IMG/VR virus record: IMGVR_UViG_3300013233_000093
Location: 124,001-188,000 of that record
Reading direction: 5' to 3' (one strand)
DNA: 64,000 nucleotides
In this document: in pieces, positions 1-64,000 of the stretch
How positions within the stretch are numbered: position 1 is the stretch's first letter
Layout of the letters: each line of letters opens with the position of its first letter
Program-made: the position numbers and the translations under genes
Notes under the pieces: generated by a model
What the model was told of the DNA's origin: nothing
What the model saw: the letters and a program-made list of their open reading frames with translations, nothing else
Databases searched by the model: none

Positions 1-2
1 CA

Positions 3-683
3 CGCACCTCTAACTCCACTGTGACCAACATCCTTGCACAAGAACAAGCGATCATCTACGCAGCAGCCAACAGCGCTCCTGTCGGTGGATCCACCACCAT
101 CGGTGGAATGTATGTGCGTCCTACCTATTTGGTAGACAACATTGACGCTGCACTGAACGTCGTCTTCCAAAACTCCATCGCCATTGTCGAGAACTTGCGT
201 TCTGTGATGTACAATGCAATGGGCGTGATGGCTGACACCATGGCCATCAGTTCTGGTTACATCACTGCACTGGGCGAGTTCCCACAGGGCGAGCAAGAGT
301 ATGACATCATCGCCATCTGCGATCCTCGTCTGGCTCCTTTGTTCATGCGCTCCGGTGACGAACGTACTCTGGGTGCAAACAACAACTTGATCGTCGCATC
401 GCATTTGGACAAGCGCATGCGCGGTAAAGTATTGTTTTCATTCTCACGTCGTAAACGTGCAGGCGATTCCCAGATTGATCCATTGAGCTGGGGTGCTCGT
501 TACGTTAAGCCACCTATCGTGCATACCGCGAAAGGCATTGTGCGTAACGATGCGATCTTAGATGAGATCCATGTATTGCCACAAGAGCATCACATCAACG
601 TGTTGCCTATCCTGGGACGTATCAACGTCACCAACTTAGAGACTGTGTACAAACACATCTCTAAAACTACTGCACCTGCTTAA
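3..683 (+). CDS. Major capsid protein, C-terminal part (phiKZ gp120-like); 5' end outside the window
   Basis: Frame is open to the window edge; C-terminus HHINVLPILGRINVTNL and RSGDERTLG resemble phiKZ-like MCPs; lies upstream of the nvRNAP/portal block; strong terminator follows. Confidence 0.75.
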   Translation, partial: RTSNSTVTNILAQEQAIIYAAANSAPVGGSTTIGGMYVRPTYLVDNIDAALNVVFQNSIAIVENLRSVMYNAMGVMADTMAISSGYITALGEFPQGEQEYDIIAICDPRLAPLFMRSGDERTLGANNNLIVASHLDKRMRGKVLFSFSRRKRAGDSQIDPLSWGARYVKPPIVHTAKGIVRNDAILDEIHVLPQEHHINVLPILGRINVTNLETVYKHISKTTAPA

Positions 684-698
684 GGTATATTAGTGACT

Positions 699-751
699 TA
701 CACCCACAGGCTTTACGGCCTGTGGGTGTATGCCGTCTTTTCTTTTCTTTT
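699..751 (+). terminator. Hairpin + TATGCCGT + U-tract
   Basis: tacacccacaggc-tttacg-gcctgtgggtgta, TATGCCGT at 729-736, T-rich 738-751. Confidence 0.85.
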
Positions 752-761
752 CCCTGTGTTG

Positions 762-840
762 ACCGTTTATTCAAAACTATATCACTATTATGATAGATAA
801 CGTGTTGTTGTCTTTACTTTAACCAAAGAGAAATAGAATT
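762..840 (+). promoter_or_regulatory. Early promoter cassette copy 1 (promoter + 5' hairpin + RBS)
   Basis: TATTCAAAACTATATCACTATTATGA at 768-793, then agataac-gtgtt-gttgtct hairpin and aaccaaagagaaatagaa leader; core resembles the phiKZ early motif TATATTAC. Confidence 0.85.
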
Positions 841-1413
841 ATGAGTAATTCCACCCAGTCACCTTCCGTCGGTAACCACGTAACCGATATTAAGACAATT
901 AAGATTCGACTGTCCAACGAGGGCGTGATCGAAAACACATGGTCAGATGTGATGAACCGCAAGGTAAGTCTGCCCGAGCCGTCTGATGCACGCCCGTTCT
1001 TAGGAGATAAGCGGGTGTTCGCCCCGCCCGTGTCGTATAGCGACGAACACCGCGTTACATCACAAGCCATCGCCATCATCGATGACTCGGATCAACTGTC
1101 CACAATTTCCAGCGACCCGGTGCATAATAGTGGGACTTTGATCTACGCGCTAGTTCCGTGGTGGATGGCAGGTCATCGGATCACAGACGACCAAGGTCTT
1201 GTCACCTATACAGCAGCAGACGTAATCAATACACTCACCCTACCACGCCTTGGGGAAATTGTAAAACGTTTTGGCGTGGATGTAATTGTAGTCGGGAAGT
1301 ATACATTCCTAACGCAGTCGGACTACGTTCACGACGGCAGTACGATTTGTCGCACAATCGGTGAAGACGGTAACCCTCATGGCGTGTTCTACGTGGCAAC
1401 GCGCGACCTTTAA
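841..1413 (+). CDS. Hypothetical early protein
   Basis: 190-aa ORF bracketed by its own promoter cassette and terminator. Confidence 0.8.
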   Translation: MSNSTQSPSVGNHVTDIKTIKIRLSNEGVIENTWSDVMNRKVSLPEPSDARPFLGDKRVFAPPVSYSDEHRVTSQAIAIIDDSDQLSTISSDPVHNSGTLIYALVPWWMAGHRITDDQGLVTYTAADVINTLTLPRLGEIVKRFGVDVIVVGKYTFLTQSDYVHDGSTICRTIGEDGNPHGVFYVATRDL

Positions 1414-1435
1414 TTAGAAGAGGCGTTTAATTAAC

Positions 1436-1483
1436 AGCCATCTCCCTCTAGAGGGAGATGGCTTACCATGTCTTTTTTATTTT
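1436..1483 (+). terminator. Hairpin terminator
   Basis: agccatctccctc-ta-gagggagatggct followed by catgtc and a T-tract. Confidence 0.8.
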
Positions 1484-1516
1484 CACCGTTTATTCAAAAC
1501 TATATCACTATTATGA
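1484..1516 (+). promoter_or_regulatory. Early promoter copy 2
   Basis: caccgtt + TATTCAAAACTATATCACTATTATGA (1491-1516), upstream of the operon containing the nvRNAP subunit. Confidence 0.85.
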
Positions 1517-1542
1517 ATGATTAATCAATTGGGATTCTTTTA

Positions 1543-3003
1543 ATGATAAACAGAACTGCGAAATACACCTATGGTGAGATGGACGGTACTGACTATAAGA
1601 GAGAGTTGAGAAACACCACAGACCATGCACTGCGCGTTGTAGATGCAAGTGGGCGTACTCAGATACTATCTCCTATAGCCAGGACTCAGTTCGGTAAAAG
1701 TGACGGTTACTTTACCGTGAAGGAAAAACTGTTAGGCAGGGATGCCGGTTCTTATTTAGACATCCCTAAGTTAGACCCGCCTACTGGCGCGGAAACGTGG
1801 ATTGAGATCAAAACGGCGGTGGACGCCTGTACGGTCCTGCAGTCCACTAATGGCATGTATATCGAAGAAGTGGGTTTACATGTATCCACGGTAGACAGTC
1901 GTTCTAGAACCACACATCCGCGCTTTAGTGCGAATCCGTTTAAACAACTAAAGGACAAGCGCGGTGCAGGACTCTCGTTAGAGCTGCTGGATCCGAACTG
2001 TCAGTACGCCACCTACTACGCTAATGTGGGCGGTGTGGTATTTACAGTGATTCCACAGCGTTCACCGGTACCTTCTGAAGATTGCTTACGGCTTACGCGA
2101 TGGGACGGGCGCTCAGGCGACGCAGTCACCACCAAGACAGACGTCATGAAGGCGTTAACCGGTGAGGGCGAGCATGGGATACGGTTATACCAAACCAGTA
2201 TAGACGCCAAGGCGGATGTTAGAAATCCATTGGTCACGGGCAAGGTAAGCGAGTTAGAAACATCCATTGCTAAATCTCGCACCGATAACGAGAAGTTACG
2301 AGAGCTTATTGCTAAGAACAAAGCCAATGCAGAACAGCTTCGCGTAGAAGCAGCCGAGCGAATGGTGAAGTACGAGCAACGCGCTGGACGAGAAAAGGCA
2401 GAAGCGATCGCGGCACGTGAAACAGAGGCACGTAAACACGAAGCACTGATTGCCACAATGCAACACAAGGCATCGTTAGCCGAGTCACGCAGTGTGGAGG
2501 CGGCACGTGTGGCGTCAGAACGCGCTAAGCAGGACGAGGTCAAACGAGTCGAAGCCGTAGCTGCATTAGCAGAGGCGAAACGTGTGGCGGCCGACAAGGC
2601 CAGGCAGGATGAAGTAAAGAGAGCCGAAGCCGTAGCTGCGTTAGCAGAAGCCAAGGCAGAACATCAACGTCGCCATGAGGCGGCCATCAAGAAAGCAGAG
2701 GTGGATTATGAAGCACGATTGGCAAGAGTGACCGCTGAACAAAAACGTGAGGCGAAAGAGGCGCGTGAGAAGTTCGAGAAAGAGCGTGCAGAGATAATTG
2801 CAGCGGAAGTTGCAGAGCAGGTAAACGCAGTAAAAGACAGAGCCCGACGTGAGTTGGAAGCAGAACGCGCGAAACGCCATCGCGCCGAAGAGACCCTTAA
2901 AACCACAGCCCACGCGGTCAAGAAAGAACAGTGGGCCGTGGTTAAGGTTGCCTTAGGCGTGGTAGCAGCAGCATTCGCACTATGGAAAACGTTTGCCACG
3001 TAA
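1543..3003 (+). CDS. Coiled-coil protein with C-terminal hydrophobic anchor
   Basis: 486 aa; long A/E/K/R-rich coiled coil with a duplicated QDEVKRxEAVAALAEAK; hydrophobic C-terminus; lies between MCP and nvRNAP genes. Confidence 0.8.
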   Translation: MINRTAKYTYGEMDGTDYKRELRNTTDHALRVVDASGRTQILSPIARTQFGKSDGYFTVKEKLLGRDAGSYLDIPKLDPPTGAETWIEIKTAVDACTVLQSTNGMYIEEVGLHVSTVDSRSRTTHPRFSANPFKQLKDKRGAGLSLELLDPNCQYATYYANVGGVVFTVIPQRSPVPSEDCLRLTRWDGRSGDAVTTKTDVMKALTGEGEHGIRLYQTSIDAKADVRNPLVTGKVSELETSIAKSRTDNEKLRELIAKNKANAEQLRVEAAERMVKYEQRAGREKAEAIAARETEARKHEALIATMQHKASLAESRSVEAARVASERAKQDEVKRVEAVAALAEAKRVAADKARQDEVKRAEAVAALAEAKAEHQRRHEAAIKKAEVDYEARLARVTAEQKREAKEAREKFEKERAEIIAAEVAEQVNAVKDRARRELEAERAKRHRAEETLKTTAHAVKKEQWAVVKVALGVVAAAFALWKTFAT

Positions 3004-3063
3004 ATTATCATGCACGTTAGTATTCATTAGATCATACTAAGCATCGTAATAGGGAGCGTTTAT

Positions 3064-4647
3064 ATGTTACAATCCGGTTTTATGCAGAGATTAAGGGCAA
3101 CCAAGCCTGTGCTAAATCCTCGTTTATGCGAGGGGTTGGCGCATCATCAATCTCAGACTTATGAGGGGTACATCGACGCCGTGATGAGGGCGGCATCGTC
3201 AGCATGGCCTGAGGCCATAAAGTACATCGGTGCGCGTCGTGCCACCCCTTTGGAGCAACTAGCGGAAGCTTGCCGGGTAAAACGTAGAAAGCGTAACTTT
3301 GAAGTCGCACGCAGCGACTTGTATTTAATGGTGTACGAGTTGGAGTTACATGGTGAGAAACTGAAGCCTCGATTTATGCTGTTGCCCTACATTCGACGTG
3401 GGTCACTTATGCGCATTCGGGCAGCGACGTATCAGATATCACCAGTGGCAGCAGATAACATTCTAACCGTTGGGTTGGATAAGATCTACATGCCAGTAAC
3501 ACGCTCCAAGTTATACTTCCATAAAGTACACGTGCGGTTCAAGGCCAACGGCAAGTTGGTCTCGATGGATACAGTGCATTCGCTTGTCTACAATGTAGAC
3601 AAAAACACACGAAATACGAAGAGACATTCGTTATTAGTGCATTACATTCTTTGCAAAGCAGGCTTAATTGGAGGCCTGAAACGATACTTAGGTATTGATG
3701 TGGTTGTTGGCCACGCAGAGATAAATGAAACAACCTACCCAACAGACAAATGGGTGATATGTGAATCAACAGGCATTGCCCCTAAAGGCATGCGAGATTA
3801 CTATCCTTCAACCCTACGGATTGCTCTGCGTAAAGAAGACGCTACTACGACGAAGCTGAGTATCATCGGCGGGATCTTTTACATAGCGGATCACGAGCCA
3901 GCATTGGTTCTTGCAGAGGAATCTGAGAACATCGCCATGTGGCGAAGGTTGTTGCCACGCTTCATTATGAAGACAGTGGACTCAGAGAAGAAAGCAGCCG
4001 AAAAGATGGAACAGCATTTTGAATCGCTGAACCACTATATGGATGAGCTAGTAAAACAAAGACTTCAACGAGAGGGCATCGCGTGTGATGACATCTATGA
4101 CGTTTTTGCTGATATGTTAACCACTTTCGAAGCTCGGACCTCTTTCGCCTCACCGGCCAATTTGGGAGATAAGCATCTAGAGACCACACGGTTCGTTTTA
4201 TACGACCTGGTAGCTACGATCTTTCAAACAACATTTGCACTCGCTAAGCTCTCTGGGGAGAGGCTTAACAAAAAGAAGGTGGAACAAACACTTGATGGCA
4301 AGTTTCGGTCAGATGCGATCGAACGGCTTTACAAAGCTCATGGGGAAGTCGAGTCAGTAAGTACTCCGACAGACCTCATGGTAACTTCTACAACACGCAA
4401 CCTGGTGCTCCAACACCGGACAACAACTCGCAGCGGCAGCAAGAACGCCGAGATGAGTGATCGTGCGTATGCGTTGCATGCGTCACAAGGACCCGTATGT
4501 GGCTTTGGTCAAATTACCAAATCACAGCCATCTGGCAGGGGATCGATTAACCATTTCTTACCTCTAAGTGAACGTGACGAAGTTGTAATCTTACCCGAGT
4601 TTACAAAAGAGTTAGAAGATCTTGAGAAAAGCATTGGAGTGGAATAA
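3064..4647 (+). CDS. Non-virion RNA polymerase beta subunit, N-terminal part (phiKZ gp123-like)
   Basis: 527 aa; RSDLYL, LLPY..RG, and C-terminal H.SQ...KSQPSGRGSIN motifs; position downstream of MCP. Confidence 0.75.
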   Translation: MLQSGFMQRLRATKPVLNPRLCEGLAHHQSQTYEGYIDAVMRAASSAWPEAIKYIGARRATPLEQLAEACRVKRRKRNFEVARSDLYLMVYELELHGEKLKPRFMLLPYIRRGSLMRIRAATYQISPVAADNILTVGLDKIYMPVTRSKLYFHKVHVRFKANGKLVSMDTVHSLVYNVDKNTRNTKRHSLLVHYILCKAGLIGGLKRYLGIDVVVGHAEINETTYPTDKWVICESTGIAPKGMRDYYPSTLRIALRKEDATTTKLSIIGGIFYIADHEPALVLAEESENIAMWRRLLPRFIMKTVDSEKKAAEKMEQHFESLNHYMDELVKQRLQREGIACDDIYDVFADMLTTFEARTSFASPANLGDKHLETTRFVLYDLVATIFQTTFALAKLSGERLNKKKVEQTLDGKFRSDAIERLYKAHGEVESVSTPTDLMVTSTTRNLVLQHRTTTRSGSKNAEMSDRAYALHASQGPVCGFGQITKSQPSGRGSINHFLPLSERDEVVILPEFTKELEDLEKSIGVE

Positions 4648-5132
4648 TGCAGGAACCTAGTTTTGCATGGGTTTTGCGCAGCGCCTTTAACGGCGTGCCC
4701 ATGGCAGAGATCCCTGATGAGGATAAGGTCTTTGTTCGCGCGTTCAGACTGGCCATTGTAATGATCGCAGGTCATTGTACCATTAGTATGGACTTGACAA
4801 AAGACGACCTAGCCGTCTTACTGGTTCAGTTTGAAGAAGAAGAATGGAAGGGATACTTATCTAAGAATCTTTTCCAAATACTGTACGTACGAATCCAACA
4901 TCACGTAGAAGTGGTGAAGGGCGGACTTACCGATGACATCTTGTCATACCTTGCGTACAGCAGCCTCGTTGCCACTTTGTGGAGGGGGAGAATACAATAC
5001 CCCTTAGATTCCATAAGGGCCGTAGGTAAAGCACACCTGGGATTTGCAAATGACGCATCTCAGGAACTGAAGAAAAAGAGGAAGTATGATGTATCCACAA
5101 ATACAGGGCTATCAAGGCCCGTTCCCGGCTGA
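4647..5132 (+). CDS. Hypothetical protein
   Basis: 161 aa; TAATG coupling to the upstream gene; GGAG RBS. Confidence 0.65.
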   Translation: MQEPSFAWVLRSAFNGVPMAEIPDEDKVFVRAFRLAIVMIAGHCTISMDLTKDDLAVLLVQFEEEEWKGYLSKNLFQILYVRIQHHVEVVKGGLTDDILSYLAYSSLVATLWRGRIQYPLDSIRAVGKAHLGFANDASQELKKKRKYDVSTNTGLSRPVPG

Positions 5133-6549
5133 TGTGAACTACCAGGCGCCGTATTACCTGGACCCGAACAATGCGATCATTGACGCGGCGCAGTTGGCAG
5201 CAACATTGGTTCAACCGCAGCAAGTACAGCAACCCATGTACCCGCAGCAGCAATTGCAACAAACTCAGCAAGTACAGCAACCCATGTACCCGCAGCAGCA
5301 ATTGCAACAAACTCAGCAAGTACAGCAACCCATGTACCAGCAACCACAGCAGCAGATGCAGCAACCGCAACAGCCGCTTAATGCTAACGGGATGTGGCAG
5401 GGCAATGCGGCTATGCCCAATACACACGTGAACCACGAGGTACCGTCAGACGAGTTTCTGGACGACGTGGTTCTGGATTATGCACCGGTTCATGCACCTG
5501 TGCAGCAACCGCCAATGCAACAGGTATTAGAACCCCAGCAACAAGCCCCGCTATCTGAATATCCAATCAATGCGAAGGTATCTGGCTGCCAGTTAGCACA
5601 CGACGCAACTATCTCAACTGTAGTTGCAAAAACCGACTCTATGGGTAATGTTACTCACTACTACGAAGGTGATACAAAAATGCAAGAAAGTTCACACATC
5701 GAAGCTGAAGGTTACGTCATCGAACCCAGCTTCACCCCTGTACAAGATGTAGTTGATTCCAGCGGCAAAGAAAGCGTGGATATCGCACAGCCGTTACACG
5801 TGGAGAAAAAGCTGGTCATCGGTTGCGAGACGCACGTGGCAGGCGGGTTGATTCTAGGTTCACATGCACGCAATGCCAATCATCGCACTTGTGCAGCGTT
5901 GGTATCTATTACATCTCCAGTAATGGCGCTAGACGAGGAGCTAACCAAGCTAATGCTCACAGTGCCCAACGACGCCAAAGAAGGCGCCTTGTGGTTTAAT
6001 ACTCTACAGGGCGTTGGGTTTGAAGAGGGCAGTCGTGGCGCTAAGCTGCTCCGGTATGTGGACACGTTGCTGCTAGCAGAAGCCAACGACATCATTGGCG
6101 TTAACGTCGGACTTGACGTACACTCTGACGATACATACGCGTCCGACGCTGTCGATCTTCGGGAATGCGCTGAGTCTGCTGGTATGGGTGCGATGTACAC
6201 TGCCGGGATTTCCGACGTGTTCAAATACAAGCTGAATGCCGTTATGGATTCATTGCTTGATAACGATAAGAGGACATACTTGCAGCTGCACGAAAGCGCA
6301 CTGATGTGCTTTGTTGACACAAACGAGTTGGACGGGGATGTTCAGCCGGGTTACTTAGCACACGACCTGTTCCCTGAAGTACGCGCTGCTTGCTGTCATG
6401 CAGCCGATGCATTGCGTTCCCTGGACGTGCCACGTTCCTGGTTCTATGTAACCAATGGCGATGGCGTGGTGTTAAAGATCCGCAGAGATCAAACCATGTC
6501 AGAGCAAGTGGCCATGTACAAGATTGTGCGTGTCTACAGTAACAAGTAA
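5086..6549 (+). CDS. Hypothetical protein with Gln/Pro-rich N-terminal region
   Basis: 487 aa; GAGGA RBS; Q-rich tandem repeats; terminator follows. Confidence 0.8.
   Translation: MMYPQIQGYQGPFPADVNYQAPYYLDPNNAIIDAAQLAATLVQPQQVQQPMYPQQQLQQTQQVQQPMYPQQQLQQTQQVQQPMYQQPQQQMQQPQQPLNANGMWQGNAAMPNTHVNHEVPSDEFLDDVVLDYAPVHAPVQQPPMQQVLEPQQQAPLSEYPINAKVSGCQLAHDATISTVVAKTDSMGNVTHYYEGDTKMQESSHIEAEGYVIEPSFTPVQDVVDSSGKESVDIAQPLHVEKKLVIGCETHVAGGLILGSHARNANHRTCAALVSITSPVMALDEELTKLMLTVPNDAKEGALWFNTLQGVGFEEGSRGAKLLRYVDTLLLAEANDIIGVNVGLDVHSDDTYASDAVDLRECAESAGMGAMYTAGISDVFKYKLNAVMDSLLDNDKRTYLQLHESALMCFVDTNELDGDVQPGYLAHDLFPEVRAACCHAADALRSLDVPRSWFYVTNGDGVVLKIRRDQTMSEQVAMYKIVRVYSNK
5218..5338 (+). repeat. 48-nt coding tandem repeat (2.5 copies; QQVQQPMYPQQQLQQT)
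   Basis: cagcaagtacagcaacccatgtacccgcagcagcaattgcaacaaact at 5218 and 5266, partial copy at 5314. Confidence 0.95.
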
Positions 6550-6558
6550 CTCTTATTA

Positions 6559-6620
6559 ACAGCATAGTACCCAACCACGCCATTACGGCGTGGTTGGTCT
6601 ATGTCCCTTTTTTTTATTTT
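6559..6620. terminator. Bidirectional terminator between convergent genes
   Basis: ccaaccacgcc-attac-ggcgtggttgg; followed by TATGTCCC+T on + and TATGCTGT on -. Confidence 0.85.
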
Positions 6621-7150
6621 CCCAACCTGCCGAGGGACAATTGTAAGTCATTTAGTAAGTACGTCATACTTACACTATCGGGGAAGACCGTCTGCAAAAA
6701 CACTCCTCCTCCGATTAACACCACCACTAATATAGACAGTGTTATTTTAAACAACGATTTTGTACCGTTCGACTTACACCCGCCAAGATCACTGTAGTTA
6801 TTATCATTGATCGCACCGAAGGTAATCGGTAGATCGCTGACGTCATCTCTGGGGCGATACTGCACGCTACTGGCGCGTTTACGCATACGACGCTTATACA
6901 TTCTCTCTGATAACTCATACAGCCCCGTTATCACAGTCACCATGATGGTCACGGATAGCAAGATAATGGATAAGATATCAGAAGCAGAAGCACCGAACAC
7001 ATGTAACTTTCCTGCAATGGTTGAGAATATCTCATGGTTTTCAGCTAGGCTTTGTAATGCCATAGCCAATGATTGATCTGGGGCAGGTGAAGTCTGCGTA
7101 AGGGACGCCGCAGCAACCGCTCCACCTGTACCCGTAACTGGCACGCTCAT
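6614..7150 (-). CDS. Membrane protein (2 TM segments)
   Basis: Hydrophobic stretches ILSIILLSVTIMVTVITGLY and ITLSILVVVLIGGGVFL; directly downstream of ruvC. Confidence 0.7.
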   Translation of the reverse strand: MSVPVTGTGGAVAAASLTQTSPAPDQSLAMALQSLAENHEIFSTIAGKLHVFGASASDILSIILLSVTIMVTVITGLYELSERMYKRRMRKRASSVQYRPRDDVSDLPITFGAINDNNYSDLGGCKSNGTKSLFKITLSILVVVLIGGGVFLQTVFPDSVSMTYLLNDLQLSLGRLGK

Positions 7151-7160
7151 AGTACGCCAC

Positions 7161-7733
7161 TCACCGGTTAGATTTATAGACCTCCTTCACTCCCCATAGA
7201 CCTACCGATATAGCATCAATGGAATGTTCATCCAATTCAGCTACGTTAGACGGTAACGTCCAGTCCACACCACTCATAACGGCCGAACGCATAGTCTCTT
7301 TTTGACTACCCTTCCCCGCAATACCCATCATCGCCTTCGGCTTTATAGGCGGAACTTGAATCAGTGGTATCCTCGGATCCCAGTCGTTAACCACACCAGT
7401 GAATATAATCATCAATTCACTAAGCGCCTTAAACGGCACAGGCATGCGTTTAAGGAATGGTGCTTCTGCTACAACAACAGTAGGCTGCCATTCCTCTAAC
7501 ATCGTACGCAATACCTTCCCGTACTCCACAACCACACTTGACCTCTCTCCACACATCTCCGCTTTCCAGGATAATTCACGCAACAAATCAGAGCGTTTAT
7601 AGGTCTTGGCAAACGGGACATTGGTTAGGCCACTGTCCACGCCATAATCAACAATCGCTAAGCCGGTACATGTAGTCCCCGGATCGAGTGATAATATCCT
7701 GGCCCTTTCTTCATAAGGGATATAGCTGTACAT
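7161..7733 (-). CDS. ruvC: RuvC-like Holliday junction resolvase
   Basis: ILSLDPGTTCTG, VVAEAPF and DEHSIDAISVG acidic catalytic motifs. Confidence 0.9.
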   Translation of the reverse strand: MYSYIPYEERARILSLDPGTTCTGLAIVDYGVDSGLTNVPFAKTYKRSDLLRELSWKAEMCGERSSVVVEYGKVLRTMLEEWQPTVVVAEAPFLKRMPVPFKALSELMIIFTGVVNDWDPRIPLIQVPPIKPKAMMGIAGKGSQKETMRSAVMSGVDWTLPSNVAELDEHSIDAISVGLWGVKEVYKSNR

Positions 7734-7760
7734 GTGTTTCTCCTTGAGTATCAGTCCTCT

Positions 7761-8597
7761 TTATGGGTTATAAAAGACCTCAGTACCCATTGAATACTGA
7801 ATGTCGAAGCCGTCAAGTGACAACGGCAGTGTTGTATTAGAAGGAATAAACACAGACACCTGTGCACCAATGGCCTCGTCGTAAGTCACGTTTACATTAC
7901 CGGCAGTACTGGTCACAGGTAAGATGTAAGACGTCACCACAGCGATTTCAGAGATAGAAGCGTATCGTGTATCTCCAAATAAGATGGTGGCCGAGTTAAT
8001 AAGCTCCTGTACCGTCGCAGCGTCCACAGGGATCGATGTAACGGTCTTTACGGAGATACTGGTACCTGTAGTAGCTGTGGCCACATCGTTCGCTAGGATC
8101 ACAGGAACGGGGTCTAATTGGGCAGGCGTGGGAACGTACTCCACGCTGGACACAATGTTATCCACAATCGTATTTACTTCAATCACCGTGTCTGTTTGAT
8201 CCGTGGCAGCGATCCGCTTTAAATAGTACGCGAAGTAATCCACGCCTGACACAGAGATCAGTTTACGTAATCCGTATTGAGTGCGCTGCACTGCAGTGAG
8301 ATCCGCATCGATAGGTCGTACGATAAAGGGCATGGCGTCGAACATATCCGCGTCAGTGGGTTTATGGTCAGCCACATCCACTACAAACAGGTTATTGCTG
8401 TCCAAGCTTCCACGATGAGCCCCGCGACCCACCATGATGTAACTCTCTGTGGGATACGAGCCTTGTGGCAATGGCTCGTCGGGATGAACGTCGTAGTGCT
8501 CGTTCAGAGTAGAGTAAACCATTGGCGCCCAAACGCCGCCTTTGTCACGTACTTGCTCTAAGTACGATCCGTATATTGTCTTAACTGGTTGAAACAT
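7761..8597 (-). CDS. Virion structural protein (phiKZ-like core gene)
   Basis: 278 aa; TLNE, GRGAH, H.PTDA, PF..R...DL...R..Y.LR, YYLKRI motifs; next to the portal block. Confidence 0.7.
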   Translation of the reverse strand: MFQPVKTIYGSYLEQVRDKGGVWAPMVYSTLNEHYDVHPDEPLPQGSYPTESYIMVGRGAHRGSLDSNNLFVVDVADHKPTDADMFDAMPFIVRPIDADLTAVQRTQYGLRKLISVSGVDYFAYYLKRIAATDQTDTVIEVNTIVDNIVSSVEYVPTPAQLDPVPVILANDVATATTGTSISVKTVTSIPVDAATVQELINSATILFGDTRYASISEIAVVTSYILPVTSTAGNVNVTYDEAIGAQVSVFIPSNTTLPLSLDGFDIQYSMGTEVFYNP

Positions 8598-8606
8598 GTG
8601 AATCCT

Positions 8607-10691
8607 TTATAATGTAGTCACGGTTGATTCGCCTGGTATGCGACTTCCCATGGAAACGTGAAAGCTCAATTTCGACTTAAGCATAGATGTGGTCAAACCA
8701 CGATTGACGTGCGCCAGCGTTACGGTTCGGTTAATACGCACTGTATCCGCTACGCATTTTGGTACAAGAGCCGGTGTGTTTTTCAAAGGTGTGCAAGTCC
8801 CAAGACCCGTTGTGCCCGTGCGTATGTGATAGTTATCCGAATGGTGCAGCTGCACACCGTTAGGCGATTTATCCGCATACCCACTGGGCATCACCGCCCT
8901 GCGGTTAGCTGACTTTATATAGTTAACACCGTAACTCGTCAGTTCCTGCACTACGTTAACCAACGCACTTGATTTCGCACTCATGCCCACAGATTGGGAA
9001 TCTATGCCCACAACATTATCGAGTATGTTTTTAAATAACGTAGTATATTCATCGGTTGTTAAGTTACTAGGCAGCTTGCGACTGTACGCCCATTCGTCCC
9101 ATGTAACAACACCGTCCACAAAGGACACGTGCTTGCTTGGTATTAACAGTCGTACACAATTCCGTACCTGTGCCCTCCGGGACATGGACACCGCCTTAAC
9201 TTCCACGGAGTGCAGTTGGTAATAAGCTTTAACCACTGCGTCTACGTACTCAGATAGATCGGTCACACTGGTCACGTCAGGCGGTGCCGGTAATGTGGAC
9301 AACAGTGTATTGGCCACGCCCTCAGTCACCAGAGATTGTTCCATTAACGATTCTAACGCACTTACGTCCGGCACTGGGTACGCGGGCGACGAGTTAAGCA
9401 ATACGTCTGGAATTACAGCGGCTGTGTCCCCCGATTTCATGCGCAATACTGAGTAGAGTAACAACACTGCAGTATCTCGCATAGTCAGTACGATGCTTTC
9501 CCTGCCGTTAATAGGCACAGTAACCGTCTTACGATAACGTTGGTTGCCTGCCATGTCCAGCCATGTGTGCAGTTGCATGGTATCGGGTTGAGCTAGGCGC
9601 TCATCTAATGTGTACTTTTGCACCATTTCCACGAGGCCTGTTGGGACAACGTCAATGGTCGTGGCGCTGATTACCCGCTGAGCGTACCTAACGTCATCTT
9701 CCACGTCAACTCGATTGTAGATGGCGTTGTCGGCAGTCTCGTCGTACAGATGTGCAACTGACCGTCTGTTAACGGGATCGATGGATGTGGTAGGCGATGT
9801 GTAATCTGACACCACCATAGAGACGCCCGTCTTGCGGTCGTCTATAAGGTGTTCCTCTGTTTGCGTTATGCCGTAACGCATCGCAGCAATGTTATTAGGC
9901 TCGGTGATGTTTGCAAGCAGGGAAGTCATAGTAGACTCCTTACCCACGTTATGTCGTAAGTAATCTATGTTGCGGTATAAATACAACGCTTGTGCGTGAG
10001 ACAAATGCTTCTTGTATTTATCCAGACGTGCCTTAGAAGCCAGTCGTACCCATATATGAAAGTCAGATGCCTGTGGTGTCTGTGATGTACGCAGTCGTAT
10101 AGACATCACCGCAGGTACCATCTGTTGATATAAGGTACCTATACGCGCAGCCATATACAGCGGGTCTGTTACGCTGTAGGACGGGTTATGCCACCTAGAC
10201 ATCGTGGCCGCCACCCAGCCCTGCAACTCCGTTATAAGACTGCCCTCGCCCTCACCCACGTAGTTCGCGTTGTAATGCAGGATAGCATGGTCAGCAGCAG
10301 CGAACGCTTTATCGAAAGGTACCGGATTAAAGATGCTGCGAATTAGACTTGCGCTGGCGGGATTGGCCTCGAGCAGTTTAGCGTGCAACAGCCCGTTAGG
10401 ACCGTACTCGCTGGCAGTCAGTGGATGCGCCAGTAAATTATCCATCGACAGTAACACCTCTTCGCCTGTATCACTTGACGTCACGTACACAGGCGCATCT
10501 GTAAAGTGATACTCACCGCGCAAGTTGACGTAATACTTCCACTGTTCTGGGTCTTCTCCAGGCTCGTGTCCCAGCATTCTTAAATAATTATTAATAATTT
10601 CAATTGTGTGATCGGACTTAATCACAACGCTCCGCACCAAGGAGATGCATTTATTTATGTAATCTTCATATCTAGCATCCACGTTATACAT
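8607..10691 (-). CDS. Virion structural protein (phiKZ gp128-like)
   Basis: 694 aa; WKYYVNLRGEYH..D and LYLYRNIDYL..NVGK motifs; divergent from the portal gene. Confidence 0.7.
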   Translation of the reverse strand: MYNVDARYEDYINKCISLVRSVVIKSDHTIEIINNYLRMLGHEPGEDPEQWKYYVNLRGEYHFTDAPVYVTSSDTGEEVLLSMDNLLAHPLTASEYGPNGLLHAKLLEANPASASLIRSIFNPVPFDKAFAAADHAILHYNANYVGEGEGSLITELQGWVAATMSRWHNPSYSVTDPLYMAARIGTLYQQMVPAVMSIRLRTSQTPQASDFHIWVRLASKARLDKYKKHLSHAQALYLYRNIDYLRHNVGKESTMTSLLANITEPNNIAAMRYGITQTEEHLIDDRKTGVSMVVSDYTSPTTSIDPVNRRSVAHLYDETADNAIYNRVDVEDDVRYAQRVISATTIDVVPTGLVEMVQKYTLDERLAQPDTMQLHTWLDMAGNQRYRKTVTVPINGRESIVLTMRDTAVLLLYSVLRMKSGDTAAVIPDVLLNSSPAYPVPDVSALESLMEQSLVTEGVANTLLSTLPAPPDVTSVTDLSEYVDAVVKAYYQLHSVEVKAVSMSRRAQVRNCVRLLIPSKHVSFVDGVVTWDEWAYSRKLPSNLTTDEYTTLFKNILDNVVGIDSQSVGMSAKSSALVNVVQELTSYGVNYIKSANRRAVMPSGYADKSPNGVQLHHSDNYHIRTGTTGLGTCTPLKNTPALVPKCVADTVRINRTVTLAHVNRGLTTSMLKSKLSFHVSMGSRIPGESTVTTL

Positions 10692-10754
10692 GCCCCTAAA
10701 GTTTGGTTAATTACCTATTCATAGGATAGTTCCCGTATATAGAGAGTAAAAACA

Positions 10755-13169
10755 ATGGCTAAACGTAAAAAATCACCTAAGACTAAGGTGTCGAAGGCTG
10801 AGCTTAAAAACGCACTAAAGGTTTCGGCCAGCTTAATCGTCCCGCGTAAGAAAACCGCACCACGTAAAGGAAACGCAGGTGCATTGACGAGCGTCATTAC
10901 CAATGCACTGAACACCACAGGTAAGGGCGTCAGTGAGAACAAGTTAATGATGCGCTTGTTGCCAGACCTAGAGGTTGTAGCCAACATCACCGTGGGGTCT
11001 GTACTGGCGCCCAAGGATCTACTGGATCCCAGCTTACACTTCACGTTAGATATACCACCGGATAGAAAGGCACCTTCCCCAGAGGTATTGTCGTATGTAT
11101 CGAATCACTTCACAAACGAATCGGGTTACAACCTCCTGTCGAAGCTTCGTACGATCTTAAGAGACGCGTTGTTTGAGGAGGGCGCACATGCTTCCATTAT
11201 CTTGCCAGCTAAGACACTAGAAGATTTCTCTGCCATGGCCAGAGCTGAACTGGCAAAGGTACACGTAACGGAGAAGGGCGGTAAACTCGGTGCCCTGTCG
11301 TATGGCATGCAGTCACTGCAATTAGCAGCAACCTCCGCTGTAAATGAAATGATGCAGTACGGACTTGTGTCTGGAGATACAAAATACGGCTTCGATGTAT
11401 GTGACAATCCTGCAGTACTGCGAGCACCTGAAACTGTGACCAGTTCTGTAAGCGATATGTACGCCACTGCAGTAGGGACACAGTCCATCACTAAAGCAGG
11501 TGGATACACTTCAGTGACAGCGGGTAAAACTCCAGACGGCGAGCCGCTCGTGCTGCGCGTGCCTATGGACAGCATAGCGCCTGTTTACAGCAACGGCGAT
11601 ACGATTGGTTACTACCTGTTGTTAGACGATCAAGGCCGTCCTGTTTCAAAGATACAACACGGGGCAGCGGGGGAACGTGTTCAGCGCGAGTTAAATAGAA
11701 TGTCTAAGGAGAACATCCTTGGAGGCATACTGTCCGCCGTTGGCATTCGCCAGAGTACAGACACAAACAAACCCAATGCAGCCGTGATGTTAAACGAGTA
11801 TGAAAATGTACTTGACGCAGAATTGGCAGCGCAACTTAACAAGTCAGGTGTATTCGGTAAAGACGTGACGGTAAGTCATCCCACGGGTTTTGCCCGTACT
11901 ATGTTTTATCGCGCACTGCGCAGCACTAAAACGAGAATGCTATTTGTCCCGACGTCTCTGGTGGCCTACTATGCACACAGACGCAACGAGTTTGGTTTAG
12001 GCGAAAGCTTGCTGGAGTCCACCAAGGCGTACGGCGTCATGCGGGTAACATTGTTGCTTGCTCACGTCATGAGTGGCGTGAAGGCGTCCGTGGGCAGAAC
12101 CATACTTGACGTGACGTTAGACGAAGATGACAACGATCCTGAAGCTACTGTGTCGGCGTCAGTGGCCAACTATGCGTCATATCAAACAGATCTGGTGTCC
12201 TTTAACATGCAGCAGTTTGATGGCTTGGCTGCATCGCTTAACCGTGCATCATTAGATGTGAATGTAGACGGCGGAGATATCTTCCCCGGCACAAAAACCG
12301 AACTACGGGATGCATCAAGATCGCCCATTGATCCAGATACGGATACACTAGACGAGTTGAAGATGATGCAGTACATGGGCATAGGCGGCCTTTTACCCGA
12401 GTTGGTATCCAGTGTGATATCTGGAGACACCGCCACTGCAGTGACGACTCGCTCAGAACTCTTTGCAAAGACAATCATCGACATTGGCGATGGGTTTAGT
12501 GAGTACCTTACAGAGTTTGTGAGGAACTACATCAAGAACAGCGAACTGCTCACCAAAAAGATCAAAGAAGGTTTGGGTAAAGACATGGACGCAAGCGAAT
12601 GGATCGACTCGCTTAGAGTCAAGATCCCTCGACCTGACCTAGTTAAGATTAAGGCGCAGGGCGAGGCATTAAATGAGTTTAAGTCCTATGTGGAAGACGC
12701 CATCGAGGCCTTTGTCAGTGAAGACATGGTAGATTCGTTGTTCGACGGTGACGTCGACTCACGCATGATGGCCACCATACAAGAAGGCGCTAAGGGCGTG
12801 ATCATCCGTAACTGGATGGCTAAGCAAAACATGTTACCTGAAATGGTTAACGCCTTTAGTACGGACGGCGATGTGATGGGCGACGCGATCGTAGATCACA
12901 ACAACCTTCTTCTAGATGTACTCAAGCCGGTACTGCTCACCATGCTTAAGAAGGAAGTGAAACTTGCTAAGCGTATGGAGAAGGCTAAAGAAGATCCTGC
13001 TGAGGAAGAAGCAGCCGCAGAGGCGGAGGCTAATGATCCTGCCGCTGGCGGCGATGACGCTGGCGGCGAGACACCGCCCACTGACGACGCAGGCGGTGAC
13101 GCATCCGTTGAACCAGGCGCAGCCGACGACGGTGCCCCGGGCGGAGCTGATCCATTCGACATGGGGTAA
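10755..13169 (+). CDS. Portal protein (phiKZ gp129-like)
   Basis: 804 aa; LLPDLE....I.VGSVL.PKDL, GYYLLLDDQGRP, YYA...NEFG.G.SLL motifs; acidic Gly-rich tail; gene order. Confidence 0.7.
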   Translation: MAKRKKSPKTKVSKAELKNALKVSASLIVPRKKTAPRKGNAGALTSVITNALNTTGKGVSENKLMMRLLPDLEVVANITVGSVLAPKDLLDPSLHFTLDIPPDRKAPSPEVLSYVSNHFTNESGYNLLSKLRTILRDALFEEGAHASIILPAKTLEDFSAMARAELAKVHVTEKGGKLGALSYGMQSLQLAATSAVNEMMQYGLVSGDTKYGFDVCDNPAVLRAPETVTSSVSDMYATAVGTQSITKAGGYTSVTAGKTPDGEPLVLRVPMDSIAPVYSNGDTIGYYLLLDDQGRPVSKIQHGAAGERVQRELNRMSKENILGGILSAVGIRQSTDTNKPNAAVMLNEYENVLDAELAAQLNKSGVFGKDVTVSHPTGFARTMFYRALRSTKTRMLFVPTSLVAYYAHRRNEFGLGESLLESTKAYGVMRVTLLLAHVMSGVKASVGRTILDVTLDEDDNDPEATVSASVANYASYQTDLVSFNMQQFDGLAASLNRASLDVNVDGGDIFPGTKTELRDASRSPIDPDTDTLDELKMMQYMGIGGLLPELVSSVISGDTATAVTTRSELFAKTIIDIGDGFSEYLTEFVRNYIKNSELLTKKIKEGLGKDMDASEWIDSLRVKIPRPDLVKIKAQGEALNEFKSYVEDAIEAFVSEDMVDSLFDGDVDSRMMATIQEGAKGVIIRNWMAKQNMLPEMVNAFSTDGDVMGDAIVDHNNLLLDVLKPVLLTMLKKEVKLAKRMEKAKEDPAEEEAAAEAEANDPAAGGDDAGGETPPTDDAGGDASVEPGAADDGAPGGADPFDMG

Positions 13170-13175
13170 CGTAAC

Positions 13176-13706
13176 ATGACACCATTAGTAAACTTTGATA
13201 AGGTGTGTTACGTCATACCTGTAGTCGGTACTGCCACCGTGTACATAAAACACCCGGAGTGTGATGGGACGTTATCATTGCTTGTCGATGACCCGACCAT
13301 TGTAACGCCAGCTCTGTATATGGGGTTTACCGTAGACACGACACATTTGTTTGTGTTATCAGAAACCTCTGAAGGATGGACTGTGCAAGTGTATACCCAC
13401 GACACGGATGAATGGTCGTTTAAGCGTGCAGTGGCGCTGCCGACAGGCGACGCCCCTTTAGTAGAGTACCTTTATGCAATGAATCGGCTATTCGTGTGCG
13501 TTACGTACACCGATGTTATGACCGCGTACGATGTCTCTGTGGCTGGTACACAGCCAGCGACTGTGGATCGACGGGTTACTTCTGTGTGCGAATCCATTAG
13601 GTACGCCACAGATAACGAGGAGTGGCAGCGGAAAGAGATGGAGCTGCAAGCCTCCGCTAAGGAGATCCTTGTGGCGAAGTCTAAAGCGCAAGCAAAGGAG
13701 TCCTAG
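13176..13706 (+). CDS. Beta-rich hypothetical protein (partial propeller-like)
   Basis: 176 aa; repeated strands such as WTVQVYTHDTDEWSF. Confidence 0.7.
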   Translation: MTPLVNFDKVCYVIPVVGTATVYIKHPECDGTLSLLVDDPTIVTPALYMGFTVDTTHLFVLSETSEGWTVQVYTHDTDEWSFKRAVALPTGDAPLVEYLYAMNRLFVCVTYTDVMTAYDVSVAGTQPATVDRRVTSVCESIRYATDNEEWQRKEMELQASAKEILVAKSKAQAKES

Positions 13707-13730
13707 TTCAGTAATGGACAGGATATCACT

Positions 13731-14456
13731 ATGACTAAATCATACCAAACGGTCAACTCGGCATCTTGTGATAACACTATACAGGTAATGTCGGATCGTG
13801 GTGTGGATGGTGTAGTGGACGTGGTGCGGGTTGTAAAGCGCAGTGGCAAGTGTCTGGCGGAGATAGGTAAGGCTATGCCTCCTGTCACGTTAAGAGGCTT
13901 AATGGTGCCTGGTATTGAAGGGATTGTGCACACGCTGTTTGGCATGCATCAGACCCTCTCTCCTAACGGCGAGTGGTTATGTGTGTCAAGCGATGTAATG
14001 ATTGACGGGATTGATTCCGGCATGACGTTGCATATGTACACAGTAAGATCGGATGGCGTAGTCTATGTCGGAAGTTTTCAGCCATTGGCTAATGACTTTG
14101 AAGAAGTAGACGACGGCTATGTCTCTATCTGTCTTTCAGACGACGGTAATATTGTTTCGGTGAGTAATACAATAGACCACACCTATTCGGATGTGGAACT
14201 GTATTGCATTTACGAGAGGGATCGCGTTGGGACTGAATGGTCATTTGTTGAGGCTATTCCCAGCGTATCCATCACGGAAGCCGGATTAGGCTACGACGCG
14301 TACGCAGATGTAGTGTCTCGTACAGCTATAACCCGCTACACATACATTTGCGAGTTCAGCGAATGTAAGTTCTTTAAACAATGGTTACTGTACACTTGTG
14401 GTGCAGCAGCCCTTACAGTGCTCATTGTAATCCCGGTTATAATGTTCATACTCTAA
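13731..14456 (+). CDS. Partial beta-propeller protein with C-terminal TM anchor
   Basis: LSPNGEWLCVS and LSDDGNIVSVS blade motifs; C-terminal hydrophobic helix. Confidence 0.75.
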   Translation: MTKSYQTVNSASCDNTIQVMSDRGVDGVVDVVRVVKRSGKCLAEIGKAMPPVTLRGLMVPGIEGIVHTLFGMHQTLSPNGEWLCVSSDVMIDGIDSGMTLHMYTVRSDGVVYVGSFQPLANDFEEVDDGYVSICLSDDGNIVSVSNTIDHTYSDVELYCIYERDRVGTEWSFVEAIPSVSITEAGLGYDAYADVVSRTAITRYTYICEFSECKFFKQWLLYTCGAAALTVLIVIPVIMFIL

Positions 14457-14459
14457 GGC

Positions 14460-14657
14460 GTGGATATGAAGCGGAGAGATAAGGTGTTTGTTATGTTCAT
14501 TGGCGTTACATTTAGCGTCATCGTGATGCTTACTACGGTGTTGGTCAATGTTAACATACGCAATGCAGCTAATGTGGAGTTGGAACGATCCGCAGCACGC
14601 GAGGCATGTTTAAATGTCTTACGTGATGTGGGTAATACTACTGGGTCAGCGAATTGA
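14460..14657 (+). CDS. Small single-TM protein
   Basis: 65 aa; VFVMFIGVTFSVIVMLTTVLV. Confidence 0.65.
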   Translation: MDMKRRDKVFVMFIGVTFSVIVMLTTVLVNVNIRNAANVELERSAAREACLNVLRDVGNTTGSAN

Positions 14658-14678
14658 CCTGCTCTTTAGGAGCAAGAT

Positions 14679-15266
14679 ATGCACAACCATATGTCAGAAA
14701 CATCCACCAGAACCTGCGTTTACGGCGGAGACGTCAGAGCGCAATCTGATCCATCACGAGCCAGTGGCTCTGGTAAAGTGGAGATTTCGAGGCGTGGTGA
14801 TAACGGTGCGTGGAAGCCAGTAGCGGAGCTAAGGAGTAACGTCTCCAATGATGCGTTTTTCGGTACCTCCATCGGCATAACCCGAGACGGTAAATTTCTG
14901 GTTGTGGCCTCCACTGTGGTGAATCGTCACTCAGCTATGAAGGGCATAGTCAGTATTTTTGAAAACGCTAAGGCAAATGCATGGGTGCAGGTCGGCGGGA
15001 TCTCTATAGATCTCAGTCCGTATAAGCAAAGCACCACGGCATTCGATGACGCGTTGTTTCTTTCCGATGATAGAAGGCTTATCTCAATTGGAGGAGACAC
15101 GGGGGATCGTATACGCACACCTTTAATTTACGAGTACAGTTACACACAACGAAGCTGGGTACGGCGTTCAGGTGAGGCACCTGCCGAACCGTTAAGACGC
15201 AAGCTTACGTCATGGCATATTCTACTGGGGTGTGTTCTCGTTGTACCGTTGCTGTATTACGTTTAG
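14679..15266 (+). CDS. FG-GAP-like partial propeller with C-terminal TM anchor
   Basis: GSGKVEI, FFGTSIGITRDGKFLVVA, LSDDRRLISIG; C-terminal WHILLGCVLVVPLLYYV; AGGAG RBS. Confidence 0.8.
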   Translation: MHNHMSETSTRTCVYGGDVRAQSDPSRASGSGKVEISRRGDNGAWKPVAELRSNVSNDAFFGTSIGITRDGKFLVVASTVVNRHSAMKGIVSIFENAKANAWVQVGGISIDLSPYKQSTTAFDDALFLSDDRRLISIGGDTGDRIRTPLIYEYSYTQRSWVRRSGEAPAEPLRRKLTSWHILLGCVLVVPLLYYV

Positions 15267-15274
15267 GAGGTACT

Positions 15275-15808
15275 GTGTACGATTTCTATTCGCGCGTTAT
15301 TTTAGCCGCACAACGCGGCAAGCCTGATCCAAACGTCACTATAGTGTTTACCTCTGACGGGGCGCACGCTGCAATGGGGTTATATGGGTATAAAGGTGGG
15401 GAAGGGGCACTGCATTTGTTTAAGAGTGCGGACAGTGACTGGATACGGTGTTCTACGGTTACCGGCGGAGATACGTCCCTTACTTTAGCTAAACACCTAG
15501 CAATGTCTCCCAACGGCAGGTATCTGGCATGTACGTTATCGGACGTCAGTACAGGCAGTTGGCATGCGGTACGGTTGTTTCGCGTTACCCCCACGCACAA
15601 GCTCGTGTTGTGTGGCGAGACGTCGTTGACAGCAAACGATGAATGTGCGCTGTCTGTGACAGATGACGGCGAGTACGTCAACGTCTGTCATATAGGGACG
15701 TCGGAGTCGGTGTGCATGTGCACGCCACGGCAAAGTACTGGATACGGGACATTACCGTATTTGTTTGCTGGCGCGTTGGTGTCAGCAGCGGCTTTGTTGT
15801 TTATTTAA
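15275..15808 (+). CDS. FG-GAP-like partial propeller with C-terminal TM anchor
   Basis: Start moved to GTG 15275 after AGGAGG; FTSDGAHAAMG, MSPNGRYLAC, VTDDGEYV; C-terminal TM. Confidence 0.75.
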   Translation: MYDFYSRVILAAQRGKPDPNVTIVFTSDGAHAAMGLYGYKGGEGALHLFKSADSDWIRCSTVTGGDTSLTLAKHLAMSPNGRYLACTLSDVSTGSWHAVRLFRVTPTHKLVLCGETSLTANDECALSVTDDGEYVNVCHIGTSESVCMCTPRQSTGYGTLPYLFAGALVSAAALLFI

Positions 15809-15826
15809 CATGCACGGTTTACGCTT

Positions 15827-16339
15827 ATGAACAATTTAGTAGACGATAATCGGAGGATATTTAAACATTCACCGGACCGGCCTTTGTCGGTGTCGAACAA
15901 TGGGAGATACGTAATCACTTCAGATCCTTACAATCTCCGTTTCGGAAACGTGATGATCTATCGTGACGTGGACAATTCGTATGAAGTTGTGGGTGAGATT
16001 CCCAATCCCAAGTCCGTAAGTGGTGTAGGAGTGGCGTTAGCGATATCGGATAGTGGTGTGTGGGCAGTCGTGGGCGTGCAGTTAGAAGGTTGTCTTCACT
16101 GTGATAGGTACACGTATTTGAATAAGCAGTGGGTGGCGAGTACACCTATTGTGATAACAAATGCAAGTGGTTGCAGAACCACAGTACAGGTCACAGATGA
16201 CGGCGGCTTGATATGTTACTCCAGAGACCCTCTTGGGTTTCCGGCGAGTAAGCGCGTACTTACGCCGATTTTTATAGGCGGTGCAGTGACGGCGACATTG
16301 TTGTTGACCTGTTCCATCTTAGTCGGATACTTTCTTTAG
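15827..16339 (+). CDS. FG-GAP-like partial propeller with C-terminal TM anchor
   Basis: VSNNGRYVI, GVALAISDSGVWAVVG, VTDDGGLI; C-terminal TM. Confidence 0.75.
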   Translation: MNNLVDDNRRIFKHSPDRPLSVSNNGRYVITSDPYNLRFGNVMIYRDVDNSYEVVGEIPNPKSVSGVGVALAISDSGVWAVVGVQLEGCLHCDRYTYLNKQWVASTPIVITNASGCRTTVQVTDDGGLICYSRDPLGFPASKRVLTPIFIGGAVTATLLLTCSILVGYFL

Positions 16340-16354
16340 ACAGGAGTATGCATT

Positions 16355-16570
16355 ATGCAAAAACGTTCCAAGTTGGGCGTTGTACTACATAAAGCTTTTC
16401 GTGATAACTTAAAGAAATCCCTGGCAGGTGCCAGCGTAGCGGTCATCGCGTTGGCCTGGTGTTTAAACGCCGGGTACGAATGGCAGTGTGTCCGTGACCC
16501 ATCCTTTGCAGGCTGTCAGTACATTACTGTCGCGCCATTGGTGGAAGTCGACGCCATACCAAGGGGTTAA
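16355..16570 (+). CDS. Small membrane protein
   Basis: 71 aa; AGGAG RBS; central hydrophobic segment. Confidence 0.65.
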   Translation: MQKRSKLGVVLHKAFRDNLKKSLAGASVAVIALAWCLNAGYEWQCVRDPSFAGCQYITVAPLVEVDAIPRG

Positions 16571-16601
16571 ACGAAGCACACATTTTCATTGACGATGTAT
16601 T

Positions 16602-16641
16602 ATAGTAGCCGGGTAATCCGGCTACTATCCTTTTATGCCGT
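16602..16641 (+). terminator. Hairpin + TATGCCGT
   Basis: atagtagccgg-gtaat-ccggctactat, TATGCCGT at 16634-16641. Confidence 0.8.
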
Positions 16642-16681
16642 CTACTATGTTTTGTATACATCACTAACTATGGATTAAACA

Positions 16682-17569
16682 ATGAACATCAGTTGCGCAC
16701 TTAACGGCATTTTAGGCCACGTGGGAGTAGACGAGTCAGGCATGCATGCCGTGGTGTCCGTCGAGGGTAAGATAGCTACATATCGCTTAGGCGACCCCGA
16801 CACAGTAGTGGACGGAGCACAGCTCACTTGTGACGGCGAGTACTTCATCGTGGCAATTACAGCTAACGCACAAACCGACCTGTTGACCTTACGTGTCCAT
16901 AAGCAACCAGGGGCGATCGATCTTACATTACAACACCGGCAGGAAATATCGTGCGTGTCTATAGACATGCGCCAGACCAGCGGGTCAGTGGCAGTAAACA
17001 TTACGCAGCGGAACTATTTGTCCAACAGCTTTAGTAAGTCCACTTATGTTATTTACTCAGGTGATTTGATTGCGGTTACTGTGGGACTGGATTACGTATT
17101 TGATTACGATAAAAACGGTTATGTACTGGGCATGTGCGATGGTGTATTAACGCGGACACATACAGACAGTAATGGCTTCACAAACATCAACTCACTGATC
17201 CCTGACATTATTGAAGGTTACAACATAGCAGGGTTACGCATCAATGACAACGATTTGGTCAGTATTGCGCTAAGCTCACCATGTCCTGGAGGTGTTTGGC
17301 ATTCCATTCTAATCGTTAACTACGTTACAGGCGAGGTGTACGACGATTCCTACATCCCATCTGTCCATTCTGAAGACACACTGGCCATACCTGCCTCTTC
17401 GCCCAATACGTTTATCTACACAAACGACTATCACGTGAAGGAAGGCAGAATGGATACCTTTATAGGGTTGAACTCGTGGGCGTATATTAACCTGGAGAAG
17501 ATAGGCGTCATTAGGGAAAACACCGGACTGGCTGCGTTGGAAGCAAAGAAACGAGTAGTGATGCAATAA
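16682..17569 (+). CDS. Beta-rich hypothetical protein
   Basis: 295-aa ORF filling the space between a terminator and a promoter. Confidence 0.75.
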   Translation: MNISCALNGILGHVGVDESGMHAVVSVEGKIATYRLGDPDTVVDGAQLTCDGEYFIVAITANAQTDLLTLRVHKQPGAIDLTLQHRQEISCVSIDMRQTSGSVAVNITQRNYLSNSFSKSTYVIYSGDLIAVTVGLDYVFDYDKNGYVLGMCDGVLTRTHTDSNGFTNINSLIPDIIEGYNIAGLRINDNDLVSIALSSPCPGGVWHSILIVNYVTGEVYDDSYIPSVHSEDTLAIPASSPNTFIYTNDYHVKEGRMDTFIGLNSWAYINLEKIGVIRENTGLAALEAKKRVVMQ

Positions 17570-17570
17570 A

Positions 17571-17629
17571 CCTCACCGTTTATTCAAAACTATATCACTA
17601 TTATGATGGACAACGTGTTGTTGTCTTTA
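17571..17629 (+). promoter_or_regulatory. Early promoter cassette copy 3
   Basis: cctcaccgtt TATTCAAAACTATATCACTATTATGA tggacaacgtgttgttgtcttta. Confidence 0.9.
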
Positions 17630-17662
17630 CAGCCCTGGCATTTAACAAGAGTATTATAGGTT

Positions 17663-18235
17663 ATGAGCAAGCGATCCGCCCAAGTAAGGGTGCAGGATGC
17701 ATTAGCGATATTAAACCCTGGCGGGTCTTTGCATGCATCCGTATTTTCAGAAGACGGCAGTACATTCGTTACTGCTCGTAACGTTCGTGGCAATAAGAAG
17801 CGTGTTGTACGCATCTTCTACAACGAGGGCAGGGGGTTTGTAGAAGCGCCTATGTTAATGATGTCCAATACGCGTGATAAAAACGTGGTCTTGGGCGAGC
17901 GCGTTGGCGTGTCCGCTAAGGGCGATGTAATCGCGGTAGGTGGAATCTTAACAGACGGCACGGCTAAGTATCACATTTACGTATACGAGAAGCAGCTTAA
18001 GGGTCCGGAGTGGATACTTACTTCTGACGTAGAAATAGTAGGATCGTTTCGAACTCAGCTGCAACTCACGAGCATAACAGTGGCATCATCCACCAGCATT
18101 TTCGCTGATCGTAAACACACCACGGGCAATCTTGTCACGCGGTTTAACATTACCAAAGATGAAGAAGGTGTATGGGACGTAACAAGCCTAGCGCATACTT
18201 CTTTAACAACAGGAGTAAACTATGAAGCACAGTGA
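17663..18235 (+). CDS. Partial beta-propeller (FG-GAP-like) early protein
   Basis: FSEDGSTFV and LGERVGVSAKGDVIAVGG motifs. Confidence 0.75.
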   Translation: MSKRSAQVRVQDALAILNPGGSLHASVFSEDGSTFVTARNVRGNKKRVVRIFYNEGRGFVEAPMLMMSNTRDKNVVLGERVGVSAKGDVIAVGGILTDGTAKYHIYVYEKQLKGPEWILTSDVEIVGSFRTQLQLTSITVASSTSIFADRKHTTGNLVTRFNITKDEEGVWDVTSLAHTSLTTGVNYEAQ

Positions 18236-19082
18236 ATTACTTGAGTATGCACGTAAGGTATTCGACGGGGAAGTAAACGCAGGTACGAGTGAAGATTCTA
18301 ATGCCGTGTATGTAGCTGTATCTAAACGCCATCGCTTTGGTGTAAACTTCTATCTCTATCAAGACGGTGTATTTACACACGTCTGTGATTACGATAAAGG
18401 TTTTGTGGATCTTGATATCCATAACAACATCGCGTACATCGTAACGGGTACCCGGTCTACCATGGATGGCGATGGTGGCACAACAATCATTCGCTTTGAC
18501 GTGTCCACAGGTAAGGAATTAGGGACGATCGTCGCACCCCTACCCATTACACTAACTGCCATCGAAGTCTCCGGTAGCGGGCTCTATGCCTTCGTAGGCG
18601 TGGTTATGAAGGATGGTGAAACCGAAAGTCACATCTACACCTATGACATATCGGAACAAGACGGTGATTTGTCAGAACGTATCGCTGTGGTAAAGGGCAA
18701 GGTTGTAGAGATCCGGTATACGTATGGACTGCTGTTATACAGCGCAGTAGTAAACGACTCATTAGAAGTCTACGTATGTTACAACCAGCCGGACACGGCC
18801 ATGTGGGTCAATCTAAGAACACCCGCTATTCTTGGTCGCGAACATAACACCGCTAGACATCCGCTGTCTGGAGGAATGGTTATGCCACTCAAGTCAGAAG
18901 GTTACTGCGTAATCGCCACTGTAGGGGACACTGCATTAGTCTGGGTGGATCCTATCCAGGAAGCAACCAGCGTCATGATCGTTGGGCCAGGTACCGTAAC
19001 GGTACCAAACGTACTCATTGCGGGTAACCGCTTTGACGGTAAAGTCATCCTCGTAAACGGAGTACTGCATCATGACCGATAA
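18222..19082 (+). CDS. Beta-propeller-like protein
   Basis: 286 aa; AGGAG RBS; IIRFDVSTGKEL and IEVSGSGLYAFVG motifs. Confidence 0.75.
   Translation: MKHSELLEYARKVFDGEVNAGTSEDSNAVYVAVSKRHRFGVNFYLYQDGVFTHVCDYDKGFVDLDIHNNIAYIVTGTRSTMDGDGGTTIIRFDVSTGKELGTIVAPLPITLTAIEVSGSGLYAFVGVVMKDGETESHIYTYDISEQDGDLSERIAVVKGKVVEIRYTYGLLLYSAVVNDSLEVYVCYNQPDTAMWVNLRTPAILGREHNTARHPLSGGMVMPLKSEGYCVIATVGDTALVWVDPIQEATSVMIVGPGTVTVPNVLIAGNRFDGKVILVNGVLHHDR
18863..18909 (+). repeat. 47-nt segment duplicated at 19325-19371
   Basis: gctgtctggaggaatggttatgccactcaagtcagaagg(t/c)tactgcg, one mismatch between copies. Confidence 0.95.
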
Positions 19083-19449
19083 GAAAGATGAACAAGCGTT
19101 TAACCAGCCTACCGCCGACGAGCTCGCGTTATATAGTACGAGCGCGTTACTTGAACAGACACTAACATCGCGTTGTGCTGTAAAGGACGAGGACTATGTG
19201 AATAATTGGTTACGTGAAAACGATTCCGCAGCTCGTGACCATTTACAACGTACGCAGGCGTACAACCTTAATGGCATTTCAGGTAGTACCGGGCCTGGGC
19301 GCGGAATGACCCAACCAAGTATCGGCTGTCTGGAGGAATGGTTATGCCACTCAAGTCAGAAGGCTACTGCGCGGGGAATGACCCCTGGGGTCGTACAATG
19401 CGACGAGACGGCTTACGTATCGCGTTTACCGGAGGGTGATGATGACTAA
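19072..19449 (+). CDS. Hypothetical protein carrying a captured 47-nt insert
   Basis: 125 aa; GGAG RBS; overlaps both neighbours. Confidence 0.6.
   Translation: MTDKKDEQAFNQPTADELALYSTSALLEQTLTSRCAVKDEDYVNNWLRENDSAARDHLQRTQAYNLNGISGSTGPGRGMTQPSIGCLEEWLCHSSQKATARGMTPGVVQCDETAYVSRLPEGDDD
19325..19371 (+). repeat. Second copy of the 47-nt segment
   Basis: Flanked by gcgcggaatgaccc (19299-19312) and gcgcggggaatgaccc (19369-19384). Confidence 0.95.
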
Positions 19450-19735
19450 CCCACTTAAGAAGTTTTTAGATGAGCAGATACAGGGTAAACGTATGAAGTC
19501 TCTTCGTAAGGGTATTGTACACGACGCAACGAAGAAGGCGGCTGAAGACGAGATGTTACCACCAGCGGCCTTTTTGAGTTTGCACGGAGGACCATCAGAC
19601 CATCCCAATGATGTCGCGTCACAACGCAGTACTCCAAATAACCACGACACCACGCCCACCACACACGATGACAGTGATTCCTCCGACTCAGACTCGGGAG
19701 GGTGTGTTCGTGACAGCGGCGGAGGAGGGGATTAA
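19436..19735 (+). CDS. Small protein with Ser/Asp/Gly-rich tail
   Basis: GGAGG RBS; tail DSDSSDSDSGGCVRDSGGGGD. Confidence 0.65.
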   Translation: MMMTNPLKKFLDEQIQGKRMKSLRKGIVHDATKKAAEDEMLPPAAFLSLHGGPSDHPNDVASQRSTPNNHDTTPTTHDDSDSSDSDSGGCVRDSGGGGD

Positions 19736-19830
19736 AAGAACGTTGTGGCATGACCGGCTTGATTGGACATACCACAGGTACACCAAACCGGGATTATACA
19801 ATCCCGATACTAAACCGGAGGTAAATATAA

Positions 19831-20496
19831 ATGTTGAAAAGATTAAGATCCAGACTGTGGGCGATTTATCACGGTTCAGAAGAAGTACCTGAGAAGAAGT
19901 CACCTTGGGAATCGCTTGCACCTAACACCAATGTTACTGAATGGGTGTCTAACGGCGGAGACCCGCTTATACCGGGACAGGGTGTGGCTAACTTAGACCA
20001 TCGTGTTATGGTGTCAGAACAGTTTAAAGACGACGATGCGGGTAATCAGATACCAGGAGATATCGGCGTTAGCGTGTTCTTTAGAAGTAAGGCAAAGACA
20101 CCCACAACGTATAAAACGGTTCCGATGTGCATGGCGTTAAAGGACGACTCGTTGATTACGGTTTCTGAGGATCATGTCGCAACACGGTATAACTTACACT
20201 GTGGATGTGTGGAGCATCATAGACTGGGCTTTACGGGCGACGACGTTGTTCGTTACTTCTGGGTTAGCGAGTTATCCGCGGTAGTGGTGGTCGGCACAGG
20301 CGCATCCCGGACAAGGGCATACGGCATCACGATGAACGGCGTGGCCACGATCGCCATTGCAGATCATTACGGGGCGGTATCCGTACACAGTCCAGGTGAC
20401 GGCACAGTACTCGTAAAGATAGGAGACCTGTCTTATCCATTGGACGTCACAAAGTACCATACGAAGCATTACGCTAAAGGAACCGGTTACGCGTAA
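19831..20496 (+). CDS. Hypothetical protein
   Basis: 221 aa; GGAGG RBS; amphipathic N-terminus. Confidence 0.75.
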   Translation: MLKRLRSRLWAIYHGSEEVPEKKSPWESLAPNTNVTEWVSNGGDPLIPGQGVANLDHRVMVSEQFKDDDAGNQIPGDIGVSVFFRSKAKTPTTYKTVPMCMALKDDSLITVSEDHVATRYNLHCGCVEHHRLGFTGDDVVRYFWVSELSAVVVVGTGASRTRAYGITMNGVATIAIADHYGAVSVHSPGDGTVLVKIGDLSYPLDVTKYHTKHYAKGTGYA

Positions 20497-20532
20497 TTCA
20501 TGTAACAAACAACCAACCAGAAGGTATAAACC

Positions 20533-21792
20533 ATGAAGAACAAAAACACACTTACACCCATTGCCACGCATGCATACAAAGACGATTCGCTTGTAATCAG
20601 TCTTCAGTATCCAGACACAGGCATTGAGACAGTCCGTGGTACAATCGATGTACCAGCTATGCTAGAAGGTATGGAGGGCACCCCTGATATACAAGTGACC
20701 ACCCACGGCACCTTTGTGCTTTTGATCGTGGAGAACAAAGTCAAGGTATTCGACGCCATGTCCGCACAGGACGTGTTCAGTGCTGAACTGACCAAACCAG
20801 TAAGTGGATCGGTCATCATGTCCACTGCGTTGTATCTCTTGACTGAGACGGACAGTTGCAAATGGCTGATGGCAGTTGACTTAGGTACCGGCAAGTTTAA
20901 TAATTACACAGTGTCTCCTAAGGCATACGATGAGATTTTAAACAAGTGGATGAAGACCACTCCAGACGGCAAGGCACGACTGCTTTCTCGGTATCCTTCA
21001 GCACCCACTACTATGGACTACAACAGCGTACACGTACGACTACCAAATGAAACACAGGCGTCTAACTCATTTGGGGAAATCGAGATCACCCCGACTGGCT
21101 TTGAGTACAAAATGCCCAATAGCGAAGACTGGCAGGTCGTAGCGGTGGATGAGTTGTCGTATGTGGATCGCACTAAGACATGTATTTTCTACACCACTAC
21201 TGCAGGTGCTGTGTATTGCATTGATCTAGACGCGACTGAGTTGTCACGCCTTACTGACTTACAGGTCGATTTAAAGCACGGTCTTGCAGGCATTGCTTCG
21301 ACCGCAGGCAGTGACGACGTCTTAATGGTGACCAGCAGCAGCGGTCGTTATCTACGTGTCTACGCGAAGGGCGTAGTAGCGGAGGACTATCCAGTAACCT
21401 ATCCGATTGTAAATGCCGCAGTTATTAACTCGACCACAGCACTCGTTGCTTTGGACAAATCCCGCCCAGGGCAAGAGACATTGCCAAGACTATACCTTTG
21501 CGATCTCGCCACTGGCACAGTGCTTACTAAATCGTCAAGTCCTGTGCGTGTGTTAAACGAGTCTATGGATTACATTGTGAGCGCTGCTCTAGGTGGTGTG
21601 GACGGTAAGACACTGGTCGTAGTCAACACAGAAGGCGAATACATGACACTACTGGAAAAGAAAGCCGCTTCCAGCAGCGAGTATGTCGCAAAGGGCACCA
21701 CCATGCATGCATGGTACCAATGCGATTCAGAAGGCATTCCCACAGAAGATGAGTCTGGGGACACAGAGGGCGACGCAGTAAGCGTCGTATAA
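20533..21792 (+). CDS. Beta-propeller-like protein
   Basis: 419 aa; recurring LMAVDLGTGK / VYCIDLDATE / LYLCDLATGT blade motifs. Confidence 0.75.
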   Translation: MKNKNTLTPIATHAYKDDSLVISLQYPDTGIETVRGTIDVPAMLEGMEGTPDIQVTTHGTFVLLIVENKVKVFDAMSAQDVFSAELTKPVSGSVIMSTALYLLTETDSCKWLMAVDLGTGKFNNYTVSPKAYDEILNKWMKTTPDGKARLLSRYPSAPTTMDYNSVHVRLPNETQASNSFGEIEITPTGFEYKMPNSEDWQVVAVDELSYVDRTKTCIFYTTTAGAVYCIDLDATELSRLTDLQVDLKHGLAGIASTAGSDDVLMVTSSSGRYLRVYAKGVVAEDYPVTYPIVNAAVINSTTALVALDKSRPGQETLPRLYLCDLATGTVLTKSSSPVRVLNESMDYIVSAALGGVDGKTLVVVNTEGEYMTLLEKKAASSSEYVAKGTTMHAWYQCDSEGIPTEDESGDTEGDAVSVV

Positions 21793-21800
21793 CGTAAACA

Positions 21801-21832
21801 AGCACCGTCCATTATGGACGGTGCTATGCTGT
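21801..21832 (+). terminator. Hairpin + TATGCTGT, no U-tract
   Basis: agcaccgtcca-tta-tggacggtgct with TATGCTGT at 21825-21832. Confidence 0.7.
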
Positions 21833-21845
21833 AATAGGAGGAGTC

Positions 21846-22016
21846 ATGTTAAAGTATTTGGCCATACTAAAGAACGACGGGATACCGTTGTTAACGGACA
21901 TCGTGGATGAGTCAGGTTATCGCTTCTATACGAGATCGGGGTTTAGCAGGTTTTGGAGGTATGGGCTTTTAGCGTATTTGATTACCGTATTAACGGTACT
22001 CGTAATTTTGCAGTGA
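21846..22016 (+). CDS. Small protein with C-terminal TM (56 aa, not in ORF track)
   Basis: AGGAGGAG RBS; MLKYLAILKNDG...YGLLAYLITVLTVLVILQ. Confidence 0.7.
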   Translation: MLKYLAILKNDGIPLLTDIVDESGYRFYTRSGFSRFWRYGLLAYLITVLTVLVILQ

Positions 22017-22025
22017 AATAGTAAG

Positions 22026-22214
22026 GTGGGTAGTATGAAATGTGGACTAATGATTTACACGCACAGCGGACTGTGGTCTAGGCCTGTAATGCGGATGTGT
22101 AACGCGTGTAAACAGTTTAACACGTGTACGATAACAGCACTCGAAGTGCGTAACTACAGAAGGAATCGGTTACATGAAGAATCAAACAATCGCGTCTCTG
22201 GAAAACATGCTTAA
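22026..22214 (+). CDS. Possible small protein (CxxC)
   Basis: 62-aa ORF filling the gap before the ligase; AAGGT RBS. Confidence 0.35.
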   Translation: MGSMKCGLMIYTHSGLWSRPVMRMCNACKQFNTCTITALEVRNYRRNRLHEESNNRVSGKHA

Positions 22215-24153
22215 GCAGTTAACGCGCGAGTACACAGAGAACGGCAAGACAGATTTATCCGACGCGGCATTCGACGTGTTGCGTTCTAAGCTGGTGGCAT
22301 TGTACGACGGCAAGGTACCTGCTAAATCCGTGCTAAACGCAGTAGGTGCACCGCCTGCGTTGGGTGTGACTAAAACAGTCACTCGTAAGATTCCCATGGA
22401 GTCGTTAGCGAATGCGTTCTCAGACGAAGACATTCAAACGTTTTGTGATAAGGTACAGCAAGCGTACATAGAAGTACACGGCAAGAACGCTCGTCCAAAG
22501 TACCTTGTGGAGCCTAAGTGGGACGGACTGGCTTGTGAGTTAACATACGAGCCTGGGAAAGAAGTGCGTGCGTCTACACGAGGAGACGGCACGATAGGTG
22601 AGGATATCTCTATCACAGTCGGTAAAATGACTGATTCGATACCCCGTACAATCAAGTTCGATAAGACTTTGACTATTCGAGGCGAGATTGTCATGACCCG
22701 TGCTGACATGGATAAATGGAACAACGACCAGACTTGGGCGCGTAATAAACCATTGGTGTCTCCAAGGTCTGCGGCATCCGGGTCTGTCAAAAAGATGAAC
22801 GATCCGATGTCTAACGAGATAAGACCCTTGAAGTTCATGCCATACGCTTATGTTATCGATGGGTTAGTGCATACCACAGACGTATCCATCACGGATGCGT
22901 TTCCAGCCACTAAAGCACTTACTGCCTTCGGTGGCCACGAGTCCGTAGTGACTGCGTGTCTTACAACACTGTCGTACGCCGGTACTACCGACGATGTGCC
23001 CGATACTGACGGTGTAGTGATAAAGGTAAAGTGTCCTAAGGTACGAGCCTACATGGGGTCTACGTCGCATCACCCCAGATGGGCGATTGCACGTAAATGG
23101 GCACCTGCTAAATCCATTACTCCGTTATTAAGCGTTAGATGGAGCGTAGGTCAGTCTGGCGATATTACACCGGTGGCAGTCCTAGCACCTGTGCAGGTAG
23201 GTGACGTGATGGTGTCGTCCGCACAGTTGTTTAACATGGCACACATCAAGGCGCTTGACTTGATGATCGGCCAAGACGTATACATCCACAGAGCCGGAGA
23301 AGTCGTGCCTGAATTAATCGGCCCTGTCCCTGACACGATTCATAACGATTGTCGTGAGATCAAAGCTCCGATTCGCTGTCCCAGCTGTGGCAGTAAGGTG
23401 GTGGTGGAACCTAAGTCTAGCGTGGTCTCGTGTCCGTATACAGAAGGTTGTCCAGAACAGGTCATTGGTAGATTGTATCGTGCGTTCGGCAAGCATGGCT
23501 TGGATGTAAAAGGCCTCGGAGTCAAAACCTTGCAGCGCTTCTATTTAGAATGTGAGGTTATGCATCCAATAGACTTGCTGGAGTTAGATACGGATGAGTT
23601 GATAAAGGGGTTTGGATCGGCATTGGAGGCGACTAAGTACGTCACCTACTTGATCGCACATGAAGTGCCGTACAACAAGTTTATCTTCGCGTTAGCTATT
23701 CCAGGCGTGGGCAAAAGTTTGTCACTTACTTTGGCAAAACGGTTTAAGACCATCGCCGGTTTATTCACAGCCACTGTAGAAGAGTTAGCGGATCTGCCTG
23801 ACGTAAGTAAGGAATCCGCCGTGAGAATATCGGAGTTTCTACAGGACGAAGATAATTGCGTAACTGCAAATGCAATAACAGACCACGTTCGACTTTCGTA
23901 TACCACGTATCGGGATAACGCATTTTCTCATAAACGGGTGTGTGTAACAGGGTCGTTCTCAGGAGCGTCTAGATCCGAGGTGACTACTGCACTGGAAAAC
24001 TCCAACGCTAAGGTTATGTCTTCTTTAAGCAAACGTGCCGACTACCTTATCATGGGTTCGTCTGGAGTGGGCAAGAAGAAAACCAAAGCGGCTTTGGATT
24101 ATGGCATAGAACTTATCACAGAAGACGAGGTCTATAAGATTTTAGATCTTTAA
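22174..24153 (+). CDS. ligA: NAD-dependent DNA ligase
   Basis: EPKWDG (KxDG), TRGDG, RGE, DGVVIK, PRWAIARK, OB fold, CPSC..C..C zinc finger, HhH repeats, BRCT domain. Confidence 0.97.
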   Translation: MKNQTIASLENMLKQLTREYTENGKTDLSDAAFDVLRSKLVALYDGKVPAKSVLNAVGAPPALGVTKTVTRKIPMESLANAFSDEDIQTFCDKVQQAYIEVHGKNARPKYLVEPKWDGLACELTYEPGKEVRASTRGDGTIGEDISITVGKMTDSIPRTIKFDKTLTIRGEIVMTRADMDKWNNDQTWARNKPLVSPRSAASGSVKKMNDPMSNEIRPLKFMPYAYVIDGLVHTTDVSITDAFPATKALTAFGGHESVVTACLTTLSYAGTTDDVPDTDGVVIKVKCPKVRAYMGSTSHHPRWAIARKWAPAKSITPLLSVRWSVGQSGDITPVAVLAPVQVGDVMVSSAQLFNMAHIKALDLMIGQDVYIHRAGEVVPELIGPVPDTIHNDCREIKAPIRCPSCGSKVVVEPKSSVVSCPYTEGCPEQVIGRLYRAFGKHGLDVKGLGVKTLQRFYLECEVMHPIDLLELDTDELIKGFGSALEATKYVTYLIAHEVPYNKFIFALAIPGVGKSLSLTLAKRFKTIAGLFTATVEELADLPDVSKESAVRISEFLQDEDNCVTANAITDHVRLSYTTYRDNAFSHKRVCVTGSFSGASRSEVTTALENSNAKVMSSLSKRADYLIMGSSGVGKKKTKAALDYGIELITEDEVYKILDL

Positions 24154-24199
24154 CAACCCCAGGTGTCCATACGGACACCTAACACAGAGGTATTTAGAA

Positions 24200-25246
24200 A
24201 TGTTTAAATGGTTACGTAAGTTTTTCACCTTCCCAGAAGACGCAGTGAACACCTACATACCGGAGGAACGGGTGGCGTTCCGTCAATACACGTACGACCA
24301 AAGCGATAGTGCCGAGGAAAACAAATACCGATTGCCTATCGGAGGGTATTCAACACACGAAGACAGGTTTATATGCAATTTAGGCGGCACGGTCTATATA
24401 GGGGACAGGCACGAGCTCCGTAATTCGTTAAGCGTGTCAGGTGATTTAGCCAACATAGATGTGTCTAAACTAACACGGATTACAAGCAACCAAGTCCTCA
24501 TCGCACATGTACACAGTTACTCAGACTACAGCTCCGTAGTGGTGTGTAAGAACGGGGATGTATTGCATCATTCGTTTTATAGACCTACACGCGTTGGTTT
24601 TGAAGGTACAAATGACGATCGTGTAAACACCAAGGTGGGATGGGTTAAAGACGGCTTGCTTCTGGATGCAACGGCGAATGAGTTTGACACTGGAGTGTAC
24701 CTTCTTAGAGGAGGAACGCACTGGTGTGGCGTGGTGATGGTAATACCGGAGGGACACAGCGCTACACGCTTGCATGGTGCGATAACAGACCCCGACGAAA
24801 TAGCCACGGCACGAATAGAAACAAACATGCCTAGAACGTGCGAGGTCATTACCCGTAATTACCACGCATTGCTCAGTTTTAAGTCTAATGCGTGTTGTAT
24901 CGTAAAACGCACGGGCAATCGTGATAAAATGTCGTGGACGTCACACGATGTTGCTGCATTGCATAACCGTGGCGAGTTGTTGCCTGATAATTATAAAGTG
25001 TTACTGCTTGAAGAACTTCGCGCTGGGTTTAATGACATGGTTGATGCAGGTACGCGCTCTGGCAATAAGTCGGACTACGCATTCGTAATATCACCAACCA
25101 TGGACAACTGCACTATCTACGGCGTCCAACATCGCACTGAATCACATGTAAGTCATGATTCATCCCATAGTAGCGATCACGGATCGTCGCACTGTTCCCC
25201 GGACACGAGTTCAAGTTACGACGGGTCATCCGGTGGTTGCGATTAG
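24200..25246 (+). CDS. Hypothetical protein with amphipathic N-terminus and Ser/His/Asp tail
   Basis: 348 aa; starts MFKWLRKFF; ends SSSYDGSSGGCD. Confidence 0.8.
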   Translation: MFKWLRKFFTFPEDAVNTYIPEERVAFRQYTYDQSDSAEENKYRLPIGGYSTHEDRFICNLGGTVYIGDRHELRNSLSVSGDLANIDVSKLTRITSNQVLIAHVHSYSDYSSVVVCKNGDVLHHSFYRPTRVGFEGTNDDRVNTKVGWVKDGLLLDATANEFDTGVYLLRGGTHWCGVVMVIPEGHSATRLHGAITDPDEIATARIETNMPRTCEVITRNYHALLSFKSNACCIVKRTGNRDKMSWTSHDVAALHNRGELLPDNYKVLLLEELRAGFNDMVDAGTRSGNKSDYAFVISPTMDNCTIYGVQHRTESHVSHDSSHSSDHGSSHCSPDTSSSYDGSSGGCD

Positions 25247-25380
25247 CCCGCATAAAGCCTTTGTTAAACCCCCACTTCCTAAACCGGTAGTAGTTAGGAC
25301 TGTGAGGATAACAAAGGTTAGGATACAAAGAGTTTATTCACAGTACGGCGCATTACGCGCAAACAACAAGAGGATTCAAC

Positions 25381-25977
25381 ATGAGCATTAAAAGTTATAA
25401 CTTCTGGATGGGCGAGGTTTACTGTGGCGCGGTTACACACTTACGTCATTACGACGGTGACACTGCACCCGTGTACGAGCTGTTACAATACACCAACGGT
25501 GTAGTGGCTATGCCCTTTAACCCCAATAACAAGGCACGACCTAAGCAGAACGCACGGTTTAAGTTGTTTCATGACACACTTGCCAGTGCGATCACAGCAG
25601 GTGACTGGGAGGATGTCGATGAATTACACGACCAGCTGAAAAACATCGCAGCGGATAACCCCTCACACATTACCGAGTACCTCGGATACAATCCATACAT
25701 GGCACTGTTCGAGGACGACGCGGACGGTAACATGGCCTTTAACTTATGTGAGGCGGTTCGTGTCATGACGTGTCACGATTGGGGCTGTGACAAACAGAGC
25801 ATGTTAGATGAGTTACAACAGTTCATTTACACCGGTGTCTCTGATCGTGCATGGACAGATATGGTGATTGATCACATTGATGTTAATCCACCAACCGTAC
25901 ACATTGTACCGACTAATGCAATCGAGTCCATTGTGGCGGAATTGCAGAACGAAGGCTATACCGTCCAAGAGGCATAA
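25381..25977 (+). CDS. Hypothetical protein
   Basis: 198 aa; GAGGA RBS. Confidence 0.8.
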   Translation: MSIKSYNFWMGEVYCGAVTHLRHYDGDTAPVYELLQYTNGVVAMPFNPNNKARPKQNARFKLFHDTLASAITAGDWEDVDELHDQLKNIAADNPSHITEYLGYNPYMALFEDDADGNMAFNLCEAVRVMTCHDWGCDKQSMLDELQQFIYTGVSDRAWTDMVIDHIDVNPPTVHIVPTNAIESIVAELQNEGYTVQEA

Positions 25978-25984
25978 CTCAACT

Positions 25985-26015
25985 ACAGGGTGTCGTTACA
26001 CCCTGTTTTTTTTTT
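25985..26015 (+). terminator. Canonical intrinsic terminator
   Basis: acagggtgt-cgtt-acaccctgt followed by a T-run. Confidence 0.85.
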
Positions 26016-26026
26016 AAGGATTTAGA

Positions 26027-26551
26027 ATGGATAAGTTTGAAGTATCGCGTAAAAAGTTAATAGAGATAAGTAGGTTATGTGTGCGTGTGGCACCGGTACT
26101 GGTTACCGACCATGTAACGGTAGACCAACATGTGATCGCGGCCATACACAAACACACTGGCAGATACAAAACCCCTGAAGATAACGCTAAGGCGGTTACC
26201 ACGGCAGTGTTCGCGTCCGTACTTATCGCACTGGGCTCGCATAGCAAGGAAGACTCAGACGCGTTCATACAGTGTTTACAAGACGTAGGCGGACTGCATG
26301 GCATCTACCTACCAATGGATGCCCGTGACGTACAGTTACTTGGCAGCGGCAGCTGTGCCATGGCCATTCAACTGGTTACATACTTGTATTTCCAAACACA
26401 AGCACATCGAAACTTCATACTGAGTATTGTATTGAGATCGCTCTGCGCTAGATCCGCTACTCTGGGCAAGTGCACTGGAGATACGGCATTGGAATACCTA
26501 AGAAACGATAAGGCGATGTTAGATGAATATTTTCGAAAGATGGATACGTAA
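26027..26551 (+). CDS. Hypothetical helical protein
   Basis: 174 aa; AAGGA RBS. Confidence 0.75.
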   Translation: MDKFEVSRKKLIEISRLCVRVAPVLVTDHVTVDQHVIAAIHKHTGRYKTPEDNAKAVTTAVFASVLIALGSHSKEDSDAFIQCLQDVGGLHGIYLPMDARDVQLLGSGSCAMAIQLVTYLYFQTQAHRNFILSIVLRSLCARSATLGKCTGDTALEYLRNDKAMLDEYFRKMDT

Positions 26552-26681
26552 CTGGATCAATCAGCGGCCGATCACACTCCCCAGTAACAAACCTGTGGCG
26601 GAGCTATCCAGCGATGAACTCAGTCTACGGACTAAACAAAACCTTACCAGCTTAAAGAGAGAATTAGAAGATGGCAAATAG
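26523..26681 (+). CDS. Small protein (52 aa, not in ORF track)
   Basis: MNIFERWIRNWINQ...KRELEDGK fills the apparent gap and overlaps both neighbours. Confidence 0.55.
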   Translation: MNIFERWIRNWINQRPITLPSNKPVAELSSDELSLRTKQNLTSLKRELEDGK

Positions 26682-27345
26682 CACACTTACATTAACAGAA
26701 GAAACGGTAAGTATCTTCTTAGACATGTTACGCAAGCAAGAAGCAATGAACGATGATGTAATGGCAAGACGCGCTATGTCAGAAACACTTTCTACTAGGC
26801 TGGTGGTTTGGTCGGATGCCATTCTAACCGAAGCAGTGGAGTGCATGGGCTATCTTGGATGGGAGTGGTGGAAACTCACTGAGGAAAATACATACCAAGC
26901 TATGCTAGAGGCGGTGGACATTCTGCATTTTGTATTAGCGGATATGATTACATCACACGGAGTAGACAAAGCATCGGTTTATCTGTCAGCAGCATACCTG
27001 GACATGGAAGACCTCGATTGCGTGGTGATAGATCCGATGTGCGTCATTAACCAAATTGTTATAGAAGCCGTATGTGGTAATCCAGATGTTGAAATCATTG
27101 TACCTCTGATGGAACTCTTTCATTACTTTGATATGGATCTACAGGATGTCCATAGATGGTACGTGGCTAAACATACGCTGAACAACTTTAGACAAGCTAC
27201 TGGTTACAGTAAGGGCGCGTATACGAAGATTTGGAATGGTGTGGAAGACAACGTGTATCTCGCACGGTACATGACTGAGAACGATACAAGTCCTTTGGAC
27301 ACGGCAAAACTTACCGAATGGCTTTCCTTTAACTACCCAGGGTAG
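26671..27345 (+). CDS. dut: Dimeric (all-alpha) dUTPase
   Basis: E..E...GWEWWK, LEAVDILHF and K.TLNNFRQ..GY..G.Y.K.W.G.EDN motifs of the dUTPase_2 family. Confidence 0.9.
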   Translation: MANSTLTLTEETVSIFLDMLRKQEAMNDDVMARRAMSETLSTRLVVWSDAILTEAVECMGYLGWEWWKLTEENTYQAMLEAVDILHFVLADMITSHGVDKASVYLSAAYLDMEDLDCVVIDPMCVINQIVIEAVCGNPDVEIIVPLMELFHYFDMDLQDVHRWYVAKHTLNNFRQATGYSKGAYTKIWNGVEDNVYLARYMTENDTSPLDTAKLTEWLSFNYPG

Positions 27346-27354
27346 ACTACGATT

Positions 27355-27972
27355 ATGTTTAAGAAATTGATGGACAAGTACAACCTAAAACAACGCTTGC
27401 CGTTTTTCAGTGTGTATGTAAATAAGCAATATGGCAATAGCTACATTAGTAACGATGTACTATTCCAACGGCCAGGGCTGCCGCAGCAGCTAATAGATAA
27501 GACGACGTTAGATGAAGCGAGTGAATCGTTACCGCTGTACTATCATCCGGTGATCTGCTTTAAGTATACGGGGCACAAGAACGCAGTGTTTGCAGAACTT
27601 GTAATCCGTGCTAAATCTTTAACGTTACTTGCAAAAACCGTCTGCGTTACACAAGGTGTGCCGAACAAACCTGTGGTAGACGGGCACACGTCCGTCTTAT
27701 ATCAAACGCCCATTCAGGACTTTCACAAGTTATACAAAGTGGACACGGATATTAACGCGTACGTCATTGAGCTAGTCGACGGCACAGGGTACTGCATAAC
27801 GTTCGAACGGGACGGTCAATGCTTGGAGCTTGTTTTAGAACGAGACGATGATTACAAGGCGTATATCCCTGGGGCTGAATTGCTGTTCACCAATATACTA
27901 GGCGACGCCGTTGCGGTGTCCATTTCCAATACACAAGTCATGGTTGCAGACGCAGCACTGTCACACTGGTAG
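27355..27972 (+). CDS. Hypothetical protein
   Basis: 205-aa ORF within the operon. Confidence 0.75.
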   Translation: MFKKLMDKYNLKQRLPFFSVYVNKQYGNSYISNDVLFQRPGLPQQLIDKTTLDEASESLPLYYHPVICFKYTGHKNAVFAELVIRAKSLTLLAKTVCVTQGVPNKPVVDGHTSVLYQTPIQDFHKLYKVDTDINAYVIELVDGTGYCITFERDGQCLELVLERDDDYKAYIPGAELLFTNILGDAVAVSISNTQVMVADAALSHW

Positions 27973-28153
27973 TAATCAAGAGGATAACAAGGTGGATGTT
28001 AAACAGTTAACAGACATCCAAGAAGGCGGGTGGTCAAATATAGAAGATGTTGACCTGGACTTACACGCGGTGTGCGCCACAGCCGAAATCAAATGACCAT
28101 TATCAAGCAATAGCTAACCCACCCTGCATTAACCGCACTAAGGAACCCGTAAA

Positions 28154-28540
28154 ATGAAGGTTAAGGACTTAAGGAAGCTCTTATATGAACTAGCGGAGAT
28201 CTATCGATGTTCTCCGGTGGGATTACCTAACTTCGGAGGTAATGGGATTTTTGGATACCCGACTGGAAGTGCACTTCCATATAACAGCCGTGGCAGGGCA
28301 CTCTATAGCAACCACACATATGCAGACACACCAAGTAACGATAATGAGGTGTACATACGGGCTAGGTGTGGATCATTACCAATGCCAGTTAGCTTACTTT
28401 TTTTAGCAGACCAGTTATTTTATAACGAAGACGAGGCACGAGTCATGGTCCACAATTCTCAAACTGGCACTTTATCGAGAGTGACGGGCGCACGTTGGAA
28501 TAAGCAGTATAACTGTATCGAGTTAATAACTAGGAGATAA
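28154..28540 (+). CDS. Hypothetical protein
   Basis: 128 aa; AAGGA RBS; MKVKDL start. Confidence 0.75.
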   Translation: MKVKDLRKLLYELAEIYRCSPVGLPNFGGNGIFGYPTGSALPYNSRGRALYSNHTYADTPSNDNEVYIRARCGSLPMPVSLLFLADQLFYNEDEARVMVHNSQTGTLSRVTGARWNKQYNCIELITRR

Positions 28541-28542
28541 AA

Positions 28543-29352
28543 ATGAAGACTAATGAAATACACGGTTACGAAGTTGGCACTGGTAGCGCGCACGTATACA
28601 CTTCGCATGAAGTTGCTCTTTCAGATATGGCACAGGCACTCGTTAACGCACACGCAACGTCGTGTGCCGGGGGCAATGTCACGGTAAGTATCGACGCTGT
28701 ATTGGTTAACGCAGACACAGTCGCTGCCCGTTTATCTGAAAACGTAAAACATTGTGGGAACTACGTGCACATGGCACAATGTTACCGTAATCGCATTGAG
28801 TCCGTGTTAAGAGTAATGCACCGTGTGTATCCGGAGTTCGACGAATCGTATTTGATGGTCGATGGCGGTGACTACGTTACTGTCAAGTATGACGGCGAGG
28901 AATCGCCAATTGACAGTCTTCCCGCGGGCGTGTTAGCAATACTAAACATAGTGACTGAAATTATAGAAAGCATGCCACTCACTGGTTATGCGTATAAATC
29001 TGAAGAAGAGTCGGTCACGGTATGCATCTACCGTCTCGGATCAGGACTTCTGTCAAAAGACCAGCCCTTGATTGTACGAAAGTTAGCACAGGCGTTTCCA
29101 AATACAGATTTTTACATTACGACCGATTCCGTATTGATTATCTCTAGGTTAATCACCGGCGAGCTTAAGGTGGTAAGGAAAACACCTCGTGGATTGGAAT
29201 ACGAAGAGGTCGAATCTCCGTATGCGATGAGTACCGGTGACCTAATAAAGGCCGCATTTGGCGTGGATATGAATCAGGTCAAGGTTAAGAATGCTTCTGC
29301 CGCTGGACAGCTAGCTGCAAAGAAAGCATTGCTTAGGCTTATAGAAAGATAA
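28543..29352 (+). CDS. Degenerate ABC/AAA_21-type ATPase (PtuA-like) with catalytic motifs lost
   Basis: DSLPAG (signature), VCIYRLGSGLLSKDQ (Walker B/D-loop position), FPNTDFYITTDSVLII (H-loop), SPYAMSTGDLIKAAFGVD; no Walker A. Confidence 0.7.
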   Translation: MKTNEIHGYEVGTGSAHVYTSHEVALSDMAQALVNAHATSCAGGNVTVSIDAVLVNADTVAARLSENVKHCGNYVHMAQCYRNRIESVLRVMHRVYPEFDESYLMVDGGDYVTVKYDGEESPIDSLPAGVLAILNIVTEIIESMPLTGYAYKSEEESVTVCIYRLGSGLLSKDQPLIVRKLAQAFPNTDFYITTDSVLIISRLITGELKVVRKTPRGLEYEEVESPYAMSTGDLIKAAFGVDMNQVKVKNASAAGQLAAKKALLRLIER

Positions 29353-29353
29353 A

Positions 29354-29416
29354 CCTCACCGTTTATTCAAAACTATATCACTTAAGGGATAGATAACGTG
29401 TTGTTGTCTTTAGACT
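29354..29416 (+). promoter_or_regulatory. Early promoter cassette copy 4
   Basis: cctcaccgtt TATTCAAAACTATATCAC ttaaggg atagataacgtgttgttgtcttta. Confidence 0.85.
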
Positions 29417-29433
29417 AGAAGAGAGAATGTGAT

Positions 29434-29910
29434 ATGATAACCATTGATGTGGATATCGATTTTGGATATATGCCAGTTGGTATATTTCGAAGCGACGGTG
29501 TCTGTAGTGCACAGGAGTTTTCAGAAGACTTGCTTGTGCCTGCGCTGAAAACGGGAGACGTGGTGACGGTAGTCTTTGATGGGTTCGTCGTGACTCCGTC
29601 AGCTGCCTGGTTACGCGCGGTGTTCGAGGGACTTGTCACAGTGCACGGGTTCTGTAAAGAGGACTTATTGAAAACCCTGTACGTGACCTCCACCTTTAAG
29701 TCTATTGCCTCGCTGTCTTACGCGTACATGGAACTTGCAGGCGTGGACATGGGCGATATGTACACCGGCCAATACCTCATGGCGAATAAGATATCCCTGG
29801 ACAACTGGCATGACAGAAAGCCCGTAGACGAAGAATACAGCAAAACAAGTTTTATCCAACGCTTGCGCATTCGTGTACGTAACTACCTAAGAAGGATGTA
29901 TATATGTTAG
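29434..29910 (+). CDS. STAS-like domain protein (DUF4325-like)
   Basis: DG..SAQEF.EDLLVPAL...DVVTVVFDG...SAAWL..VF.GLV..HGF..EDL matches the recalled DUF4325 pattern. Confidence 0.75.
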   Translation: MITIDVDIDFGYMPVGIFRSDGVCSAQEFSEDLLVPALKTGDVVTVVFDGFVVTPSAAWLRAVFEGLVTVHGFCKEDLLKTLYVTSTFKSIASLSYAYMELAGVDMGDMYTGQYLMANKISLDNWHDRKPVDEEYSKTSFIQRLRIRVRNYLRRMYIC

Positions 29911-30458
29911 ATCGATTGAAAGCCCTGGACTCACGCCAACGGTTTATAGCGCTTGTCACAGCAGGCGTTCTGTTGCTTGGCTGGTTTATATACGCAGGTT
30001 TTGATACCCGCGCATACCGTGTGGCAAACTGCACTACCAGGTCAACGTCATACTTAGTGGCGCATTATTCTGAACCTAAGGTCGAAGTAGGGGTTGATGC
30101 TGACGGCACGCCTTACGCGAATTATTACGACGACACATGGAGTGAACGCGTTTCTATGACGTCTAAGGCATCTCGTCGTAACGACGAGGGCGTGGTGCAT
30201 ACTGGAGGGTTTATAATGACACACGGTTATCCTGTGGCTAAGCGTCCTGAACTCTACGATGACTTTGTACGTGGACGATGGTTTGTGCGGATCACAGAAA
30301 GAAGAACCAGAGATTTGACCGTGGGTTTGATCTCGGGCGACGACAAGATGGATGTGGGCAACGACATAGAAGACTATGGTCGTTGTATGGCTAAACGAGG
30401 CGGCTTAATAAACCTCAAAACGTGGTGGGGATTGGCCTCCGACGTAAAGTTTAACTAA
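29904..30458 (+). CDS. Membrane-anchored protein
   Basis: N-terminal TM FIALVTAGVLLLGWFIYAGF. Confidence 0.8.
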   Translation: MLDRLKALDSRQRFIALVTAGVLLLGWFIYAGFDTRAYRVANCTTRSTSYLVAHYSEPKVEVGVDADGTPYANYYDDTWSERVSMTSKASRRNDEGVVHTGGFIMTHGYPVAKRPELYDDFVRGRWFVRITERRTRDLTVGLISGDDKMDVGNDIEDYGRCMAKRGGLINLKTWWGLASDVKFN

Positions 30459-30471
30459 CAGGAACAATACG

Positions 30472-30921
30472 ATGAACGTAAGAAATGTGAAAGACATGAA
30501 GTTAACGCGCATTAGCGATAATGCATTCGACCCTAGCAAGTTTCAGCCTGTTTCAATGGTGGATTTGCACAAGCCCGTGAACGGTCTCTGGCTGTCACCT
30601 ACAGACAGTGATTATGGATGGGCGGACTGGTGTAAGCGCGAAGACTATTACACGGGAGATCGTGTAGAGGAGTTTTTGTACACAGGTAAAACCGCAGTCA
30701 TTGACTGTGACGACGATTACGAGTCATTTGCCTGGCGGTACCCGAGAAACGACGGGAGCTCTTACATTGATTATGTCTCTATGTCCGAGCACTTCGATGC
30801 AGTGCATTTGACCAGCAACGGTCTTAAGGAAATGCGTTGGGAGAACTCAGACATTTATCTTTGGGATTGCGAAACCGTGTTGATTTTCAATATCTCTACG
30901 ATTACGTTAAACGCCAAGTAA
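30472..30921 (+). CDS. Phage protein, possible ADP-ribosyltransferase-like fold
   Basis: KP..GLWLS, W.DWC, FDAVHLT and WDCET.LIFN motifs; the fold assignment is tentative. Confidence 0.4.
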   Translation: MNVRNVKDMKLTRISDNAFDPSKFQPVSMVDLHKPVNGLWLSPTDSDYGWADWCKREDYYTGDRVEEFLYTGKTAVIDCDDDYESFAWRYPRNDGSSYIDYVSMSEHFDAVHLTSNGLKEMRWENSDIYLWDCETVLIFNISTITLNAK

Positions 30922-30931
30922 CGTAAATCGT

Positions 30932-30971
30932 AAAATAGGCTACTGTTTATACAGCAGCTTATTTTTTTTTT
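30932..30971 (+). terminator. Canonical intrinsic terminator
   Basis: aataggctactgt-ttat-acagcagcttatt followed by a T-run. Confidence 0.75.
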
Positions 30972-31050
30972 AACCACGCAGTAACCTATGGACGCCGCGG
31001 GTGAAATCGTATGTATCCATAGCACATCAAACAACTTAGAGGGTTCTAAG

Positions 31051-32064
31051 ATGACAAATGACAAAAAGCTTTTGGTTTTAATCGGGAGATTTCAACCAAC
31101 CACCAACGCACACGTGGAGCTTATCAAGCAATCCATTAAGCCGGGTGAAGATCTGTTAATCGTGATAGGCAGTGCATACGCACCACGCACGGTGAAAAAT
31201 CCGTTCACGGCTCAAGAACGTGCGGGCATGCTGGAACACGCATTACGGGCAGCAGGGATCGGATGTGGTATTCACATAGCGTACGTTCGGGATCAACGGT
31301 ATAGTCCCGCGCAGTGGATATCCGACGTACAGGTAAAGATCAGTATGTACCCGACCTCTGTAGATAACGTGACCTTGCTAGGACATCATAAGGACTCGTC
31401 GTCTCAATATCTTGACGATTTTCCAGATTATGGATATCGGGAAGGTACAAAGTTTGGCGACAACCTTAGCGCCACGACCATTCGAGATGGGTATTTCGAG
31501 TACGGCCTGGTGTTTGACGATGTACCGCTTAACGTGAAGGTGTTCATGCGTGACTTTAAAAGGACGCCTGAATACGACGCTCTTCGAACAGCGTGGACGG
31601 ACAACAAACTTTACCAAGCGTCATGGTCACGTAGCCCATACCCGCCCACGTTCATTACAGGCGATGCAGTGGTGATACAATCCAGTCACGTATTGCTTGT
31701 TAAACGCCGTGATAATCCAGGCAAGGGCTTGTTAGCATTACCTGGAGGATTCTTAGATCCTATTGAAACAGTAGAGGACTGTATACTACGAGAACTTAAG
31801 GAAGAGACTCGTATTAACTTGCCGGTGAGATTACTGCGTGACAAGCTAAAGCACATCCGTGTGTTTGATGCACCCGATCGATCGCTTCGCGGTCGTACGG
31901 TAACACACGCAGGATTATTTCTTCTGCAAGGTAAAGAGATGCCAAAGGTCAAAGGATCTGACGACGCTGAAGTCGCATCATGGGTACCACTGGCGTCATT
32001 GGACCCGGGTGTGATGTACGAAGACCATTACGACATTATCAAGGCCTTAACGGGTAACTTGTAA
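31051..32064 (+). CDS. nadM: Bifunctional NMN adenylyltransferase / Nudix ADP-ribose pyrophosphatase (NadM-Nudix, NatV-like)
   Basis: GRFQPTTNAH, NPFTAQER, SATTIR; Nudix box GGFLDPIETVEDCILRELKEET; start set at the ATG after GAGG. Confidence 0.95.
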   Translation: MTNDKKLLVLIGRFQPTTNAHVELIKQSIKPGEDLLIVIGSAYAPRTVKNPFTAQERAGMLEHALRAAGIGCGIHIAYVRDQRYSPAQWISDVQVKISMYPTSVDNVTLLGHHKDSSSQYLDDFPDYGYREGTKFGDNLSATTIRDGYFEYGLVFDDVPLNVKVFMRDFKRTPEYDALRTAWTDNKLYQASWSRSPYPPTFITGDAVVIQSSHVLLVKRRDNPGKGLLALPGGFLDPIETVEDCILRELKEETRINLPVRLLRDKLKHIRVFDAPDRSLRGRTVTHAGLFLLQGKEMPKVKGSDDAEVASWVPLASLDPGVMYEDHYDIIKALTGNL

Positions 32065-32095
32065 GTCGTTCATTAACTTAATAGAGGGTTCTATT

Positions 32096-33532
32096 ATGAG
32101 AGATATATACGCACGTAACATGAGTGTTAACACCGATTCATACAAGGTCACCATGCCACCGCAGTACCCACCAGGTACTACTAACATTTGGGACTACATT
32201 GAATCTCGAGGCGGTCTGTACGATGCCACTTTGTTTTGCGGTATCCAGGCGTACCTCAAAGAGTATCTATCCATTCCCGTGACTAAGGAAATGGTGGATT
32301 TCTCCGAGGTCTTTTGGAAGGCACATGGTGTGCGCTATGATCGTGCCCAGTGGGATTACGTTGTAGAAAACCATGATGGCTTACTGCCTCTGGAGATCAG
32401 AGCGCTTCCAGAAGGCACCGTCTTGAAAACCCGTAACATTCTTGTCAGTGTGGTAAACACAGATGAGAAATGTAAATGGGCTACTACGTGGATCGAGAAG
32501 TCTTTACTGCGTGCTGTATGGTACGCGACATCTGTCGCTACTGTGTCGTACAACATCAAGAAAGACATCGCGCGGTTCTTACGTGACACCTCAGATGCAG
32601 GCATGATGGATCTGCGTTACATGTTACATGACTTTGGTGGACGGGGCGTAAGCTCCTTTGAATCCGCCGGTCTTGGCAGCATGGCGCATGGCTTATGTTT
32701 CGGTGGTACAGATACCCCTGAAGGCATCTTGGCTTCTATGGAGTATTATAACTCCGATGTAGCCAGTCACTCTTTATGGGGGGCTATGGAGCACAGTACG
32801 GTTACGTCTTGGGGCCGCGAAAACGAACGCCTGTCGTATGCAAACATGATCGATGAGTTTGCCGTCCCTAACGGTAAGTTTGCGATGCTGATCGATTCGT
32901 ACGATGTGTTCCACGCTGCACGGGTGATTATCGGTGAAGAGCTTCGCCAAAAGATCATCGACTGCGGCGCGCAGGTGATACTACGTCCTGACTCGGGAGA
33001 TCCTGTAACAGTGATGTTAGAGCTTCTGGAGATCCTGGGTGAGAAGTTTGGATACGACGTCAACAGTAAGGGGTATAAGATGCTCCGTACGGTGAGTTTG
33101 ATCCAAGGCGATGGCGTTTGTCACGATACCATCCTTAAGATGCTACAGGCCATTAAGGACGCTGGATGGGCTACGCTTAATGTAAGTTACGGCATGGGCG
33201 GTGCGCTACTGCAGATTCCAGATCGTGACATGCAGAAGTTTGCCATGAAGTGCAGCGCCATTAAAGTAAACGGTGAGTGGCGTACCGTGTATAAAGATCC
33301 TATCACAGATAAGGGCAAGCGTTCTAAAGCAGGACGTCTCGATCTTGTCAAGGGATGGGATGATACTGCGCGTGACAACTACTTTACCGATGTCATCGGC
33401 GATGAACCGCGCCCCAATAGTCTTTTGCGGACTGTCTGGCGTAACGGCAAGTTGCTGGTGGATGACGATTATAAGATGCTTCGTGATCGCGCCGGGTGGA
33501 ACGACTCCATAGAAGACTTTATAACTCGTTAG
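32096..33532 (+). CDS. nadV: Nicotinamide phosphoribosyltransferase
   Basis: TDSYK, HDFG.RG, MEHSTVTSWG, DSYD, LRPDSGDP, IQGDG, GMGGALLQ, KDPITD.GK.SK.G. Confidence 0.96.
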   Translation: MRDIYARNMSVNTDSYKVTMPPQYPPGTTNIWDYIESRGGLYDATLFCGIQAYLKEYLSIPVTKEMVDFSEVFWKAHGVRYDRAQWDYVVENHDGLLPLEIRALPEGTVLKTRNILVSVVNTDEKCKWATTWIEKSLLRAVWYATSVATVSYNIKKDIARFLRDTSDAGMMDLRYMLHDFGGRGVSSFESAGLGSMAHGLCFGGTDTPEGILASMEYYNSDVASHSLWGAMEHSTVTSWGRENERLSYANMIDEFAVPNGKFAMLIDSYDVFHAARVIIGEELRQKIIDCGAQVILRPDSGDPVTVMLELLEILGEKFGYDVNSKGYKMLRTVSLIQGDGVCHDTILKMLQAIKDAGWATLNVSYGMGGALLQIPDRDMQKFAMKCSAIKVNGEWRTVYKDPITDKGKRSKAGRLDLVKGWDDTARDNYFTDVIGDEPRPNSLLRTVWRNGKLLVDDDYKMLRDRAGWNDSIEDFITR

Positions 33533-33543
33533 ACAATAAGACA

Positions 33544-33579
33544 CGAAGCTGGGATTTCCAGCTTCGGTCTTTTATTTTT
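33544..33579 (+). terminator. Canonical intrinsic terminator
   Basis: cgaagctgg-gattt-ccagcttcg followed by T-rich sequence. Confidence 0.85.
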
Positions 33580-33594
33580 GCTGTGTTGACTAAA

Positions 33595-33643
33595 TATTTA
33601 AAACTATATCACTATTATGATAGATAACGTGTTGTTGTCTTTA
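33595..33643 (+). promoter_or_regulatory. Early promoter cassette copy 5
   Basis: TATTTAAAACTATATCACTATTATGA tagataacgtgttgttgtcttta. Confidence 0.9.
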
Positions 33644-33694
33644 GACTAAGGATACGTCCCGGGCATTTAACTAGCCCATAACAGGAGCAATAGA

Positions 33695-34045
33695 ATGAGT
33701 GATTTATACGATGTAAATGGTAAAGAAGCAGCGGAGTCTATCTATACCAGATTGACTTGGTTAAGTCATGAATGGGATCAATACGCACCCGATCTTGCAA
33801 GTGCATTTGGTATAAGCCGCTCTGAAATTATTACATGTCCCTCTATAACGGAATGTGATGATTTATCAGAAACTGACCTGGTCTACACTGATAACGTATC
33901 GTCCGCCTTGAAAGCATACAAACACGGCGCTGGTATAGTTTTGATAAATCGATACAGGCCGTATGGTGGCATAGCTAAGATAACCGTGGAAACAATCCAT
34001 GGTAGTTGTGTATACATGAGCTTAGATCAATATCCAGACGCTTAA
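33695..34045 (+). CDS. Hypothetical early protein
   Basis: 116 aa; AGGAG RBS. Confidence 0.75.
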   Translation: MSDLYDVNGKEAAESIYTRLTWLSHEWDQYAPDLASAFGISRSEIITCPSITECDDLSETDLVYTDNVSSALKAYKHGAGIVLINRYRPYGGIAKITVETIHGSCVYMSLDQYPDA

Positions 34046-34060
34046 CAGAGGTTTATTAGT

Positions 34061-34459
34061 ATGTTTAAGAAAGATTTAGATCGGTTACTAGCGGCACCTA
34101 CACTGCGCAAACTTGCGTTGTTCATTTCGGAACAGGCGTCATCTGAAGAGACACTGATTTCGTTCCTGGCGTATAACGACAACGGAGTGCCGATGGCGAA
34201 ACGTTATGGACTTCCGGAAATGCCCTTTGAAGCAGGCATCGCAATATCCACCACGGTAACGCATAAATTGGTAGATGATGTGAAACGTACAGCAGTGCAC
34301 GTACACCTTACCACCGCTGACGAGGATGTGTTTACAATCCAGTTGACGTACAAGCGGGATAAGACGTTTATCGAACCACAAGTCTGGCGCACTGGCGAAC
34401 ATTTAAACATTCCATTTATGGATAAAGATATTCTAAACCAAACAGGAGCAATTGCATGA
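34061..34459 (+). CDS. Hypothetical protein
   Basis: 132 aa; GAGG RBS; ATGA-coupled to the HTH gene. Confidence 0.75.
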   Translation: MFKKDLDRLLAAPTLRKLALFISEQASSEETLISFLAYNDNGVPMAKRYGLPEMPFEAGIAISTTVTHKLVDDVKRTAVHVHLTTADEDVFTIQLTYKRDKTFIEPQVWRTGEHLNIPFMDKDILNQTGAIA

Positions 34460-34824
34460 GTAAATTTGTTACCGAGTTGATGCAAGACTTTGCATCTAAA
34501 GAATATAGCGAGGGCTACACACAAGAGTATCTGACATCCAGGCTGGGTGCACAGATCTCCGTGGTGCGTAAAGATCGGGGCATGGGTCTGGATGAACTTG
34601 CTAACCTTGCAGAGGTAACGTTAGAGGTACTATCCGACATCGAGTCTGGCAATATGTCTCACGCCACACCAGCTATTCTATTGCGGATCGCAAGCGAGTT
34701 AGACGTGTGCTTTGACTTCCGCTTAACGAGTTACAGGTCTGTGGCTGAGGACATCGATGCGTTGTCAGAGGACGCATTGCACGTGCCCAGTCGTATGGAT
34801 GATGTGGCTAACGATAATGATTGA
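34456..34824 (+). CDS. XRE-family HTH protein (antitoxin/repressor-like)
   Basis: LGAQISVVRKDRGMGLDELANLAEVTLEVLSDIESG...LLRIASELDV. Confidence 0.85.
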   Translation: MSKFVTELMQDFASKEYSEGYTQEYLTSRLGAQISVVRKDRGMGLDELANLAEVTLEVLSDIESGNMSHATPAILLRIASELDVCFDFRLTSYRSVAEDIDALSEDALHVPSRMDDVANDND

Positions 34825-34911
34825 CTGGCTACCATCGGCTAAAACGGTTACAACTTCCTCAGAAGGAGTATAGATTAATGCACACGTCAACAGAGACCAT
34901 TTAACACACAC

Positions 34912-34956
34912 CTACCCACTGGCATTGCCAGTGGGTAGTATGCAGGTTTTATTTTT
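34912..34956 (+). terminator. Hairpin + TATGCAGG + T-tract
   Basis: ctacccactggc-att-gccagtgggtag. Confidence 0.8.
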
Positions 34957-35001
34957 ACCATCGCCACTGTACTATGAACCTATTATAGAAGGATTAATAA
35001 A

Positions 35002-35934
35002 ATGTCAGATTTAACCACAGCAATACAAGTTAAGCATGAACGACACTACGGCAATTACCCATTCAAGGCACGGGGATTTATTGTTAAGTTCGAAAATGAC
35101 TGCATCGTAGTATCAACAGATGACAGTTATGCGGATGATCCTAAAATAGAGGTATGGGGCGTATCAAGCCTTTGCGAAGACAGCACATTAATCAGGGTCA
35201 ATGTCTGTAACCCCGACGGCAGAAATTCGTTCACTAGCGAGTGGGTTATGCCAAACAGCCTTTATCCAGAGGGGTTTCGTAACCCTAACGATCTTTGGGC
35301 AGATGATGCGAATTACTGGGAAGTGCATTACCAGGCAGGCCACCAATTAGCCGTCGGGATTGAGTTTCAAGATAACGTTAAGCTTATTGATGCTACAAAC
35401 ACTAACCCGCTCTACAAGTTATTGACTTGCATTGCTAACGGTGATTTTAGCATAGCACCTTTAGACGAGGATGTCGCTACACATGCAAGGCTATTAGCCA
35501 CGTATCACGCATTATCTGATAAAACACGGTCTATGGTTAAAGAAGAGTTAGTTACGCTGGGTATACCTTGCATGGCGGCGCTAGATGAGTTTGACATCCA
35601 CGCTCTTTCTACCTACGACGATCATTACGAAGCCATACGTAAAGTAGTATCGAAGGGCAAGCAAGATGGCGTCCTTCTATCTGATAACGATTCGACGAAG
35701 GTGAAAATGCAAACGTTTCGTTATATGACGGAAGGACTTGCGCTTATCGCCCTATACCCTTCCGTAAGCAATGATTTATACAAACTGTTGCGTACTCATA
35801 ACAAAACACGTCTATGTGATTTGTCAGAAGCCCGCACCGAGTACGTTTTACAGGAAGCGATGGCGTTATGCAACTGGCTTATGAAATACAATCCACTAAT
35901 CCAACAAGTATCAGGAGATGCTAATAATGTTTAA
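35002..35934 (+). CDS. Hypothetical protein
   Basis: 310 aa; AAGGA RBS. Confidence 0.8.
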   Translation: MSDLTTAIQVKHERHYGNYPFKARGFIVKFENDCIVVSTDDSYADDPKIEVWGVSSLCEDSTLIRVNVCNPDGRNSFTSEWVMPNSLYPEGFRNPNDLWADDANYWEVHYQAGHQLAVGIEFQDNVKLIDATNTNPLYKLLTCIANGDFSIAPLDEDVATHARLLATYHALSDKTRSMVKEELVTLGIPCMAALDEFDIHALSTYDDHYEAIRKVVSKGKQDGVLLSDNDSTKVKMQTFRYMTEGLALIALYPSVSNDLYKLLRTHNKTRLCDLSEARTEYVLQEAMALCNWLMKYNPLIQQVSGDANNV

Positions 35935-35986
35935 CTTATTTGACATGCCTTAATGCACCACTGGGCCGTCGTCAGTGATCGTCGGT

Positions 35987-36028
35987 TATTCAAAACTATA
36001 TCACTATTATGATAACGATCGTGTTATC
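35987..36028 (+). promoter_or_regulatory. Early promoter cassette copy 6
   Basis: TATTCAAAACTATATCACTATTATGA; hairpin gataac-gatcgt-gttatc. Confidence 0.9.
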
Positions 36029-36059
36029 TAACCTTTAAACAACCAAAGAGATTCGAACT

Positions 36060-36716
36060 ATGAGTACCGATTTAAACGCGTTTGTTGTTATGCATGATAC
36101 GATTGACCGTCTCGTAAAGTTCGGTCTGGAAGGCCGTGATGGCACCATCAAACGGATGGTGGAACGCAACGAAGACTTTTGGCGCTATGCACTTGTTGAG
36201 GAATGTGCGGAGGTGTTGAACGAACTGGGATACAAGCCTTGGAAGTCCGCCGACGTTATCAAGGCCATGCTGGAGCTGGGTGACGTGTGGTACTACGTCG
36301 TAGTAGGCTTTGGCAGGGATAGTCGTGACGACAAAATGCCTGGGGAGTTGACTGAGCTTATGCTTGGAGACGTACGTCCACGTGAAAAGACATTGCCGGA
36401 TGCAGCCGTAGAGCTTATTTCGTACGCGGCGCGAAAGAAGTTACCGGAAGTGGTAACGCAAATGCGTTGCATGGTGAAGATGATGGGGTATTCCACGAAC
36501 GAGTTCTTTAAGATGCAGATGTGGAAATCTGCGTTGGTAGAGCGTCGTTACGCGTACACCGACACTCACGCCGCTAAACAGGTAACTTATCGTGGCAACG
36601 AGATGACGGATGACGCGGCACTTGCCAGTTGGCTTGGAGAGGGCACCTGGCGTGAGTCAGATGCAGAGATGGACAAGACTGAAATGCGCGACTTTCTCAT
36701 GAGTATCATGAGCTAG
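36060..36716 (+). CDS. Divergent dimeric dUTPase / all-alpha NTP pyrophosphatase homologue
   Basis: EECAEV..LGYKPWK and MLELGDVWYY; C-terminal dUTPase motifs are eroded. Confidence 0.75.
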   Translation: MSTDLNAFVVMHDTIDRLVKFGLEGRDGTIKRMVERNEDFWRYALVEECAEVLNELGYKPWKSADVIKAMLELGDVWYYVVVGFGRDSRDDKMPGELTELMLGDVRPREKTLPDAAVELISYAARKKLPEVVTQMRCMVKMMGYSTNEFFKMQMWKSALVERRYAYTDTHAAKQVTYRGNEMTDDAALASWLGEGTWRESDAEMDKTEMRDFLMSIMS

Positions 36717-36790
36717 TCGTAAAATTACATCAACGCACAGACACTCCGTTTGTGCGTTTACATTAGAACCACCCATAGAAGGATAGAAAT

Positions 36791-37600
36791 ATGTACATTC
36801 AAACCATGTTTACAGAGTACAAGATCACCAAGAAATTCGCTGCGGAAGCTGCTGCCATTATTGGCCGTGACCCAGTGTGGTTATTAAACGTGCTGAAGCG
36901 CAAAACCGACCTGCCAAAGAACGTGCTGACAACCACGATTGACGAGCTAGGCACTATCGCGGGACTGGGCAATTTTTCACGGGCATTTATCACCAATGAA
37001 CAGGCGGCGACCGCAACGCATCAGTTGCTGGCATGGCTACGCTTTAACGGCATTTCTATCACCCAGCTGTCAGTTGCATTGGAGTGCTCGCGAAACGCGC
37101 TTTATAAGGCTTTTCAAGACTCCAAGTTATCTGTGTCAATGCTCGGTAAGCTAGAGGAGTTTCTGACAAACATCCCCAAGTTACAATGCAGTACACAGGG
37201 GTTTCGTTTGTTACGTTCGATGAAAAACACCACGCCGCAAGGACGTGCACACACCTCTGCATCAAGGCGGTTAAACCGCACAACCTTGTCGGATTACTTC
37301 GACGATGTAATTCCATGGTGTGAGGTCCGGCATGCCGCAGGCAAGGCAGATACATCCATGCACCAGTATCGCAGCGGTGCCGTAGCGCTGGTAGGCAAGT
37401 CCGCCGCAAGGGCACGTGCAATGGTGGAACAGTTAAACCCCGATTGCCTAGAAGAGTTTGACCGACTGCTTGTAATCCGCGATCGTGGTCATACATCGAG
37501 ACGCGTATCAGAAATGTCTGTATTAACCCGGGAGCTCTCCACGTTAGACGACGAGGAATTTGAGCGCGTGTTAGCCAAGTGTCTTGCGTCTTTTAGCTAG
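36791..37600 (+). CDS. Multi-HTH DNA-binding-like protein
   Basis: WLRFNGISITQLSVALECSRNALYK plus further degenerate HTH units. Confidence 0.7.
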   Translation: MYIQTMFTEYKITKKFAAEAAAIIGRDPVWLLNVLKRKTDLPKNVLTTTIDELGTIAGLGNFSRAFITNEQAATATHQLLAWLRFNGISITQLSVALECSRNALYKAFQDSKLSVSMLGKLEEFLTNIPKLQCSTQGFRLLRSMKNTTPQGRAHTSASRRLNRTTLSDYFDDVIPWCEVRHAAGKADTSMHQYRSGAVALVGKSAARARAMVEQLNPDCLEEFDRLLVIRDRGHTSRRVSEMSVLTRELSTLDDEEFERVLAKCLASFS

Positions 37601-37658
37601 GCCATAACTTACAGCGACGGTTCATGTGAACCGTCGTAATTACCAAAGGATCGTTTTT

Positions 37659-38441
37659 ATGTATTTACAACTGAAGTACGTTACACAGACACTGCCTGAT
37701 TATAAGGCCATTGCACGCACCACGGGTCGTGATGCATTTTGGTGCAAGGGGGTTATGAATGGCCTCTCCATACCAGTGGGTATCGCCAGAGAGTTCGTAC
37801 GTGAGCTGGCTACCTGTGATCCGATATACAAGAAAGCATATCTCTCTATAGGAGAGCGTATGACGTTAGGCGAGGAAGTCCGTGCCTGGATGAAAGCCTA
37901 TGGAGTCACACGCAAGGAGTTTGGTCGTCTGTGTGGGCATAGCGGTCCATGGGTGGGTAAGGTACTCATGGGTGAGTACATCGACCCTCTGGCATCACAG
38001 GCGGCAGTAAGGCTTATCAACAAACTTAACCCACAGAACAAGTCTTTAATGCAAAGACTTATCTCCGCTTCTAGCAAGAAGCGGAGCAACAAACATATGT
38101 ATCCCTTCCGGGACAGCTGGTGTTTGTTTATTGAGAAAGTTATGCATGAGGAGGGTTTGTCGTGCGCTGATGTAGAACGTATCTGTGATAAAGCTACGGG
38201 TTGGCTGCATCCCCGATTGTCTGGGAGAGAAGTGGGGTCTGCTATCATGATGCGTGATTTAGAAGACATTATTCCAGAACGTCACATGCGTCCATACCGG
38301 ACACATTGCGTTAATCGACTCAAGCGGTTCTCACCGGAACGACTTGAGACATGGAGCGAAAGCTCGTCCTTATTATTCAATCTGGATGATGATAAAATGA
38401 AAGACGTATTGAAACAACTGCGATTTGACTTAAGGAGTTAA
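37659..38441 (+). CDS. Multi-HTH (XRE-like) protein, likely paralogue of the upstream gene
   Basis: Start set at the ATG after AAGGA; WMKAYGVTRKEFGRLCGHSGPWVGKV and MHEEGLSCADVERICDKATGWL. Confidence 0.7.
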   Translation: MYLQLKYVTQTLPDYKAIARTTGRDAFWCKGVMNGLSIPVGIAREFVRELATCDPIYKKAYLSIGERMTLGEEVRAWMKAYGVTRKEFGRLCGHSGPWVGKVLMGEYIDPLASQAAVRLINKLNPQNKSLMQRLISASSKKRSNKHMYPFRDSWCLFIEKVMHEEGLSCADVERICDKATGWLHPRLSGREVGSAIMMRDLEDIIPERHMRPYRTHCVNRLKRFSPERLETWSESSSLLFNLDDDKMKDVLKQLRFDLRS

Positions 38442-38445
38442 AAAC

Positions 38446-38715
38446 ATGCGACCAGAAACAACTTTCGGAATCAACCTCCGAGCTTGGAGAAAGAAACACG
38501 GCATTACCCCACGTACAGTGGCGTTTAAAACCGACATCAGTCTAGGGCATTACCGTCACATTGAGCAATCAAAACGACGCTTTAGTGAAGACTGGGCTAA
38601 CGCGTTAATGGTATACATGACGGGCGTCGATGCGTCAGTGAGCACCAAGTACTTCGGTGGCACCCTAGAAGGGGCTGTAACGTACGAACGCACTGCACGA
38701 GGAGGAAACCCATGA
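38446..38715 (+). CDS. XRE-family HTH protein
   Basis: FGINLRAWRKKHGIT...ISLGHYRHIEQSKRR. Confidence 0.85.
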   Translation: MRPETTFGINLRAWRKKHGITPRTVAFKTDISLGHYRHIEQSKRRFSEDWANALMVYMTGVDASVSTKYFGGTLEGAVTYERTARGGNP

Positions 38716-39188
38716 AGTCATTTAGCAATCAGCTCCGTGGCCTCTTTGGCGGGAACACAGAGACACGCGACGAGTTAGACGATCTCATTGATCTGCTGGA
38801 ACCGTTGAACGTGTTGCCGGGCGATGTCACCGACCTGCATTTAATGCAGCCGATGGTGCAGCAGATTGTCCGCGATCGAATCCGTCCCATTTCCATGGCG
38901 CGCTGTGATAGTTCAGAGGTGTGTAATATCACCGCTGGCGTCATGCATGTGGTGGACAACCATCGTAATAAACAAGACATGGCTGTGTCTACTGTAGAGA
39001 TGATACTGGGCATGACCATCTCCATGCAAGAGGATTTAATCGCCTCTTTCTTAGAGCGGTCAAATCCTCGCATTCACACATATGTACGTGCCACTGCGTA
39101 CGACGCGAAGCATTTAGTCAACGTGCCATTACACGCGCTGACCGAAGATAACAACTACGTGAAAGAGTTCATCTCTAATCGCAGTTAA
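38712..39188 (+). CDS. Hypothetical protein
   Basis: 158 aa; GAGGAGG RBS; ATGA overlap. Confidence 0.8.
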   Translation: MKSFSNQLRGLFGGNTETRDELDDLIDLLEPLNVLPGDVTDLHLMQPMVQQIVRDRIRPISMARCDSSEVCNITAGVMHVVDNHRNKQDMAVSTVEMILGMTISMQEDLIASFLERSNPRIHTYVRATAYDAKHLVNVPLHALTEDNNYVKEFISNRS

Positions 39189-39198
39189 CCACTAACTA

Positions 39199-39246
39199 CA
39201 CCATGCCTAATTTAGGCATGGTGCTCTATACCACTTTTTATTTTTA
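39199..39246 (+). terminator. Hairpin terminator
   Basis: caccatgcctaa-t-ttaggcatggtg followed by T-rich sequence. Confidence 0.75.
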
Positions 39247-39259
39247 TAGGATTTTTAGC

Positions 39260-39913
39260 ATGTGGAACAATCTTAAATACCACCTTGGGTTTGCGAGCGA
39301 GGCTTATCTCAGGGATAGACTATCTGCGATACACGCCGAAGTTAAGGAATACTACGACCCTGTGGACGCGTTAGAATACATCTATCCGTATATGAAGAAG
39401 GGCCGTACCACGGTATCTGATGTCAAGGCAGTCGAAGAACGGCAGTGTATATGGAAGCTCAAAGTCTCAGTTATAATGGAGATTGTAGCAGACGTCGCGT
39501 GCATGCGTCATGAGTGGCGCGATACGCTAAACACTGCGTTACAGGAAGAACACCTCTTTGTAGCGGATAAGTTATACGACCATGACCGTGCGTTTATATT
39601 GTCAGACCTACATATACTGGAGGAAATCAAGTCGGTTGTAAAACACGTACGGCTTTTAGAACACAACTCGCCCAAAGCCTTCACGCCATCGCCGACCAAA
39701 AAGACGGCGTCTAAAAAGAATAACGCGGAACTACGTGGGTTTATTGCAGGGACGCTAACGGATAGGCAGCTTAATATGCCATGCCTCGCTTCCGGTGCGA
39801 TAAAAAACCTTGCGGGGTTGTTACACCATGAGACGGAGTTTAACAATGCCTGTAACTCATTAAAGCATTACAACGAAGTTTACATCGAGGCGAAGGTGTA
39901 TTTCATGCGATGA
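39260..39913 (+). CDS. Hypothetical helical protein
   Basis: Start set at ATG 39260 (AGGA RBS, downstream of the terminator). Confidence 0.75.
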   Translation: MWNNLKYHLGFASEAYLRDRLSAIHAEVKEYYDPVDALEYIYPYMKKGRTTVSDVKAVEERQCIWKLKVSVIMEIVADVACMRHEWRDTLNTALQEEHLFVADKLYDHDRAFILSDLHILEEIKSVVKHVRLLEHNSPKAFTPSPTKKTASKKNNAELRGFIAGTLTDRQLNMPCLASGAIKNLAGLLHHETEFNNACNSLKHYNEVYIEAKVYFMR

Positions 39914-39942
39914 GGCTGTACTCAGTTTCTGTGTTTACCAAA

Positions 39943-40015
39943 TATTCAAAACTATATCACTATTATGATGGACAACGTGTTGTTGTCTTTACTTTAACCA
40001 AAGAGAAATAGAACT
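39943..40015 (+). promoter_or_regulatory. Early promoter cassette copy 7
   Basis: Nearly identical to 768-840 from promoter through hairpin and RBS to the ATG. Confidence 0.9.
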
Positions 40016-40663
40016 ATGAACATCGCACAAATCGACAGCAGCGCAGAGCATCCACATCACAGCATTCCGGTGCTAACAACACTGCACTACGTGCTGTCTA
40101 AAATGAAAGACGGTGAAACAATGACCGCTAAGAAGCTGCATTTAGTAACCGGTATTACAGTTACTGGATGGGGTGCGCTAGCGAATGATGTAGAAAAGGT
40201 GACACAGGAAGAGATCTACAATGTGGCACGTAATTGGCGGCAAGCAACCGACCTGGATGCGGGACGGTGCGTTACAGCAGTGCCCGTAGGTCAGAACCAG
40301 TTATACCTGCAGGTGGATACAAAATCCACCAGCGGCGGGAGCGTCGTGCACTTCGGCCACGAAAGCTGTGATGACATGGGCGAGTTCCTTGGCATCATGA
40401 CAAACGAGGACGTGTTAGTGGTAATGTATGAAAACGGCATTACAGTACTACGTATGTTGCAAGGCGGGTTCCGTAAAGTTTGCGCCGCTATCTCTAAAGA
40501 CACTCACCGTATGGAGATGCTCTATAACATGATCGTCACCGACGGCGGCGTTGTGATTTACTATTACGCTTCTGGTGAGCGTATGTTGATACTTATCCCA
40601 AATGAGGATATTGCCGCCACGGGCGTCGTGCACGAGATGCCCGACACTGCCGTGATGCATTAA
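40016..40663 (+). CDS. Hypothetical early protein
   Basis: 215 aa between a promoter cassette and a terminator. Confidence 0.8.
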   Translation: MNIAQIDSSAEHPHHSIPVLTTLHYVLSKMKDGETMTAKKLHLVTGITVTGWGALANDVEKVTQEEIYNVARNWRQATDLDAGRCVTAVPVGQNQLYLQVDTKSTSGGSVVHFGHESCDDMGEFLGIMTNEDVLVVMYENGITVLRMLQGGFRKVCAAISKDTHRMEMLYNMIVTDGGVVIYYYASGERMLILIPNEDIAATGVVHEMPDTAVMH

Positions 40664-40672
40664 CAGTTGAAC

Positions 40673-40710
40673 AGGGAGTCCTCGATGGAGGACGCCTTTT
40701 TCTTTTTTAT
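40673..40710 (+). terminator. Canonical intrinsic terminator
   Basis: gtcctc-gatg-gaggac followed by T-rich sequence. Confidence 0.7.
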
Positions 40711-40755
40711 TATATCGAACAGTATTACTTGACTATAACTACGAGAGCTTATAAC

Positions 40756-41280
40756 ATGCAAAACGAAAAACAGATCCGTGCTACGTTACGCGGTATTATC
40801 AGAGACCACTTAAAATCCGTAAAGCATCTTAAGTGTGACCCCATGTACTTTACATCAGATATACTGATCTCAAAACTTGGACTGGATCTACTGGTCAATG
40901 GCCGCAGTCACGATCTGCAAATGAAGATGAACGCATTGGACACTAAGTCGTTGCAGTCACTGGCGACGCAGTTACATTGGTGTGTTACTAATTACAACAT
41001 GAAGCTTAAACTCATTGCCATTACGAGATCCATGGTAATGTGCAGCACTAAGTTTAGTAGCGATGCTGTCATCGACTTTGATGCGGAACGACAAGCGTTG
41101 TATTTAAACGCTACGGGCGTATTGTTAAAGATGCCGTTATTGTTACTGCGCACCGACTTCCACGTAGCAAAACGTTGTATCTCCGGCGCATGTCACCAAA
41201 TCATCTTTGGTAAAGAGTTTACACCGTGCACAGAGGAAGACTTCAACACGCCGTGGGCACGTGAGTGGAGTGTCCAATGA
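40756..41280 (+). CDS. Hypothetical protein
   Basis: Start set at ATG 40756. Confidence 0.7.
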   Translation: MQNEKQIRATLRGIIRDHLKSVKHLKCDPMYFTSDILISKLGLDLLVNGRSHDLQMKMNALDTKSLQSLATQLHWCVTNYNMKLKLIAITRSMVMCSTKFSSDAVIDFDAERQALYLNATGVLLKMPLLLLRTDFHVAKRCISGACHQIIFGKEFTPCTEEDFNTPWAREWSVQ

Positions 41281-41399
41281 ACCTTCGAACGCTGTTGTTA
41301 CTGACGTGTCTTGGCACTGCGTGGCTGTACGGATCCAATCACAACTGGTTTACTGACGGTGAGATTAAGCCCATGAGTTCGTTGTTCTACGGAGAATAG
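41277..41399 (+). CDS. Small secreted/membrane peptide (40 aa, not in ORF track)
   Basis: ATGA overlap and GGAG RBS; MNLRTLLLLTCLGTAWLYG. Confidence 0.55.
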   Translation: MNLRTLLLLTCLGTAWLYGSNHNWFTDGEIKPMSSLFYGE

Positions 41400-41401
41400 C
41401 C

Positions 41402-41818
41402 ATGCACAGCAAAGACGGGGTAGAAATGGCCATTAACGTTATAATGAGAATAATGTTAGTTGGTGTTGGATGGGTTATTCACGCAGCACACATGTCGGAC
41501 GCACAAGCGCTGACGTTCACTGTTTGCGCGGTGTTGGTTACGTCCATGCCGGACATACTCGCATACACATTTACCGTGATGCCCGAACTGCGTAAGCGCA
41601 GGCGCAGTGAGCGGTTGAAGGGGATGTTCACTATGGCCACGTTGATGCACAACGCAGGTAAGCGCAGTAAGTGCCTCGGCTATCAGTTTGCAAAAGACGC
41701 GGGGTTTCAAAGACCCTCGTTCACACACAGTTTTAGAGATTTTGACGACGATGAACTGAAAGAACAGCACGCGCTTCTTAAAGACGTCGTTAACAAATTG
41801 GGGATTACGGTAAAATGA
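41402..41818 (+). CDS. Membrane protein (2 TM)
   Basis: Two N-terminal hydrophobic helices; GGAG RBS. Confidence 0.75.
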   Translation: MHSKDGVEMAINVIMRIMLVGVGWVIHAAHMSDAQALTFTVCAVLVTSMPDILAYTFTVMPELRKRRRSERLKGMFTMATLMHNAGKRSKCLGYQFAKDAGFQRPSFTHSFRDFDDDELKEQHALLKDVVNKLGITVK

Positions 41819-42003
41819 ACGACTATATTAACAACGAGTTTGCTAATGCTACTTCGTGGACTAAGCTAAAACTATTATACAAACTTATCAGTACAATGCC
41901 TGCGTTAAAGTGGACGCTGGTGGTTTTTGTGGTACCCAGTCTGCTGGGCACCATCATGGGCGTTGCAGGGTTAATCGGCGTCATAGGGAGTATACTACCA
42001 TGA
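41815..42003 (+). CDS. Small membrane protein
   Basis: ATGA overlaps at both ends; hydrophobic C-terminal half. Confidence 0.7.
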   Translation: MNDYINNEFANATSWTKLKLLYKLISTMPALKWTLVVFVVPSLLGTIMGVAGLIGVIGSILP

Positions 42004-42281
42004 TCGACTTTATATTAGCGGCGGTAATTGGAGCGGCCACCGTGTATGCATGTCCCATAATGCTTCACGTCAGCATGGTGCCCGTCGTGATATACCGTAC
42101 ATTGAGATTGTTAGTAACACCATTATCAGTGGCCTTTGTGGCCTTTGTCGCATTTAGTAATTACCAAGGACTATACAAGATGACAAGATACGAAACCAGC
42201 GTCTTAGCCATAGCGACGATCGCGTTCGCTGTAATCAACATTGTTATTTGGCTTGTTGTAAAATCCAAGAAGGATGAGTAA
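42000..42281 (+). CDS. Small 3-TM membrane protein
   Basis: Start set at ATG 42000 (ATGA overlap, GGAG RBS). Confidence 0.7.
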   Translation: MIDFILAAVIGAATVYACPIMLHVSMVPVVIYRTLRLLVTPLSVAFVAFVAFSNYQGLYKMTRYETSVLAIATIAFAVINIVIWLVVKSKKDE

Positions 42282-42283
42282 CT

Positions 42284-42916
42284 ATGTTTATCGTAGTAGA
42301 AGGATCTGACGGCTCCGGTAAATCCACCGTATGCCAATACATTGTGAAGTACCTTACCGCGAATAAGATACCTTGCATATCGGTATCCGACTTAGACGGT
42401 AATCGATACGGTGCTATGTTTAGAGATATGCTGGAAAATCCGAGGGTACCGCCACCCTCGCTGATTACCAAGACATTGTTGTTACTAACGTCCCGCTCTG
42501 AAAACGTTAATAACACTATCTTACCCGCGTTAGACGACGGCAAGGTCGTTGTATCAGATCGTTATATAGACAGCACTGTTGTGTATCAAGGAGCAGAAGG
42601 GCTGGATGTGGGCACCTTACGCACACTAAACTCGTTTGCAACCGATAACCTGGTGCCGGATTTGACCATCCTATTACAAGTGGAACCTGATATAGCCAAG
42701 GCTAGAATACTATCGAGCGGGGCACCCGATGAGATGGAAGCCAGTATGATGAGTCGGATATCTGAACTCAACGATCGGTATGTTAACGAGATACGACACA
42801 CTACGGTATTGATTGACGCTAATCAACCCGTGACACAGGTGCTGGAAACGATACGGGAAGTGTTGGTGTCTGCGCTAGCTGACCATGTACTGGGCGACGT
42901 GATGGATTCGCAATAA
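42284..42916 (+). CDS. tmk: Thymidylate kinase
   Basis: FIVVEGSDGSGKST P-loop, SDRYIDSTVVYQG, PDLTILL. Confidence 0.95.
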   Translation: MFIVVEGSDGSGKSTVCQYIVKYLTANKIPCISVSDLDGNRYGAMFRDMLENPRVPPPSLITKTLLLLTSRSENVNNTILPALDDGKVVVSDRYIDSTVVYQGAEGLDVGTLRTLNSFATDNLVPDLTILLQVEPDIAKARILSSGAPDEMEASMMSRISELNDRYVNEIRHTTVLIDANQPVTQVLETIREVLVSALADHVLGDVMDSQ

Positions 42917-42918
42917 CT

Positions 42919-42955
42919 ATAATGACTGCTGCTTGTGTGGCGGTCATTATGCTGT
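42919..42955 (+). terminator. Hairpin + TATGCTGT, no U-tract
   Basis: ataatgactgctgc-ttgt-gtggcggtcattat with TATGCTGT at 42948-42955. Confidence 0.7.
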
Positions 42956-42965
42956 TCTCCAGATT

Positions 42966-43008
42966 TATTCAAAACTATATCACTATTATGATACTTAGGT
43001 AATGTATT
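42966..43008 (+). promoter_or_regulatory. Early promoter copy 8
   Basis: TATTCAAAACTATATCACTATTATGA tacttaggtaat. Confidence 0.9.
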
Positions 43009-43009
43009 G

Positions 43010-43117
43010 ATGGTGTATTTAGTTGTAACGGCGTTTGTGTTGTGGGTACTTGCACTCGCAGTAGGCGTGGTATTCGAGGCGTTTATGTGGGCGTACGATA
43101 AGTTAACAAATCGTTAA
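43010..43117 (+). CDS. Small TM peptide (35 aa, not in ORF track)
   Basis: MVYLVVTAFVLWVLALAVGVVFEAFMWAYDKLTNR; first ORF after the promoter. Confidence 0.55.
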   Translation: MVYLVVTAFVLWVLALAVGVVFEAFMWAYDKLTNR

Positions 43118-43167
43118 CGTGTAATCAACCAGCGACAATCATGTCGCTAAACAGAAGGTATGAAAAA

Positions 43168-43263
43168 ATGAACGAAGTGGTTTTTGGCGTGGTAATAATT
43201 GTGATGGCTTTGTCCATCATATCACTGGCCGGTATTGCTTATAAGGCGAGTGATGATGTTTAA
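43168..43263 (+). CDS. Small TM peptide (31 aa, not in ORF track)
   Basis: MNEVVFGVVIIVMALSIISLAGIAYKASDDV; GAAGG RBS. Confidence 0.55.
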   Translation: MNEVVFGVVIIVMALSIISLAGIAYKASDDV

Positions 43264-43924
43264 TCCAAGATGTGAGTTTGGGCGGGCGTGCGCCACAGTA
43301 GTGCTGGAAGAAGGTATTTCCTTCATCGTGTTAACGGCCAAGCTTGAGATGGCCAACGATGTACGTTATACGTACGGGGGCAATCACACACAGTTGCCCA
43401 CCAACATGGCGGGTAGGATCATTAGATCTGATTTGTCAGACCGCAGTAAGCGCGTCCTGTATCTGGCATACATGTTAGAATGTCCAGCACCCATCCTTCA
43501 TCTAGCAGGGCTGTCTGTGGAAGGCAGGAGACGTTTGGCTTCTGTGTATGCACCGGTGTCCTACACGCACCGTGTACCGTCCGCACGGAAATTGATTGCT
43601 GGTAGAAACATAAGTCTGCCTAGCAAGGCGCCGTTTAACACATTCCACAATGCCATTACCGAGCACCGTGTTAAAATGGGCGTGACCGTCACCCATTTAG
43701 CGGAACGCGTTGGCTATAGTCGTCGTCACTTTGATAAGCTGATGCATTTATCCCACGGCTTTAAACTCGATATCTGCAGTGTGCTTGCCGATCTCATGCA
43801 TCTTGACGTAGATCAAGATCATGATCTGGTGCACTGTTACTTCGAGTCTACTGATGTGCCGGTGGTTACGTTGCCGGTGTTCGAAGAAGTGGTGGACCTA
43901 TTACTAGAGGAGCATGCTAAATGA
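43253..43924 (+). CDS. Tandem XRE-HTH protein
   Basis: HRVKMGVTVTHLAERVGYSRRHF; paralogue of the next gene (LYLAYMLECPAPILHLAGL). Confidence 0.75.
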   Translation: MMFNPRCEFGRACATVVLEEGISFIVLTAKLEMANDVRYTYGGNHTQLPTNMAGRIIRSDLSDRSKRVLYLAYMLECPAPILHLAGLSVEGRRRLASVYAPVSYTHRVPSARKLIAGRNISLPSKAPFNTFHNAITEHRVKMGVTVTHLAERVGYSRRHFDKLMHLSHGFKLDICSVLADLMHLDVDQDHDLVHCYFESTDVPVVTLPVFEEVVDLLLEEHAK

Positions 43925-44487
43925 ACGTCAATTATGTAATGTCATTGTTCATATCGGACATCATAAAGCCGTGTGCGGGTAAAGCTGTTTTACGCTGTGA
44001 CGAGGTAGACAAGCCCAGTACCGTGCGCATGTACGAGGCTTACCTTTTGCAGTGCAAAAGTCCAATGATTGACATTGGTCATTTGAACAGCGAGCAGAAG
44101 AAGTTACTTGCGGACGTATACAGTTCATGTAACATGCATCATGCGCTTGGTAAATACCCCTTGGCATTAGGGGACACGCATTATGCGAGATCAAAAACAC
44201 CGTTTGGTGAGATGGTCAATCGTATCCGCATTAGCAATAACGTGGATATACATGAGTTTGTAAAGGGACTTAGCATCAGTCGGTCTCACTTCCGCGGGGT
44301 TTGTCAAGGCACATACACACCTCGCGTCGATTATGCCACGCGCATTGCCACCATGATGCGCCTGGGTGATGACGAGTACAAGGCCCTAGTGCGGACGTAT
44401 TTTGATTCATACGATCGATTAGCAGTACGCCCTAACACTGGCTTTGCTGCTTACGCCGCCGAGTTGATCGTGAACGCATACGACTAA
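43921..44487 (+). CDS. XRE-HTH protein, paralogue of the upstream gene
   Basis: TPFGEMVNRIRISNNVDIHEFVKGLSISRSHF; MYEAYLLQCKSPMIDIGHL. Confidence 0.75.
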   Translation: MNVNYVMSLFISDIIKPCAGKAVLRCDEVDKPSTVRMYEAYLLQCKSPMIDIGHLNSEQKKLLADVYSSCNMHHALGKYPLALGDTHYARSKTPFGEMVNRIRISNNVDIHEFVKGLSISRSHFRGVCQGTYTPRVDYATRIATMMRLGDDEYKALVRTYFDSYDRLAVRPNTGFAAYAAELIVNAYD

Positions 44488-44493
44488 CCACTT

Positions 44494-44550
44494 ACAGCAT
44501 ATACTGCATGGCTATGTGCCATGCAGTATATGTATCTTTTTTTATTTTTT
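44494..44550. terminator. Bidirectional terminator
   Basis: catatactgcatggc-tatgt-gccatgcagtatatg; T-tract on +, TATGCTGT on -. Confidence 0.85.
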
Positions 44551-44787
44551 ATTGTAAAGCCATTTATACAACACCGCTTTGAAGTCACTGTCTAATAGTA
44601 ACGAATCGTGATGCTTGCCCTTTAATGGCGCAGACAGTCCGTTATAATCAAGACCGCGCAGCCATCGTTCTCGTATCGTAGCTATGCTCAACACGCCATA
44701 CGATTCCAGGTGTATCTGGTTAGGCGTGGTGTATTTACCATCATTGTCTTTTATCTTGCTGTGTATGCTAAACGAAGTGCGTCTCAT
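44542..44787 (-). CDS. Small protein, possible DNA-binding module
   Basis: 81 aa; AGGA RBS; SIATIRERWLRG..L.AP resembles DNA-binding tails of HNH endonucleases. Confidence 0.5.
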   Translation of the reverse strand: MRRTSFSIHSKIKDNDGKYTTPNQIHLESYGVLSIATIRERWLRGLDYNGLSAPLKGKHHDSLLLDSDFKAVLYKWLYNKK

Positions 44788-44830
44788 AATAAGTCCTATT
44801 GTAAGTCACACAATAACATTCTCAATGATT

Positions 44831-44870
44831 AATCAAGACTATATTACTACTATGATAACACTTTTGTTAT
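44831..44870 (+). promoter_or_regulatory. Early promoter variant
   Basis: aatcaagacTATATTACtactatga followed by hairpin ataaca-cttt-tgttat. Confidence 0.75.
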
Positions 44871-44896
44871 TGTTACGGATAAAGGTTTGAAGTAAT

Positions 44897-45322
44897 ATGC
44901 TGAACTCAGACGACATTACCGCCTTGATGTTAGAGGTCATTACACATCTTGGTATTCGCCAGGATGAATTGTGGGTTGGTGCGGGGAGCGCCATGTGTCT
45001 AGCAGACTCAAGTCTGCGAAAGGAAACTGCAGACGTGGACACGGGTTGTTTGCCTGAACTGTACGATCGTATCGCCAAGTCTTCCCTGGTGACCGATAGT
45101 CACATTGACAAGCGGTATAGCGAGTATCCCATCGTAACGTTACTGGATTACGTCGACGTGCATCGCGAGGAAGAAAAGCCTGACGACTTGGTATCTACTG
45201 GGAGCGTTACATACGCTTCTATGGAAAGCGTGCTGGAGTTTAAACGCGGGTTAAACCGTTCAAAAGACCAGCGCGACATTCGCGCGTTGGAAGTCTACAT
45301 TGCATTGAAAGGAAGGATTTAA
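44897..45322 (+). CDS. Minimal nucleotidyltransferase (pol-beta superfamily)
   Basis: VGAGSAM...LR.ETADVD and C-terminal LEFK...NRSKDQRDI. Confidence 0.75.
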   Translation: MLNSDDITALMLEVITHLGIRQDELWVGAGSAMCLADSSLRKETADVDTGCLPELYDRIAKSSLVTDSHIDKRYSEYPIVTLLDYVDVHREEEKPDDLVSTGSVTYASMESVLEFKRGLNRSKDQRDIRALEVYIALKGRI

Positions 45323-45411
45323 AGGACCGGCGCCGATTAATCCTTAGTATCGCGGCGATATTATACAGTGATGCAACCGTATCACTGTAACAACCAAAGA
45401 GAGTAACTATT

Positions 45412-46410
45412 ATGAACATCAGTATGATGGACAACGTGTTGGCACTTAAGATGTTTGATGAATGTGAGTTCATCGTGCATCTGGAATCCGATGAGGATAA
45501 CAATCCCACAAGCATTGGCTTTAGCTACTACGGGGAAAACATTTTAATCAATGCGTATAAGAAACAGTTGAACATGACGGAGTCGTGTATCGAATGGCGG
45601 TATGACAGCAAGTACGACTTTGAATCGGTGACACGCACCACCAAAGGATTATTCGATCTAATCCACATCACCAAGGAAGCACACGCTTTATTTTTGAAGC
45701 TTGTGTCTCAACAGCTTGTGGTATTACGTACCATTACACCCTTGCTGAAGAACGTCACTAGCCTGGTAAAGAATAATGTCGGGAGCGGTGACAATAAGGT
45801 CGGTGATGTACTGGCGCTAGCCGCGCTCATTGCTTTGGAGGCCTCTGAAGAAGATCTGTTAGCAATCGATCACAACCCGTCCACTGTAAAGGATACAGTG
45901 ACCATGGGACGGGTTATCACCGCATCAGGTAATAACCGCGATATGCTGACTCGCTGTGTGGGCAAGCCGTGGTTGTTTGACACTACCACGTTTGATGCCG
46001 CATGCATGACAACCACGCACACGGACAGAGGCATCGCAGTGTCTCTGATCGAAAGCAGTCCTGGTGAGATGTCTGCACACATTCTTTCGTACGACAAGAT
46101 TGACGACAGCGTTATCTTGACGCGAGAGTTTGAGTCGGCACTGTTGAAGGCGGGTGGTGTGGACACACGTCTCACTGCGGTATCTGTGTTAATCTACGCC
46201 ATGTCAAAAGTGGGCATGGATACTGTAACATACGAGATGTATGTAGACGAAGTAAATCGAATGGTGTCGATTGCAGCGTGTACAGAAGACTTCATTCCTC
46301 TGTACGACGACATCGAATCGCTGGAAGGCATTAACAAGGAGTCGTTCCGGTTAAACCACGAGCTGTATCCCTTGGCACTACACGATGTTAAGATGGCGGT
46401 ATTGGGTTAA
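45412..46410 (+). CDS. Hypothetical protein
   Basis: 332 aa; leader aaccaaagaga shared with the promoter cassettes. Confidence 0.8.
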   Translation: MNISMMDNVLALKMFDECEFIVHLESDEDNNPTSIGFSYYGENILINAYKKQLNMTESCIEWRYDSKYDFESVTRTTKGLFDLIHITKEAHALFLKLVSQQLVVLRTITPLLKNVTSLVKNNVGSGDNKVGDVLALAALIALEASEEDLLAIDHNPSTVKDTVTMGRVITASGNNRDMLTRCVGKPWLFDTTTFDAACMTTTHTDRGIAVSLIESSPGEMSAHILSYDKIDDSVILTREFESALLKAGGVDTRLTAVSVLIYAMSKVGMDTVTYEMYVDEVNRMVSIAACTEDFIPLYDDIESLEGINKESFRLNHELYPLALHDVKMAVLG

Positions 46411-46445
46411 ACTTGTTTTACCAACAAACATAAGAGGTAACATTT

Positions 46446-47132
46446 GTGAAGAAGACAAAGCTCGCGCTAGAGTCATGGCATCCCACCGCTATGCGTCGTC
46501 GGTCGGTCGTAGCGAACGTAGGGGAGGGCTATCCTGTCCCAGGCATACTGGGTGTGCTAGGCCTGTACATCCAATCGTTTTGTGATGCGCAGGGTGTTTC
46601 CATTCGATCGTTCACCACACGGGTGGGCATCGCGCCGCCAAGGATGTGTAAGATCTTGGAAGGCAAAGTGGTGGTAAGCCGTACACACTTGGGACTTATC
46701 CATGACTACATGCGATCCAGGGCAGGGGATGACTTTGACCAGCGTGACTGGAGAAAGATGGTCGCGGTGATAACGGGCAAGGAGGAACATCCGGTAGGCA
46801 AGTTGGTACGCAGTCTATTAGCGCCCACCGAGGCCGACATGCGGAAGCTCGCGAGCTATATGATGATTACCACAGGTTATCTGCATCGCATATGCGCTGG
46901 ATCAGAGGCGTTGAATTACAGCAACTCGGTGAAGATCCGTCGCTATGCGAAATCGATAGGTGTGGATAGCGCAGAGTTAACAGAGGTGTTGCAGGTTAAC
47001 ACCTCTCAGTTATCAGCCAGCTCCATGGAAGACCGGTTTAAAGCCCTGTCTTCTGATCAACAAGCCACGATCGTTAAGATCATGGCTTGTATGGAGGTGG
47101 ATAACGATGCCCCAGTACACAAACGTACGTAA
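46446..47132 (+). CDS. Tandem XRE-HTH protein
   Basis: QGVSIRSFTTRVGIAPPRMCKILEGK and MRKLASYMMITTGYLHRICAG. Confidence 0.7.
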   Translation: MKKTKLALESWHPTAMRRRSVVANVGEGYPVPGILGVLGLYIQSFCDAQGVSIRSFTTRVGIAPPRMCKILEGKVVVSRTHLGLIHDYMRSRAGDDFDQRDWRKMVAVITGKEEHPVGKLVRSLLAPTEADMRKLASYMMITTGYLHRICAGSEALNYSNSVKIRRYAKSIGVDSAELTEVLQVNTSQLSASSMEDRFKALSSDQQATIVKIMACMEVDNDAPVHKRT

Positions 47133-47385
47133 GCCGTTTAGGGACTTCGCTATTGACAACTGCAGCATCATCATCATCGTCGACGGTGTACGGTGTAACA
47201 TCGGATACCAGGAGATGACAATGACCACGTTAAACGCCAACGTGACTCATGCGTACAAGGTAACTGATGGATATGTGGACATATGCTTGTTTACGCTTAC
47301 ACACCGTACGAGGATTGTATCACAGCGTAATGCAGATCGGTATTACGTAACCCACTCACTCATTTCGGAACAGGAAAGATCCTAA
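47107..47385 (+). CDS. Hypothetical protein
   Basis: 92 aa; GGAGG RBS. Confidence 0.65.
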   Translation: MPQYTNVRKPFRDFAIDNCSIIIIVDGVRCNIGYQEMTMTTLNANVTHAYKVTDGYVDICLFTLTHRTRIVSQRNADRYYVTHSLISEQERS

Positions 47386-48176
47386 TGAATACAAAAGGTT
47401 TTATCACTTGCAATGCCCACTCCATGTGGTCTGAAAACGACATACGCGGTGCCTTAGAGCCGTATCTAAATGTGGCAGTAACGCATACGAATGCTCTGCG
47501 GTCTACCGTCATGCTGTGTGTGTTTCGCACAGACGGCACTATCCTAGCACGACAGTCGTTGAGTACCGGCACTGTATCCTACACACCAGAGTCAAAAATC
47601 TGGTCTAAGTACATGCTGGACACGTCTACCGACGTAATGGCAGTGACCAGTTCTGTACGGAGTCTACGTGCGTTACTGAAACCGGTTAGTCCTGATGGGT
47701 TAAACAGCTTGGCGTTTTTAAAGATCAGTACCTTTCGCATGAGGGGCAGTGTATCTGAACGTGCGTTAAGTCAGTTGCAATCCATCGTCATTAATGGTGA
47801 TGGTGATGGTGGCAATCCGGATTGCGGTAAGTTGACGACGGACGTGGATAGCAGTGGCGCCATGACTGTTACGTCAAGTTCTGCTCAAGCTGGGTTTGAA
47901 ACGCCCGGGCGTACGCGAAAGGGAGAATACATAATCGTCTCTTCGTCGGACAGTCACGTCATCACCGCTTCTAACATTGTCAATGCTAAGCACAAGTGTA
48001 GCTTACACATGACAGTCGTGTCAAACGGCAAATGTCCTACCGGTACGTGGACGTATGGCATTGGTACGTACCGAGCTGATTTATCAACTCCGTGCGGATT
48101 TGATGAGATAGTCTCTCAAGTAACTCCGATAGCAGGACAGCTCTCTAATTGGGCAGATCGCTATCTAGGAAAATAA
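47385..48176 (+). CDS. Hypothetical protein, probable paralogue of 51633-52442
   Basis: SENDIRGALEPYL vs SEGDVSVALSPSL; CGKLTTDVDSSGAMTV vs CMPKLGTQSTQAGTMQV. Confidence 0.7.
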   Translation: MNTKGFITCNAHSMWSENDIRGALEPYLNVAVTHTNALRSTVMLCVFRTDGTILARQSLSTGTVSYTPESKIWSKYMLDTSTDVMAVTSSVRSLRALLKPVSPDGLNSLAFLKISTFRMRGSVSERALSQLQSIVINGDGDGGNPDCGKLTTDVDSSGAMTVTSSSAQAGFETPGRTRKGEYIIVSSSDSHVITASNIVNAKHKCSLHMTVVSNGKCPTGTWTYGIGTYRADLSTPCGFDEIVSQVTPIAGQLSNWADRYLGK

Positions 48177-48177
48177 T

Positions 48178-48208
48178 AACCCTTCAACCCTTCAACCCTT
48201 CAACCTTC
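48178..48208 (+). repeat. 8-nt tandem repeat (aacccttc) x3 plus a partial copy
   Basis: Read directly from the sequence. Confidence 0.9.
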
Positions 48209-48223
48209 TCTAGGAGAGAAACA

Positions 48224-48370
48224 ATGTTTAACTGTTTAACTGAGTATCGCGTAGCGTCATCCCGTATTGCATTGGGCTTCTTTGTATTTGGCGTGGCAAG
48301 CGTCGTGTATAAATACCGTTATCCCGTGGCAATCATTGCGGCATACGCCGCGTTATACCAGTTGGTTTAA
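48224..48370 (+). CDS. Small membrane protein (48 aa)
   Basis: AGGAG RBS; two short hydrophobic segments; hairpin at 48382-48406 follows. Confidence 0.6.
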   Translation: MFNCLTEYRVASSRIALGFFVFGVASVVYKYRYPVAIIAAYAALYQLV

Positions 48371-48426
48371 CAACCCCTTTAGCAGTCGGCGTTTTACGCC
48401 GACTGCCTTTATACAGGATTATCAAA

Positions 48427-48609
48427 ATGAGATTACACATATTGCTGCTTATCGCGCTGGCAGTCGCCACGGGCATTTGGATAAACGCGCTTTTGGCCAG
48501 TCACAGCGTATCCATAAGCGGGTACCAAGATCCACACAAAGACTTCAAGCCGGGTCTATGTCAGGCATGTCACCCACTGCCACCACGGTACCCTGGACGC
48601 GTAACATGA
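48427..48609 (+). CDS. Exported mini-protein with a c-type haem motif (magnetochrome-like PH-x7-CxxCH)
   Basis: AGGA RBS; N-terminal signal/TM; ISGYQD-PH-KDFKPGL-CQACH-PL; stop overlaps the next start (ATGA). Confidence 0.7.
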   Translation: MRLHILLLIALAVATGIWINALLASHSVSISGYQDPHKDFKPGLCQACHPLPPRYPGRVT

Positions 48610-49085
48610 TTATGACACCGGATGCACACAGTGTACGAGAATCACACGGAGCTGATGTAATAGCAATCATTGGAATGGCGGGGTTTGTGGTGTTCGACAT
48701 CACATGGATACAGTCGCATCTAACCGCTATGATGGTGCCCGTGGTTGTGCTCGCGTCGCTGATCGCAGCGGCATTGATTAACAAAGCTTCCTCTCATATA
48801 CTTATGGATGGGTTAATCCGTGGCAATGAGCAAAGAGCTTACTGGGCAGTAGCACGATCTGTGTCACACGATCACGGACTGCTTGCCACCTTATACGCCG
48901 CAGTGGGTTTGGTCGTGGGCTGTAACATTTACTTCTACTCCATAGACGCGACGTTTATGTCTGACGTGTTTATAGGGACGTGTGTGTATGCGAGTATCAT
49001 GCACGGCAGGTACGCAGCTGTGCGATCGGTACAGCCTTACTTTATCGTTAGCACGGAACAGGAGCAGTCATGCGATACACTATGA
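48606..49085 (+). CDS. 4-TM membrane protein
   Basis: Start set at ATG 48606 (ATGA coupling); four hydrophobic helices. Confidence 0.75.
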   Translation: MIMTPDAHSVRESHGADVIAIIGMAGFVVFDITWIQSHLTAMMVPVVVLASLIAAALINKASSHILMDGLIRGNEQRAYWAVARSVSHDHGLLATLYAAVGLVVGCNIYFYSIDATFMSDVFIGTCVYASIMHGRYAAVRSVQPYFIVSTEQEQSCDTL

Positions 49086-49510
49086 AGCGGCAAGATTTGG
49101 AGTATGCTAAAAAGGACGTGGTGATGGCAGGTGTATACAACGCATCCGGCATTACGGCATTTACCCTGGTGGACATATTGATGCACGCGGGCGGGTATAC
49201 GTACCACTTGATGGCGATCGCGGCATTGGTGATACTTACCATGGTTATCGTAGATTATTATGCCAGTCAGTTACATGACCTTGTGTCTGTCGACGATATC
49301 GCCACCTTCGATACCGACATCCTTGTGCATTACGTTAAGTTTGTCATTTATGCGTGCACTGCTATAAGCGGTTTCTGCTTCTTATGGCTTACGTTACAAC
49401 CAAACCATTTTGCGCCGCCGCTGGTGGCGATCGTTTACTTTACACACATGCGTCTATTCTGGATGGTGTGGTTTGTAAAAATAAAAAAGGAGTCTTCTGA
49501 TGAATCTTAA
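49070..49510 (+). CDS. 4-TM membrane protein
   Basis: Four hydrophobic helices; several His residues. Confidence 0.8.
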   Translation: MRYTMKRQDLEYAKKDVVMAGVYNASGITAFTLVDILMHAGGYTYHLMAIAALVILTMVIVDYYASQLHDLVSVDDIATFDTDILVHYVKFVIYACTAISGFCFLWLTLQPNHFAPPLVAIVYFTHMRLFWMVWFVKIKKESSDES

Positions 49511-49534
49511 AGAGCTTAAAGAGGATTGTGCACT

Positions 49535-49954
49535 ATGTACACCGACGAAAGCTTAGAAGATAGGGCTGCGTTTCTACACAACTTTACACAGGCGTATGTA
49601 ATGGGAATGGCTATTTATACGACATTTTATTACATCATATCAGGATCTGCAATGGCATTGCTCCCGCTTGCTTGCTTAACTGCACCAAGCTTTGTCGTAA
49701 TATGGTGGAAGGCGGAGGTGCGGCGACAGCCGCTTATTACGGATGGGTATAAAAAACGTGTGAGTATTGCAAGAAGTATATTCGACATTAGCTTACATTG
49801 CGTGTTAGCGTACTACGCGATCGCAGCGGTGCGTGCAGGATTTACGCCAGAGTCGTTTACGCACGTGGTTATAATGGCGTTAACTTACACTGTGGCTGCA
49901 GGGGCGTCTGAGATATCGCTGCCGGGCGACGACTTGACGTCTACGCCGAAATAA
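49535..49954 (+). CDS. 4-TM membrane protein
   Basis: Start set at ATG 49535 (GAGGA RBS). Confidence 0.75.
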   Translation: MYTDESLEDRAAFLHNFTQAYVMGMAIYTTFYYIISGSAMALLPLACLTAPSFVVIWWKAEVRRQPLITDGYKKRVSIARSIFDISLHCVLAYYAIAAVRAGFTPESFTHVVIMALTYTVAAGASEISLPGDDLTSTPK

Positions 49955-50013
49955 AGGTTTGCGGTAACTAAGCAAGTAATGTCACATGCTTATCATTAAT
50001 GAGGAATGGTGTT

Positions 50014-50439
50014 ATGAGTAAAACAGATCCATTACGAGGCTATACCGGACTTGGGTTTCAGGACGTTATTTGGTTCGCGTATACCGTGTACACGGTAAAT
50101 ACAATGACGACTGATATACCCATAATAATGTCGTGGGCGTTTGCCACTGCATTAACTGGATGGGTTTTTGGCTTGCACTACAGCACAGCTGCATACACGA
50201 GTCGGATTAACCTTCACGCCGCGCGTCAGGCAACGGATAGGAATATGGCGATGACTGTAAAGGCGTGCGTCATAACACACGCCATATTTTTACTGTCTGC
50301 ATTGGCGACCTCCGTACTCGTTATCGGATACGCAGACGACATTAACAAAATGCATATCGGTTACCTAATCGTATCAGGTATTTACATGCTACTTAACGCA
50401 CTCTTTGCCGTGCTAATCATGGGGGACGTTAAGCGATGA
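50014..50439 (+). CDS. 4-TM membrane protein
   Basis: Start set at ATG 50014 (GAGGA RBS). Confidence 0.75.
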   Translation: MSKTDPLRGYTGLGFQDVIWFAYTVYTVNTMTTDIPIIMSWAFATALTGWVFGLHYSTAAYTSRINLHAARQATDRNMAMTVKACVITHAIFLLSALATSVLVIGYADDINKMHIGYLIVSGIYMLLNALFAVLIMGDVKR

Positions 50440-50867
50440 ATAAACCATTTGCGGTGATTGCCAAGTTCGTGTTTATTTGGATGATCTTGACGTGGTTTAC
50501 CCATGAGACTGTCGTGCCCATAGTAAAGGCGGGTTTAGAAGTGAGTGGGGATCAGCTGCTCGTGTTTGGATTTATGTTAGTCTACATGACCATAGCGTAT
50601 ATTCTAACACACCGCTGCAGCACACTCGTCTATTTAATGGAAGACCGTCCGTGTGTTGATGTACGTAAATCCTTGATTAGAACTATGTCAGTGGATGTGA
50701 TTGTACAAGTGTTGTTTATAGTAACTGCGTGGTACCTGCTTCCGTCTACACCTGTAGAAGTATTGTTACTTACTTGTGGTCTACTTATCGTGTACGTATC
50801 AGTGCTTTACATTAACATACGCCGCATGGACAAAGCTAGGGTGTCGTTGCAAGGAGACGTCAAATAA
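50436..50867 (+). CDS. 4-TM membrane protein
   Basis: ATGA overlap; four hydrophobic helices. Confidence 0.8.
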   Translation: MNKPFAVIAKFVFIWMILTWFTHETVVPIVKAGLEVSGDQLLVFGFMLVYMTIAYILTHRCSTLVYLMEDRPCVDVRKSLIRTMSVDVIVQVLFIVTAWYLLPSTPVEVLLLTCGLLIVYVSVLYINIRRMDKARVSLQGDVK

Positions 50868-50868
50868 A

Positions 50869-51345
50869 ATGGATACACCAGGTATGGTGGTGATAGAATG
50901 TGAGTCAGTGGTGCTGGATGCTATGACAGGACTGTCATTTGGCATAATGTGCATGGCAATGGCTAACTACCTATTCGTGGGTAGCTGGCACCTGACGTTC
51001 CTTTTAGTAGTCGGGGTACTGATAAGTAATTACCGGCTACGTGGCGTCTTATCTCGATACCGTTGTTTGTTACAGCAAGATTATACATCAAGCATGGACT
51101 ACATGACAAGCAACGTTGTGTCATCCACCTCTTCAATTGCACTGCTGTTCATACTGTTTAGCGTGGCCACTGCGTACACAGCAGTGCATACAGTCATGTG
51201 GCCTGCGTTACTCATTACTTATATAGTGACTGCATTACTATACTGGAAGGTCAACAACGCACTGAGTTATTACACACTCTCGGTGAATCACCACAGATCC
51301 CAGTTTATACGTAATACAGTCACGGGTAGGTACGAACGTGTGTAA
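50869..51345 (+). CDS. 4-TM membrane protein
   Basis: Start set at ATG 50869 (AAGGAG RBS). Confidence 0.75.
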   Translation: MDTPGMVVIECESVVLDAMTGLSFGIMCMAMANYLFVGSWHLTFLLVVGVLISNYRLRGVLSRYRCLLQQDYTSSMDYMTSNVVSSTSSIALLFILFSVATAYTAVHTVMWPALLITYIVTALLYWKVNNALSYYTLSVNHHRSQFIRNTVTGRYERV

Positions 51346-51369
51346 TTTGCGTTCGTCTGTATGATAACG

Positions 51370-51406
51370 CTATATTACCTTAGTGAGGCATGCGACCTTG
51401 CATGTT
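51370..51406 (+). promoter_or_regulatory. Early promoter variant
   Basis: cTATATTACcttagtga followed by hairpin gcatgc-gacctt-gcatgt. Confidence 0.6.
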
Positions 51407-51447
51407 GTAACCATAGGTGCCATAACCTACAAAGATAGGTATGGTAA

Positions 51448-51630
51448 GTGAAGAGTATGAAATTAGATGTAGAGTCTCTACTGATCGCCGTTGTGGCGGT
51501 CGTTGTTCTTGTCGGGTGTTTTGCACCTGACGCTTCCACAGGTCGTACTTATAAAGAGTACGGCCCTTCTGAAACAGAAGCGGCGCAGTTGCGTCGCGAT
51601 TATGGGCCTGCGAGGCCCAAAGGATATTAA
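51448..51630 (+). CDS. Small putative lipoprotein
   Basis: Hydrophobic stretch ending in the lipobox LVGC. Confidence 0.65.
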   Translation: MKSMKLDVESLLIAVVAVVVLVGCFAPDASTGRTYKEYGPSETEAAQLRRDYGPARPKGY

Positions 51631-51632
51631 AA

Positions 51633-52442
51633 ATGTTTGTTGCCCGTAACTACAACGCCAAGGCTAGCATTAGCCTTGGCGTATTAACCAGTGAGGGGGA
51701 TGTGTCTGTTGCACTGTCCCCCTCACTGAGAGGAGTGGAACACGGCTACGCAGTGATCGCCACTCTGCGGGGAGGTGCCATGAAAGCACTAGCCCCAGCT
51801 GGCCGTGTGCTGGAAGCCTGCACAGGTTTCCAGGTATTTACCAGAGATGGTAAATACCTTGTTCTAGGCACTGCTGTCGGTGACGACAGTGCTTATATCC
51901 GTCTCTTCAACCGCTATGGTAAAAACATAGCGGCCGTGTTCGAGGCGGGAGACGTAGATTCTTTTACGTTCTCCTCCTCATTTCTGGAGTCCATTATTAA
52001 TGGACTCTTGGTGGCCTCTGGGAATTTTCCCAGAGAGTCACAGTGGGGGCGCAAGTCCTTCTCTTCCAAGACCAGCGATGGCTTGGATCCATGCATGCCC
52101 AAACTGGGCACCCAGAGCACCCAGGCGGGTACAATGCAGGTAAACGGTGATATGAAGAATATCACCATCGACATCACCACCCGTGAGGGGAAAGTGATGG
52201 CGTTGAAAGCGCTTAAGAAGCACACCCGCACCGCCTACAGTGTGTCCGACGATCTGTCCATGGTAGTATGTGCACAGCAAAACGCTGCGGGAGATCATTT
52301 CCGCAGTAAACTGTCAGTCTACACCTTCGGTGATGGAGAGTATCTCCACACCGCTACGGTGTGGCTGCCCGTCGATCACGACGGGGTTATGGGTCACACA
52401 GAAATGTGTGACCGGGTCGGCCACATGTTAAGAGGAGGCTAA
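51633..52442 (+). CDS. Hypothetical protein, probable paralogue of 47385-48176
   Basis: Shared motifs with 47385; FTRDGKYLVLG blade-like motif. Confidence 0.7.
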   Translation: MFVARNYNAKASISLGVLTSEGDVSVALSPSLRGVEHGYAVIATLRGGAMKALAPAGRVLEACTGFQVFTRDGKYLVLGTAVGDDSAYIRLFNRYGKNIAAVFEAGDVDSFTFSSSFLESIINGLLVASGNFPRESQWGRKSFSSKTSDGLDPCMPKLGTQSTQAGTMQVNGDMKNITIDITTREGKVMALKALKKHTRTAYSVSDDLSMVVCAQQNAAGDHFRSKLSVYTFGDGEYLHTATVWLPVDHDGVMGHTEMCDRVGHMLRGG

Positions 52443-52460
52443 ATATTGATGTTGGTTAGA

Positions 52461-52513
52461 TAGGTTGACGTTACATACGTCAACCTAGCCTATGTCTTTA
52501 TTTTTTATTTTTT
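52461..52513 (+). terminator. Hairpin + TATGTC + T-tract
   Basis: taggttgacgt-tacat-acgtcaaccta. Confidence 0.8.
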
Positions 52514-53596
52514 ATGAGTACATACTTACAAGGCATCATAGACGGGGAACCTGCGAAGTTCTTTACGTCTGCATCTAAAAACGGTGACTGTGTTGTAACC
52601 TACGATAACACAAGTGTCGGCGTATTGCACACTAAGTGCATCGTAAATTCCAGTTGGACTGCGTTACCTGATGTCACTGTCCCGACCGTTACGGGTGATA
52701 AGTTCAGTGGGCTGTTTGCAATAAGCGGAGACGGGCAGCGACTATTCACTGCGGGATACGCCGCGACAGGCACTGTAAACATTTACGTGCGTCAGAGAAT
52801 CACGGCAGGTTGGGCATCTCCAATAAGCGTAATAACCACGGTTACTGCGTATGATTTACACACACAGCTTATTGTTTCTTATGACGGATCGTTAGTCGTT
52901 ATCAACAGCATAGACAATCTGACAAAGGCGTCTGAGTTCTATCTGTTTAAAGCCACTACGGCATGGCCTGCGATACCACACGTTATCACAGCAGATAGGA
53001 TAAGTTGTAGTAACGATGGCACCCGTGTCGTCTGTGGCACTGCATGCGGGTTAACTGCTCGAGGTAAGGCAGACTTGCTTTACTACGATAATGGAACATG
53101 GCTTCCTCCTGTAAGTCTCGATGCCAAGCTCACTGGGCGATCGTCCACGCGGGACGGTTTAGTGACGATATCAGGGGACGGACTCACTGTGGTGTGCGCT
53201 GCGCTGTTAAACCCACCCAGGGGATCCACAGTAGGGACTTATTCACTTGTGCGATATCAACTGGCTGAAATCGGGAACGTCGCTTACGCGGGCGTTATAG
53301 GCGCCAGAACGGGATGCGGTATACAAGAGCTACCAGCAATCATCCAGAACATTGTGATCTGCACTCGCGGGGAGAACGTCCTTGTGTATGGAGTAGATGC
53401 TGCAGGCGGGATGGTCTCTGATCTGTACACGATGAAAGACGCGTTATGGCGGGTGATAAAAGCACCTGCTACCGTGGAACTTATTACCCTGCAATCTGTA
53501 TCTGCACCCAGAGCTTACGTATGCAATAACGCCGATGCGTACATGATTACCTATGCCACACCGAATGGTGTAGAACGATCCAGTATACTAAAGTGA
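52514..53596 (+). CDS. Beta-propeller protein (divergent FG-GAP-like)
   Basis: ISGDGQRLF, VSYDGSLVV, CSNDGTRVV, ISGDGLTVV blades. Confidence 0.8.
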   Translation: MSTYLQGIIDGEPAKFFTSASKNGDCVVTYDNTSVGVLHTKCIVNSSWTALPDVTVPTVTGDKFSGLFAISGDGQRLFTAGYAATGTVNIYVRQRITAGWASPISVITTVTAYDLHTQLIVSYDGSLVVINSIDNLTKASEFYLFKATTAWPAIPHVITADRISCSNDGTRVVCGTACGLTARGKADLLYYDNGTWLPPVSLDAKLTGRSSTRDGLVTISGDGLTVVCAALLNPPRGSTVGTYSLVRYQLAEIGNVAYAGVIGARTGCGIQELPAIIQNIVICTRGENVLVYGVDAAGGMVSDLYTMKDALWRVIKAPATVELITLQSVSAPRAYVCNNADAYMITYATPNGVERSSILK

Positions 53597-53607
53597 GGTA
53601 AATAAGA

Positions 53608-54759
53608 ATGAGTATCTTTTATAAGCACCAAGTGTTTGAAGGTAATGCTGAAGTACAGGACATGGCCGTCTCCACCGACGGCACAATGTTGGTGATTGGT
53701 CGACCTGACCTGTCCAGTGTATCCATTTATGAGAAACTGGCTACTGTACCGACCTTTGATGTCCCTGTATCATTAGACATGCCTGAAAGAAGAAACTTCG
53801 GCTATGCAGTGGCGCTATCAGGTGATCTTAATACCATTGCAGTGGGTTACTCAGAAATAGCCGTAGAGGACACCTACATGGCTCCTGAGTTCACCCACGT
53901 GGTTATGTTTATCCGCAATGATCTCGGCAACTGGATTGAAGACGGTGAGGTATCGGTAGGCTTAAACGGAGTAACTCCCGATACGATACGACTGTCGTTC
54001 GACGGACTTACGTTAACCGTGGGCGGCAGTGACCTTGTGTATACACTTATAAAGGATCCCGTGAACGGCGATGTGTTGGATACGGAAGATCTTCCGCTTA
54101 CCGCTCAGTTGTTTGAGCGATCGTTGGCTGATCCTTGGCATGCCGTAAAGGCGGTGCGGGCAGGCAACATAGACGGGCTACAGCAAGCGTTTGGCGGGAA
54201 TGCGTGGACAGTGAATAACGTCGCTGGTGCAGTGGATGAGATGATGGTCTCTACTGAATGGCGTCATGGACCTGTGGCAGGCTGTCGTATGTACAGAGTA
54301 ACGAAGAAAGCCGGTATTTGGACCGCGCCGGTTTTGGATGTATCCGCTATGGGCAGCGACATTGTTATGTCAGACGACATGACTGTAATGATCGTGTCTG
54401 TCACGTCTAACGTGCCACAGGCCGGTTTGTTTCATATGTACGCACGCACTCCAGGCGGTGCGTGGAGTGTGCCTACCGTGATCCTAAAGCCTCCTCTGGC
54501 AGATGACCTGTTGTTTGCCCTTAACCTAGGAATGAGTTCTGATGGATTATGGCAGTCCGCTACAGCAAGGCATTACGATGCGCCATCAGGTAACGTATAC
54601 GTATATAAAGCAGGTGTGTATAACGGACGCATTGTAACCGGAGATGTCACGCGGACTTCGTTTGGTAAAATTACCAGATTGCCCTCATTACCACAGCCCG
54701 TAGTCTACGTGTCGGACGGTTCTAATGTAAACCAGTATACTACTGTATTACCATTATAA
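53608..54759 (+). CDS. Beta-propeller protein (FG-GAP-like)
   Basis: VSTDGTMLVIG, FGYAVALSGDLNTIAVG, LSFDGLTLTVG, MSSDGLW. Confidence 0.8.
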   Translation: MSIFYKHQVFEGNAEVQDMAVSTDGTMLVIGRPDLSSVSIYEKLATVPTFDVPVSLDMPERRNFGYAVALSGDLNTIAVGYSEIAVEDTYMAPEFTHVVMFIRNDLGNWIEDGEVSVGLNGVTPDTIRLSFDGLTLTVGGSDLVYTLIKDPVNGDVLDTEDLPLTAQLFERSLADPWHAVKAVRAGNIDGLQQAFGGNAWTVNNVAGAVDEMMVSTEWRHGPVAGCRMYRVTKKAGIWTAPVLDVSAMGSDIVMSDDMTVMIVSVTSNVPQAGLFHMYARTPGGAWSVPTVILKPPLADDLLFALNLGMSSDGLWQSATARHYDAPSGNVYVYKAGVYNGRIVTGDVTRTSFGKITRLPSLPQPVVYVSDGSNVNQYTTVLPL

Positions 54760-54780
54760 CAATATAAAATCGGAGAGAAG

Positions 54781-55896
54781 ATGACTTACGCAGACAACGT
54801 CCGCAAATGCATAGACATGGACATGAGCGCAGACGGACGCAGTTGCGTTACGCTGGACAGAGTGATGGATAATAAAGACGCCATCGGTACCCTACATCAC
54901 CACACTTTGTTGGGCGGTGAATGGCACAACACCCGTACCTTTCAAATACCCACGTTGTTCAAGACATCTGTGTCGTATGAAACGGTACAGGCCGTGTGTA
55001 TATCAGGAGACGGTAACGTAATGGCTGTGACGACCAATTTCAGTTATCGTGTATACGTCAAATCCTTATACGACGGCAACATTTGGATGCCTGTTATAAC
55101 GCACTCTTATCGATACGATAAGATCGCCACGACACGAGGCGCCAGACCTACGCTAAGTTATACGGGCAACAAGCTTATGCTTTCCCCGATAGGACATACT
55201 CCTAAACGATGTAGGTTAAAACTGGTATACCTCACGGCTAAGTTTGATTACAACCAAGTAGGTAAGTATAATGACTTATCCATAAACCCCACGTTTTACT
55301 GGGATGTAACTAACGTGGCCGTGAGTGAGATAAGTACGAGTTACATCGTCGGGATTATCACAGAAGCCACTGTACGTCAGGCGCGACATAAGGGCAATGG
55401 CGTGTTGCGTGTAGAGGACATCACAGGTCACCTGCAGAAAAAGATCCGTGATGTACGTCTGTACGGACTGTATGTGGAACCACGCAACATTTGCCATCAT
55501 CAAGATGAACGTGAAATGGCGTACATCAATGGCTTAGAAGGTGCGTTACACGTACTGCCATATGACACACAGAAGCAAGTCATCGTGACAGACATGCCGG
55601 ACAATACTGTCGCCACAGGCACGGTGTCTTCCAGCTTAGACGGTGATATCATCGCAGTGAGTGTGTGCAGATCCGGTACATACGGTTTACTCATATTTAA
55701 ACGACGCGGTAGGGTATACGATGTGGCAAGGTTTGTGGATACCAATTCCAACGACGCCATTAACCCGATCGCTGTCTATAAGGTAAGTCCTTGTGGTAAT
55801 CACTTGGACTACAGCGTCCCCACTAAAATAGACCCTGCTACAGGGGAACGTGGGGACTGGACACGCTTACAACTTAACATTGTTGAAAAGGATTAA
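54781..55896 (+). CDS. Beta-propeller protein (divergent)
   Basis: MSADGRSCV, ISGDGNVMAV, LSYTGNKL, SLDGDIIAV, VSPCGNHL. Confidence 0.8.
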   Translation: MTYADNVRKCIDMDMSADGRSCVTLDRVMDNKDAIGTLHHHTLLGGEWHNTRTFQIPTLFKTSVSYETVQAVCISGDGNVMAVTTNFSYRVYVKSLYDGNIWMPVITHSYRYDKIATTRGARPTLSYTGNKLMLSPIGHTPKRCRLKLVYLTAKFDYNQVGKYNDLSINPTFYWDVTNVAVSEISTSYIVGIITEATVRQARHKGNGVLRVEDITGHLQKKIRDVRLYGLYVEPRNICHHQDEREMAYINGLEGALHVLPYDTQKQVIVTDMPDNTVATGTVSSSLDGDIIAVSVCRSGTYGLLIFKRRGRVYDVARFVDTNSNDAINPIAVYKVSPCGNHLDYSVPTKIDPATGERGDWTRLQLNIVEKD

Positions 55897-55898
55897 AC

Positions 55899-56891
55899 AT
55901 GCATACAGAATCAATTCGCATTACCGAGTTAGCTGAGTTCGCAAGTGATACGTTCAGCAGTAATGCAATGGATTTATCCAGTGACGGTAAAACCGTGGTG
56001 ACGATTACACCCGACCAGAAACACGCGGTTGTATTGGTTGTGATGAATAAGCACAGGCGTAAATGGTCTAAGGTCGCAGAAGTGACACTGCACGGATGTA
56101 ACTATGACGATGCCAGTGTAAGCATCAGTCCGGATGGATTGCGTGTTGCGGTGGGTCTACCTGGAGATGACGTTGTGTATGTCTATCGCTTATACGTGCA
56201 CGGCGTGAAACCACTTACATGCATATGTCGTCTACATCGTCCGAACTCCATGATCGTACACGGATTTGGTTGCGTCGTAGCCATTCGATTGGTTAACGAA
56301 AAGTATCGTTTGTTTACGACTGCGTACTGCATGCAAATGCATGCGTATGAATTCGATGATAAAGATGCCGCTAAGTGCGTTCGTACTGGGACGCTGCAAG
56401 CACCTATGACACCTAACGCGTACTACGACATCTTTGCCAATCATGACGGGTCACGTGTCACAGTTATAACAGGATCTACTGCTACCGTGATGACCGGCGA
56501 ATTGATGACATTGGAGATGATTGCGTTACCATCGACTGTGGATCGTGCGTGTGCAGCAGACAGTGACGTGGCCGTGGTCTCTTCTGGAGATAACCTGTAT
56601 CATACACGCTATAATGCAGAGAGCAAGGAGGCCAAGGAGGTGCTAGACGATCCACTGGCCATCAGTGTGGATGTGTCTGCCAACTACGATGGCACGGTCT
56701 TAATAAACGCCATGCGCAGTAAGATGGTGGTGTACGATTATAAAGCCGATCTCGTCACCCATGTGGGGTTGTTACGCCCAGATGTGAACGGGATGACGGG
56801 TAGATGTACTATGGCAGGTGCATCACGTGCATGTGCTGGCATGCATCAGTTACGTGCTGGCGGAAGTGTGTTATCAATAGCGGAATGGTGA
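55899..56891 (+). CDS. Beta-propeller protein (divergent)
   Basis: LSSDGKTVV, ISPDGLRVAVG, ANHDGSRV, ANYDGTVL. Confidence 0.8.
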   Translation: MHTESIRITELAEFASDTFSSNAMDLSSDGKTVVTITPDQKHAVVLVVMNKHRRKWSKVAEVTLHGCNYDDASVSISPDGLRVAVGLPGDDVVYVYRLYVHGVKPLTCICRLHRPNSMIVHGFGCVVAIRLVNEKYRLFTTAYCMQMHAYEFDDKDAAKCVRTGTLQAPMTPNAYYDIFANHDGSRVTVITGSTATVMTGELMTLEMIALPSTVDRACAADSDVAVVSSGDNLYHTRYNAESKEAKEVLDDPLAISVDVSANYDGTVLINAMRSKMVVYDYKADLVTHVGLLRPDVNGMTGRCTMAGASRACAGMHQLRAGGSVLSIAEW

Positions 56892-56892
56892 T

Positions 56893-57810
56893 ATGGATTC
56901 TCAAGTAAGACGCAAGTCCCTTGCTGTGGTGGCGATGAACAAAAAGTTATCGTCTAACATCATCGAGTGCTCCCCCGTAGAACAGATCCGTCTTATGGAC
57001 GGTGAGTTAGACGTGGGCACGGAAGATGTGGTCAGCAGTGGGATCGACCGGGATAACAATGTATACACTGCCAGTATAAAGATGGGTGTGACTGTGGAGG
57101 CGGAATGGTGGCCTGAGACCAACCGTCCCACACCGCCTGACGTCCGCCGTGGAGAGACTGTATGGCTATGGCATACCGGAGACAGTAATAAGTTTTACTG
57201 GGAGTCTACGGGAGCCTATGACGACCTCAGACGTCTAGAGACCATCGTCTTTCGCTTATCTGGATTACCCGATAACGCAGATGAGAAGTTAGATGCCAGT
57301 AATACGTACTGGATAGAATGGTCTACTCATAAGAAGATGGTGACGTTACATACTTCTATGCGTAACGGTGAGAAGGCAGGTTACACATTACAACTTAACA
57401 CGGGTGATGGTCAGGCTACGCTGGAGGATAATGAAGGTAATATAGTTCAGTTGGATACAGCAGCCACACACATCTGGGCGCGTAACATAAAAGACAGCAT
57501 CTTTGAGTTACTTAAAGGTGATATACGCGCGTCCGTCCCAGGCGGGTCGGAGATCTTTATGAAGGACGGAGACATCCTTACTCATAACGGCCATGGCGTA
57601 GAGTTTAACATGGTAGGTGGAAACACAATCCACAAGATGCCAGGTAACTACATCATAAACGCGACGAACATGATCGTGAATGCAAAGACCATGCACAACA
57701 AACCTGTAATTGGCGGAAAGGCCACTTACGGTAAGATCAGTGTAGGAAGCATCTCTGGTGGTAAGGGGTCATTTGGCCTGTTGCTTGCTGGTAAGTTTAA
57801 CTATCCATAG
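56893..57810 (+). CDS. Baseplate central spike-like protein (OB fold + beta-helix)
   Basis: AEW...NR.TPPDVRRGE.V.L....D..KFYW and RRLET motifs of phiKZ-like spikes; repetitive beta C-terminus. Confidence 0.7.
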   Translation: MDSQVRRKSLAVVAMNKKLSSNIIECSPVEQIRLMDGELDVGTEDVVSSGIDRDNNVYTASIKMGVTVEAEWWPETNRPTPPDVRRGETVWLWHTGDSNKFYWESTGAYDDLRRLETIVFRLSGLPDNADEKLDASNTYWIEWSTHKKMVTLHTSMRNGEKAGYTLQLNTGDGQATLEDNEGNIVQLDTAATHIWARNIKDSIFELLKGDIRASVPGGSEIFMKDGDILTHNGHGVEFNMVGGNTIHKMPGNYIINATNMIVNAKTMHNKPVIGGKATYGKISVGSISGGKGSFGLLLAGKFNYP

Positions 57811-57854
57811 ACGGCATACACAGTACCGCATTGCGGTACTGTGTCTTATGCCGT
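57811..57854. terminator. Bidirectional hairpin with TATGCCGT on both strands
   Basis: acggcata / acacagtaccgca-t-tgcggtactgtgt / tatgccgt between convergent genes; no U-tract. Confidence 0.8.
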
Positions 57855-57862
57855 GTATTGTA

Positions 57863-58399
57863 CTACTGTGATATATGCGCCATCAGTTCTTCCAGCTCTT
57901 CCGGATGGTGTATGTTAAACACCGGGATCTTAGCATGATTGGCGACTCGCATCTCTAAGAAGGTGATTGTAGGACTGTACGCGACCACGAATTCAGAACG
58001 TGACTGTGCGCCTACTAACTCTTCATCTCCTAATACAGATAACGTTTTAGCTACTGACTTAAGACGATCTTCTTTAGACCCCCGTAGCAGATTACTGTCA
58101 AGCTTGTTGCTGTCCAAGTGTCGGACTACTTGATGTTCTTCTGTTGTGGTGGGCACCCAGCAATGTGCATTGTGTTGATTCTTGATTCGAGGCGCTGTCT
58201 TAGAATAACTCCATATCTCGTGACTGCCGTTGGCCATTAATGCGCCGTTGACAAACTCCTCTGCGACGCCTTCTGTGCCGTTATGTCTAAGAGTGTAACC
58301 CATCTTAGCCAACCGACTTGAAATGCCGTGTATGGCCTCTGTGATGTGCTTAGGGGCAGACGTCGCGCATCCTGCACCTGTATAGAATTTTTCACTCAT
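57863..58399 (-). CDS. SLOG/DprA-like protein with degenerate motifs
   Basis: FYTGAG...P, RLAKMGYTLR.NG..G..EEF..GA, A....IPVFN. Confidence 0.7.
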   Translation of the reverse strand: MSEKFYTGAGCATSAPKHITEAIHGISSRLAKMGYTLRHNGTEGVAEEFVNGALMANGSHEIWSYSKTAPRIKNQHNAHCWVPTTTEEHQVVRHLDSNKLDSNLLRGSKEDRLKSVAKTLSVLGDEELVGAQSRSEFVVAYSPTITFLEMRVANHAKIPVFNIHHPEELEELMAHISQ

Positions 58400-58468
58400 T
58401 TACTGCGTGCTCCATATGTGGATTTATTAGACATACGATACTTAACTGTGTTCGCTACTATCTACTAT

Positions 58469-58508
58469 CTATATTACTTTAGTGATACTTAGGTAATAAT
58501 ACTTAGGT
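58469..58508 (+). promoter_or_regulatory. Early promoter variant
   Basis: cTATATTACtttagtga tacttaggtaat (same leader start as copy 8). Confidence 0.7.
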
Positions 58509-58558
58509 GCACTGTTATAACTAATAGATCTCTTACTAGAGATCAAAGGATAAAGATT

Positions 58559-59428
58559 ATGTTTAAAATGATTAAAAGGTTGTTTGCCTGGATTAAGAAA
58601 CTTCCAGTAATTGTACAAATTATGGTATTGGTTGTAGCCCTGCCCCTGGCTGCCGCGGCAGCTGTGGCATATGCAGTAACAATTGCAATGGTTTTAGTTT
58701 GGACATGCACGGTTACACTCGCACAATTGTGTGCGAGTGTAACTGCCAAGGGACACCTCTACAGAGTAACCACACCAGACGGCATGGTCGGGTACATCGG
58801 AGGTACCGTCCACAGTATGGTGCAGGCGCCGATGAAGTATATCCGCGCCGTCCGCGCAACTGGTAATTTGCTGGTGGAATACCGGGGATGTTGGGTTAAG
58901 GAAAACGCTGTCGAAATTGCGGGGCTTAAGCAGAAGTTCTCTCCGGAGATTCCGGTCGAGCATTTGGTTGAAATGGAGGTAGAGAATGCTATTGCCCCTT
59001 TAACCCAGCTCCTGTTTGGCGGGTTGTTGACAATGGAGCGTACCCTTGAACGACATGCTGATAGCAAGTCGGCTGAGGTAGAGGACTTGCCTTCTATGGC
59101 CATGCACTTGGATAGCATCCAGTGCCTAACGCCGCTGTACGCGGCGCGTACAGCGGCCATCGGCGCGTTTGCGAGCACAGCGGCGTTTGTAAAGACGGCG
59201 TATGCCATTACGTACAAGGGCACAACGCCATTAGGCACCCATCTTTGTATGGGTGAGTCGTACGGCCTTAACAGCCGCAGCGCCATTCAGGCGCTGCGGC
59301 TGATGGACGAGCTGGATGCCGGCCGTCCAGCCACTTTGATGGTCGGCGTGCTCCACCTGTACGCAGGAGGCCCATTCGCCTGCCTTGAGGTCTTAAAAGA
59401 CAGAGGCTGCAAAATCGAACGCATGTAA
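58559..59428 (+). CDS. TraB/GumN (Tiki-like) family membrane protein
   Basis: N-terminal TM; LYRV...YIGGTVH; C-terminal MVGVLHL......L..LKDRG.KIER. Confidence 0.75.
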   Translation: MFKMIKRLFAWIKKLPVIVQIMVLVVALPLAAAAAVAYAVTIAMVLVWTCTVTLAQLCASVTAKGHLYRVTTPDGMVGYIGGTVHSMVQAPMKYIRAVRATGNLLVEYRGCWVKENAVEIAGLKQKFSPEIPVEHLVEMEVENAIAPLTQLLFGGLLTMERTLERHADSKSAEVEDLPSMAMHLDSIQCLTPLYAARTAAIGAFASTAAFVKTAYAITYKGTTPLGTHLCMGESYGLNSRSAIQALRLMDELDAGRPATLMVGVLHLYAGGPFACLEVLKDRGCKIERM

Positions 59429-59438
59429 GTGCGTTCGT

Positions 59439-59479
59439 AGATCTCCTCCGTTTAGGCGGGGGAGATCTTTTTTTTTTTT
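59439..59479 (+). terminator. Canonical intrinsic terminator
   Basis: agatctcctccg...cgggggagatct followed by a long T-run. Confidence 0.85.
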
Positions 59480-59485
59480 GCGTTT

Positions 59486-59526
59486 ACAGCATAGACTCCT
59501 ATACACAAGCGATCGCTTGTGTATAG
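59486..59526 (-). terminator. Hairpin + TATGCTGT (minus strand)
   Basis: ctatacacaagc-gatc-gcttgtgtatag; TATGCTGT on - (acagcata at 59486-59493). Confidence 0.75.
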
Positions 59527-59543
59527 ATGACGTATACTTATAT

Positions 59544-60806
59544 TTACAAGACTCCGCAATCCACAGGTCCGACGTATATCGTGTCGGGGTATACCGGTGG
59601 TGCACGGTTTGGATCTATTGGCAAACAGTTTACAATGTCGCTGTCTACGAATGGGAATCCGCCGATAACGCTGCTGCTGTCTGTAACGTCTCCGCTATCT
59701 GTGCTGTCGCCTGAGCTATCGTCGGTGCTGTCGGTGGTGTCTACCACCACAGAGTCATCACTGATAACGCTGCTGCTGTCACTCTCGGTAGCTGTGTCTG
59801 CGACGACCGTGTCGTCCACACCGGCCTCTACCAGGATGTCGTCTCCAGATACAACCTCGGCAGTACCGCTAGTTGTGTCTGTGGAGGTGCTGTCCGTAGA
59901 AGTACTGTCTGTGCTATCTGTACTGTCACTTGACGTACTATCGGTACTATCCGTAGTGTCAGTAGTGGTGTTATCTGTAACCGTTTCCACCGTGTTATCG
60001 GACGTCTCTACTGTGTCAGTGGTCACTGTAGAAGAACCGTCTGCCTCCACCACCGTGGTTACGGTCTCTGTGGTATACACAGTAGTGACTGGATGATTTG
60101 CCAAATGCGCTGCCAGTGATTCTTCAGCAGCGATCACCCTAGCAGTAAGCTTAACGTTCTCTTCCACACATGCATGGATGGCAGAAAACATCTGACTCAT
60201 GTCTTCCCGCAACCGTCCCATAATTTTTATGGTTCTGCTGTCCTGCTCTTTAAGGGCAAGTCCAGCTAGATTTAACGGGCGTGACTCCACAAGCGATTGC
60301 TGCAGTCCCAACACACTGTCCCGTAACGGATTAAGGTGCGTGATTTGCGATAGTGGATGCGTGTGATCCTCTGGTGTAAACCCGCCGGGTATCTCAGTTA
60401 GATTGTTAAACGAGACGGACGTGGTTTTAACCGCATCGATCGTGGCACGCAGATCCATGATCAGTTGGTTACTGCGACCTTCCACACCACCGACTGCCTG
60501 ATAGGTTAACAGTACTTTACTGTATACTCCGGGGTTTGTGATGTGGATTGCCGTGGCGGTTTCTATGCCAGTGGCCAAGGTGATGTCTGCATCTATGCTG
60601 TAAAAGTCATAGTCCGTACCAAGTAACAGAGGGACGCTAACGCCTTCTGCTCGCAGTATCAACCCTGGCGTGTACATGAGACCGTGGTTGGCCACGATAA
60701 TGTACGCCGTAGTGGCAGATACCTCATGTAACTCATCTACGATGTAGTTGGAGGGGTTAGCCGCCGTACCATCGTATCTGTATTTTAAGGCGTTTACGAC
60801 AGACAT
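59544..60806 (-). CDS. Virion/tail structural protein with Thr/Asp/Ser-rich tail
   Basis: Y.YDGT..NPSN.I.DE.H, YQAVGG and P..HTH motifs of phiKZ-like tail proteins; low-complexity C-terminus. Confidence 0.7.
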   Translation of the reverse strand: MSVVNALKYRYDGTAANPSNYIVDELHEVSATTAYIIVANHGLMYTPGLILRAEGVSVPLLLGTDYDFYSIDADITLATGIETATAIHITNPGVYSKVLLTYQAVGGVEGRSNQLIMDLRATIDAVKTTSVSFNNLTEIPGGFTPEDHTHPLSQITHLNPLRDSVLGLQQSLVESRPLNLAGLALKEQDSRTIKIMGRLREDMSQMFSAIHACVEENVKLTARVIAAEESLAAHLANHPVTTVYTTETVTTVVEADGSSTVTTDTVETSDNTVETVTDNTTTDTTDSTDSTSSDSTDSTDSTSTDSTSTDTTSGTAEVVSGDDILVEAGVDDTVVADTATESDSSSVISDDSVVVDTTDSTDDSSGDSTDSGDVTDSSSVIGGFPFVDSDIVNCLPIDPNRAPPVYPDTIYVGPVDCGVL

Positions 60807-60821
60807 TGTATCGTGCCCTCA

Positions 60822-61199
60822 TTAAATAATATCGTCAAAGAAATGCGTACGTATGTACCCGTATACCCTCGTGCCTAATTGCATGGCGGATGCTCTACGA
60901 GGCTTCACCTCGCAAGCAGCCAGTGCCATTTTAAAGTGTTCGTTAGCCACTGTCCAACCGTGCCCGTTTACCAATAGCCAGTCGTGAACTACTGCAGCAA
61001 GAAAGTACTTATCTACAGGAGGGTAAAGTCCCCACAGCCATCTTGGCACTGAAGCGCCGTCCGTCACAAACCCTGCTTCTATATCGTAACCCAAGATCGT
61101 AATCTTATCGCGCAGTCGATAGCGCACCGTCGGGTTATCCACAGAAGGGAGTAAGATGTCGACAGCGACGCATTTGATGTCTTTAAGCGTGGATTGCAT
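60822..61199 (-). CDS. DUF1353 family protein
   Basis: GFVTDGASVPR.LW..PP...Y..AAVVHDWL. Confidence 0.9.
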   Translation of the reverse strand: MQSTLKDIKCVAVDILLPSVDNPTVRYRLRDKITILGYDIEAGFVTDGASVPRWLWGLYPPVDKYFLAAVVHDWLLVNGHGWTVANEHFKMALAACEVKPRRASAMQLGTRVYGYIRTHFFDDII

Positions 61200-61385
61200 T
61201 ACCTACTCCTTTTTAAAACCGCCGAGCACTCTTATAAAAGAACCCGGTAAATAAATTAGCCATCCGTGGTATACTCACGCTAACATGAGCTCCCTTTCCC
61301 TCTAAACGCGATGTGACCGTGCGGCTAGGCACAGCCCCTACACCATGCCTTTGCCGCAGCAAGCGGATGGCATCGCGTTCCTCCT
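61200..61385 (-). other. Highly structured intergenic element with an 11-codon mini-ORF
   Basis: Several complementary pairs (aacgcgatg/catcgcgtt, gccatccg/cggatggc, tggtgta/tatacca and local hairpins); AGGAGG + ATG 61373..61338. Confidence 0.5.
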
Positions 61386-63119
61386 TTAACCCAGCACGTG
61401 TACTAAGCCGGTGTTCAAACCAGCCGCGTCGTTCCCTGTGCTACCGGCCAACCCACGAATGCCAGACAAGTCAACAGACACGTCGTGTCCGAAACTGTCC
61501 CCGCTCAGTGAACTGGCTGATACGATAGACGCAGTGTTGCCCCAGACAGAAGCTGTATTTAGATACACTAAAACCATGCCTGTTTCAACGGCTGCGTTAT
61601 CTTGAAACGGAGCGCCAACAAGTAACGTCAAACCGTCACCTGATAGTGCCACCGAGGTCCCAAAGTTTGCACCCAGCTCAACGGTGGGCGCTTCTATCTT
61701 TGTAACTGCAGTCCATACGGACGTTGTGTTACTGTAAATGTACACACCACCGGCACCGGCCAGTGTAGCGTCATCTGCATTAGCGCCAATGGCACACGTA
61801 AGCCCGTCGTTTGAGATGGACACCGCAAAGCCAAAGTGATCGTTAGCGGTTACGCTTAGATCTGTCAATTCAGACGTAAGGCTCCATGCACCAGCAGCCA
61901 GTGTGTATACTTCCGCTTTACCTGCACCTACTCCTGCAGTAGAGTCATAGGGAGACCCCACTACCAGATTGTTGGCGAGGCCGTCGACGTCGACTGCGTG
62001 ACCAAAGTACCCGTCAGCGATAGCCACTGGCGGTGCAATACCTGCGGTCTGTGTCCACACACCTAAGGCGTCTTTCGTGAACACGTACACATAGCCCGCC
62101 GTCGTGACCGGGATCACGCCCACTGTTTTAGTAGGTGATCCAATTACCACGCAGTTACCTGCGGTGTTTACACTCACACTGTAGCCGAACCATCCGATGT
62201 CTGTGTGATCCAATGGCACCAGTGATGTATCCAGTGTCCAGACACTGCCTGTGCGTTTATACACATGTACCGCACCAGCACCGACTACGTTATTGACATT
62301 ACTGTTACCATACGCACCCACGGTTAAAACATCGCCCGTTTCGTTAAGAGACACGTCACAACCAAAGTATGCGCTGGCTTGTCCAAGCGGATGCATGAGT
62401 TTTTCTTTCTCTACCCAAATACCTGCGACTTGTTCATAAAGAAACACGGCGCCTGAGTCTAGTCCGAGTGTGTCGTCCAGATACATACCTACAGCTGCGT
62501 ACACGCCGTTTCCAGAGATAGCAGTGGCATTGCCATACTGACCGCCTAAAGACGGCGTAGAGGGCACCAGCGTCCCTACAGTGCCTGTGATGTCCAACGC
62601 TTCCACGGTGAACGACGTCACAGGACCAAACTCAGAGACCACGCCGTTACTGCCTTCGTAACTTACACGAGCAAAGTATTGAGTGGTGGCGTTTAGTGTA
62701 ACGCCCAGCGCACCCAAATCCACTGTGTTACTGGTACTCACGGTTCTACCACTGTCGTACACTACGTTGGTAAATGTAACGTCTAACGCAAGCACCAGGC
62801 GATAAGCCACTTGGGTGTCTGAGTTATAGTTTACATCCACGCCCGTAAAGGAAGACAGTGTGATGATTGGAGAGGGCACTACGTTTAACGCACCGTTAAC
62901 TGGCACCGTTACCTTGGGAGGCGCCACGCCTGTTAAGATAGACGAGGTAATCGCCTGACCACCGGGTGTACTGCCGTCGTGAATGTGAATCACGGGCGCC
63001 GCTGTATCGGTATAATCAATCACCATTTCATTTAGAGGACCTGTGTAGGCGCCGTTAGCGCCTGCCGTAAACGTGCGTTTCCACAGCCACGGCTCGGTCA
63101 TTTGTTTTTCGCCAGCCAT
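61386..63119 (-). CDS. Tail adhesin: Mtd_N-like domain + FN3-like domain + FG-GAP propeller
   Basis: YTG...E..ID.....IHIHDGSTPGG N-terminus; repeated FG.SV.LS.DG..L.VGA...GAVYVY blades. Confidence 0.85.
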   Translation of the reverse strand: MAGEKQMTEPWLWKRTFTAGANGAYTGPLNEMVIDYTDTAAPVIHIHDGSTPGGQAITSSILTGVAPPKVTVPVNGALNVVPSPIITLSSFTGVDVNYNSDTQVAYRLVLALDVTFTNVVYDSGRTVSTSNTVDLGALGVTLNATTQYFARVSYEGSNGVVSEFGPVTSFTVEALDITGTVGTLVPSTPSLGGQYGNATAISGNGVYAAVGMYLDDTLGLDSGAVFLYEQVAGIWVEKEKLMHPLGQASAYFGCDVSLNETGDVLTVGAYGNSNVNNVVGAGAVHVYKRTGSVWTLDTSLVPLDHTDIGWFGYSVSVNTAGNCVVIGSPTKTVGVIPVTTAGYVYVFTKDALGVWTQTAGIAPPVAIADGYFGHAVDVDGLANNLVVGSPYDSTAGVGAGKAEVYTLAAGAWSLTSELTDLSVTANDHFGFAVSISNDGLTCAIGANADDATLAGAGGVYIYSNTTSVWTAVTKIEAPTVELGANFGTSVALSGDGLTLLVGAPFQDNAAVETGMVLVYLNTASVWGNTASIVSASSLSGDSFGHDVSVDLSGIRGLAGSTGNDAAGLNTGLVHVLG

Positions 63120-63128
63120 TAACCTCTC

Positions 63129-64000
63129 CTAAGCGTATGTGTATACCGCACCGGCTTCGTTACCGTTAGTGCCTTCACCGAAAGCACCCACTGCACCGAC
63201 AGAACCGTCTGCTGATAATGATGTTGAAATACCCACGTAATCGTAGGACGTTGCGTTACTTGCGGAAACAGAGGTGCCAGCTTGCACCCACGTGCCTGTG
63301 GCTTTAGAGAAAATACTAAAGTCACCTGCGTACACGTTAGCCCCATACGCACCTGCAATGATTAACAGCCCGTCACCTGAGATGGCAACCGAACGACCAA
63401 ACGCATCGCTTGCAGATAACCCGGAAGGCACCAGTCGTGTACCACTGTCCCATGCACCGTTAACGGTATCGTAAGTGAATACGTATATCGCGCCTGCAGA
63501 AGTCGCAGTGGCATCTTCACCGTACGCACCGATTACAACAGTATTACCGTCAGTAGACGAATCCACCGAGTAACCAAAGTATCCGTAAAGCTCGGGAGTG
63601 GGTGGGTAGAGTACATCGTCTTCGTTATAACCACCACCGCCATCGGGTGAGAATACGAACACGGCACCTGCGTCGGTTTGACCTGCATCGTCGGACAAAT
63701 AAGCGCCCACGAACAAGCGTGACGCATCCCCCGCCATAGACACAGACGTCCCAAAGCGATCGCCGGTAGTGGTGTTATTAGCCAACACTTCGTTTTCTTT
63801 GCCGTCTGTAAAATCGCGGTTATCGGGATCCCACGTATAAACAGCACCGCTGGAGTTACCATTAGCTGGATTAAGGTCGGAACCTGCTGCTAACCATAAA
63901 CCGTCATCAGAGATGGATACTGAAATGCCTAACTGGTCATCTTGATTACCCGTAGCCAGCATTTTTACATCTTCACTCCAGTTGTTCCCGCCGCCGCCGT
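63129..64000 (-). CDS. FG-GAP repeat propeller protein (5' end outside the window)
   Basis: FGTSVSMAGD, FGYSVDSSTDG, FGRSVAISGDG repeats; frame is open to the window edge. Confidence 0.9.
   Translation of the reverse strand, partial: GGGGNNWSEDVKMLATGNQDDQLGISVSISDDGLWLAAGSDLNPANGNSSGAVYTWDPDNRDFTDGKENEVLANNTTTGDRFGTSVSMAGDASRLFVGAYLSDDAGQTDAGAVFVFSPDGGGGYNEDDVLYPPTPELYGYFGYSVDSSTDGNTVVIGAYGEDATATSAGAIYVFTYDTVNGAWDSGTRLVPSGLSASDAFGRSVAISGDGLLIIAGAYGANVYAGDFSIFSKATGTWVQAGTSVSASNATSYDYVGISTSLSADGSVGAVGAFGEGTNGNEAGAVYTYA

What the first reader, a model, noticed from the sequence alone, without database searches (positions are those of the whole stretch)
13176..16570. Array of tail-anchored partial beta-propellers downstream of the portal gene
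Seen: four genes (13731, 14679, 15275, 15827) of 170-240 aa each carry only about 2-4 FG-GAP-like blades, no N-terminal signal and a single C-terminal TM helix. They are interleaved with two tiny TM genes, and no obvious terminator separates them from the portal gene before 16602. Inference: the incomplete propellers probably complete a ring by homo- or hetero-oligomerising on the cytoplasmic face of the inner membrane. This could give a combinatorial scaffold, for example for membrane-initiated prohead assembly or for binding host membrane complexes.
Basis: partly seen in the sequence, partly recalled or inferred. Interest (0 to 1): 0.65.

Follow-up and report, generated by a model that had tools for sequence, protein, structure and literature searches.

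The report
Tail-anchored three-blade propeller gene array
Right after the portal gene, an uncultured nucleus-forming-type jumbo phage from a microbial mat encodes four very diverged sister proteins, each an unfinished three-blade piece of a beta-propeller ending in a membrane anchor; this build turned up nowhere else I looked, and what the proteins do is unknown.

Summary
Seven tightly packed + strand genes follow the portal gene (a phiKZ gp129 homologue), and a strong hairpin at 16602-16628 closes the unit. Four of them (13731, 14679, 15275 with a GTG start, 15827) have no N-terminal signal and end exactly in a hydrophobic helix preceded by basic residues. All four are remote but significant relatives of FG-GAP_2 repeat proteins. 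AlphaFold2 models of two show exactly three four-stranded blades, then a tether, then the anchor. Alignments suggest about 2.5-3 blades for the other two.

Pairing into closed rings is only inferred. A solved three-blade fragment that trimerises (PDB 6r5z) matches the model almost end to end, but the one complex prediction gave no answer.

The link to the portal is weakened. The closest relative (portal 32% identical) has one full-size FG-GAP gene of the tail module at this position and no short FG-GAP frames. Four other relatives have no such genes near their portals. So the array looks like a lineage-specific accessory family derived from the phage's own FG-GAP propellers.

The membrane-tethered binding-platform reading is likely. 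The prohead-nucleation reading is a minority possibility. I rate this a new variant of known kinds, of moderate interest.

The parts
10755..13169 (+). Portal protein gene (804 aa), first gene of the co-directional unit
   Evidence: phrog_3004 at E 1e-108. About 27% identical to phiKZ gp129 over 81-85% of its length and phmmer E 8e-60. gp129 is the dodecameric portal of phiKZ (PMC13250141).
13176..13706 (+). 176-aa soluble, beta-rich protein with a charged C-terminal helix; possibly another partial propeller
   Evidence: No transmembrane segment and no family hit. The ESM Atlas model has low confidence (pLDDT 0.52) but resembles part of 7-blade lactonase/YncE propellers, with TM-score by query of 0.55-0.65. 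One blade-like match to an FG-GAP protein. This is a lead only.
13731..14456 (+). Tail-anchored mini-propeller 1 (241 aa): three blades at residues 5-177, a tether at 181-216 with remnants of a fourth blade, and a transmembrane segment at 217-241
   Evidence: AlphaFold2 gives 12 strands, pLDDT 72, pTM 0.71. FG-GAP alignment A2. phmmer best E 1e-12 against FG-GAP proteins, while controls give nothing. ESM Atlas neighbours are FG-GAP_2 clusters. BFVD matches are parts of larger viral FG-GAP proteins. Transmembrane sum -2.3 kcal/mol.
14460..14657 (+). Tiny membrane protein (65 aa, or 63 aa from the ATG at 14466): basic N-terminus, one transmembrane segment at about residues 9-29, and a tail of about 35 residues
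   Evidence: Kyte-Doolittle and Hessa-type scores. Codon-usage frame score is positive. Only a weak hit to phrog_12445 (E 0.0015, function unknown).
14679..15266 (+). Tail-anchored mini-propeller 2 (195 aa): three blades at residues 11-162, a basic tether, and a short C-terminal hydrophobic helix at 176-195
   Evidence: AlphaFold2 gives pLDDT 75.6, pTM 0.73 and 12 strands. 1420 FG-GAP-type relatives at E<=1e-3. Similar to the phage's own 572-aa FG-GAP_2 propeller (E 2e-13). Foldseek and VIA-align match parts of 6-7-blade propellers and the 3-blade fragment 6r5z. The transmembrane call is marginal (+1.7 kcal/mol).
15275..15808 (+). Tail-anchored mini-propeller 3 (177 aa, GTG start): one leading strand, two full blades, a partial third blade, and a C-terminal hydrophobic helix at 159-177
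   Evidence: AGGAGG lies 4 nt upstream of the GTG. phmmer best E 8e-14, with 69 hits below 0.01 against FG-GAP proteins. Blade count comes from alignment A4; the protein was not modelled. The transmembrane call is marginal (+1.3 kcal/mol).
15827..16339 (+). Tail-anchored mini-propeller 4 (170 aa): two full blades, the first half of a third, and a transmembrane segment at about 148-170
   Evidence: phmmer best E 1e-12, with 38 hits below 0.01. An own-genome blade HMM hits residues 59-88. Alignment A3; the protein was not modelled. Transmembrane sum -1.0 kcal/mol.
16355..16570 (+). Tiny protein (71 aa): basic N-terminus, a weak transmembrane segment at residues 22-40, and a C-terminal part containing cysteines
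   Evidence: A contig from an RNA library covers 16339-16489. No family was found.
16602..16628 (+). Terminator-like hairpin that closes the unit
   Evidence: 12-bp stem with a 3-nt loop. -23 kcal/mol, z -4.6 against shuffles. Only four U follow it. A 111-nt gap separates 16570 from the next gene.
17663..18235 (+). Related soluble member outside the finding: a 190-aa FG-GAP-like protein (about 3-4 blades) with no anchor
   Evidence: Own-genome blade HMM hit at E 2e-08. phmmer best E 2e-12, with 97 hits below 0.01 against FG-GAP proteins. No transmembrane segment.

Best explanation
The four genes form a lineage-specific tandem family of tail-anchored inner-membrane proteins. Each holds a three-blade (or nearly three-blade) FG-GAP-type propeller arc in the cytoplasm, on a tether of about 15-40 residues.

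They most likely arose from the phage's own full-size FG-GAP propeller genes of the tail module, by partial duplication plus gain of a C-terminal anchor. They are probably transcribed with the portal gene as one late unit, together with two tiny membrane proteins.

A three-blade arc has two open edges. I therefore infer that the arcs pair, most likely as homo-oligomers (dimers giving six blades, or trimers giving nine), and perhaps with other arcs of the family, including the soluble ones at 13176 and 17663. This would give membrane-bound ring-shaped binding platforms.

The client is unknown. Because the family is absent from every relative examined, I take it to be an accessory function rather than a core assembly step. 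Candidates are tethering a phage structural intermediate at the membrane, or binding a host envelope or defence component.

Shown: the gene structure, the FG-GAP homology, three blades in two members, and the hydrophobic C-terminal ends. Inferred: membrane insertion and topology, oligomerisation, co-transcription, expression timing and function.
For: Architecture. Homology to FG-GAP repeat proteins, with shuffled and reversed controls. The same genome holds three 7x FG-GAP_2 propellers (Pfam E 5e-30 to 2e-56), and 14679 matches one of them at E 2e-13.

Three-blade models. They match only parts of 6-7-blade propellers (TM-score by query 0.5-0.58, by target 0.15-0.36) and parts of larger viral FG-GAP proteins.

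Precedent for closure: 6r5z, three 3-blade fragments forming a 9-blade ring, matches at Z 12.9 over 117 of 119 residues. Engineered 3-blade fragments form stable dimers or trimers (PMC6805158). Partial blades at the ends of 15275, 15827 and 13731 would allow strand exchange between chains; this is inference.

Topology: basic residues lie before each anchor, nothing lies after it, and there is no signal peptide.

Operon-like packing and the closing hairpin. Codon usage. Four 100%-identical contigs in a metatranscriptome library fall in the portal 3' end, 13731, 14679 and 16355.

Derived and accessory nature: the closest relative has one 343-aa FG-GAP-like gene without an anchor between its portal and the baseplate-assembly gene, and only FG-GAP frames of 348 aa or more on its contig. 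Nothing similar lies near the portals of phiKZ, 201phi2-1, Goslar or FLC9.
Against: No experiment or conservation supports membrane insertion. Two of the four C-terminal helices are short and only marginally hydrophobic, and AlphaFold2 gave them low confidence, because the alignments do not cover them.

Oligomerisation is unsupported by computation here: the complex job gave no answer.

No orthologue exists, so purifying selection cannot be tested. Two members were not modelled.

The RNA-library contigs could be carried-over DNA, and they show neither strand nor operon structure. The relative G001 is only 74% complete by CheckV, so absence there is not proof.
Confidence: 0.5

Rival explanations
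1. Prohead nucleation. The anchored rings recruit the portal (or scaffold) to the cytoplasmic face of the inner membrane and start capsid assembly there. This would be a functional analogue of the membrane-bound initiation known for T4 (gp20 with gp40; from my own knowledge).
For: The genes directly follow the portal gene and appear co-transcribed with it. The phage is chimallivirus-like: it has a PhuZ-like gene, non-virion and virion RNA-polymerase subunits and a weak syntenic chimallin candidate. Chimallivirus capsids are assembled on the inner membrane (PMC12908238). In the two reviews I searched by keyword I found no mention of a tether.
Against: A core assembly factor should be conserved. 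Yet the closest relative and four other phiKZ-like phages lack anything similar near the portal. The position is explained by descent from a tail-module FG-GAP gene. Four diverged paralogues are not needed for one tether. No portal interaction was tested.
Confidence: 0.12
2. Virion components. The proteins are small baseplate or fibre subunits. On this view the hydrophobic C-terminal helices are not membrane anchors in the producing cell; they bundle together inside the particle, or insert into the host membrane at infection.
For: In phiKZ, the genes after the portal include four paralogous fibre proteins (gp131, 133, 134, 135) that join through a six-helix bundle, and gp131 ends in a 7-blade propeller (PMC13250141). 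In the closest relative, the FG-GAP gene at this position lies next to a baseplate-assembly gene.
Against: There is no similarity to gp130-135 and no attachment domain, since the blades start at residues 5-11. The terminal helices carry no charged residues and are as hydrophobic as true transmembrane segments in two members. Two tiny membrane proteins are interleaved with them.
Confidence: 0.15
3. Envelope-directed function with a different logic: for example lysis timing, superinfection exclusion, or blocking of a host envelope or defence complex. Here the propeller arcs bind host proteins, and ring closure is not essential.
For: Lineage-specific, tandemly duplicated, fast-diverging membrane proteins are typical of host-interaction genes (inference). 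Two tiny single-pass membrane proteins are interleaved. The array is absent in relatives.
Against: No holin, spanin, endolysin or defence-related family was detected in the array, although PADLOC was not run. 16355 has no lipobox. This rival overlaps with the best explanation and differs only in the client and in the need for rings.
Confidence: 0.15
4. Decaying fragments. The ORFs are remnants of one or more broken full-length FG-GAP genes and make no functional product.
For: Each carries fewer blades than any closed FG-GAP propeller. No orthologues exist. Many short FG-GAP ORFs in databases are gene fragments on short contigs.
Against: Each has its own start, three of them with a Shine-Dalgarno-like motif. 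Each has whole blades and the same terminal anchor with a preceding basic patch. Codon usage in frame is normal. Anchor-coding segments would have no place inside a continuous propeller gene. Contigs from an RNA library cover three of the genes.
Confidence: 0.06

Closest known systems
FG-GAP_2 (PF14312) seven-blade propellers, including this phage's own 559-577-aa proteins (window 61386-63119 on the - strand, and two just beyond the window) and integrin alpha headpieces
   Same: The blade sequence motif and the four-stranded blade fold are shared. 14679 matches the phage's own 572-aa member at E 2e-13. Integrin alpha propellers are among the best structural matches.
   Different: These proteins have three blades instead of a closed ring of seven. 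They lack the N-terminal Ig-like domain and have no signal peptide. They carry a C-terminal membrane anchor. The Pfam model itself does not reach them.
Oligomeric propellers built from 3-blade fragments (PDB 6r5z; Afanasieva et al. 2019, PMC6805158)
   Same: Three contiguous four-stranded blades per chain. The model superposes on 117 of 119 residues at Z 12.9 and rmsd 2.3. Such fragments need oligomerisation to close (dimers or trimers).
   Different: Those are engineered WD40 fragments with identical blades, soluble and not natural genes. Here the blades are diverged FG-GAP type, natural and membrane-tethered, and the oligomeric state is unknown.
Open propellers completed in trans (Seh1-Nup85, Sec13-Sec31/Nup145C)
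   Same: These are top Foldseek matches (3f3f, 2pm9, 4xmm). They show the principle that an incomplete ring is closed by a partner chain.
   Different: Those have six blades plus one donated blade, are eukaryotic coat or nuclear-pore proteins, have no membrane anchor and share no detectable sequence relationship.
phiKZ fibre paralogues gp131, gp133, gp134, gp135 (genes just after the portal; gp131 has a C-terminal 7-blade propeller)
   Same: A set of paralogues downstream of the portal gene in a phiKZ-like genome, with a propeller fold in the family (PMC13250141).
   Different: There is no sequence similarity. The gp131-like N-terminal domain is missing, the proteins are far smaller, and the hydrophobic helix is C-terminal. 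phiKZ has no tail-anchored ORF within 12 kb of its portal.
Bacterial tail-anchored membrane proteins (general class; own knowledge)
   Same: A single hydrophobic helix at the extreme C-terminus, no signal peptide, and the bulk of the protein predicted to be cytoplasmic.
   Different: The class is defined by topology, not descent. No known member, to my knowledge, carries a partial propeller, and insertion was not tested here.

Membership tests
FG-GAP_2 repeat family (PF14312) | The sequence matches the Pfam profile above its gathering score | tested here: not met
   The Pfam scan of all four small proteins at E<=1 lists no PF14312 hit. The three large proteins of the same genome hit it at 5e-30 to 2e-56.
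FG-GAP_2 repeat family (PF14312) | Significant sequence similarity to proteins that carry the repeat, above chance controls | tested here: met
   14679 finds 1420 proteins at E<=1e-3 in 1.8 billion. The short relatives found with its profile all carry PF14312. 13731, 15275 and 15827 score best E of 1e-12 to 8e-14 with 27-69 hits, against 0-1 for reversed or shuffled versions.
FG-GAP_2 repeat family (PF14312) | Closed propeller of seven blades in one chain | tested here: not met
   Three blades in the AlphaFold2 models of 13731 and 14679. Two full blades plus a partial third by alignment in the other two.
Tail-anchored membrane proteins | A single hydrophobic helix within a few residues of the C-terminus, with no N-terminal signal or other transmembrane segment | tested here: met
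   The call is clear for 13731 and 15827 and marginal in hydrophobicity for 14679 and 15275.
Tail-anchored membrane proteins | Actual insertion in the membrane with the N-terminal domain in the cytoplasm | not testable with these tools
   Only the charge bias is available: basic residues lie before the helix and nothing follows it.
Oligomeric (multi-chain) beta-propellers | Several chains, each with fewer blades than a ring, assemble into one closed propeller | tested here: inconclusive
   The chains have three blades and resemble the 6r5z fragment. The one complex prediction gave no verdict.
phiKZ gp131-gp135 fibre paralogues | Shared gp131-like N-terminal domain, or any detectable sequence similarity | tested here: not met
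   phmmer of every array protein against phiKZ gp126-gp140 gave a best E of 0.002 in a 15-sequence set, which is not significant.
Holin / spanin lysis proteins (for the two tiny genes) | A match to a known holin or spanin family, or a lipobox for an o-spanin | tested here: not met
   No Pfam or PHROG lysis family was found. 16355 has W at the -1 position before its first Cys, so it has no canonical lipobox (read directly).

The most novel reading that the evidence does not exclude
The four anchored arcs, possibly together with the soluble arcs at 13176 and 17663, assemble combinatorially into closed homo- or hetero-oligomeric propellers on the cytoplasmic face of the inner membrane. These rings would be the missing membrane tether on which this nucleus-forming-type phage starts its procapsids, or docks another virion intermediate. 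That would make them a natural multi-chain propeller system with a role in phage assembly.
Probability: 0.1. Interest if true: 0.8.

Novelty: new variant of a known kind. Interest (0 to 1): 0.5.

Why it matters
Beta-propellers are almost always closed rings within a single chain. Natural proteins that must complete a ring from several chains are rare, and have mostly been studied as engineered fragments (PMC6805158). A tandem family of natural three-blade arcs, each tied to the membrane, would be a ready-made system for studying how propellers assemble and evolve from fragments.

It would also add a new kind of phage membrane protein. If the client proved to be a virion intermediate, it would bear on an open point in nucleus-forming jumbo phages: what holds nascent capsids at the inner membrane.

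More soberly, the array shows how one phage lineage has repeatedly reused its FG-GAP propeller genes. This genome holds at least twelve family members, and its closest relative holds at least nine large ones.

Tried and rejected
1. Complex prediction on 13731 (residues 1-185) with 14679 (residues 1-170): ipSAE 0.00 in both runs, verdict 'no answer'. This is not evidence for or against binding.

2. Word-based protein search with 14679 and with the portal returned only the window's own proteins. The portal search was probably swamped by its low-complexity tail.

3. tblastn of 13731, 14679 and 15827 against 50,697 phage records found no match at E<=0.1. blastn of the whole region found no match.

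4. Pattern scans with the portal alone found nothing in viral contigs or metagenome contigs. A portal alignment was needed to reach relatives.

5. Pfam and PHROGs gave nothing for any array protein.

6. A profile search restricted to proteins of 107-341 aa found 2191 short FG-GAP proteins. Among the best 120, only 3 end in a hydrophobic stretch: one is PEP-CTERM-like and two have N-terminal signals. None has the no-signal-plus-tail-anchor build. Only 120 of the 2191 could be inspected.

7. Homology of the array to phiKZ gp130-135 was considered and rejected.

8. Literature searches for tail-anchored phage proteins and for FG-GAP in jumbo phages returned nothing relevant.

9. The ORF start at 15212 was rejected in favour of the GTG at 15275. 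The ESM Atlas gene call for 13731 starts at residue 20; I disfavour it because the first blade uses residues 5-23 at good confidence.

10. Not run: AlphaFold2 models of 15275 and 15827, further complexes (homo-oligomers, other pairs, portal), and a PADLOC scan.

Full report
**Context.** The window is bases 124001-188000 of a 222,906-bp IMG/VR phage record with direct terminal repeats. The 804-aa gene at 10755-13169 belongs to phrog_3004. It is about 27% identical to phiKZ gp129 over more than 80% of its length, and gp129 is the portal (PMC13250141). The genes upstream on the other strand are homologues of phiKZ gp128 (baseplate wedge), gp139 and gp140. Elsewhere the genome encodes a PhuZ-like protein, homologues of the non-virion and virion RNA-polymerase subunits, and a weak but syntenic chimallin candidate. 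It is therefore a distant chimallivirus-like jumbo phage. Its DNA occurs in a microbial-mat metagenome.

**The observation.** Seven + strand ORFs follow the portal gene with gaps of 3-24 nt, and a strong hairpin follows at 16602-16628 (12-bp stem, -23 kcal/mol, z -4.6).
- The third mini-propeller gene starts at the GTG at 15275, 4 nt after an AGGAGG that overlaps the preceding stop codon.
- All seven ORFs use codons in frame like the long genes of this genome.
- Four products (241, 195, 177 and 170 aa) end in a hydrophobic helix that reaches the last residues. Basic residues precede it and no N-terminal hydrophobic segment is present.
- Two anchors are clearly as hydrophobic as transmembrane segments, and two are marginal.
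- By one simple rule only six genes in the genome look tail-anchored. Four of them falling within six neighbouring genes is unlikely by chance (p about 2e-4).
- The two small interleaved ORFs each have one N-proximal hydrophobic segment.

**What the soluble parts are.** Pfam and PHROGs are silent, but homology is real.
- 14679 matches the phage's own 572-aa and 577-aa proteins. Together with a third protein, these are 7x FG-GAP_2 propellers with an Ig-like N-terminal part.
- An exhaustive search with 14679 found 1420 relatives at E<=1e-3. Every listed hit other than the query's own record is a long multi-repeat protein.
- Against those proteins, 13731, 15275, 15827 and the anchor-less 17663 all score E of about 1e-12 or better with dozens of hits. 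Reversed and shuffled versions score nothing comparable.
- AlphaFold2, using alignments of matched segments, gives three four-stranded blades for 14679 (pLDDT 75.6, pTM 0.73) and three for 13731 (pLDDT 72.0, pTM 0.71). A low-confidence tether and the anchor follow.
- The models align only to parts of 6-7-blade propellers in the PDB and to parts of larger viral FG-GAP proteins. The ESM Atlas gives the same picture for 13731 and, as a weaker lead, for 13176.
- Alignments of 15827 and 15275 to FG-GAP repeats show two full repeat units plus a partial third. In 15275 an extra leading strand is present, and 13731 carries remnants of a fourth blade in its tether. These two proteins were not modelled.

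**Do the arcs close into rings?** This is inference.
- The only near full-length structural match is PDB 6r5z, a three-blade fragment that trimerises into a nine-blade ring (Z 12.9, 117 of 119 residues).
- In that study, three-blade fragments formed dimers or trimers and never hetero-oligomers. Propellers split over several chains are described there as exceptional (PMC6805158).
- Partial blades at chain ends would suit strand exchange between chains. All four anchors contain small-residue patches that could help helix pairing (read directly).
- My single complex job, on 13731 with 14679, returned no answer. It counts neither way.

**Is it tied to the portal?** Comparative data argue against this.
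- Using a portal alignment I found 34 related viral contigs. The closest (L008, portal 32% identical) is syntenic upstream of the portal. Downstream it has a 182-aa ORF, one 343-aa FG-GAP-like ORF without an anchor, and then the homologue of window 56893-57810, a baseplate-assembly protein.
- In the present phage about 43 kb separate the portal from that baseplate gene. Four FG-GAP-like paralogues of 330-383 aa lie directly before it, and the mini-propeller array lies directly after the portal.
- The relative's contig holds at least nine large FG-GAP frames but none below 348 aa.
- No tail-anchored ORF and no FG-GAP blade lies within 10-12 kb of the portal in phiKZ, 201phi2-1, Goslar or FLC9. 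None of the 34 contigs shows a tail-anchored FG-GAP protein.
- The array is thus a lineage-specific derivative of the tail-module FG-GAP family, and its place beside the portal is probably inherited rather than functional.

**Interpretation.** I take the four proteins to be tail-anchored, cytoplasm-facing, three-blade arcs that oligomerise into membrane-bound rings and serve as binding platforms, with an accessory rather than core role.
- Confidence in the architecture is about 0.8.
- Confidence in ring formation is about 0.55.
- Confidence in any particular client is 0.2 or less.
- Rival readings are virion subunits with bundling helices (echoing the four phiKZ fibre paralogues after the portal), host-directed envelope functions, and gene decay. 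They are listed with their tests in the rival explanations.

**Expression.** A small metatranscriptome from the same study contains four contigs, 100% identical, lying in the portal 3' end, 13731, 14679 and 16355. This is compatible with transcription but does not prove it. Contigs carry no strand or level information, and DNA carry-over is possible.

**Novelty.** Both ingredients (FG-GAP blades and tail anchors) are known, and short FG-GAP proteins exist in databases. The combination is what I did not find elsewhere: no signal peptide, three blades, a terminal anchor, four tandem paralogues, all in a phage. It was absent among the 150 best exhaustive hits, the 120 best short relatives, 50,697 phage records and 34 related contigs. 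These searches are samples, not proof of absence.

**Limits.** There are no orthologues, so no test of selection is possible. Two members are unmodelled. The anchors lie outside the alignments used for folding. 

Noticed in passing
window 1543-3003 (+); L008 1069-2085 (+): A 486-aa protein with a C-terminal hydrophobic anchor lies just upstream of the polymerase gene (phrog_2943). It has a 338-aa homologue in the closest relative (E 2.5e-31) that also ends in a hydrophobic stretch. This is a second, conserved tail-anchored family with no PHROG match.
   Followed up: partly
window 52514-56891 (+) and 56893-57810 (+): Four tandem paralogues of 330-383 aa each carry FG-GAP-like blades (about the size of a full seven-blade ring). 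They lie directly upstream of a baseplate-assembly gene (phrog_3216, E 1e-66). They are probably baseplate or fibre propellers, and the closest relative has a single 343-aa counterpart.
   Followed up: partly
window 61386-63119 (-); L002 2130-3809 (-) and 4543-6261 (-): Three proteins of 559-577 aa each combine an Ig-like N-terminal part with seven FG-GAP_2 repeats (four called in the 572-aa one by Pfam). The relative G001 has at least nine such large frames at 27-50 kb, one of them 2185 aa. This is a large expansion of likely receptor-binding propellers in this clade.
   Followed up: partly
L010 21873-22178, L013 21119-22294, L016 16590-17720, L027 21763-22116, L028 16329-17534 (all -): Other chimallivirus-like contigs carry a different conserved tail-anchored protein (376-401 aa where complete) 4-10 kb from the portal. 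It has a shared basic-then-hydrophobic C-terminal motif. No homologue exists in this genome at E<0.01, and none in phiKZ gp126-140.
   Followed up: partly
window 13169 to 56893: Relative to the closest relative, about 43 kb lie between the portal and the baseplate-assembly gene. This stretch includes an NAD-dependent DNA ligase (22174-24153; phrog_3869, E 5e-131) and many ORFs of unknown function. It points to a large insertion or rearrangement splitting the head-tail junction.
   Followed up: no
window 48267-51630 (+): A run of six or seven small proteins with one to four predicted transmembrane segments each forms a second membrane-protein cluster. Its function is unknown.
   Followed up: no
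window 16682-21792 (+): After the hairpin come further beta-rich ORFs of 125-419 aa. 17663 is clearly FG-GAP-like and soluble. 18222 shows weak similarity to 15827 (E 0.008). The others (16682, 19831, 20533) gave no significant match.
   Followed up: partly
window 12780-13046: One metatranscriptome contig joins 12780-12812 (+) to 12913-13046 (-), an opposite-strand joint inside the portal gene. It rests on a single contig at depth 2, so it is probably an assembly or library artefact.
   Followed up: no
genome 71497-73398 (+), outside the window: The chimallin candidate matches phiKZ gp54 only at E 2e-4, but it has the right size (633 aa) and sits next to the gp55 homologue. Whether this phage builds a nucleus is therefore likely but not established.
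   Followed up: no

What the first reader, a model, noticed from the sequence alone, without database searches (positions are those of the whole stretch)
28543..29352. Catalytically dead PtuA-like ATPase: candidate decoy against Septu/retron defence
Seen: the C-terminal half follows the AAA_21 ATPases of Septu and type I-A retron systems motif by motif, but each catalytic motif is changed. The signature LSxGE becomes LPAGV, Walker B/D-loop LIDEIDLHLHPxWQ becomes CIYRLGSGLLSKDQ, the H-loop TTHSP becomes TTDSV, and there is no Walker A. The structural segments (L..AFPN..F.IT, Y..S...I...FGV) are retained in an intact ORF with an RBS, and there is no adjacent HNH partner. Inference: a captured defence subunit kept as a dominant-negative mimic that poisons PtuAB-type oligomers or sequesters the nuclease.
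Basis: partly seen in the sequence, partly recalled or inferred. Interest (0 to 1): 0.78.

Follow-up and report, generated by a model that had tools for sequence, protein, structure and literature searches.

The report
Dead mini PtuA-like ATPase in phage
A giant phage carries a shortened copy of a bacterial defence ATPase that has lost every ATP-handling residue but keeps the tail that, in related proteins, holds the nuclease, so it may be a decoy that disarms that defence, though nobody has tested this.

Summary
ORF 28543-29352 (269 aa, strong RBS) is a real but degenerate relative of PtuA-type ABC ATPases, by sequence and by fold (PDB phmmer E 7e-7; Foldseek E 5e-9; VIA-align Z 13.9). It has no Walker A, and the signature, Walker B/D-loop and H-loop read LPAGV, VCIYRLGSGLLSKDQ and TTDSV.

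The family assignment needs correcting. Its closest relatives (E 1.7e-23; family HMM E 7e-41) are not HNH-partnered Septu or retron PtuA. They are ~380-aa ATPases with intact motifs, followed within a few bases by a ~150-aa VapC-like PIN protein in 49 of the 55 close-family gammaproteobacterial loci. The window holds no such PIN gene.

Divergence is uneven. Identity to the family consensus is 0.37 in the ATPase half, below all 45 members. It is 0.47 in the C-terminal three-helix domain, where the family mean is 0.49. In PtuA that domain clamps the nuclease. Neutral decay is unlikely: the chance of keeping the frame open is about 1% or less.

A second shortened, partly degenerate copy sits on a phage-like contig, and NARP2-type counter-defence genes lie 1.6 kb downstream.

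The decoy reading is plausible but untested, and the likely target is an ATPase-PIN module rather than Septu.

The parts
28532..28536 (+). Shine-Dalgarno AGGAG, 6 nt upstream of the ATG. It lies inside the last codons of the upstream ORF (stop at 28538-28540).
   Evidence: Read directly from the sequence.
28543..29352 (+). Whole ORF of 269 aa plus stop: a shortened, motif-dead PtuA-like ABC ATPase.
28543..28737 (+). N-terminal region, aa 1-65. It has no detectable sequence similarity to the family, yet stands in for about 170 family positions (beta-hairpin, P-loop, Q-loop, Insert 1). It is modelled as helix 21-40, strand 47-51 and helix 57-69, and superposes on the start of ABC heads.
   Evidence: The family HMM gives no alignment to aa 1-75. 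AF2 pLDDT is 30-65 here. VIA-align aligns model residues 22-269 to PtuA from residue 32. The ESM Atlas structure search aligns residues 13-269.
28738..29154 (+). Second half of the ABC ATPase head, aa 66-204. Homologous to family HMM positions 171 to about 310. Identity to the family consensus (measured over aa 85-204) is 0.37, below all 45 members.
28918..28932 (+). Remnant of the signature motif, LPAGV (aa 126-130; family LS[ST]GF). The signature Ser is replaced by Pro.
29020..29064 (+). Remnant of Walker B and the D-loop, VCIYRLGSGLLSKDQ (aa 160-174; family V[LF]IDEIESHLHxxWQ). Changes: D163Y, E164R, H168G, H170L, W173D.
29119..29133 (+). Remnant of the H-loop, TTDSV (aa 193-197; family [AT]THSP). 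Change: H195D.
29155..29226 (+). Linker with two beta-strands (aa 205-228). Corresponds to the PtuA 'linker domain'.
   Evidence: AF2 secondary structure. PtuA domain map from PMC12673091.
29227..29346 (+). C-terminal three-helix domain (aa 229-268). All nine conserved columns of the tail (aa 226-266) are kept (P226, just upstream of this domain, then D233, F239, N244, K247, Q256, K260, L263, L266). Identity to consensus is 0.47 against a family mean of 0.49. It is the counterpart of the PtuA CTD that binds the nuclease.
   Evidence: PMC12819146 and PMC12673091.
29355..29417 (+). Copy of a repeated intergenic, promoter-like element directly after the stop codon. It marks the end of this gene's block and the start of the next, which holds the DUF4325-like gene, NMNAT-Nudix and NAMPT.

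Best explanation
The gene encodes a pseudo-ATPase. It descends from the ATPase subunit of a bacterial two-gene module in which a PtuA-like ABC ATPase (~380 aa) is paired with a VapC-like PIN nuclease (~150 aa). That module resembles Septu and HEC-03 in architecture.

In the phage copy:
- About 105 residues of the N-terminal half are gone, and the rest of that half is unrecognisable by sequence.
- Every ATP-binding or ATP-hydrolysing residue of the second half is replaced.
- The hydrophobic core of the head is kept.
- The C-terminal three-helix domain is kept at the level of constraint typical for the family.

In PtuA, two such C-terminal domains from an ATPase dimer clamp the helical domain of the nuclease.

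Proposed mechanism (inferred, not shown): during infection the phage protein uses this domain to bind the host's PIN effector. It could do so alone, or by replacing one protomer next to a host ATPase subunit. It cannot bind ATP or form an ATP-sandwich dimer, so the resulting complex cannot pass on the activating signal. The RNase stays sequestered or uncoupled. The protein would thus act as a phage-made decoy subunit or antitoxin mimic.

Shown: homology, fold, motif loss, uneven conservation, intact frame, phage context.
Inferred: binding to the PIN protein or to the ATPase, and any anti-defence effect.
For: Homology and fold:
- PADLOC PtuA models and PDB PtuA sequences.
- 55 homologues, best E 1.7e-23; family HMM E 7e-41.
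- Foldseek and VIA-align top hits are all PtuA. The ESM Atlas structure search gives TM 0.81-0.83 to AAA_21 proteins.

Family identity:
- The ATPase ORFs called in full in the fetched bacterial loci carry Walker A, signature, Walker B and H-loop (the few that lack the strict Walker A pattern are N-terminally cut, broken or variant copies). 49 of the 55 close-family loci have a PIN gene starting -70 to +16 nt (41 of them -7 to +7) from the ATPase stop, and one more is a natural fusion.
- 13 of 15 partners match Pfam PIN (best E 1.4e-12), and their profile hits VapC structures.

Selective retention:
- Identity to consensus is 0.37 in the ATPase half, lower than all 45 members (mean 0.63). It is 0.47 in the C-terminal domain (family mean 0.49).
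- The CTD/ATPase identity ratio is 1.27, above the family maximum of 1.12.
- 9 of 9 conserved columns of the C-terminal tail are kept, against 20 of 45 elsewhere (Fisher p 0.002).
- ATP-site columns: 2 of 10 kept, against 27 of 44 for the others (p 0.03).

Role of the C-terminal domain: in PtuA it binds PtuB, and deleting it reduces or abolishes function (PMC12819146 and PMC12673091).

Not decay:
- The terminal branch is 2.36 substitutions per column against a median of 0.5.
- In simulation, neutral change that lowers amino-acid identity by a comparable factor (0.15-0.2 nt substitutions per site) leaves the frame open in about 1% of runs or fewer, counting substitutions only.
- GC, GC3 and codon preference lie within the range of the phage's other genes.
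- The RBS and translational coupling are intact.

Recurrence: a second shortened, partly degenerate copy, P0039 (187 aa; GKT changed to GRK, signature Ser to Pro, HLH to HLP, THS to TNS). It is about 70% identical over its C-terminal part to an intact bacterial member. It lies among small same-strand ORFs next to a gene that matches phage minor tail proteins.

Context: a NARP2-type counter-defence pair, NMNAT-Nudix plus NAMPT, lies 1.6 kb downstream. The best bacterial matches are Thiothrix, Thiolinea and Thiomicrospira MAGs, and the phage comes from a microbial-mat sample.
Against: - No binding or phenotype data exist.
- No orthologue was found in 50,697 phage genomes or in IMG/VR. So dN/dS cannot be measured, and the gene is not a widespread phage strategy.
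- That the CTD of this PIN-partnered family binds the PIN protein is an analogy with PtuA-PtuB, not a result. The PIN proteins are only ~150 aa and show no obvious separate helical docking domain.
- The AF2 model of a natural ATPase-PIN fusion (L047) gave pLDDT of only about 52-55 for the CTD. It carries no interface information.
- The host is unknown, so it is not shown that the host has the module.
- A pair of CTDs is needed to clamp the nuclease in PtuA. Whether the dead head can still dimerise is unknown.
- The statistical contrasts rest on 54 columns and on motif classes chosen by me.
Confidence: 0.42

Rival explanations
1. Exapted binding protein with a role unrelated to counter-defence. 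The dead ABC head plus helical tail would serve as an adaptor or regulator for some phage or host protein other than the defence module, for example in nucleotide metabolism or replication, like its neighbours.
For: - The gene lies in a block with an NAD-dependent ligase, a dUTPase_2/MazG-like gene and unknown genes.
- It has a very long branch and an unrecognisable N-terminus, as expected after a change of function.
- No PIN gene was found in the window or, with the one pattern searched, in IMG/VR.
Against: The part kept at family-typical conservation is exactly the partner-binding tail, including nine family-specific columns. A new partner would be expected to reshape that surface.
Confidence: 0.25
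2. A decaying remnant of a defence gene once carried by the phage, with no present function.
For: - All catalytic residues are lost, the N-terminal part is lost, and the partner gene is absent.
- No orthologues are known.
- Broken copies of the family exist in bacteria: L033, L063 and L064 have split ORFs.
Against: - The frame is open for 269 codons despite a terminal branch 4.7 times the median. The simulated chance of this under neutral substitution is about 1% or less, and indels are ignored.
- Divergence is strongly uneven, with the CTD as conserved as in working members.
- The RBS and coupling are intact, and composition is within the range of the other phage genes.
- The broken bacterial copies look different: their motifs are intact and their frames are broken.
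Confidence: 0.13
3. One reading: a dominant-negative mimic aimed at HNH-type Septu or type I-A retron PtuAB (or PARIS) complexes.
For: - PtuA of Septu and of retrons Ec78 and Ec83 are the best solved-structure matches.
- The CTD architecture is shared.
Against: - Sequence similarity to these is marginal (E 1e-6 to 0.5), and for the CTD almost nil: the second domain scores -2.3 bits.
- Similarity to the PIN-partnered family is E 1e-23 to 1e-41 and includes the CTD.
- The partner-binding surface is therefore that of the PIN-partnered family.
Confidence: 0.08
4. A component of a phage-borne defence or superinfection-exclusion system. It would work with a new partner, for example the DUF4325/STAS-like gene downstream, or with a separately encoded N-terminal ATPase half.
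For: - Phages do carry ABC-ATPase defence systems such as PARIS and OLD.
- A weak DUF4325 hit lies in the next gene.
Against: - The family HMM finds no Walker A or N-terminal half anywhere in six frames of the 64-kb window. The other ~159 kb of the contig could not be read.
- Walker B, the D-loop and the H-loop are dead, so no ATPase could be rebuilt even with a partner.
- A promoter-like repeat separates the gene from the DUF4325-like gene.
- No PADLOC hit in any neighbour.
Confidence: 0.07

Closest known systems
Unnamed bacterial two-gene module: PtuA-like AAA_21 ATPase (~370-415 aa) plus VapC-like PIN protein (~150 aa). Found in Thiothrix, Thiolinea, Psychrobacter, Neisseria, Pasteurellaceae, Xanthomonas, Providencia and others.
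   Same: - Clear sequence homology over query aa 66-268 (E 1.7e-23; HMM E 7e-41).
- Same order of elements in the second half of the head, the linker and the three-helix C-terminal domain.
- The nine conserved columns of the C-terminal tail are identical.
   Different: - The query is 269 aa, not ~380.
- It lacks Walker A and about 105 N-terminal residues.
- The signature Ser, Walker B Asp-Glu, D-loop His residues, the Trp of WQ and the H-loop His are all replaced.
- It has no PIN partner.
- It is in a phage, not a bacterial chromosome.
PtuA of Septu and of type I-A retrons (Ec78/Eco7, Ec83). PDB 8EEA, 8EE4, 9KJX, 9NNK, 9E90.
   Same: - Best matches among solved structures: Foldseek E 5e-9, VIA-align Z 13.9 over 242 residues, phmmer E 7e-7 to residues 320-435.
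- Same layout of ATPase head, linker and three-helix CTD. In PtuA that CTD binds the nuclease.
   Different: - Only about 16-18% identity.
- PtuA pairs with an HNH nuclease (PtuB), and Ec78 PtuA has an NTD and a coiled coil that the query lacks.
- PtuA is an active ATPase whose Walker B residues are needed for defence: the D395A mutant abolishes it.
HEC-03 (Payne et al., bioRxiv 10.1101/2024.01.29.577857): an ABC ATPase plus a VapC-like PIN protein. It is an experimentally shown phage defence system in which both genes are required.
   Same: Same two-gene architecture as the query's parent family, an ABC ATPase followed by a PIN RNase.
   Different: - Membership of the parent family in HEC-03 is not shown.
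- Two PIN partners gave no PADLOC hit at E <= 1.
- The 25 best PADLOC hits of the ATPases are all PtuA or retron I-A ATPase models.
- The query itself is a dead orphan subunit.
Phage-encoded mimics of defence components, for example antitoxin mimics such as ICP1 Gp145 against DarT (cited in PMC13728456).
   Same: The proposed logic is the same: a phage protein without enzymatic activity binds and neutralises a toxic effector.
   Different: - Those cases have been tested experimentally; this one has not.
- The papers read and searched here name no counter-defence protein derived from a defence ABC ATPase.
- The anti-Septu measures they name are tRNA-Tyr supply and the proteins Anhur and Svarog, whose mechanism is unknown.

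Membership tests
ABC ATPase superfamily, PtuA/AAA_21 branch | ABC-type head fold | tested here: met
   - AF2 model with mean pLDDT 80.9, above 90 for most of aa 80-269.
- Foldseek top 50 hits are all PtuA, E down to 5e-9.
- VIA-align Z 13.9, with 242 residues aligned.
- ESM Atlas structure search TM 0.81-0.83.
ABC ATPase superfamily, PtuA/AAA_21 branch | Walker A P-loop GxxxxGK[ST] | tested here: not met
   No such motif in the 269 aa. The family has GxNGxGKTK.
ABC ATPase superfamily, PtuA/AAA_21 branch | Signature motif (LSGGQ-like; here LS[ST]GF) | tested here: not met
   The query reads LPAGV. The Ser is conserved in 98% of the family and is Pro in the query.
ABC ATPase superfamily, PtuA/AAA_21 branch | Walker B hhhhDE and D-loop | tested here: not met
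   VCIYRLGSGLL in place of V[LF]IDEIESHLH. D163Y, E164R, H168G and H170L all fall in columns that are 100% conserved in the family.
ABC ATPase superfamily, PtuA/AAA_21 branch | H-loop histidine | tested here: not met
   TTDSV in place of [AT]THSP. H195D falls in a 100% conserved column.
Pfam AAA_21 (PF13304) | Score above the gathering threshold | tested here: not met
   No Pfam family at E <= 10. Three of the four full-length relatives scanned match across AAA_21 at E 1e-12 to 4e-15 (the fourth, P0009, only its last ~50 positions).
Septu (PtuA-PtuB) | Adjacent HNH nuclease PtuB | tested here: not met
   No HNH or PtuB hit in the neighbouring genes by Pfam, PHROGs or PADLOC.
Septu (PtuA-PtuB) | PtuA model match at the family level | tested here: inconclusive
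   - PADLOC PtuA models match at E 2e-7 to 0.04, over only part of each model.
- NCBIfam PtuA scores 20 bits against a cut-off of 500.
PtuA-like ATPase + PIN module (the parent family found here) | Sequence homology to the ATPase subunit, including the C-terminal domain | tested here: met
   E 1.7e-23 to the best member. HMM positions 171-374 align to query 66-268 at E 7e-41. Nine of nine conserved columns of the C-terminal tail are kept.
PtuA-like ATPase + PIN module (the parent family found here) | PIN gene immediately downstream | tested here: not met
   The partner HMM finds nothing in six frames of the window (best E 0.51). It is present in 49 of the 55 close-family bacterial loci.
HEC-03 defence system | Match to the HEC-03A and HEC-03B models | tested here: inconclusive
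   - PIN partners of the parent family give no PADLOC hit at E <= 1.
- The query's PADLOC list holds HEC-01A (E 0.033) but no HEC-03A.
- Only the best 25 of 52-97 hits of the full-length ATPases were shown.
Phage counter-defence protein | Inhibits a defence system, or binds its component | not testable with these tools
   No multimer prediction or experiment was available. The support is contextual only.

The most novel reading that the evidence does not exclude
Phages repeatedly capture the ATPase subunit of ABC-ATPase/nuclease defence modules. They then strip it down to a catalytically dead, miniaturised scaffold that keeps only the effector-docking tail. That would make a new class of counter-defence protein: a 'decoy subunit' or ATPase-derived antitoxin mimic that neutralises a PIN RNase, an RNA-directed effector that a phage nucleus would not be expected to shield against. 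Two candidate captures would be the window gene, in a phiKZ-like jumbo phage, and P0039, in a phage-like contig. Their separate origin is suggested, not proven.
Probability: 0.3. Interest if true: 0.85.

Novelty: new variant of a known kind. Interest (0 to 1): 0.66.

Why it matters
ABC-ATPase/nuclease pairs (Septu, retron I-A, PARIS, Gabija, OLD, HEC-01 to HEC-04) are among the commonest bacterial defences. The papers read here name no protein inhibitor built from the defence's own ATPase.

If this protein is a decoy subunit, it would:
- add a new route of counter-defence evolution, in which a sensor or scaffold is captured and its enzyme activity is killed;
- give a natural minimal construct that marks which surface of these ATPases holds the effector;
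- point to an uncharacterised PtuA-like ATPase plus PIN module, widespread in Gammaproteobacteria, as a real phage defence worth testing.

It would also show how a jumbo phage related to nucleus-forming phages might deal with an RNA-directed effector. That the phage nucleus gives no protection against such effectors is my own background knowledge, not a result obtained here.

If it is not a decoy, it is still a clean example of a pseudoenzyme kept under selection in a virus.

Tried and rejected
- **Paralogues in the window:** none.
- **Relatives in 50,697 phage genomes, by DNA and tblastn:** none.
- **Word-indexed search of 5.8 billion proteins:** only the protein itself.
- **IMG/VR scans:** scans with the protein, two alignments and a back-translated AFGVD[LM]NxxK pattern found only the window's own contig, plus four distant full-length ATPases. 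The degenerate motifs of the query escape patterns built from intact family members, so sensitivity was limited.
- **PIN partner:** its HMM found nothing in six frames of the window. The one peptide pattern used found nothing in IMG/VR.
- **N-terminal ATPase half elsewhere in the window:** none. The rest of the 223-kb contig could not be read.
- **Sequence similarity of aa 1-75 to the family HMM:** none.
- **Population variation and transcription from public runs:** one DNA run of the same microbial-mat sample holds identical contigs at low depth. The small RNA run of the same sample (about 4 million letters) holds none of it, so there is no pN/pS and no evidence on expression.
- **AF2 model of a natural ATPase-PIN fusion (L047, 537 aa) to see the docking:** the C-terminal domain came out at pLDDT of about 52-55, and no coordinates or PAE were available, so nothing can be said about an interface.
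- **Tree to test whether the query and P0039 share one capture:** unresolved, and the query sits on a long branch. P0039's 70% identity to an intact bacterial member suggests a separate, more recent origin, but does not prove it.
- **Downstream DUF4325-like gene as a partner:** considered and set aside. It has no PADLOC hit and shows no similarity to the PIN partner (E 0.52), and a promoter-like repeat lies between the two genes.
- **Upstream 128-aa ORF as a missing N-terminal half:** rejected. It has no family hit and no Walker A.
Full report
**1. What is at the coordinates**

ORF 28543-29352 (+) is open for 269 codons. An AGGAG lies at 28532-28536, six bases before the ATG, and the ATG comes three bases after the stop of the upstream 128-aa ORF. 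The window is part of IMG/VR contig IMGVR_UViG_3300013233_000093 (222,906 bp).

Two large virion proteins in the window (8610-10691 on the minus strand, and 10755-13169) match structural proteins of PhiPA3, phiKZ-like phages, Goslar and SPN3US at 23-30% identity. The element is therefore a distant relative of the phiKZ-like jumbo phages. One public DNA run holding the sequence is a microbial-mat metagenome.

**2.

Pfam finds nothing in the protein. Other searches do:
- PADLOC PtuA models match at E 2e-7 and weaker.
- phmmer against PDB sequences aligns aa 90-203 to residues 320-435 of retron Ec78/Eco7 PtuA at E 7e-7.
- An exhaustive phmmer over 1.84 billion cluster representatives gives 55 hits, the best at E 1.7e-23 and 38% identity.

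Nearly all hits are proteins of 370-415 aa whose last ~185 residues match query aa ~80-269. A family HMM built without the query aligns its positions 171-374 to query 66-268 at E 7e-41.

The family motifs are close to invariant: GxNGxGKTK, LS[ST]GF, V[LF]IDEIESHLHxxWQ and [AT]THSP. The query has no P-loop, and reads LPAGV, VCIYRLGSGLLSKDQ and TTDSV. Of the 12 columns that are 100% conserved in the 45 relatives, the query changes D163, E164, H168, H170, W173, H195 and L211. It keeps G129, I162, Q174, L181 and F190.

An AF2 model (mean pLDDT 80.9, above 90 for most of aa 80-269) finds only PtuA chains among the 50 best Foldseek matches in the PDB (E down to 5e-9). VIA-align gives Z 13.9 over 242 residues to Septu PtuA.

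**3. The closest family is not Septu**

I looked up where the relatives are encoded. In Logan and ENA contigs, and in the 55 close-family loci among the 64 fetched from species-representative genomes, the ATPase gene carries all four motifs wherever it is called in full. In 49 of those 55 loci it is followed by a gene of about 150 aa that starts -70 to +16 nt (in 41 of them -7 to +7 nt) from the ATPase stop. The genomes include Thiothrix, Thiolinea, Thiomicrospira, Psychrobacter, Neisseria, Glaesserella, Gallibacterium, Xanthomonas and Providencia.

Thirteen of 15 such partners match Pfam PIN (best E 1.4e-12). Their profile hits VapC ribonuclease structures. The acidic residues D11, E50 and D107 are invariant.

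In Xanthomonas axonopodis DSM 3585 the two genes read as one 537-aa fusion. A few bacterial copies are broken; they have split frames but intact motifs.

This architecture parallels HEC-03, an ABC ATPase plus VapC-like PIN pair shown to defend E. coli with both genes required (bioRxiv 10.1101/2024.01.29.577857). Membership in HEC-03 is not shown, however. The PIN partners have no PADLOC hit, and the best PADLOC hits of the ATPases are PtuA models.

The phage window has no PIN relative in any frame. It also has no second piece of the ATPase.

**4. What kind of derivative it is**

By sequence, the first 65 residues match nothing in the family. They stand in for about 170 family positions.

Two independent structure predictions nevertheless superpose almost the whole protein on complete AAA_21 heads:
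- the AF2 model, aa 22-269, aligns to PtuA from residue 32;
- the ESM Atlas model, aa 13-269, gives TM 0.81-0.83.

Model confidence in the N-terminus is only moderate (pLDDT 30-65). I therefore read the protein as a miniaturised dead head rather than a bare half-domain, and I mark that as tentative.

After the head come a two-strand linker (aa 205-228) and three helices (aa 231-268). This matches the 'linker' and 'CTD' of Retron-Eco7 PtuA. That CTD has three helices, and two of them from a PtuA dimer sandwich the helical CTD of PtuB. Deleting the PtuA CTD reduces defence in Retron-Eco7 (PMC12673091), and the paired extensions form a nine-helix bundle with PtuB that is critical for toxicity in Ec78 (PMC12819146).

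**5. Divergence is uneven**

I compared each sequence with the consensus of the others.

| Region | Query identity to consensus | Family mean | Note |
|---|---|---|---|
| ATPase half (aa 85-204) | 0.37 | 0.63 (min 0.38) | lower than all 45 members |
| C-terminal domain (aa 229-268) | 0.47 | 0.49 | 18 members score lower |

The CTD/ATPase ratio of 1.27 exceeds the family maximum of 1.12.

Among columns at least 80% conserved in the family, all nine in the C-terminal tail (aa 226-266) are kept, against 20 of 45 elsewhere (Fisher p 0.002). Of ten ATP-site columns (signature, Walker B, D-loop, H-loop), two are kept, against 27 of 44 other conserved columns (p 0.03).

A neutrally decaying copy should lose residues evenly. 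This one has lost chemistry and kept its core and tail.

**6. Selection**

No orthologue exists with which to compute dN/dS. The one run that holds the sequence shows no variants and no RNA.

The indirect evidence is as follows:
- The terminal branch is 2.36 substitutions per column against a median of 0.5.
- In a simulation on the ORF itself, neutral substitution that brings amino-acid identity down to 0.64-0.72 (0.15-0.2 nt substitutions per site) leaves the frame open in only 0.5-1.3% of runs, and at 0.3 per site in none of 4,000. Indels are ignored.
- GC (0.464), GC3 (0.463) and synonymous codon preference fall within the range of the other phage genes, towards the low end.

I conclude that the gene has been maintained by selection as a non-catalytic protein.

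**7. A second example**

P0039 (187 aa) is another shortened relative. It keeps the first strand, has a degenerate P-loop (GDDGIGRK), and then jumps to the signature region (TPGA, again Pro at the Ser position). It keeps Walker B DE, but has HLP for HLH and TTNSP for TTHSP. Its C-terminal domain is well conserved.

It is about 70% identical over its C-terminal part to an intact bacterial member. That suggests a more recent origin than the window gene's, though a separate capture is not proven.

It lies on a 2.9-kb contig of seven same-strand genes, six of them shorter than 150 aa and none with a Pfam hit. The last gene matches phage proteins, annotated 'minor tail protein' in one record, at E 1e-18.

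The contig is short, so 'phage' is probable rather than certain. If it holds, shortened tail-retaining copies have arisen more than once in phages.

**8. Context**

A promoter-like repeat follows the stop codon directly. Eight copies lie in the window, all intergenic and on the plus strand.

The next block contains a weakly DUF4325/STAS-like gene, two unknown genes, an NMNAT-Nudix gene (30988-32064) and a NAMPT gene (32096-33532), and ends at a terminator-like hairpin. NAMPT plus NMNAT is the NARP2 pathway, which phages use to overcome NAD-depleting defences (bioRxiv 10.1101/2024.02.11.579819). So a known counter-defence function lies 1.6 kb away.

The best bacterial matches of the query are sulfur-oxidising Thiotrichales MAGs, which fits a microbial-mat phage. 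The host itself is not established.

**9. Most likely mechanism**

Shown: descent from the ATPase of an ATPase-PIN module, loss of all ATP chemistry, retention of the fold core and of the tail, and maintenance of the frame.

Inferred, by analogy with PtuA-PtuB: the tail docks the PIN effector. The phage protein would do this alone, or by taking the place of one protomer beside a host ATPase. It would form complexes that cannot bind ATP, cannot close an ATP sandwich and so cannot relay activation, which keeps the RNase silent. I put this at about 0.4.

**10. Comparison with what is known, and novelty**

Counter-measures to Septu and retron-Eco7 named in the literature read here are extra tRNA-Tyr, the T5 protein Rad (described in the literature read here only as a retron anti-defence protein), and the proteins Anhur and Svarog, whose mechanism is unknown. 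I found no report of a counter-defence protein derived from a defence ABC ATPase.

The protein is a new variant of a known kind: a PtuA-like ATPase turned into a dead, miniaturised orphan in a phage. The decoy function would be new if proven.

The parent ATPase-PIN module appears to be undescribed as such and deserves testing in its own right.

Noticed in passing
window 29355-29417, 17566-17629, 762-816, 33619-33648, 1483-1509, 39943-39991, 42964-42984, 35986-36005: A repeated intergenic element with core TTATTCAAAACTATATCACTATTATGAT..AACGTGTTGTTGTCTTTA. All copies are on the + strand, between genes and shortly upstream of a gene start, so it is probably a phage-specific promoter or leader. 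A contig in run X1 shares only this element, with unrelated sequence on both sides. From memory, TATATCAC resembles the phiKZ early-promoter core; I did not check this.
   Followed up: partly
window 30988-32064 and 32096-33532: An NMNAT (cytidylyltransferase-like) + Nudix fusion next to a NAMPT gene, followed by a strong terminator-like hairpin at 33544-33566. This is a NARP2-type NAD+ reconstitution pair, a known phage counter-defence.
   Followed up: partly
window 29434-29910: A 158-aa gene with a weak DUF4325 (STAS-like) hit (E 1e-3, below the Pfam cut-off). It also matches the C-terminus of phrog_5816 (441-aa profile, unknown function). No link to the ATPase gene was found.
   Followed up: partly
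loci L013-L066 (bacterial genomes), L001-L007, L077-L079: A widespread two-gene module in Gammaproteobacteria (with a few Beta- and Bacteroidota members): a PtuA-like AAA_21 ATPase with a translationally coupled VapC-like PIN gene. It is inserted in different neighbourhoods (beside yaeQ/rpsB, lysE, ychJ). It is apparently not named as a defence system and is analogous to HEC-03.
   Followed up: partly
L047:2625-4238 (Xanthomonas axonopodis DSM 3585): The ATPase and the PIN protein read as one 537-aa fusion joined by about 12 residues. In other Xanthomonas genomes the two genes overlap by 4 nt. This is either a real fusion or a one-base sequencing error.
   Followed up: partly
L080:1072-1635 (Logan contig SRR22681137_179156): P0039, a 187-aa shortened relative. 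It has a degenerate P-loop (GRK), Pro at the signature Ser position, HLP and TTNSP, but an intact Walker B and C-terminal domain. It lies among small ORFs next to a gene that matches phage minor tail proteins.
   Followed up: partly
L033, L063, L064: Bacterial copies of the ATPase split into two ORFs, with motifs still intact. They show what ordinary decay of this gene looks like.
   Followed up: no
window 8610-10691 (-), 10755-13169 (+), 3064-4647 (+): Virion structural proteins and a 'polymerase' PHROG (phrog_2943) shared with phiKZ-like jumbo phages at 23-30% identity. The contig is a very divergent member of that group, from a microbial mat. I did not identify chimallin or tubulin genes.
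   Followed up: partly
window 24200-25246: A 348-aa ORF with no family hit, ending in a Ser/His/Asp-rich tail (…HVSHDSSHSSDHGSSHCSPDTSSSYDGSSGGCD).
   Followed up: no
window 22174-24153 and 26671-27345: An NAD+-dependent DNA ligase-like ORF (659 aa; named from its sequence, no family search was run on it) and a dUTPase_2/MazG-like pyrophosphohydrolase lie upstream in the same gene block. The NAD-dependent ligase fits with the phage carrying its own NAD+ supply.
   Followed up: no

What the first reader, a model, noticed from the sequence alone, without database searches (positions are those of the whole stretch)
48427..48609. Phage-encoded mini c-type cytochrome candidate with a magnetochrome-like motif
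Seen: a 60-aa ORF with an RBS, an N-terminal signal/TM helix, and then I-SGYQD-PH-KDFKPGL-CQACH-PL. Its stop overlaps the next start (ATGA at 48606), which supports it being a real gene rather than part of the 272-aa overlapping ORF in the track. Known: CxxCH outside the cytoplasm is the haem-c attachment site. The pattern hydrophobic-x5-9-PH-x5-9-CxxCH-x1-2-hydrophobic is, as I recall it, the magnetochrome (MamP/MamT/MamE/MamX) bis-His minimal haem domain. Inference: the phage makes one of the smallest possible haem-c proteins. It could tap host electron transfer or iron redox, or titrate the host cytochrome c maturation machinery.
Basis: partly seen in the sequence, partly recalled or inferred. 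Interest (0 to 1): 0.85.

Follow-up and report, generated by a model that had tools for sequence, protein, structure and literature searches.

The report
Orphan phage mini haem-motif membrane ORF
A distant PhiKZ-like jumbo phage carries an unannotated 60-residue ORF, probably a real exported protein, whose tail has the attachment motif for covalent haem; it has no relatives anywhere, so only a simple expression and haem-stain experiment can show whether it is a tiny cytochrome.

Summary
ORF 48427..48609(+) reads exactly as described: MRLH, a 20-residue hydrophobic helix, then PH-x7-CQACH-PL. It has an AGGA ribosome-binding site 8 nt upstream, and its stop overlaps the next ATG.

It is probably a real gene. 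It sits after a strong hairpin, inside a run of nine membrane-protein genes, and its RBS is typical for this phage. No clearly spurious ORF in the window has as hydrophobic an N-terminus. The source's 272-aa call over it looks over-extended.

The tail fits the published minimal magnetochrome motif. In shuffled windows, an N-terminal helix plus this motif never appeared (0 of 700).

The evidence stops there. No homologue was found among 1.84 billion representative proteins, 5.8 billion clusters, GenBank phages, or DNA-motif scans of IMG/VR and metagenomes. There is no Pfam, NCBIfam, PHROG or PDB match. The neighbouring genes are orphans too. The amino-acid composition is atypical for this phage, the predicted tail is disordered, and the host is unknown.

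Published work shows bacterial cytochrome c synthases need little more than an exported CXXCH, so haem attachment is plausible (about 0.4) but unproven. Homology to magnetochromes is not supported. The finding is intriguing and cheap to test, but unverified.

The parts
48224..48370 (+). Upstream unannotated 48-aa ORF with one hydrophobic helix. It is the ATG-started version of the 73-aa TTG ORF 48149..48370.
   Evidence: AGGAG lies 7 nt before ATG 48224. Helix at residues 10-28. Codon score 0.22 per codon in frame, like confident genes (measured on the longer TTG-started form 48149-48367). The source did not call it.
48382..48406 (+). Perfect 11-bp stem with a 3-nt loop, 12 nt after the upstream stop. 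It is terminator-like, followed by CTTTATAC, and marks an intergenic boundary.
   Evidence: Fold energy -21.8 kcal/mol, z = -5.4, 0 of 200 shuffles fold as well. Listed as inverted repeat I6. The consensus terminator scan did not report it because the T run is short.
48415..48418 (+). Ribosome-binding site AGGA, 8 nt before the ATG, in the context acAGGAtta.
   Evidence: The same core and 6-9 nt spacing occur at many confident genes, for example 13731, 30472, 35002, 47385 and 55899.
48427..48609 (+). The 60-aa ORF of the finding (the end coordinate includes the stop). It is absent from the source annotation and from the protein collections.
   Evidence: Not returned even as a self hit. The source calls a 272-aa ORF here instead.
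48439..48498 (+). Hydrophobic segment I5-A24. It is either a membrane anchor or the core of a Sec signal peptide. A possible cleavage site is L-L-A|S after A24, read by eye and not predicted with a tool.
   Evidence: Kyte-Doolittle mean 2.46. Modelled as a helix with pLDDT about 88. Of 288 ORFs of 40-100 aa in six frames, only 4 reach this value, and the other three are coding-strand gap-filling ORFs that look like genes.
48532..48537 (+). P36-H37, the candidate distal haem ligand, 7 residues before the first Cys.
   Evidence: Read from the sequence. The spacing lies within the published X5-9.
48559..48573 (+). C45-Q-A-C48-H49, the CXXCH haem-c attachment motif, followed by P-L-P-P.
   Evidence: One search places CQACH at 48559.
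48606..49085 (+). Downstream 159-aa protein with about three hydrophobic helices. Its ATG overlaps the stop of the 60-aa ORF, and its own RBS is weak, so its translation is probably coupled.
   Evidence: Only GGA lies upstream. Codon score 0.25 in frame. Helices listed. It is an orphan whose only database hit is the 272-aa self call.

Best explanation
The ORF is a real, unannotated orphan gene of a distant PhiKZ-like jumbo phage.

The likely mechanism has several steps, and all but the first are inferred. The sequence shows an N-terminal hydrophobic segment. From this I infer insertion through Sec with the N-terminus inside, so that the 36-residue tail is outside the cytoplasm. The tail may stay anchored, or it may be released if signal peptidase cuts after A24. 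The unfolded tail then presents CQACH to the host's cytochrome c synthase (System I CcmFH or System II CcsBA). The synthase links haem to C45 and C48, with H49 as one axial ligand. H37 of the PH pair could fold back as the second ligand. The result would be a very small, solvent-exposed bis-His haem peptide at the outer face of the inner membrane.

This resembles a single magnetochrome unit in how it would work, but it is not shown to be related to one.

Its role in infection is unknown. My tentative choice is that it acts as a haem and synthase sink or as a small periplasmic redox centre, working within the surrounding cassette of membrane proteins.
For: Evidence that the gene is real:
- A typical RBS at typical spacing.
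- An ATGA overlap with a downstream gene that lacks a good RBS of its own.
- A position directly after a strong hairpin that ends the previous small gene.
- The coding strand of a 47-kb one-strand gene block, within nine consecutive membrane-protein genes.
- In gaps between long genes, ORFs of at least 56 aa are about 10 on the coding strand against 3 on the other. Several have strong RBSs, and at least two are in the source's own gene list (38446..38715 and 51457..51630).
- No clearly spurious ORF in the window has as hydrophobic an N-terminus.

Evidence from the motif:
- The minimal magnetochrome unit is met with x7 spacing.
- The helix and motif together appeared in 0 of 700 shuffles.

Evidence from biochemistry:
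- CcsBA attaches haem to 9- to 20-residue CXXCH peptides and needs only the two thiols and the His (PMC8112865).
- CXXCH engineered into exported proteins yields covalent haem in E. coli (PMC6962350).
- An artificial-microperoxidase paper using the E. coli Ccm system is listed in PMC3601427. I saw the title only; the paper is not held.

Charge bias around the helix favours a tail outside the cytoplasm (read from the sequence).
Against: - No homologue exists anywhere, so there is no conservation test.
- No match to the magnetochrome family PF18509 or to any cytochrome family, even when the tail alone is scanned at E up to 10. No match to PDB sequences.
- The overall codon score is -0.09 per codon, against 0.22 +/- 0.11 for 60-codon windows of genes. 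Only 0.5% of gene windows score as low as -0.023, the ORF's first score, and -0.09 is lower still. A score using only synonymous codon choice is uninformative, so the penalty comes from the Cys-, His- and Pro-rich composition.
- The tail is modelled as disordered, and the fold search returned nothing.
- Magnetochromes are nearly always tandem and confined to magnetotactic bacteria (Introduction; abstract). This one is single and in a phage.
- The closing hydrophobic position is Pro.
- The host is unknown, so it cannot be checked for a haem-attachment system.
- The window contains no haem, iron or cytochrome-related gene.
- The ORF was picked from a large scan, so some look-elsewhere effect applies.
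Confidence: 0.4

Rival explanations
1. The ORF is a real small membrane or secreted phage protein, but the CxxCH is not a haem site. The two cysteines could form a periplasmic disulfide or bind a metal. The tail could face the cytoplasm. The host could lack an active haem-attachment system during infection. The protein would then act like other small phage membrane proteins, for example in lysis timing, superinfection exclusion or interference with a host membrane complex.
For: All the evidence that the gene is real applies here too. It lies in a cassette of nine membrane proteins with no redox signature. It has no similarity to any cytochrome family. From my own knowledge, small phage proteins with an N-terminal anchor and a Cys-bearing periplasmic tail exist, such as the T4 holin and antiholin proteins.
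Against: An exported CXXCH is enough for bacterial synthases. A PH pair at the published spacing from CxxCH is expected in only about 1-3% of chance CxxCH occurrences (11 to 38 of 1338). CxxC without a thioredoxin fold has no established activity (my own knowledge).
Confidence: 0.35
2. The ORF is not translated. The stretch 48371-48605 would be a non-coding spacer, holding a terminator hairpin plus promoter or leader, ahead of the 159-aa gene. The open frame, the hydrophobic run and the motif would all be coincidence, noticed because a large scan was searching for motifs.
For: The codon score resembles off-frame sequence rather than genes: the likelihood ratio is about 0.07 under a Gaussian approximation. 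Frame +2 scores as well as the ORF's own frame. Gaps of 200-400 nt are common in this phage. Six-frame translation of the window gives 7 CxxCH against 3.7 in shuffles, nearly all of them in junk ORFs. There are no homologues. The source gene caller did not choose this frame.
Against: The RBS, the ATGA overlap, the placement after the hairpin and an N-terminus more hydrophobic than any clearly spurious ORF all argue against coincidence. The joint chance is about 1e-4 per window. The low codon score is a composition effect, not a synonymous-codon effect. The downstream gene would be left with a poor RBS.
Confidence: 0.2
3. The source annotation is right: the region is the N-terminal third of one 272-aa protein (48267..49085), read in the other frame.
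For: That frame is open from 48267, and the JGI gene caller chose it.
Against: It has a TTG start with no RBS. It runs through the -21.8 kcal/mol hairpin and across two small ORFs that have RBSs. The codon score of 48267-48605 in that frame is about zero (-0.017), against 0.25 for the part after 48606. The extra N-terminal residues are rich in Arg, Ser, Thr and His, like off-frame sequence.
Confidence: 0.03

Closest known systems
Magnetochrome (MCR) domain of MamP, MamT, MamE and MamX (Pfam PF18509)
   Same: A single N-terminal membrane helix precedes a very short haem unit. PH lies 5-9 residues before CX2CH (7 here), and a hydrophobic residue lies 5-9 residues before PH (I30 or V28). The domain size is comparable: MCR is 19-28 residues (PMC3971196).
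   Different: There is no profile or sequence similarity. It is a single copy, whereas MCRs are almost always tandem. There is no PDZ or protease partner. It is in a PhiKZ-like phage, not in a magnetosome gene cluster of a magnetotactic bacterium. The residue after His is Pro, not a typical hydrophobic one. Any resemblance is best read as convergence on a minimal bis-His design.
Engineered haem tags and artificial microperoxidases made by bacterial cytochrome c maturation systems
   Same: A short exported peptide whose only requirement is CXXCH. A nearby His can supply the sixth ligand (PMC6962350; PMC8112865).
   Different: Those are laboratory constructs. This would be a natural, phage-encoded one. 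Haem attachment here is untested.
Small membrane-anchored monohaem cytochromes c of bacteria (for example Bacillus subtilis CccA; my own knowledge)
   Same: An N-terminal anchor and an extracytoplasmic CXXCH.
   Different: Those have a folded class I cytochrome c domain of about 70-100 residues with His-Met ligation and clear family membership. This tail has 36 residues and no family match.
Small phage inner-membrane proteins with periplasmic tails (for example the T4 holin T and antiholin RI; my own knowledge)
   Same: The size, the N-terminal anchor, the Cys-bearing periplasmic tail, and a location among other membrane-protein genes.
   Different: There is no sequence similarity, none of them carries CXXCH, and no endolysin or spanin pair was recognised next to this ORF.

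Membership tests
Magnetochrome domain (PF18509) | Minimal unit [P/T/H]H-X5-9-CX2CH | tested here: met
   P36-H37, seven residues, then C45-x-x-C48-H49. The definition comes from PMC3971196.
Magnetochrome domain (PF18509) | Full delineation psi1-X5-9-PH-X5-9-CX2CH-psi2, with the two hydrophobic residues closing the fold | tested here: inconclusive
   I30 (x5) or V28 (x7) can serve as psi1. The position directly after H49 is Pro50, and Leu51 is one residue later.
Magnetochrome domain (PF18509) | Sequence or profile similarity to known MCR domains | tested here: not met
   No Pfam hit for the whole ORF at E up to 1, or for the tail alone at E up to 10. No NCBIfam hit. No MamP chain among PDB sequence hits. 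PF18509 is named as the Pfam family in PMC11648623. I ran no positive control with a true MCR, and HMMER's filters drop most hits above E of about 0.1.
Magnetochrome domain (PF18509) | Tandem MCR units, usually with a PDZ or protease domain, encoded in the magnetosome gene clusters of magnetotactic bacteria | tested here: not met
   There is one unit in a 60-aa protein. The genome is a PhiKZ-like jumbo phage. The window has no mam-like genes. Tandem arrangement is the rule for MCRs (Introduction; abstract).
Magnetochrome domain (PF18509) | Anchoring by a single membrane-spanning helix | tested here: met
   One N-terminal helix. This feature of MCR proteins is stated in PMC3971196.
c-type cytochrome (any class) | CXXCH motif | tested here: met
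   CQACH at 48559-48573.
c-type cytochrome (any class) | The motif is located outside the cytoplasm | tested here: inconclusive
   A signal- or anchor-like N-terminus and the charge bias predict N-in, C-out. No dedicated topology or signal-peptide predictor was available.
c-type cytochrome (any class) | The host has a haem-attachment system (System I or II) | not testable with these tools
   The host is unknown. The nearest isolates share only about 30% identity in capsid and ligase. There are no tRNAs in the window. The sample identifiers are not found in the literature library.
c-type cytochrome (any class) | Covalently bound haem | not testable with these tools
   This needs haem staining, pyridine haemochrome spectra or mass spectrometry.
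Protein-coding gene of this phage | RBS, gene-boundary logic and coding statistics like those of other genes | tested here: inconclusive
   The RBS, ATGA overlap, hairpin boundary and membrane-gene context are all met. The composition-driven codon score is not met. The synonymous-codon score is neutral. No conservation test is possible.

The most novel reading that the evidence does not exclude
A phage makes the smallest natural stand-alone c-type cytochrome known: 60 residues as made, and perhaps about 36 after signal cleavage. It would be a single magnetochrome-like bis-His haem unit that arose independently of magnetotactic bacteria. It would use the host's own cytochrome c maturation system to place a solvent-exposed haem at the periplasmic face of the membrane during infection. 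There it would draw off haem and synthase capacity, or act as a small redox or peroxidase centre.
Probability: 0.3. Interest if true: 0.8.

Novelty: new variant of a known kind. Interest (0 to 1): 0.45.

Why it matters
If haem is attached, this would push the lower size limit for a natural stand-alone cytochrome c well below the roughly 70-residue proteins cited as the smallest. It would show that the magnetochrome design is not confined to magnetosomes. It would also add haem proteins built by the host's maturation machinery to the list of ways jumbo phages alter the host envelope. It could be useful as a natural minimal haem tag.

If haem is not attached, the locus still corrects an annotation: a 272-aa call hides two small genes. 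It also points to an uncharacterised nine-gene membrane-protein cassette in a very divergent PhiKZ-like phage.

Tried and rejected
Searches for homologues of the 60-aa ORF, all negative:
- The word-indexed search of 5.8 billion clusters found nothing.
- Full HMMER against 1.84 billion representatives gave one hit, a 4141-aa plakin-repeat protein. It is a repeat artefact with no Cys motif.
- tblastn against GenBank phages gave only an E = 5 match in a Xylella phage.
- Back-translated peptide patterns in metagenome contigs gave nothing.
- A degenerate DNA pattern for PH-x7-CxxCH-P-L-P found 8 sites in IMG/VR and 103 in metagenomes. All except the ORF itself were off-frame-looking sequence without a hydrophobic helix.

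Searches through neighbouring genes for syntenic relatives, all negative: the 159-aa and 263-aa proteins hit only themselves. Megablast of 6 kb against phages found nothing.

Family and structure searches, all negative: Pfam, PHROGs, NCBIfam and PDB sequences.

AlphaFold without an alignment gave a confident helix and an unstructured tail. The Foldseek result against the PDB is therefore meaningless.

Other checks:
- The six multi-helix neighbours are not detectable paralogues. Neither are the 260-380-aa neighbours.
- A spanin pair was considered because of the 57-aa lipoprotein, but the next gene encodes a soluble protein.
- Host or sample identification through the literature failed.
- No literature on cytochromes c encoded by jumbo phages was found.

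Not attempted:
- I did not walk the rest of the 223-kb contig, because each look-up adds only about 10 kb.
- I did not run a true magnetochrome through Pfam as a positive control, because no such sequence was available without typing one from memory.

Full report
**What is there.** The window is bases 124001-188000 of a 222,906-bp IMG/VR contig, Ga0172420_10000004 from JGI sample 3300013233. It begins inside a PhiKZ-type major capsid gene (PF25620). It also encodes an NAD-dependent ligase, NAMPT, an NMNAT-NUDIX fusion and thymidylate kinase. Capsid and ligase are only about 30% identical to any isolate, and megablast finds nothing. This is therefore a very divergent PhiKZ-like jumbo phage with an unknown host.

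It has MRLH, twenty hydrophobic residues (I5-A24), then a 36-residue tail containing I30, P36-H37, seven residues, C45-Q-A-C48-H49 and P-L-P-P. The TGA stop at 48607-48609 overlaps the ATG at 48606-48608.

**Is it a gene?** Several observations say yes.
- AGGA lies 8 nt upstream in the context acAGGAtta. This core and spacing recur at many confident genes of this phage.
- The previous gene is best read as a 48-aa ORF (48224-48370) with its own AGGAG. Twelve nucleotides after its stop lies a perfect 11-bp hairpin (-21.8 kcal/mol, z = -5.4).
- The 60-aa ORF fills the space between that hairpin and the next gene. That gene has only a weak RBS, so translational coupling through the ATGA overlap is a sensible reading.
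- The ORF lies on the coding strand of a long one-strand block, inside nine consecutive predicted membrane-protein genes.
- In the gaps between long genes, ORFs of at least 56 aa number about 10 on the coding strand and 3 on the other. Several carry strong RBSs, and at least two are in the source's own gene list (38446..38715 and 51457..51630).
- Of 288 ORFs of 40-100 aa in all six frames, only four have an N-terminus as hydrophobic as this one. The other three are coding-strand gap-fillers of the same kind.

The source's 272-aa call (TTG at 48267, no RBS) crosses the hairpin and both small ORFs. Its codon score upstream of 48606 is about zero. I take it to be over-extended.

One observation says no. 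The overall codon log-odds is -0.09 per codon, against 0.22 +/- 0.11 for 60-codon windows of held-out genes. When only synonymous codon choice is scored, the ORF falls between genes and off-frame sequence, and the measure barely discriminates in this phage. The penalty therefore reflects a composition rich in Cys, His and Pro. A tiny haem-binding tail would have that composition, and so would junk sequence.

I put the probability that the ORF is translated at roughly 0.8.

**Is the motif more than chance?** Six-frame translation of the window gives 7 CxxCH against 3.7 in shuffles. All the others lie in short junk ORFs, and no long gene has one. In 700 dinucleotide-preserving shuffles:
- ORFs of at least 40 aa with CxxCH occur 1.9 times per window.
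- Those with PH-x5-9-CxxCH occur 0.016 times per window.
- Those with an N-terminal helix plus a later CxxCH occur 0.010 times per window.
- Those with both features occur 0 times in 700.

Multiplying the separate rates gives about 1e-4 to 3e-4 per window. That is rare, but not negligible for a scan of many thousands of windows.

**Comparison with magnetochromes.** The minimal unit is [P/T/H]H-X5-9-CX2CH, and the full form is psi1-X5-9-PH-X5-9-CX2CH-psi2. The domain spans 19-28 residues, and His of the PH pair is the sixth ligand (PMC3971196). MCR proteins are anchored by one membrane helix.

The ORF meets the minimal unit and has the single helix. The closing hydrophobic position is Pro50, with Leu51 one residue later.

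It fails the other family features.
- It does not match PF18509 (named as the Pfam family in PMC11648623) or any other Pfam or NCBIfam model, even with the tail alone at E up to 10.
- It does not match any PDB sequence.
- It is a single unit, whereas tandem units are the rule (abstract).
- It sits in a phage with no mam-like neighbours.

So it may work like a magnetochrome unit, but membership of that family is not supported.

**Would haem be attached?** In vitro, the bacterial synthase CcsBA attaches haem to peptides of 9-20 residues. It requires only the two thiols and the His, and such peptides behaved as inhibitors of cytochrome c biogenesis, an effect demonstrated experimentally with the mitochondrial synthase HCCS (PMC8112865). 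CXXCH placed in exported non-haem proteins becomes haem-bearing in E. coli (PMC6962350). If the tail is exported in a host with System I or II, attachment is therefore the expected outcome.

Export is favoured by the charge bias. The N-flank carries R2 plus the amino terminus, and the first 15 residues after the helix carry net -1. The N-terminus also has a signal-like shape, with Asn20 and L-L-A|S after the hydrophobic core. I could run no dedicated predictor, and the host is unknown.

**No comparative evidence exists.** The ORF has no relative in 5.8 billion clusters, in 1.84 billion representatives (whose one hit is a plakin-repeat artefact), in GenBank phages, or in DNA-level scans that do not depend on gene calls. 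Its two neighbours are orphans as well. The model of the tail is disordered and the fold search is empty.

**Verdict.** I estimate the alternatives as follows.
- A haem-c mini-protein: about 0.4.
- A real small envelope protein without haem: about 0.35.
- An untranslated coincidence: about 0.2.
- The source's 272-aa reading: about 0.03.

The proposed roles in infection are pure inference. One inexpensive experiment would settle the main question: express the ORF with ccm genes, stain for haem, and compare Cys and His mutants.

Noticed in passing
window 48224-51630 (+): Nine consecutive predicted membrane-protein genes: a 48-aa ORF, the 60-aa ORF, six proteins of 139-159 aa with 2-4 hydrophobic helices each, and a 57-aa ORF. 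The six have similar size but no detectable pairwise similarity. None has a family hit or a homologue.
   Followed up: partly
window 51457-51630 (+): A 57-aa ORF with an L-V-G-C lipobox after a hydrophobic N-terminus and a Pro- and charge-rich tail. It looks like a small lipoprotein, similar in style to an outer-membrane spanin, but the adjacent 269-aa protein is soluble, so no spanin pair is evident.
   Followed up: partly
window 48267-49085 (+): The source annotation's 272-aa protein has a TTG start and no RBS. It reads through a strong hairpin and over two small ORFs that have RBSs. The true gene most likely starts at 48606 and encodes 159 aa.
   Followed up: yes
window 47385-48176 (+): The source calls only a 145-aa product here, but the ORF is open for 263 aa from an ATG with an AGGA RBS. 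The start of this gene is uncertain.
   Followed up: no
window 30988-33532 (+): An NAD+ salvage pair: an NMNAT-like cytidylyltransferase fused to a NUDIX domain (30988-32064), directly followed by nicotinamide phosphoribosyltransferase (32096-33532). An NAD-dependent DNA ligase lies at 22174-24153. This arrangement is known from other large phages (my own knowledge).
   Followed up: partly
window 57818-57844: A perfect 13-bp inverted repeat with a 1-nt loop, lying 8 nt after the last gene of the + strand block, where transcription converges with a - strand gene. It is probably a bidirectional terminator.
   Followed up: no
window 14460-14657, 16355-16570, 21846-22016 and 43141-43263 (+); weaker candidates 43007-43117 and 44684-44890 (+): Further small coding-strand ORFs fill apparent intergenic gaps. 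ORFs 16355 and 21846 have strong RBSs. ORFs 14460 and 43141 have an N-terminal hydrophobic helix, and 43141 is in the source's own gene list. The two weaker candidates each have a hydrophobic helix but no recognisable RBS. This phage seems to encode many small membrane proteins that gene callers partly miss.
   Followed up: partly
window 52514-57810 (+): Five consecutive genes of 305-383 aa with no family hits and no similarity to each other.
   Followed up: partly
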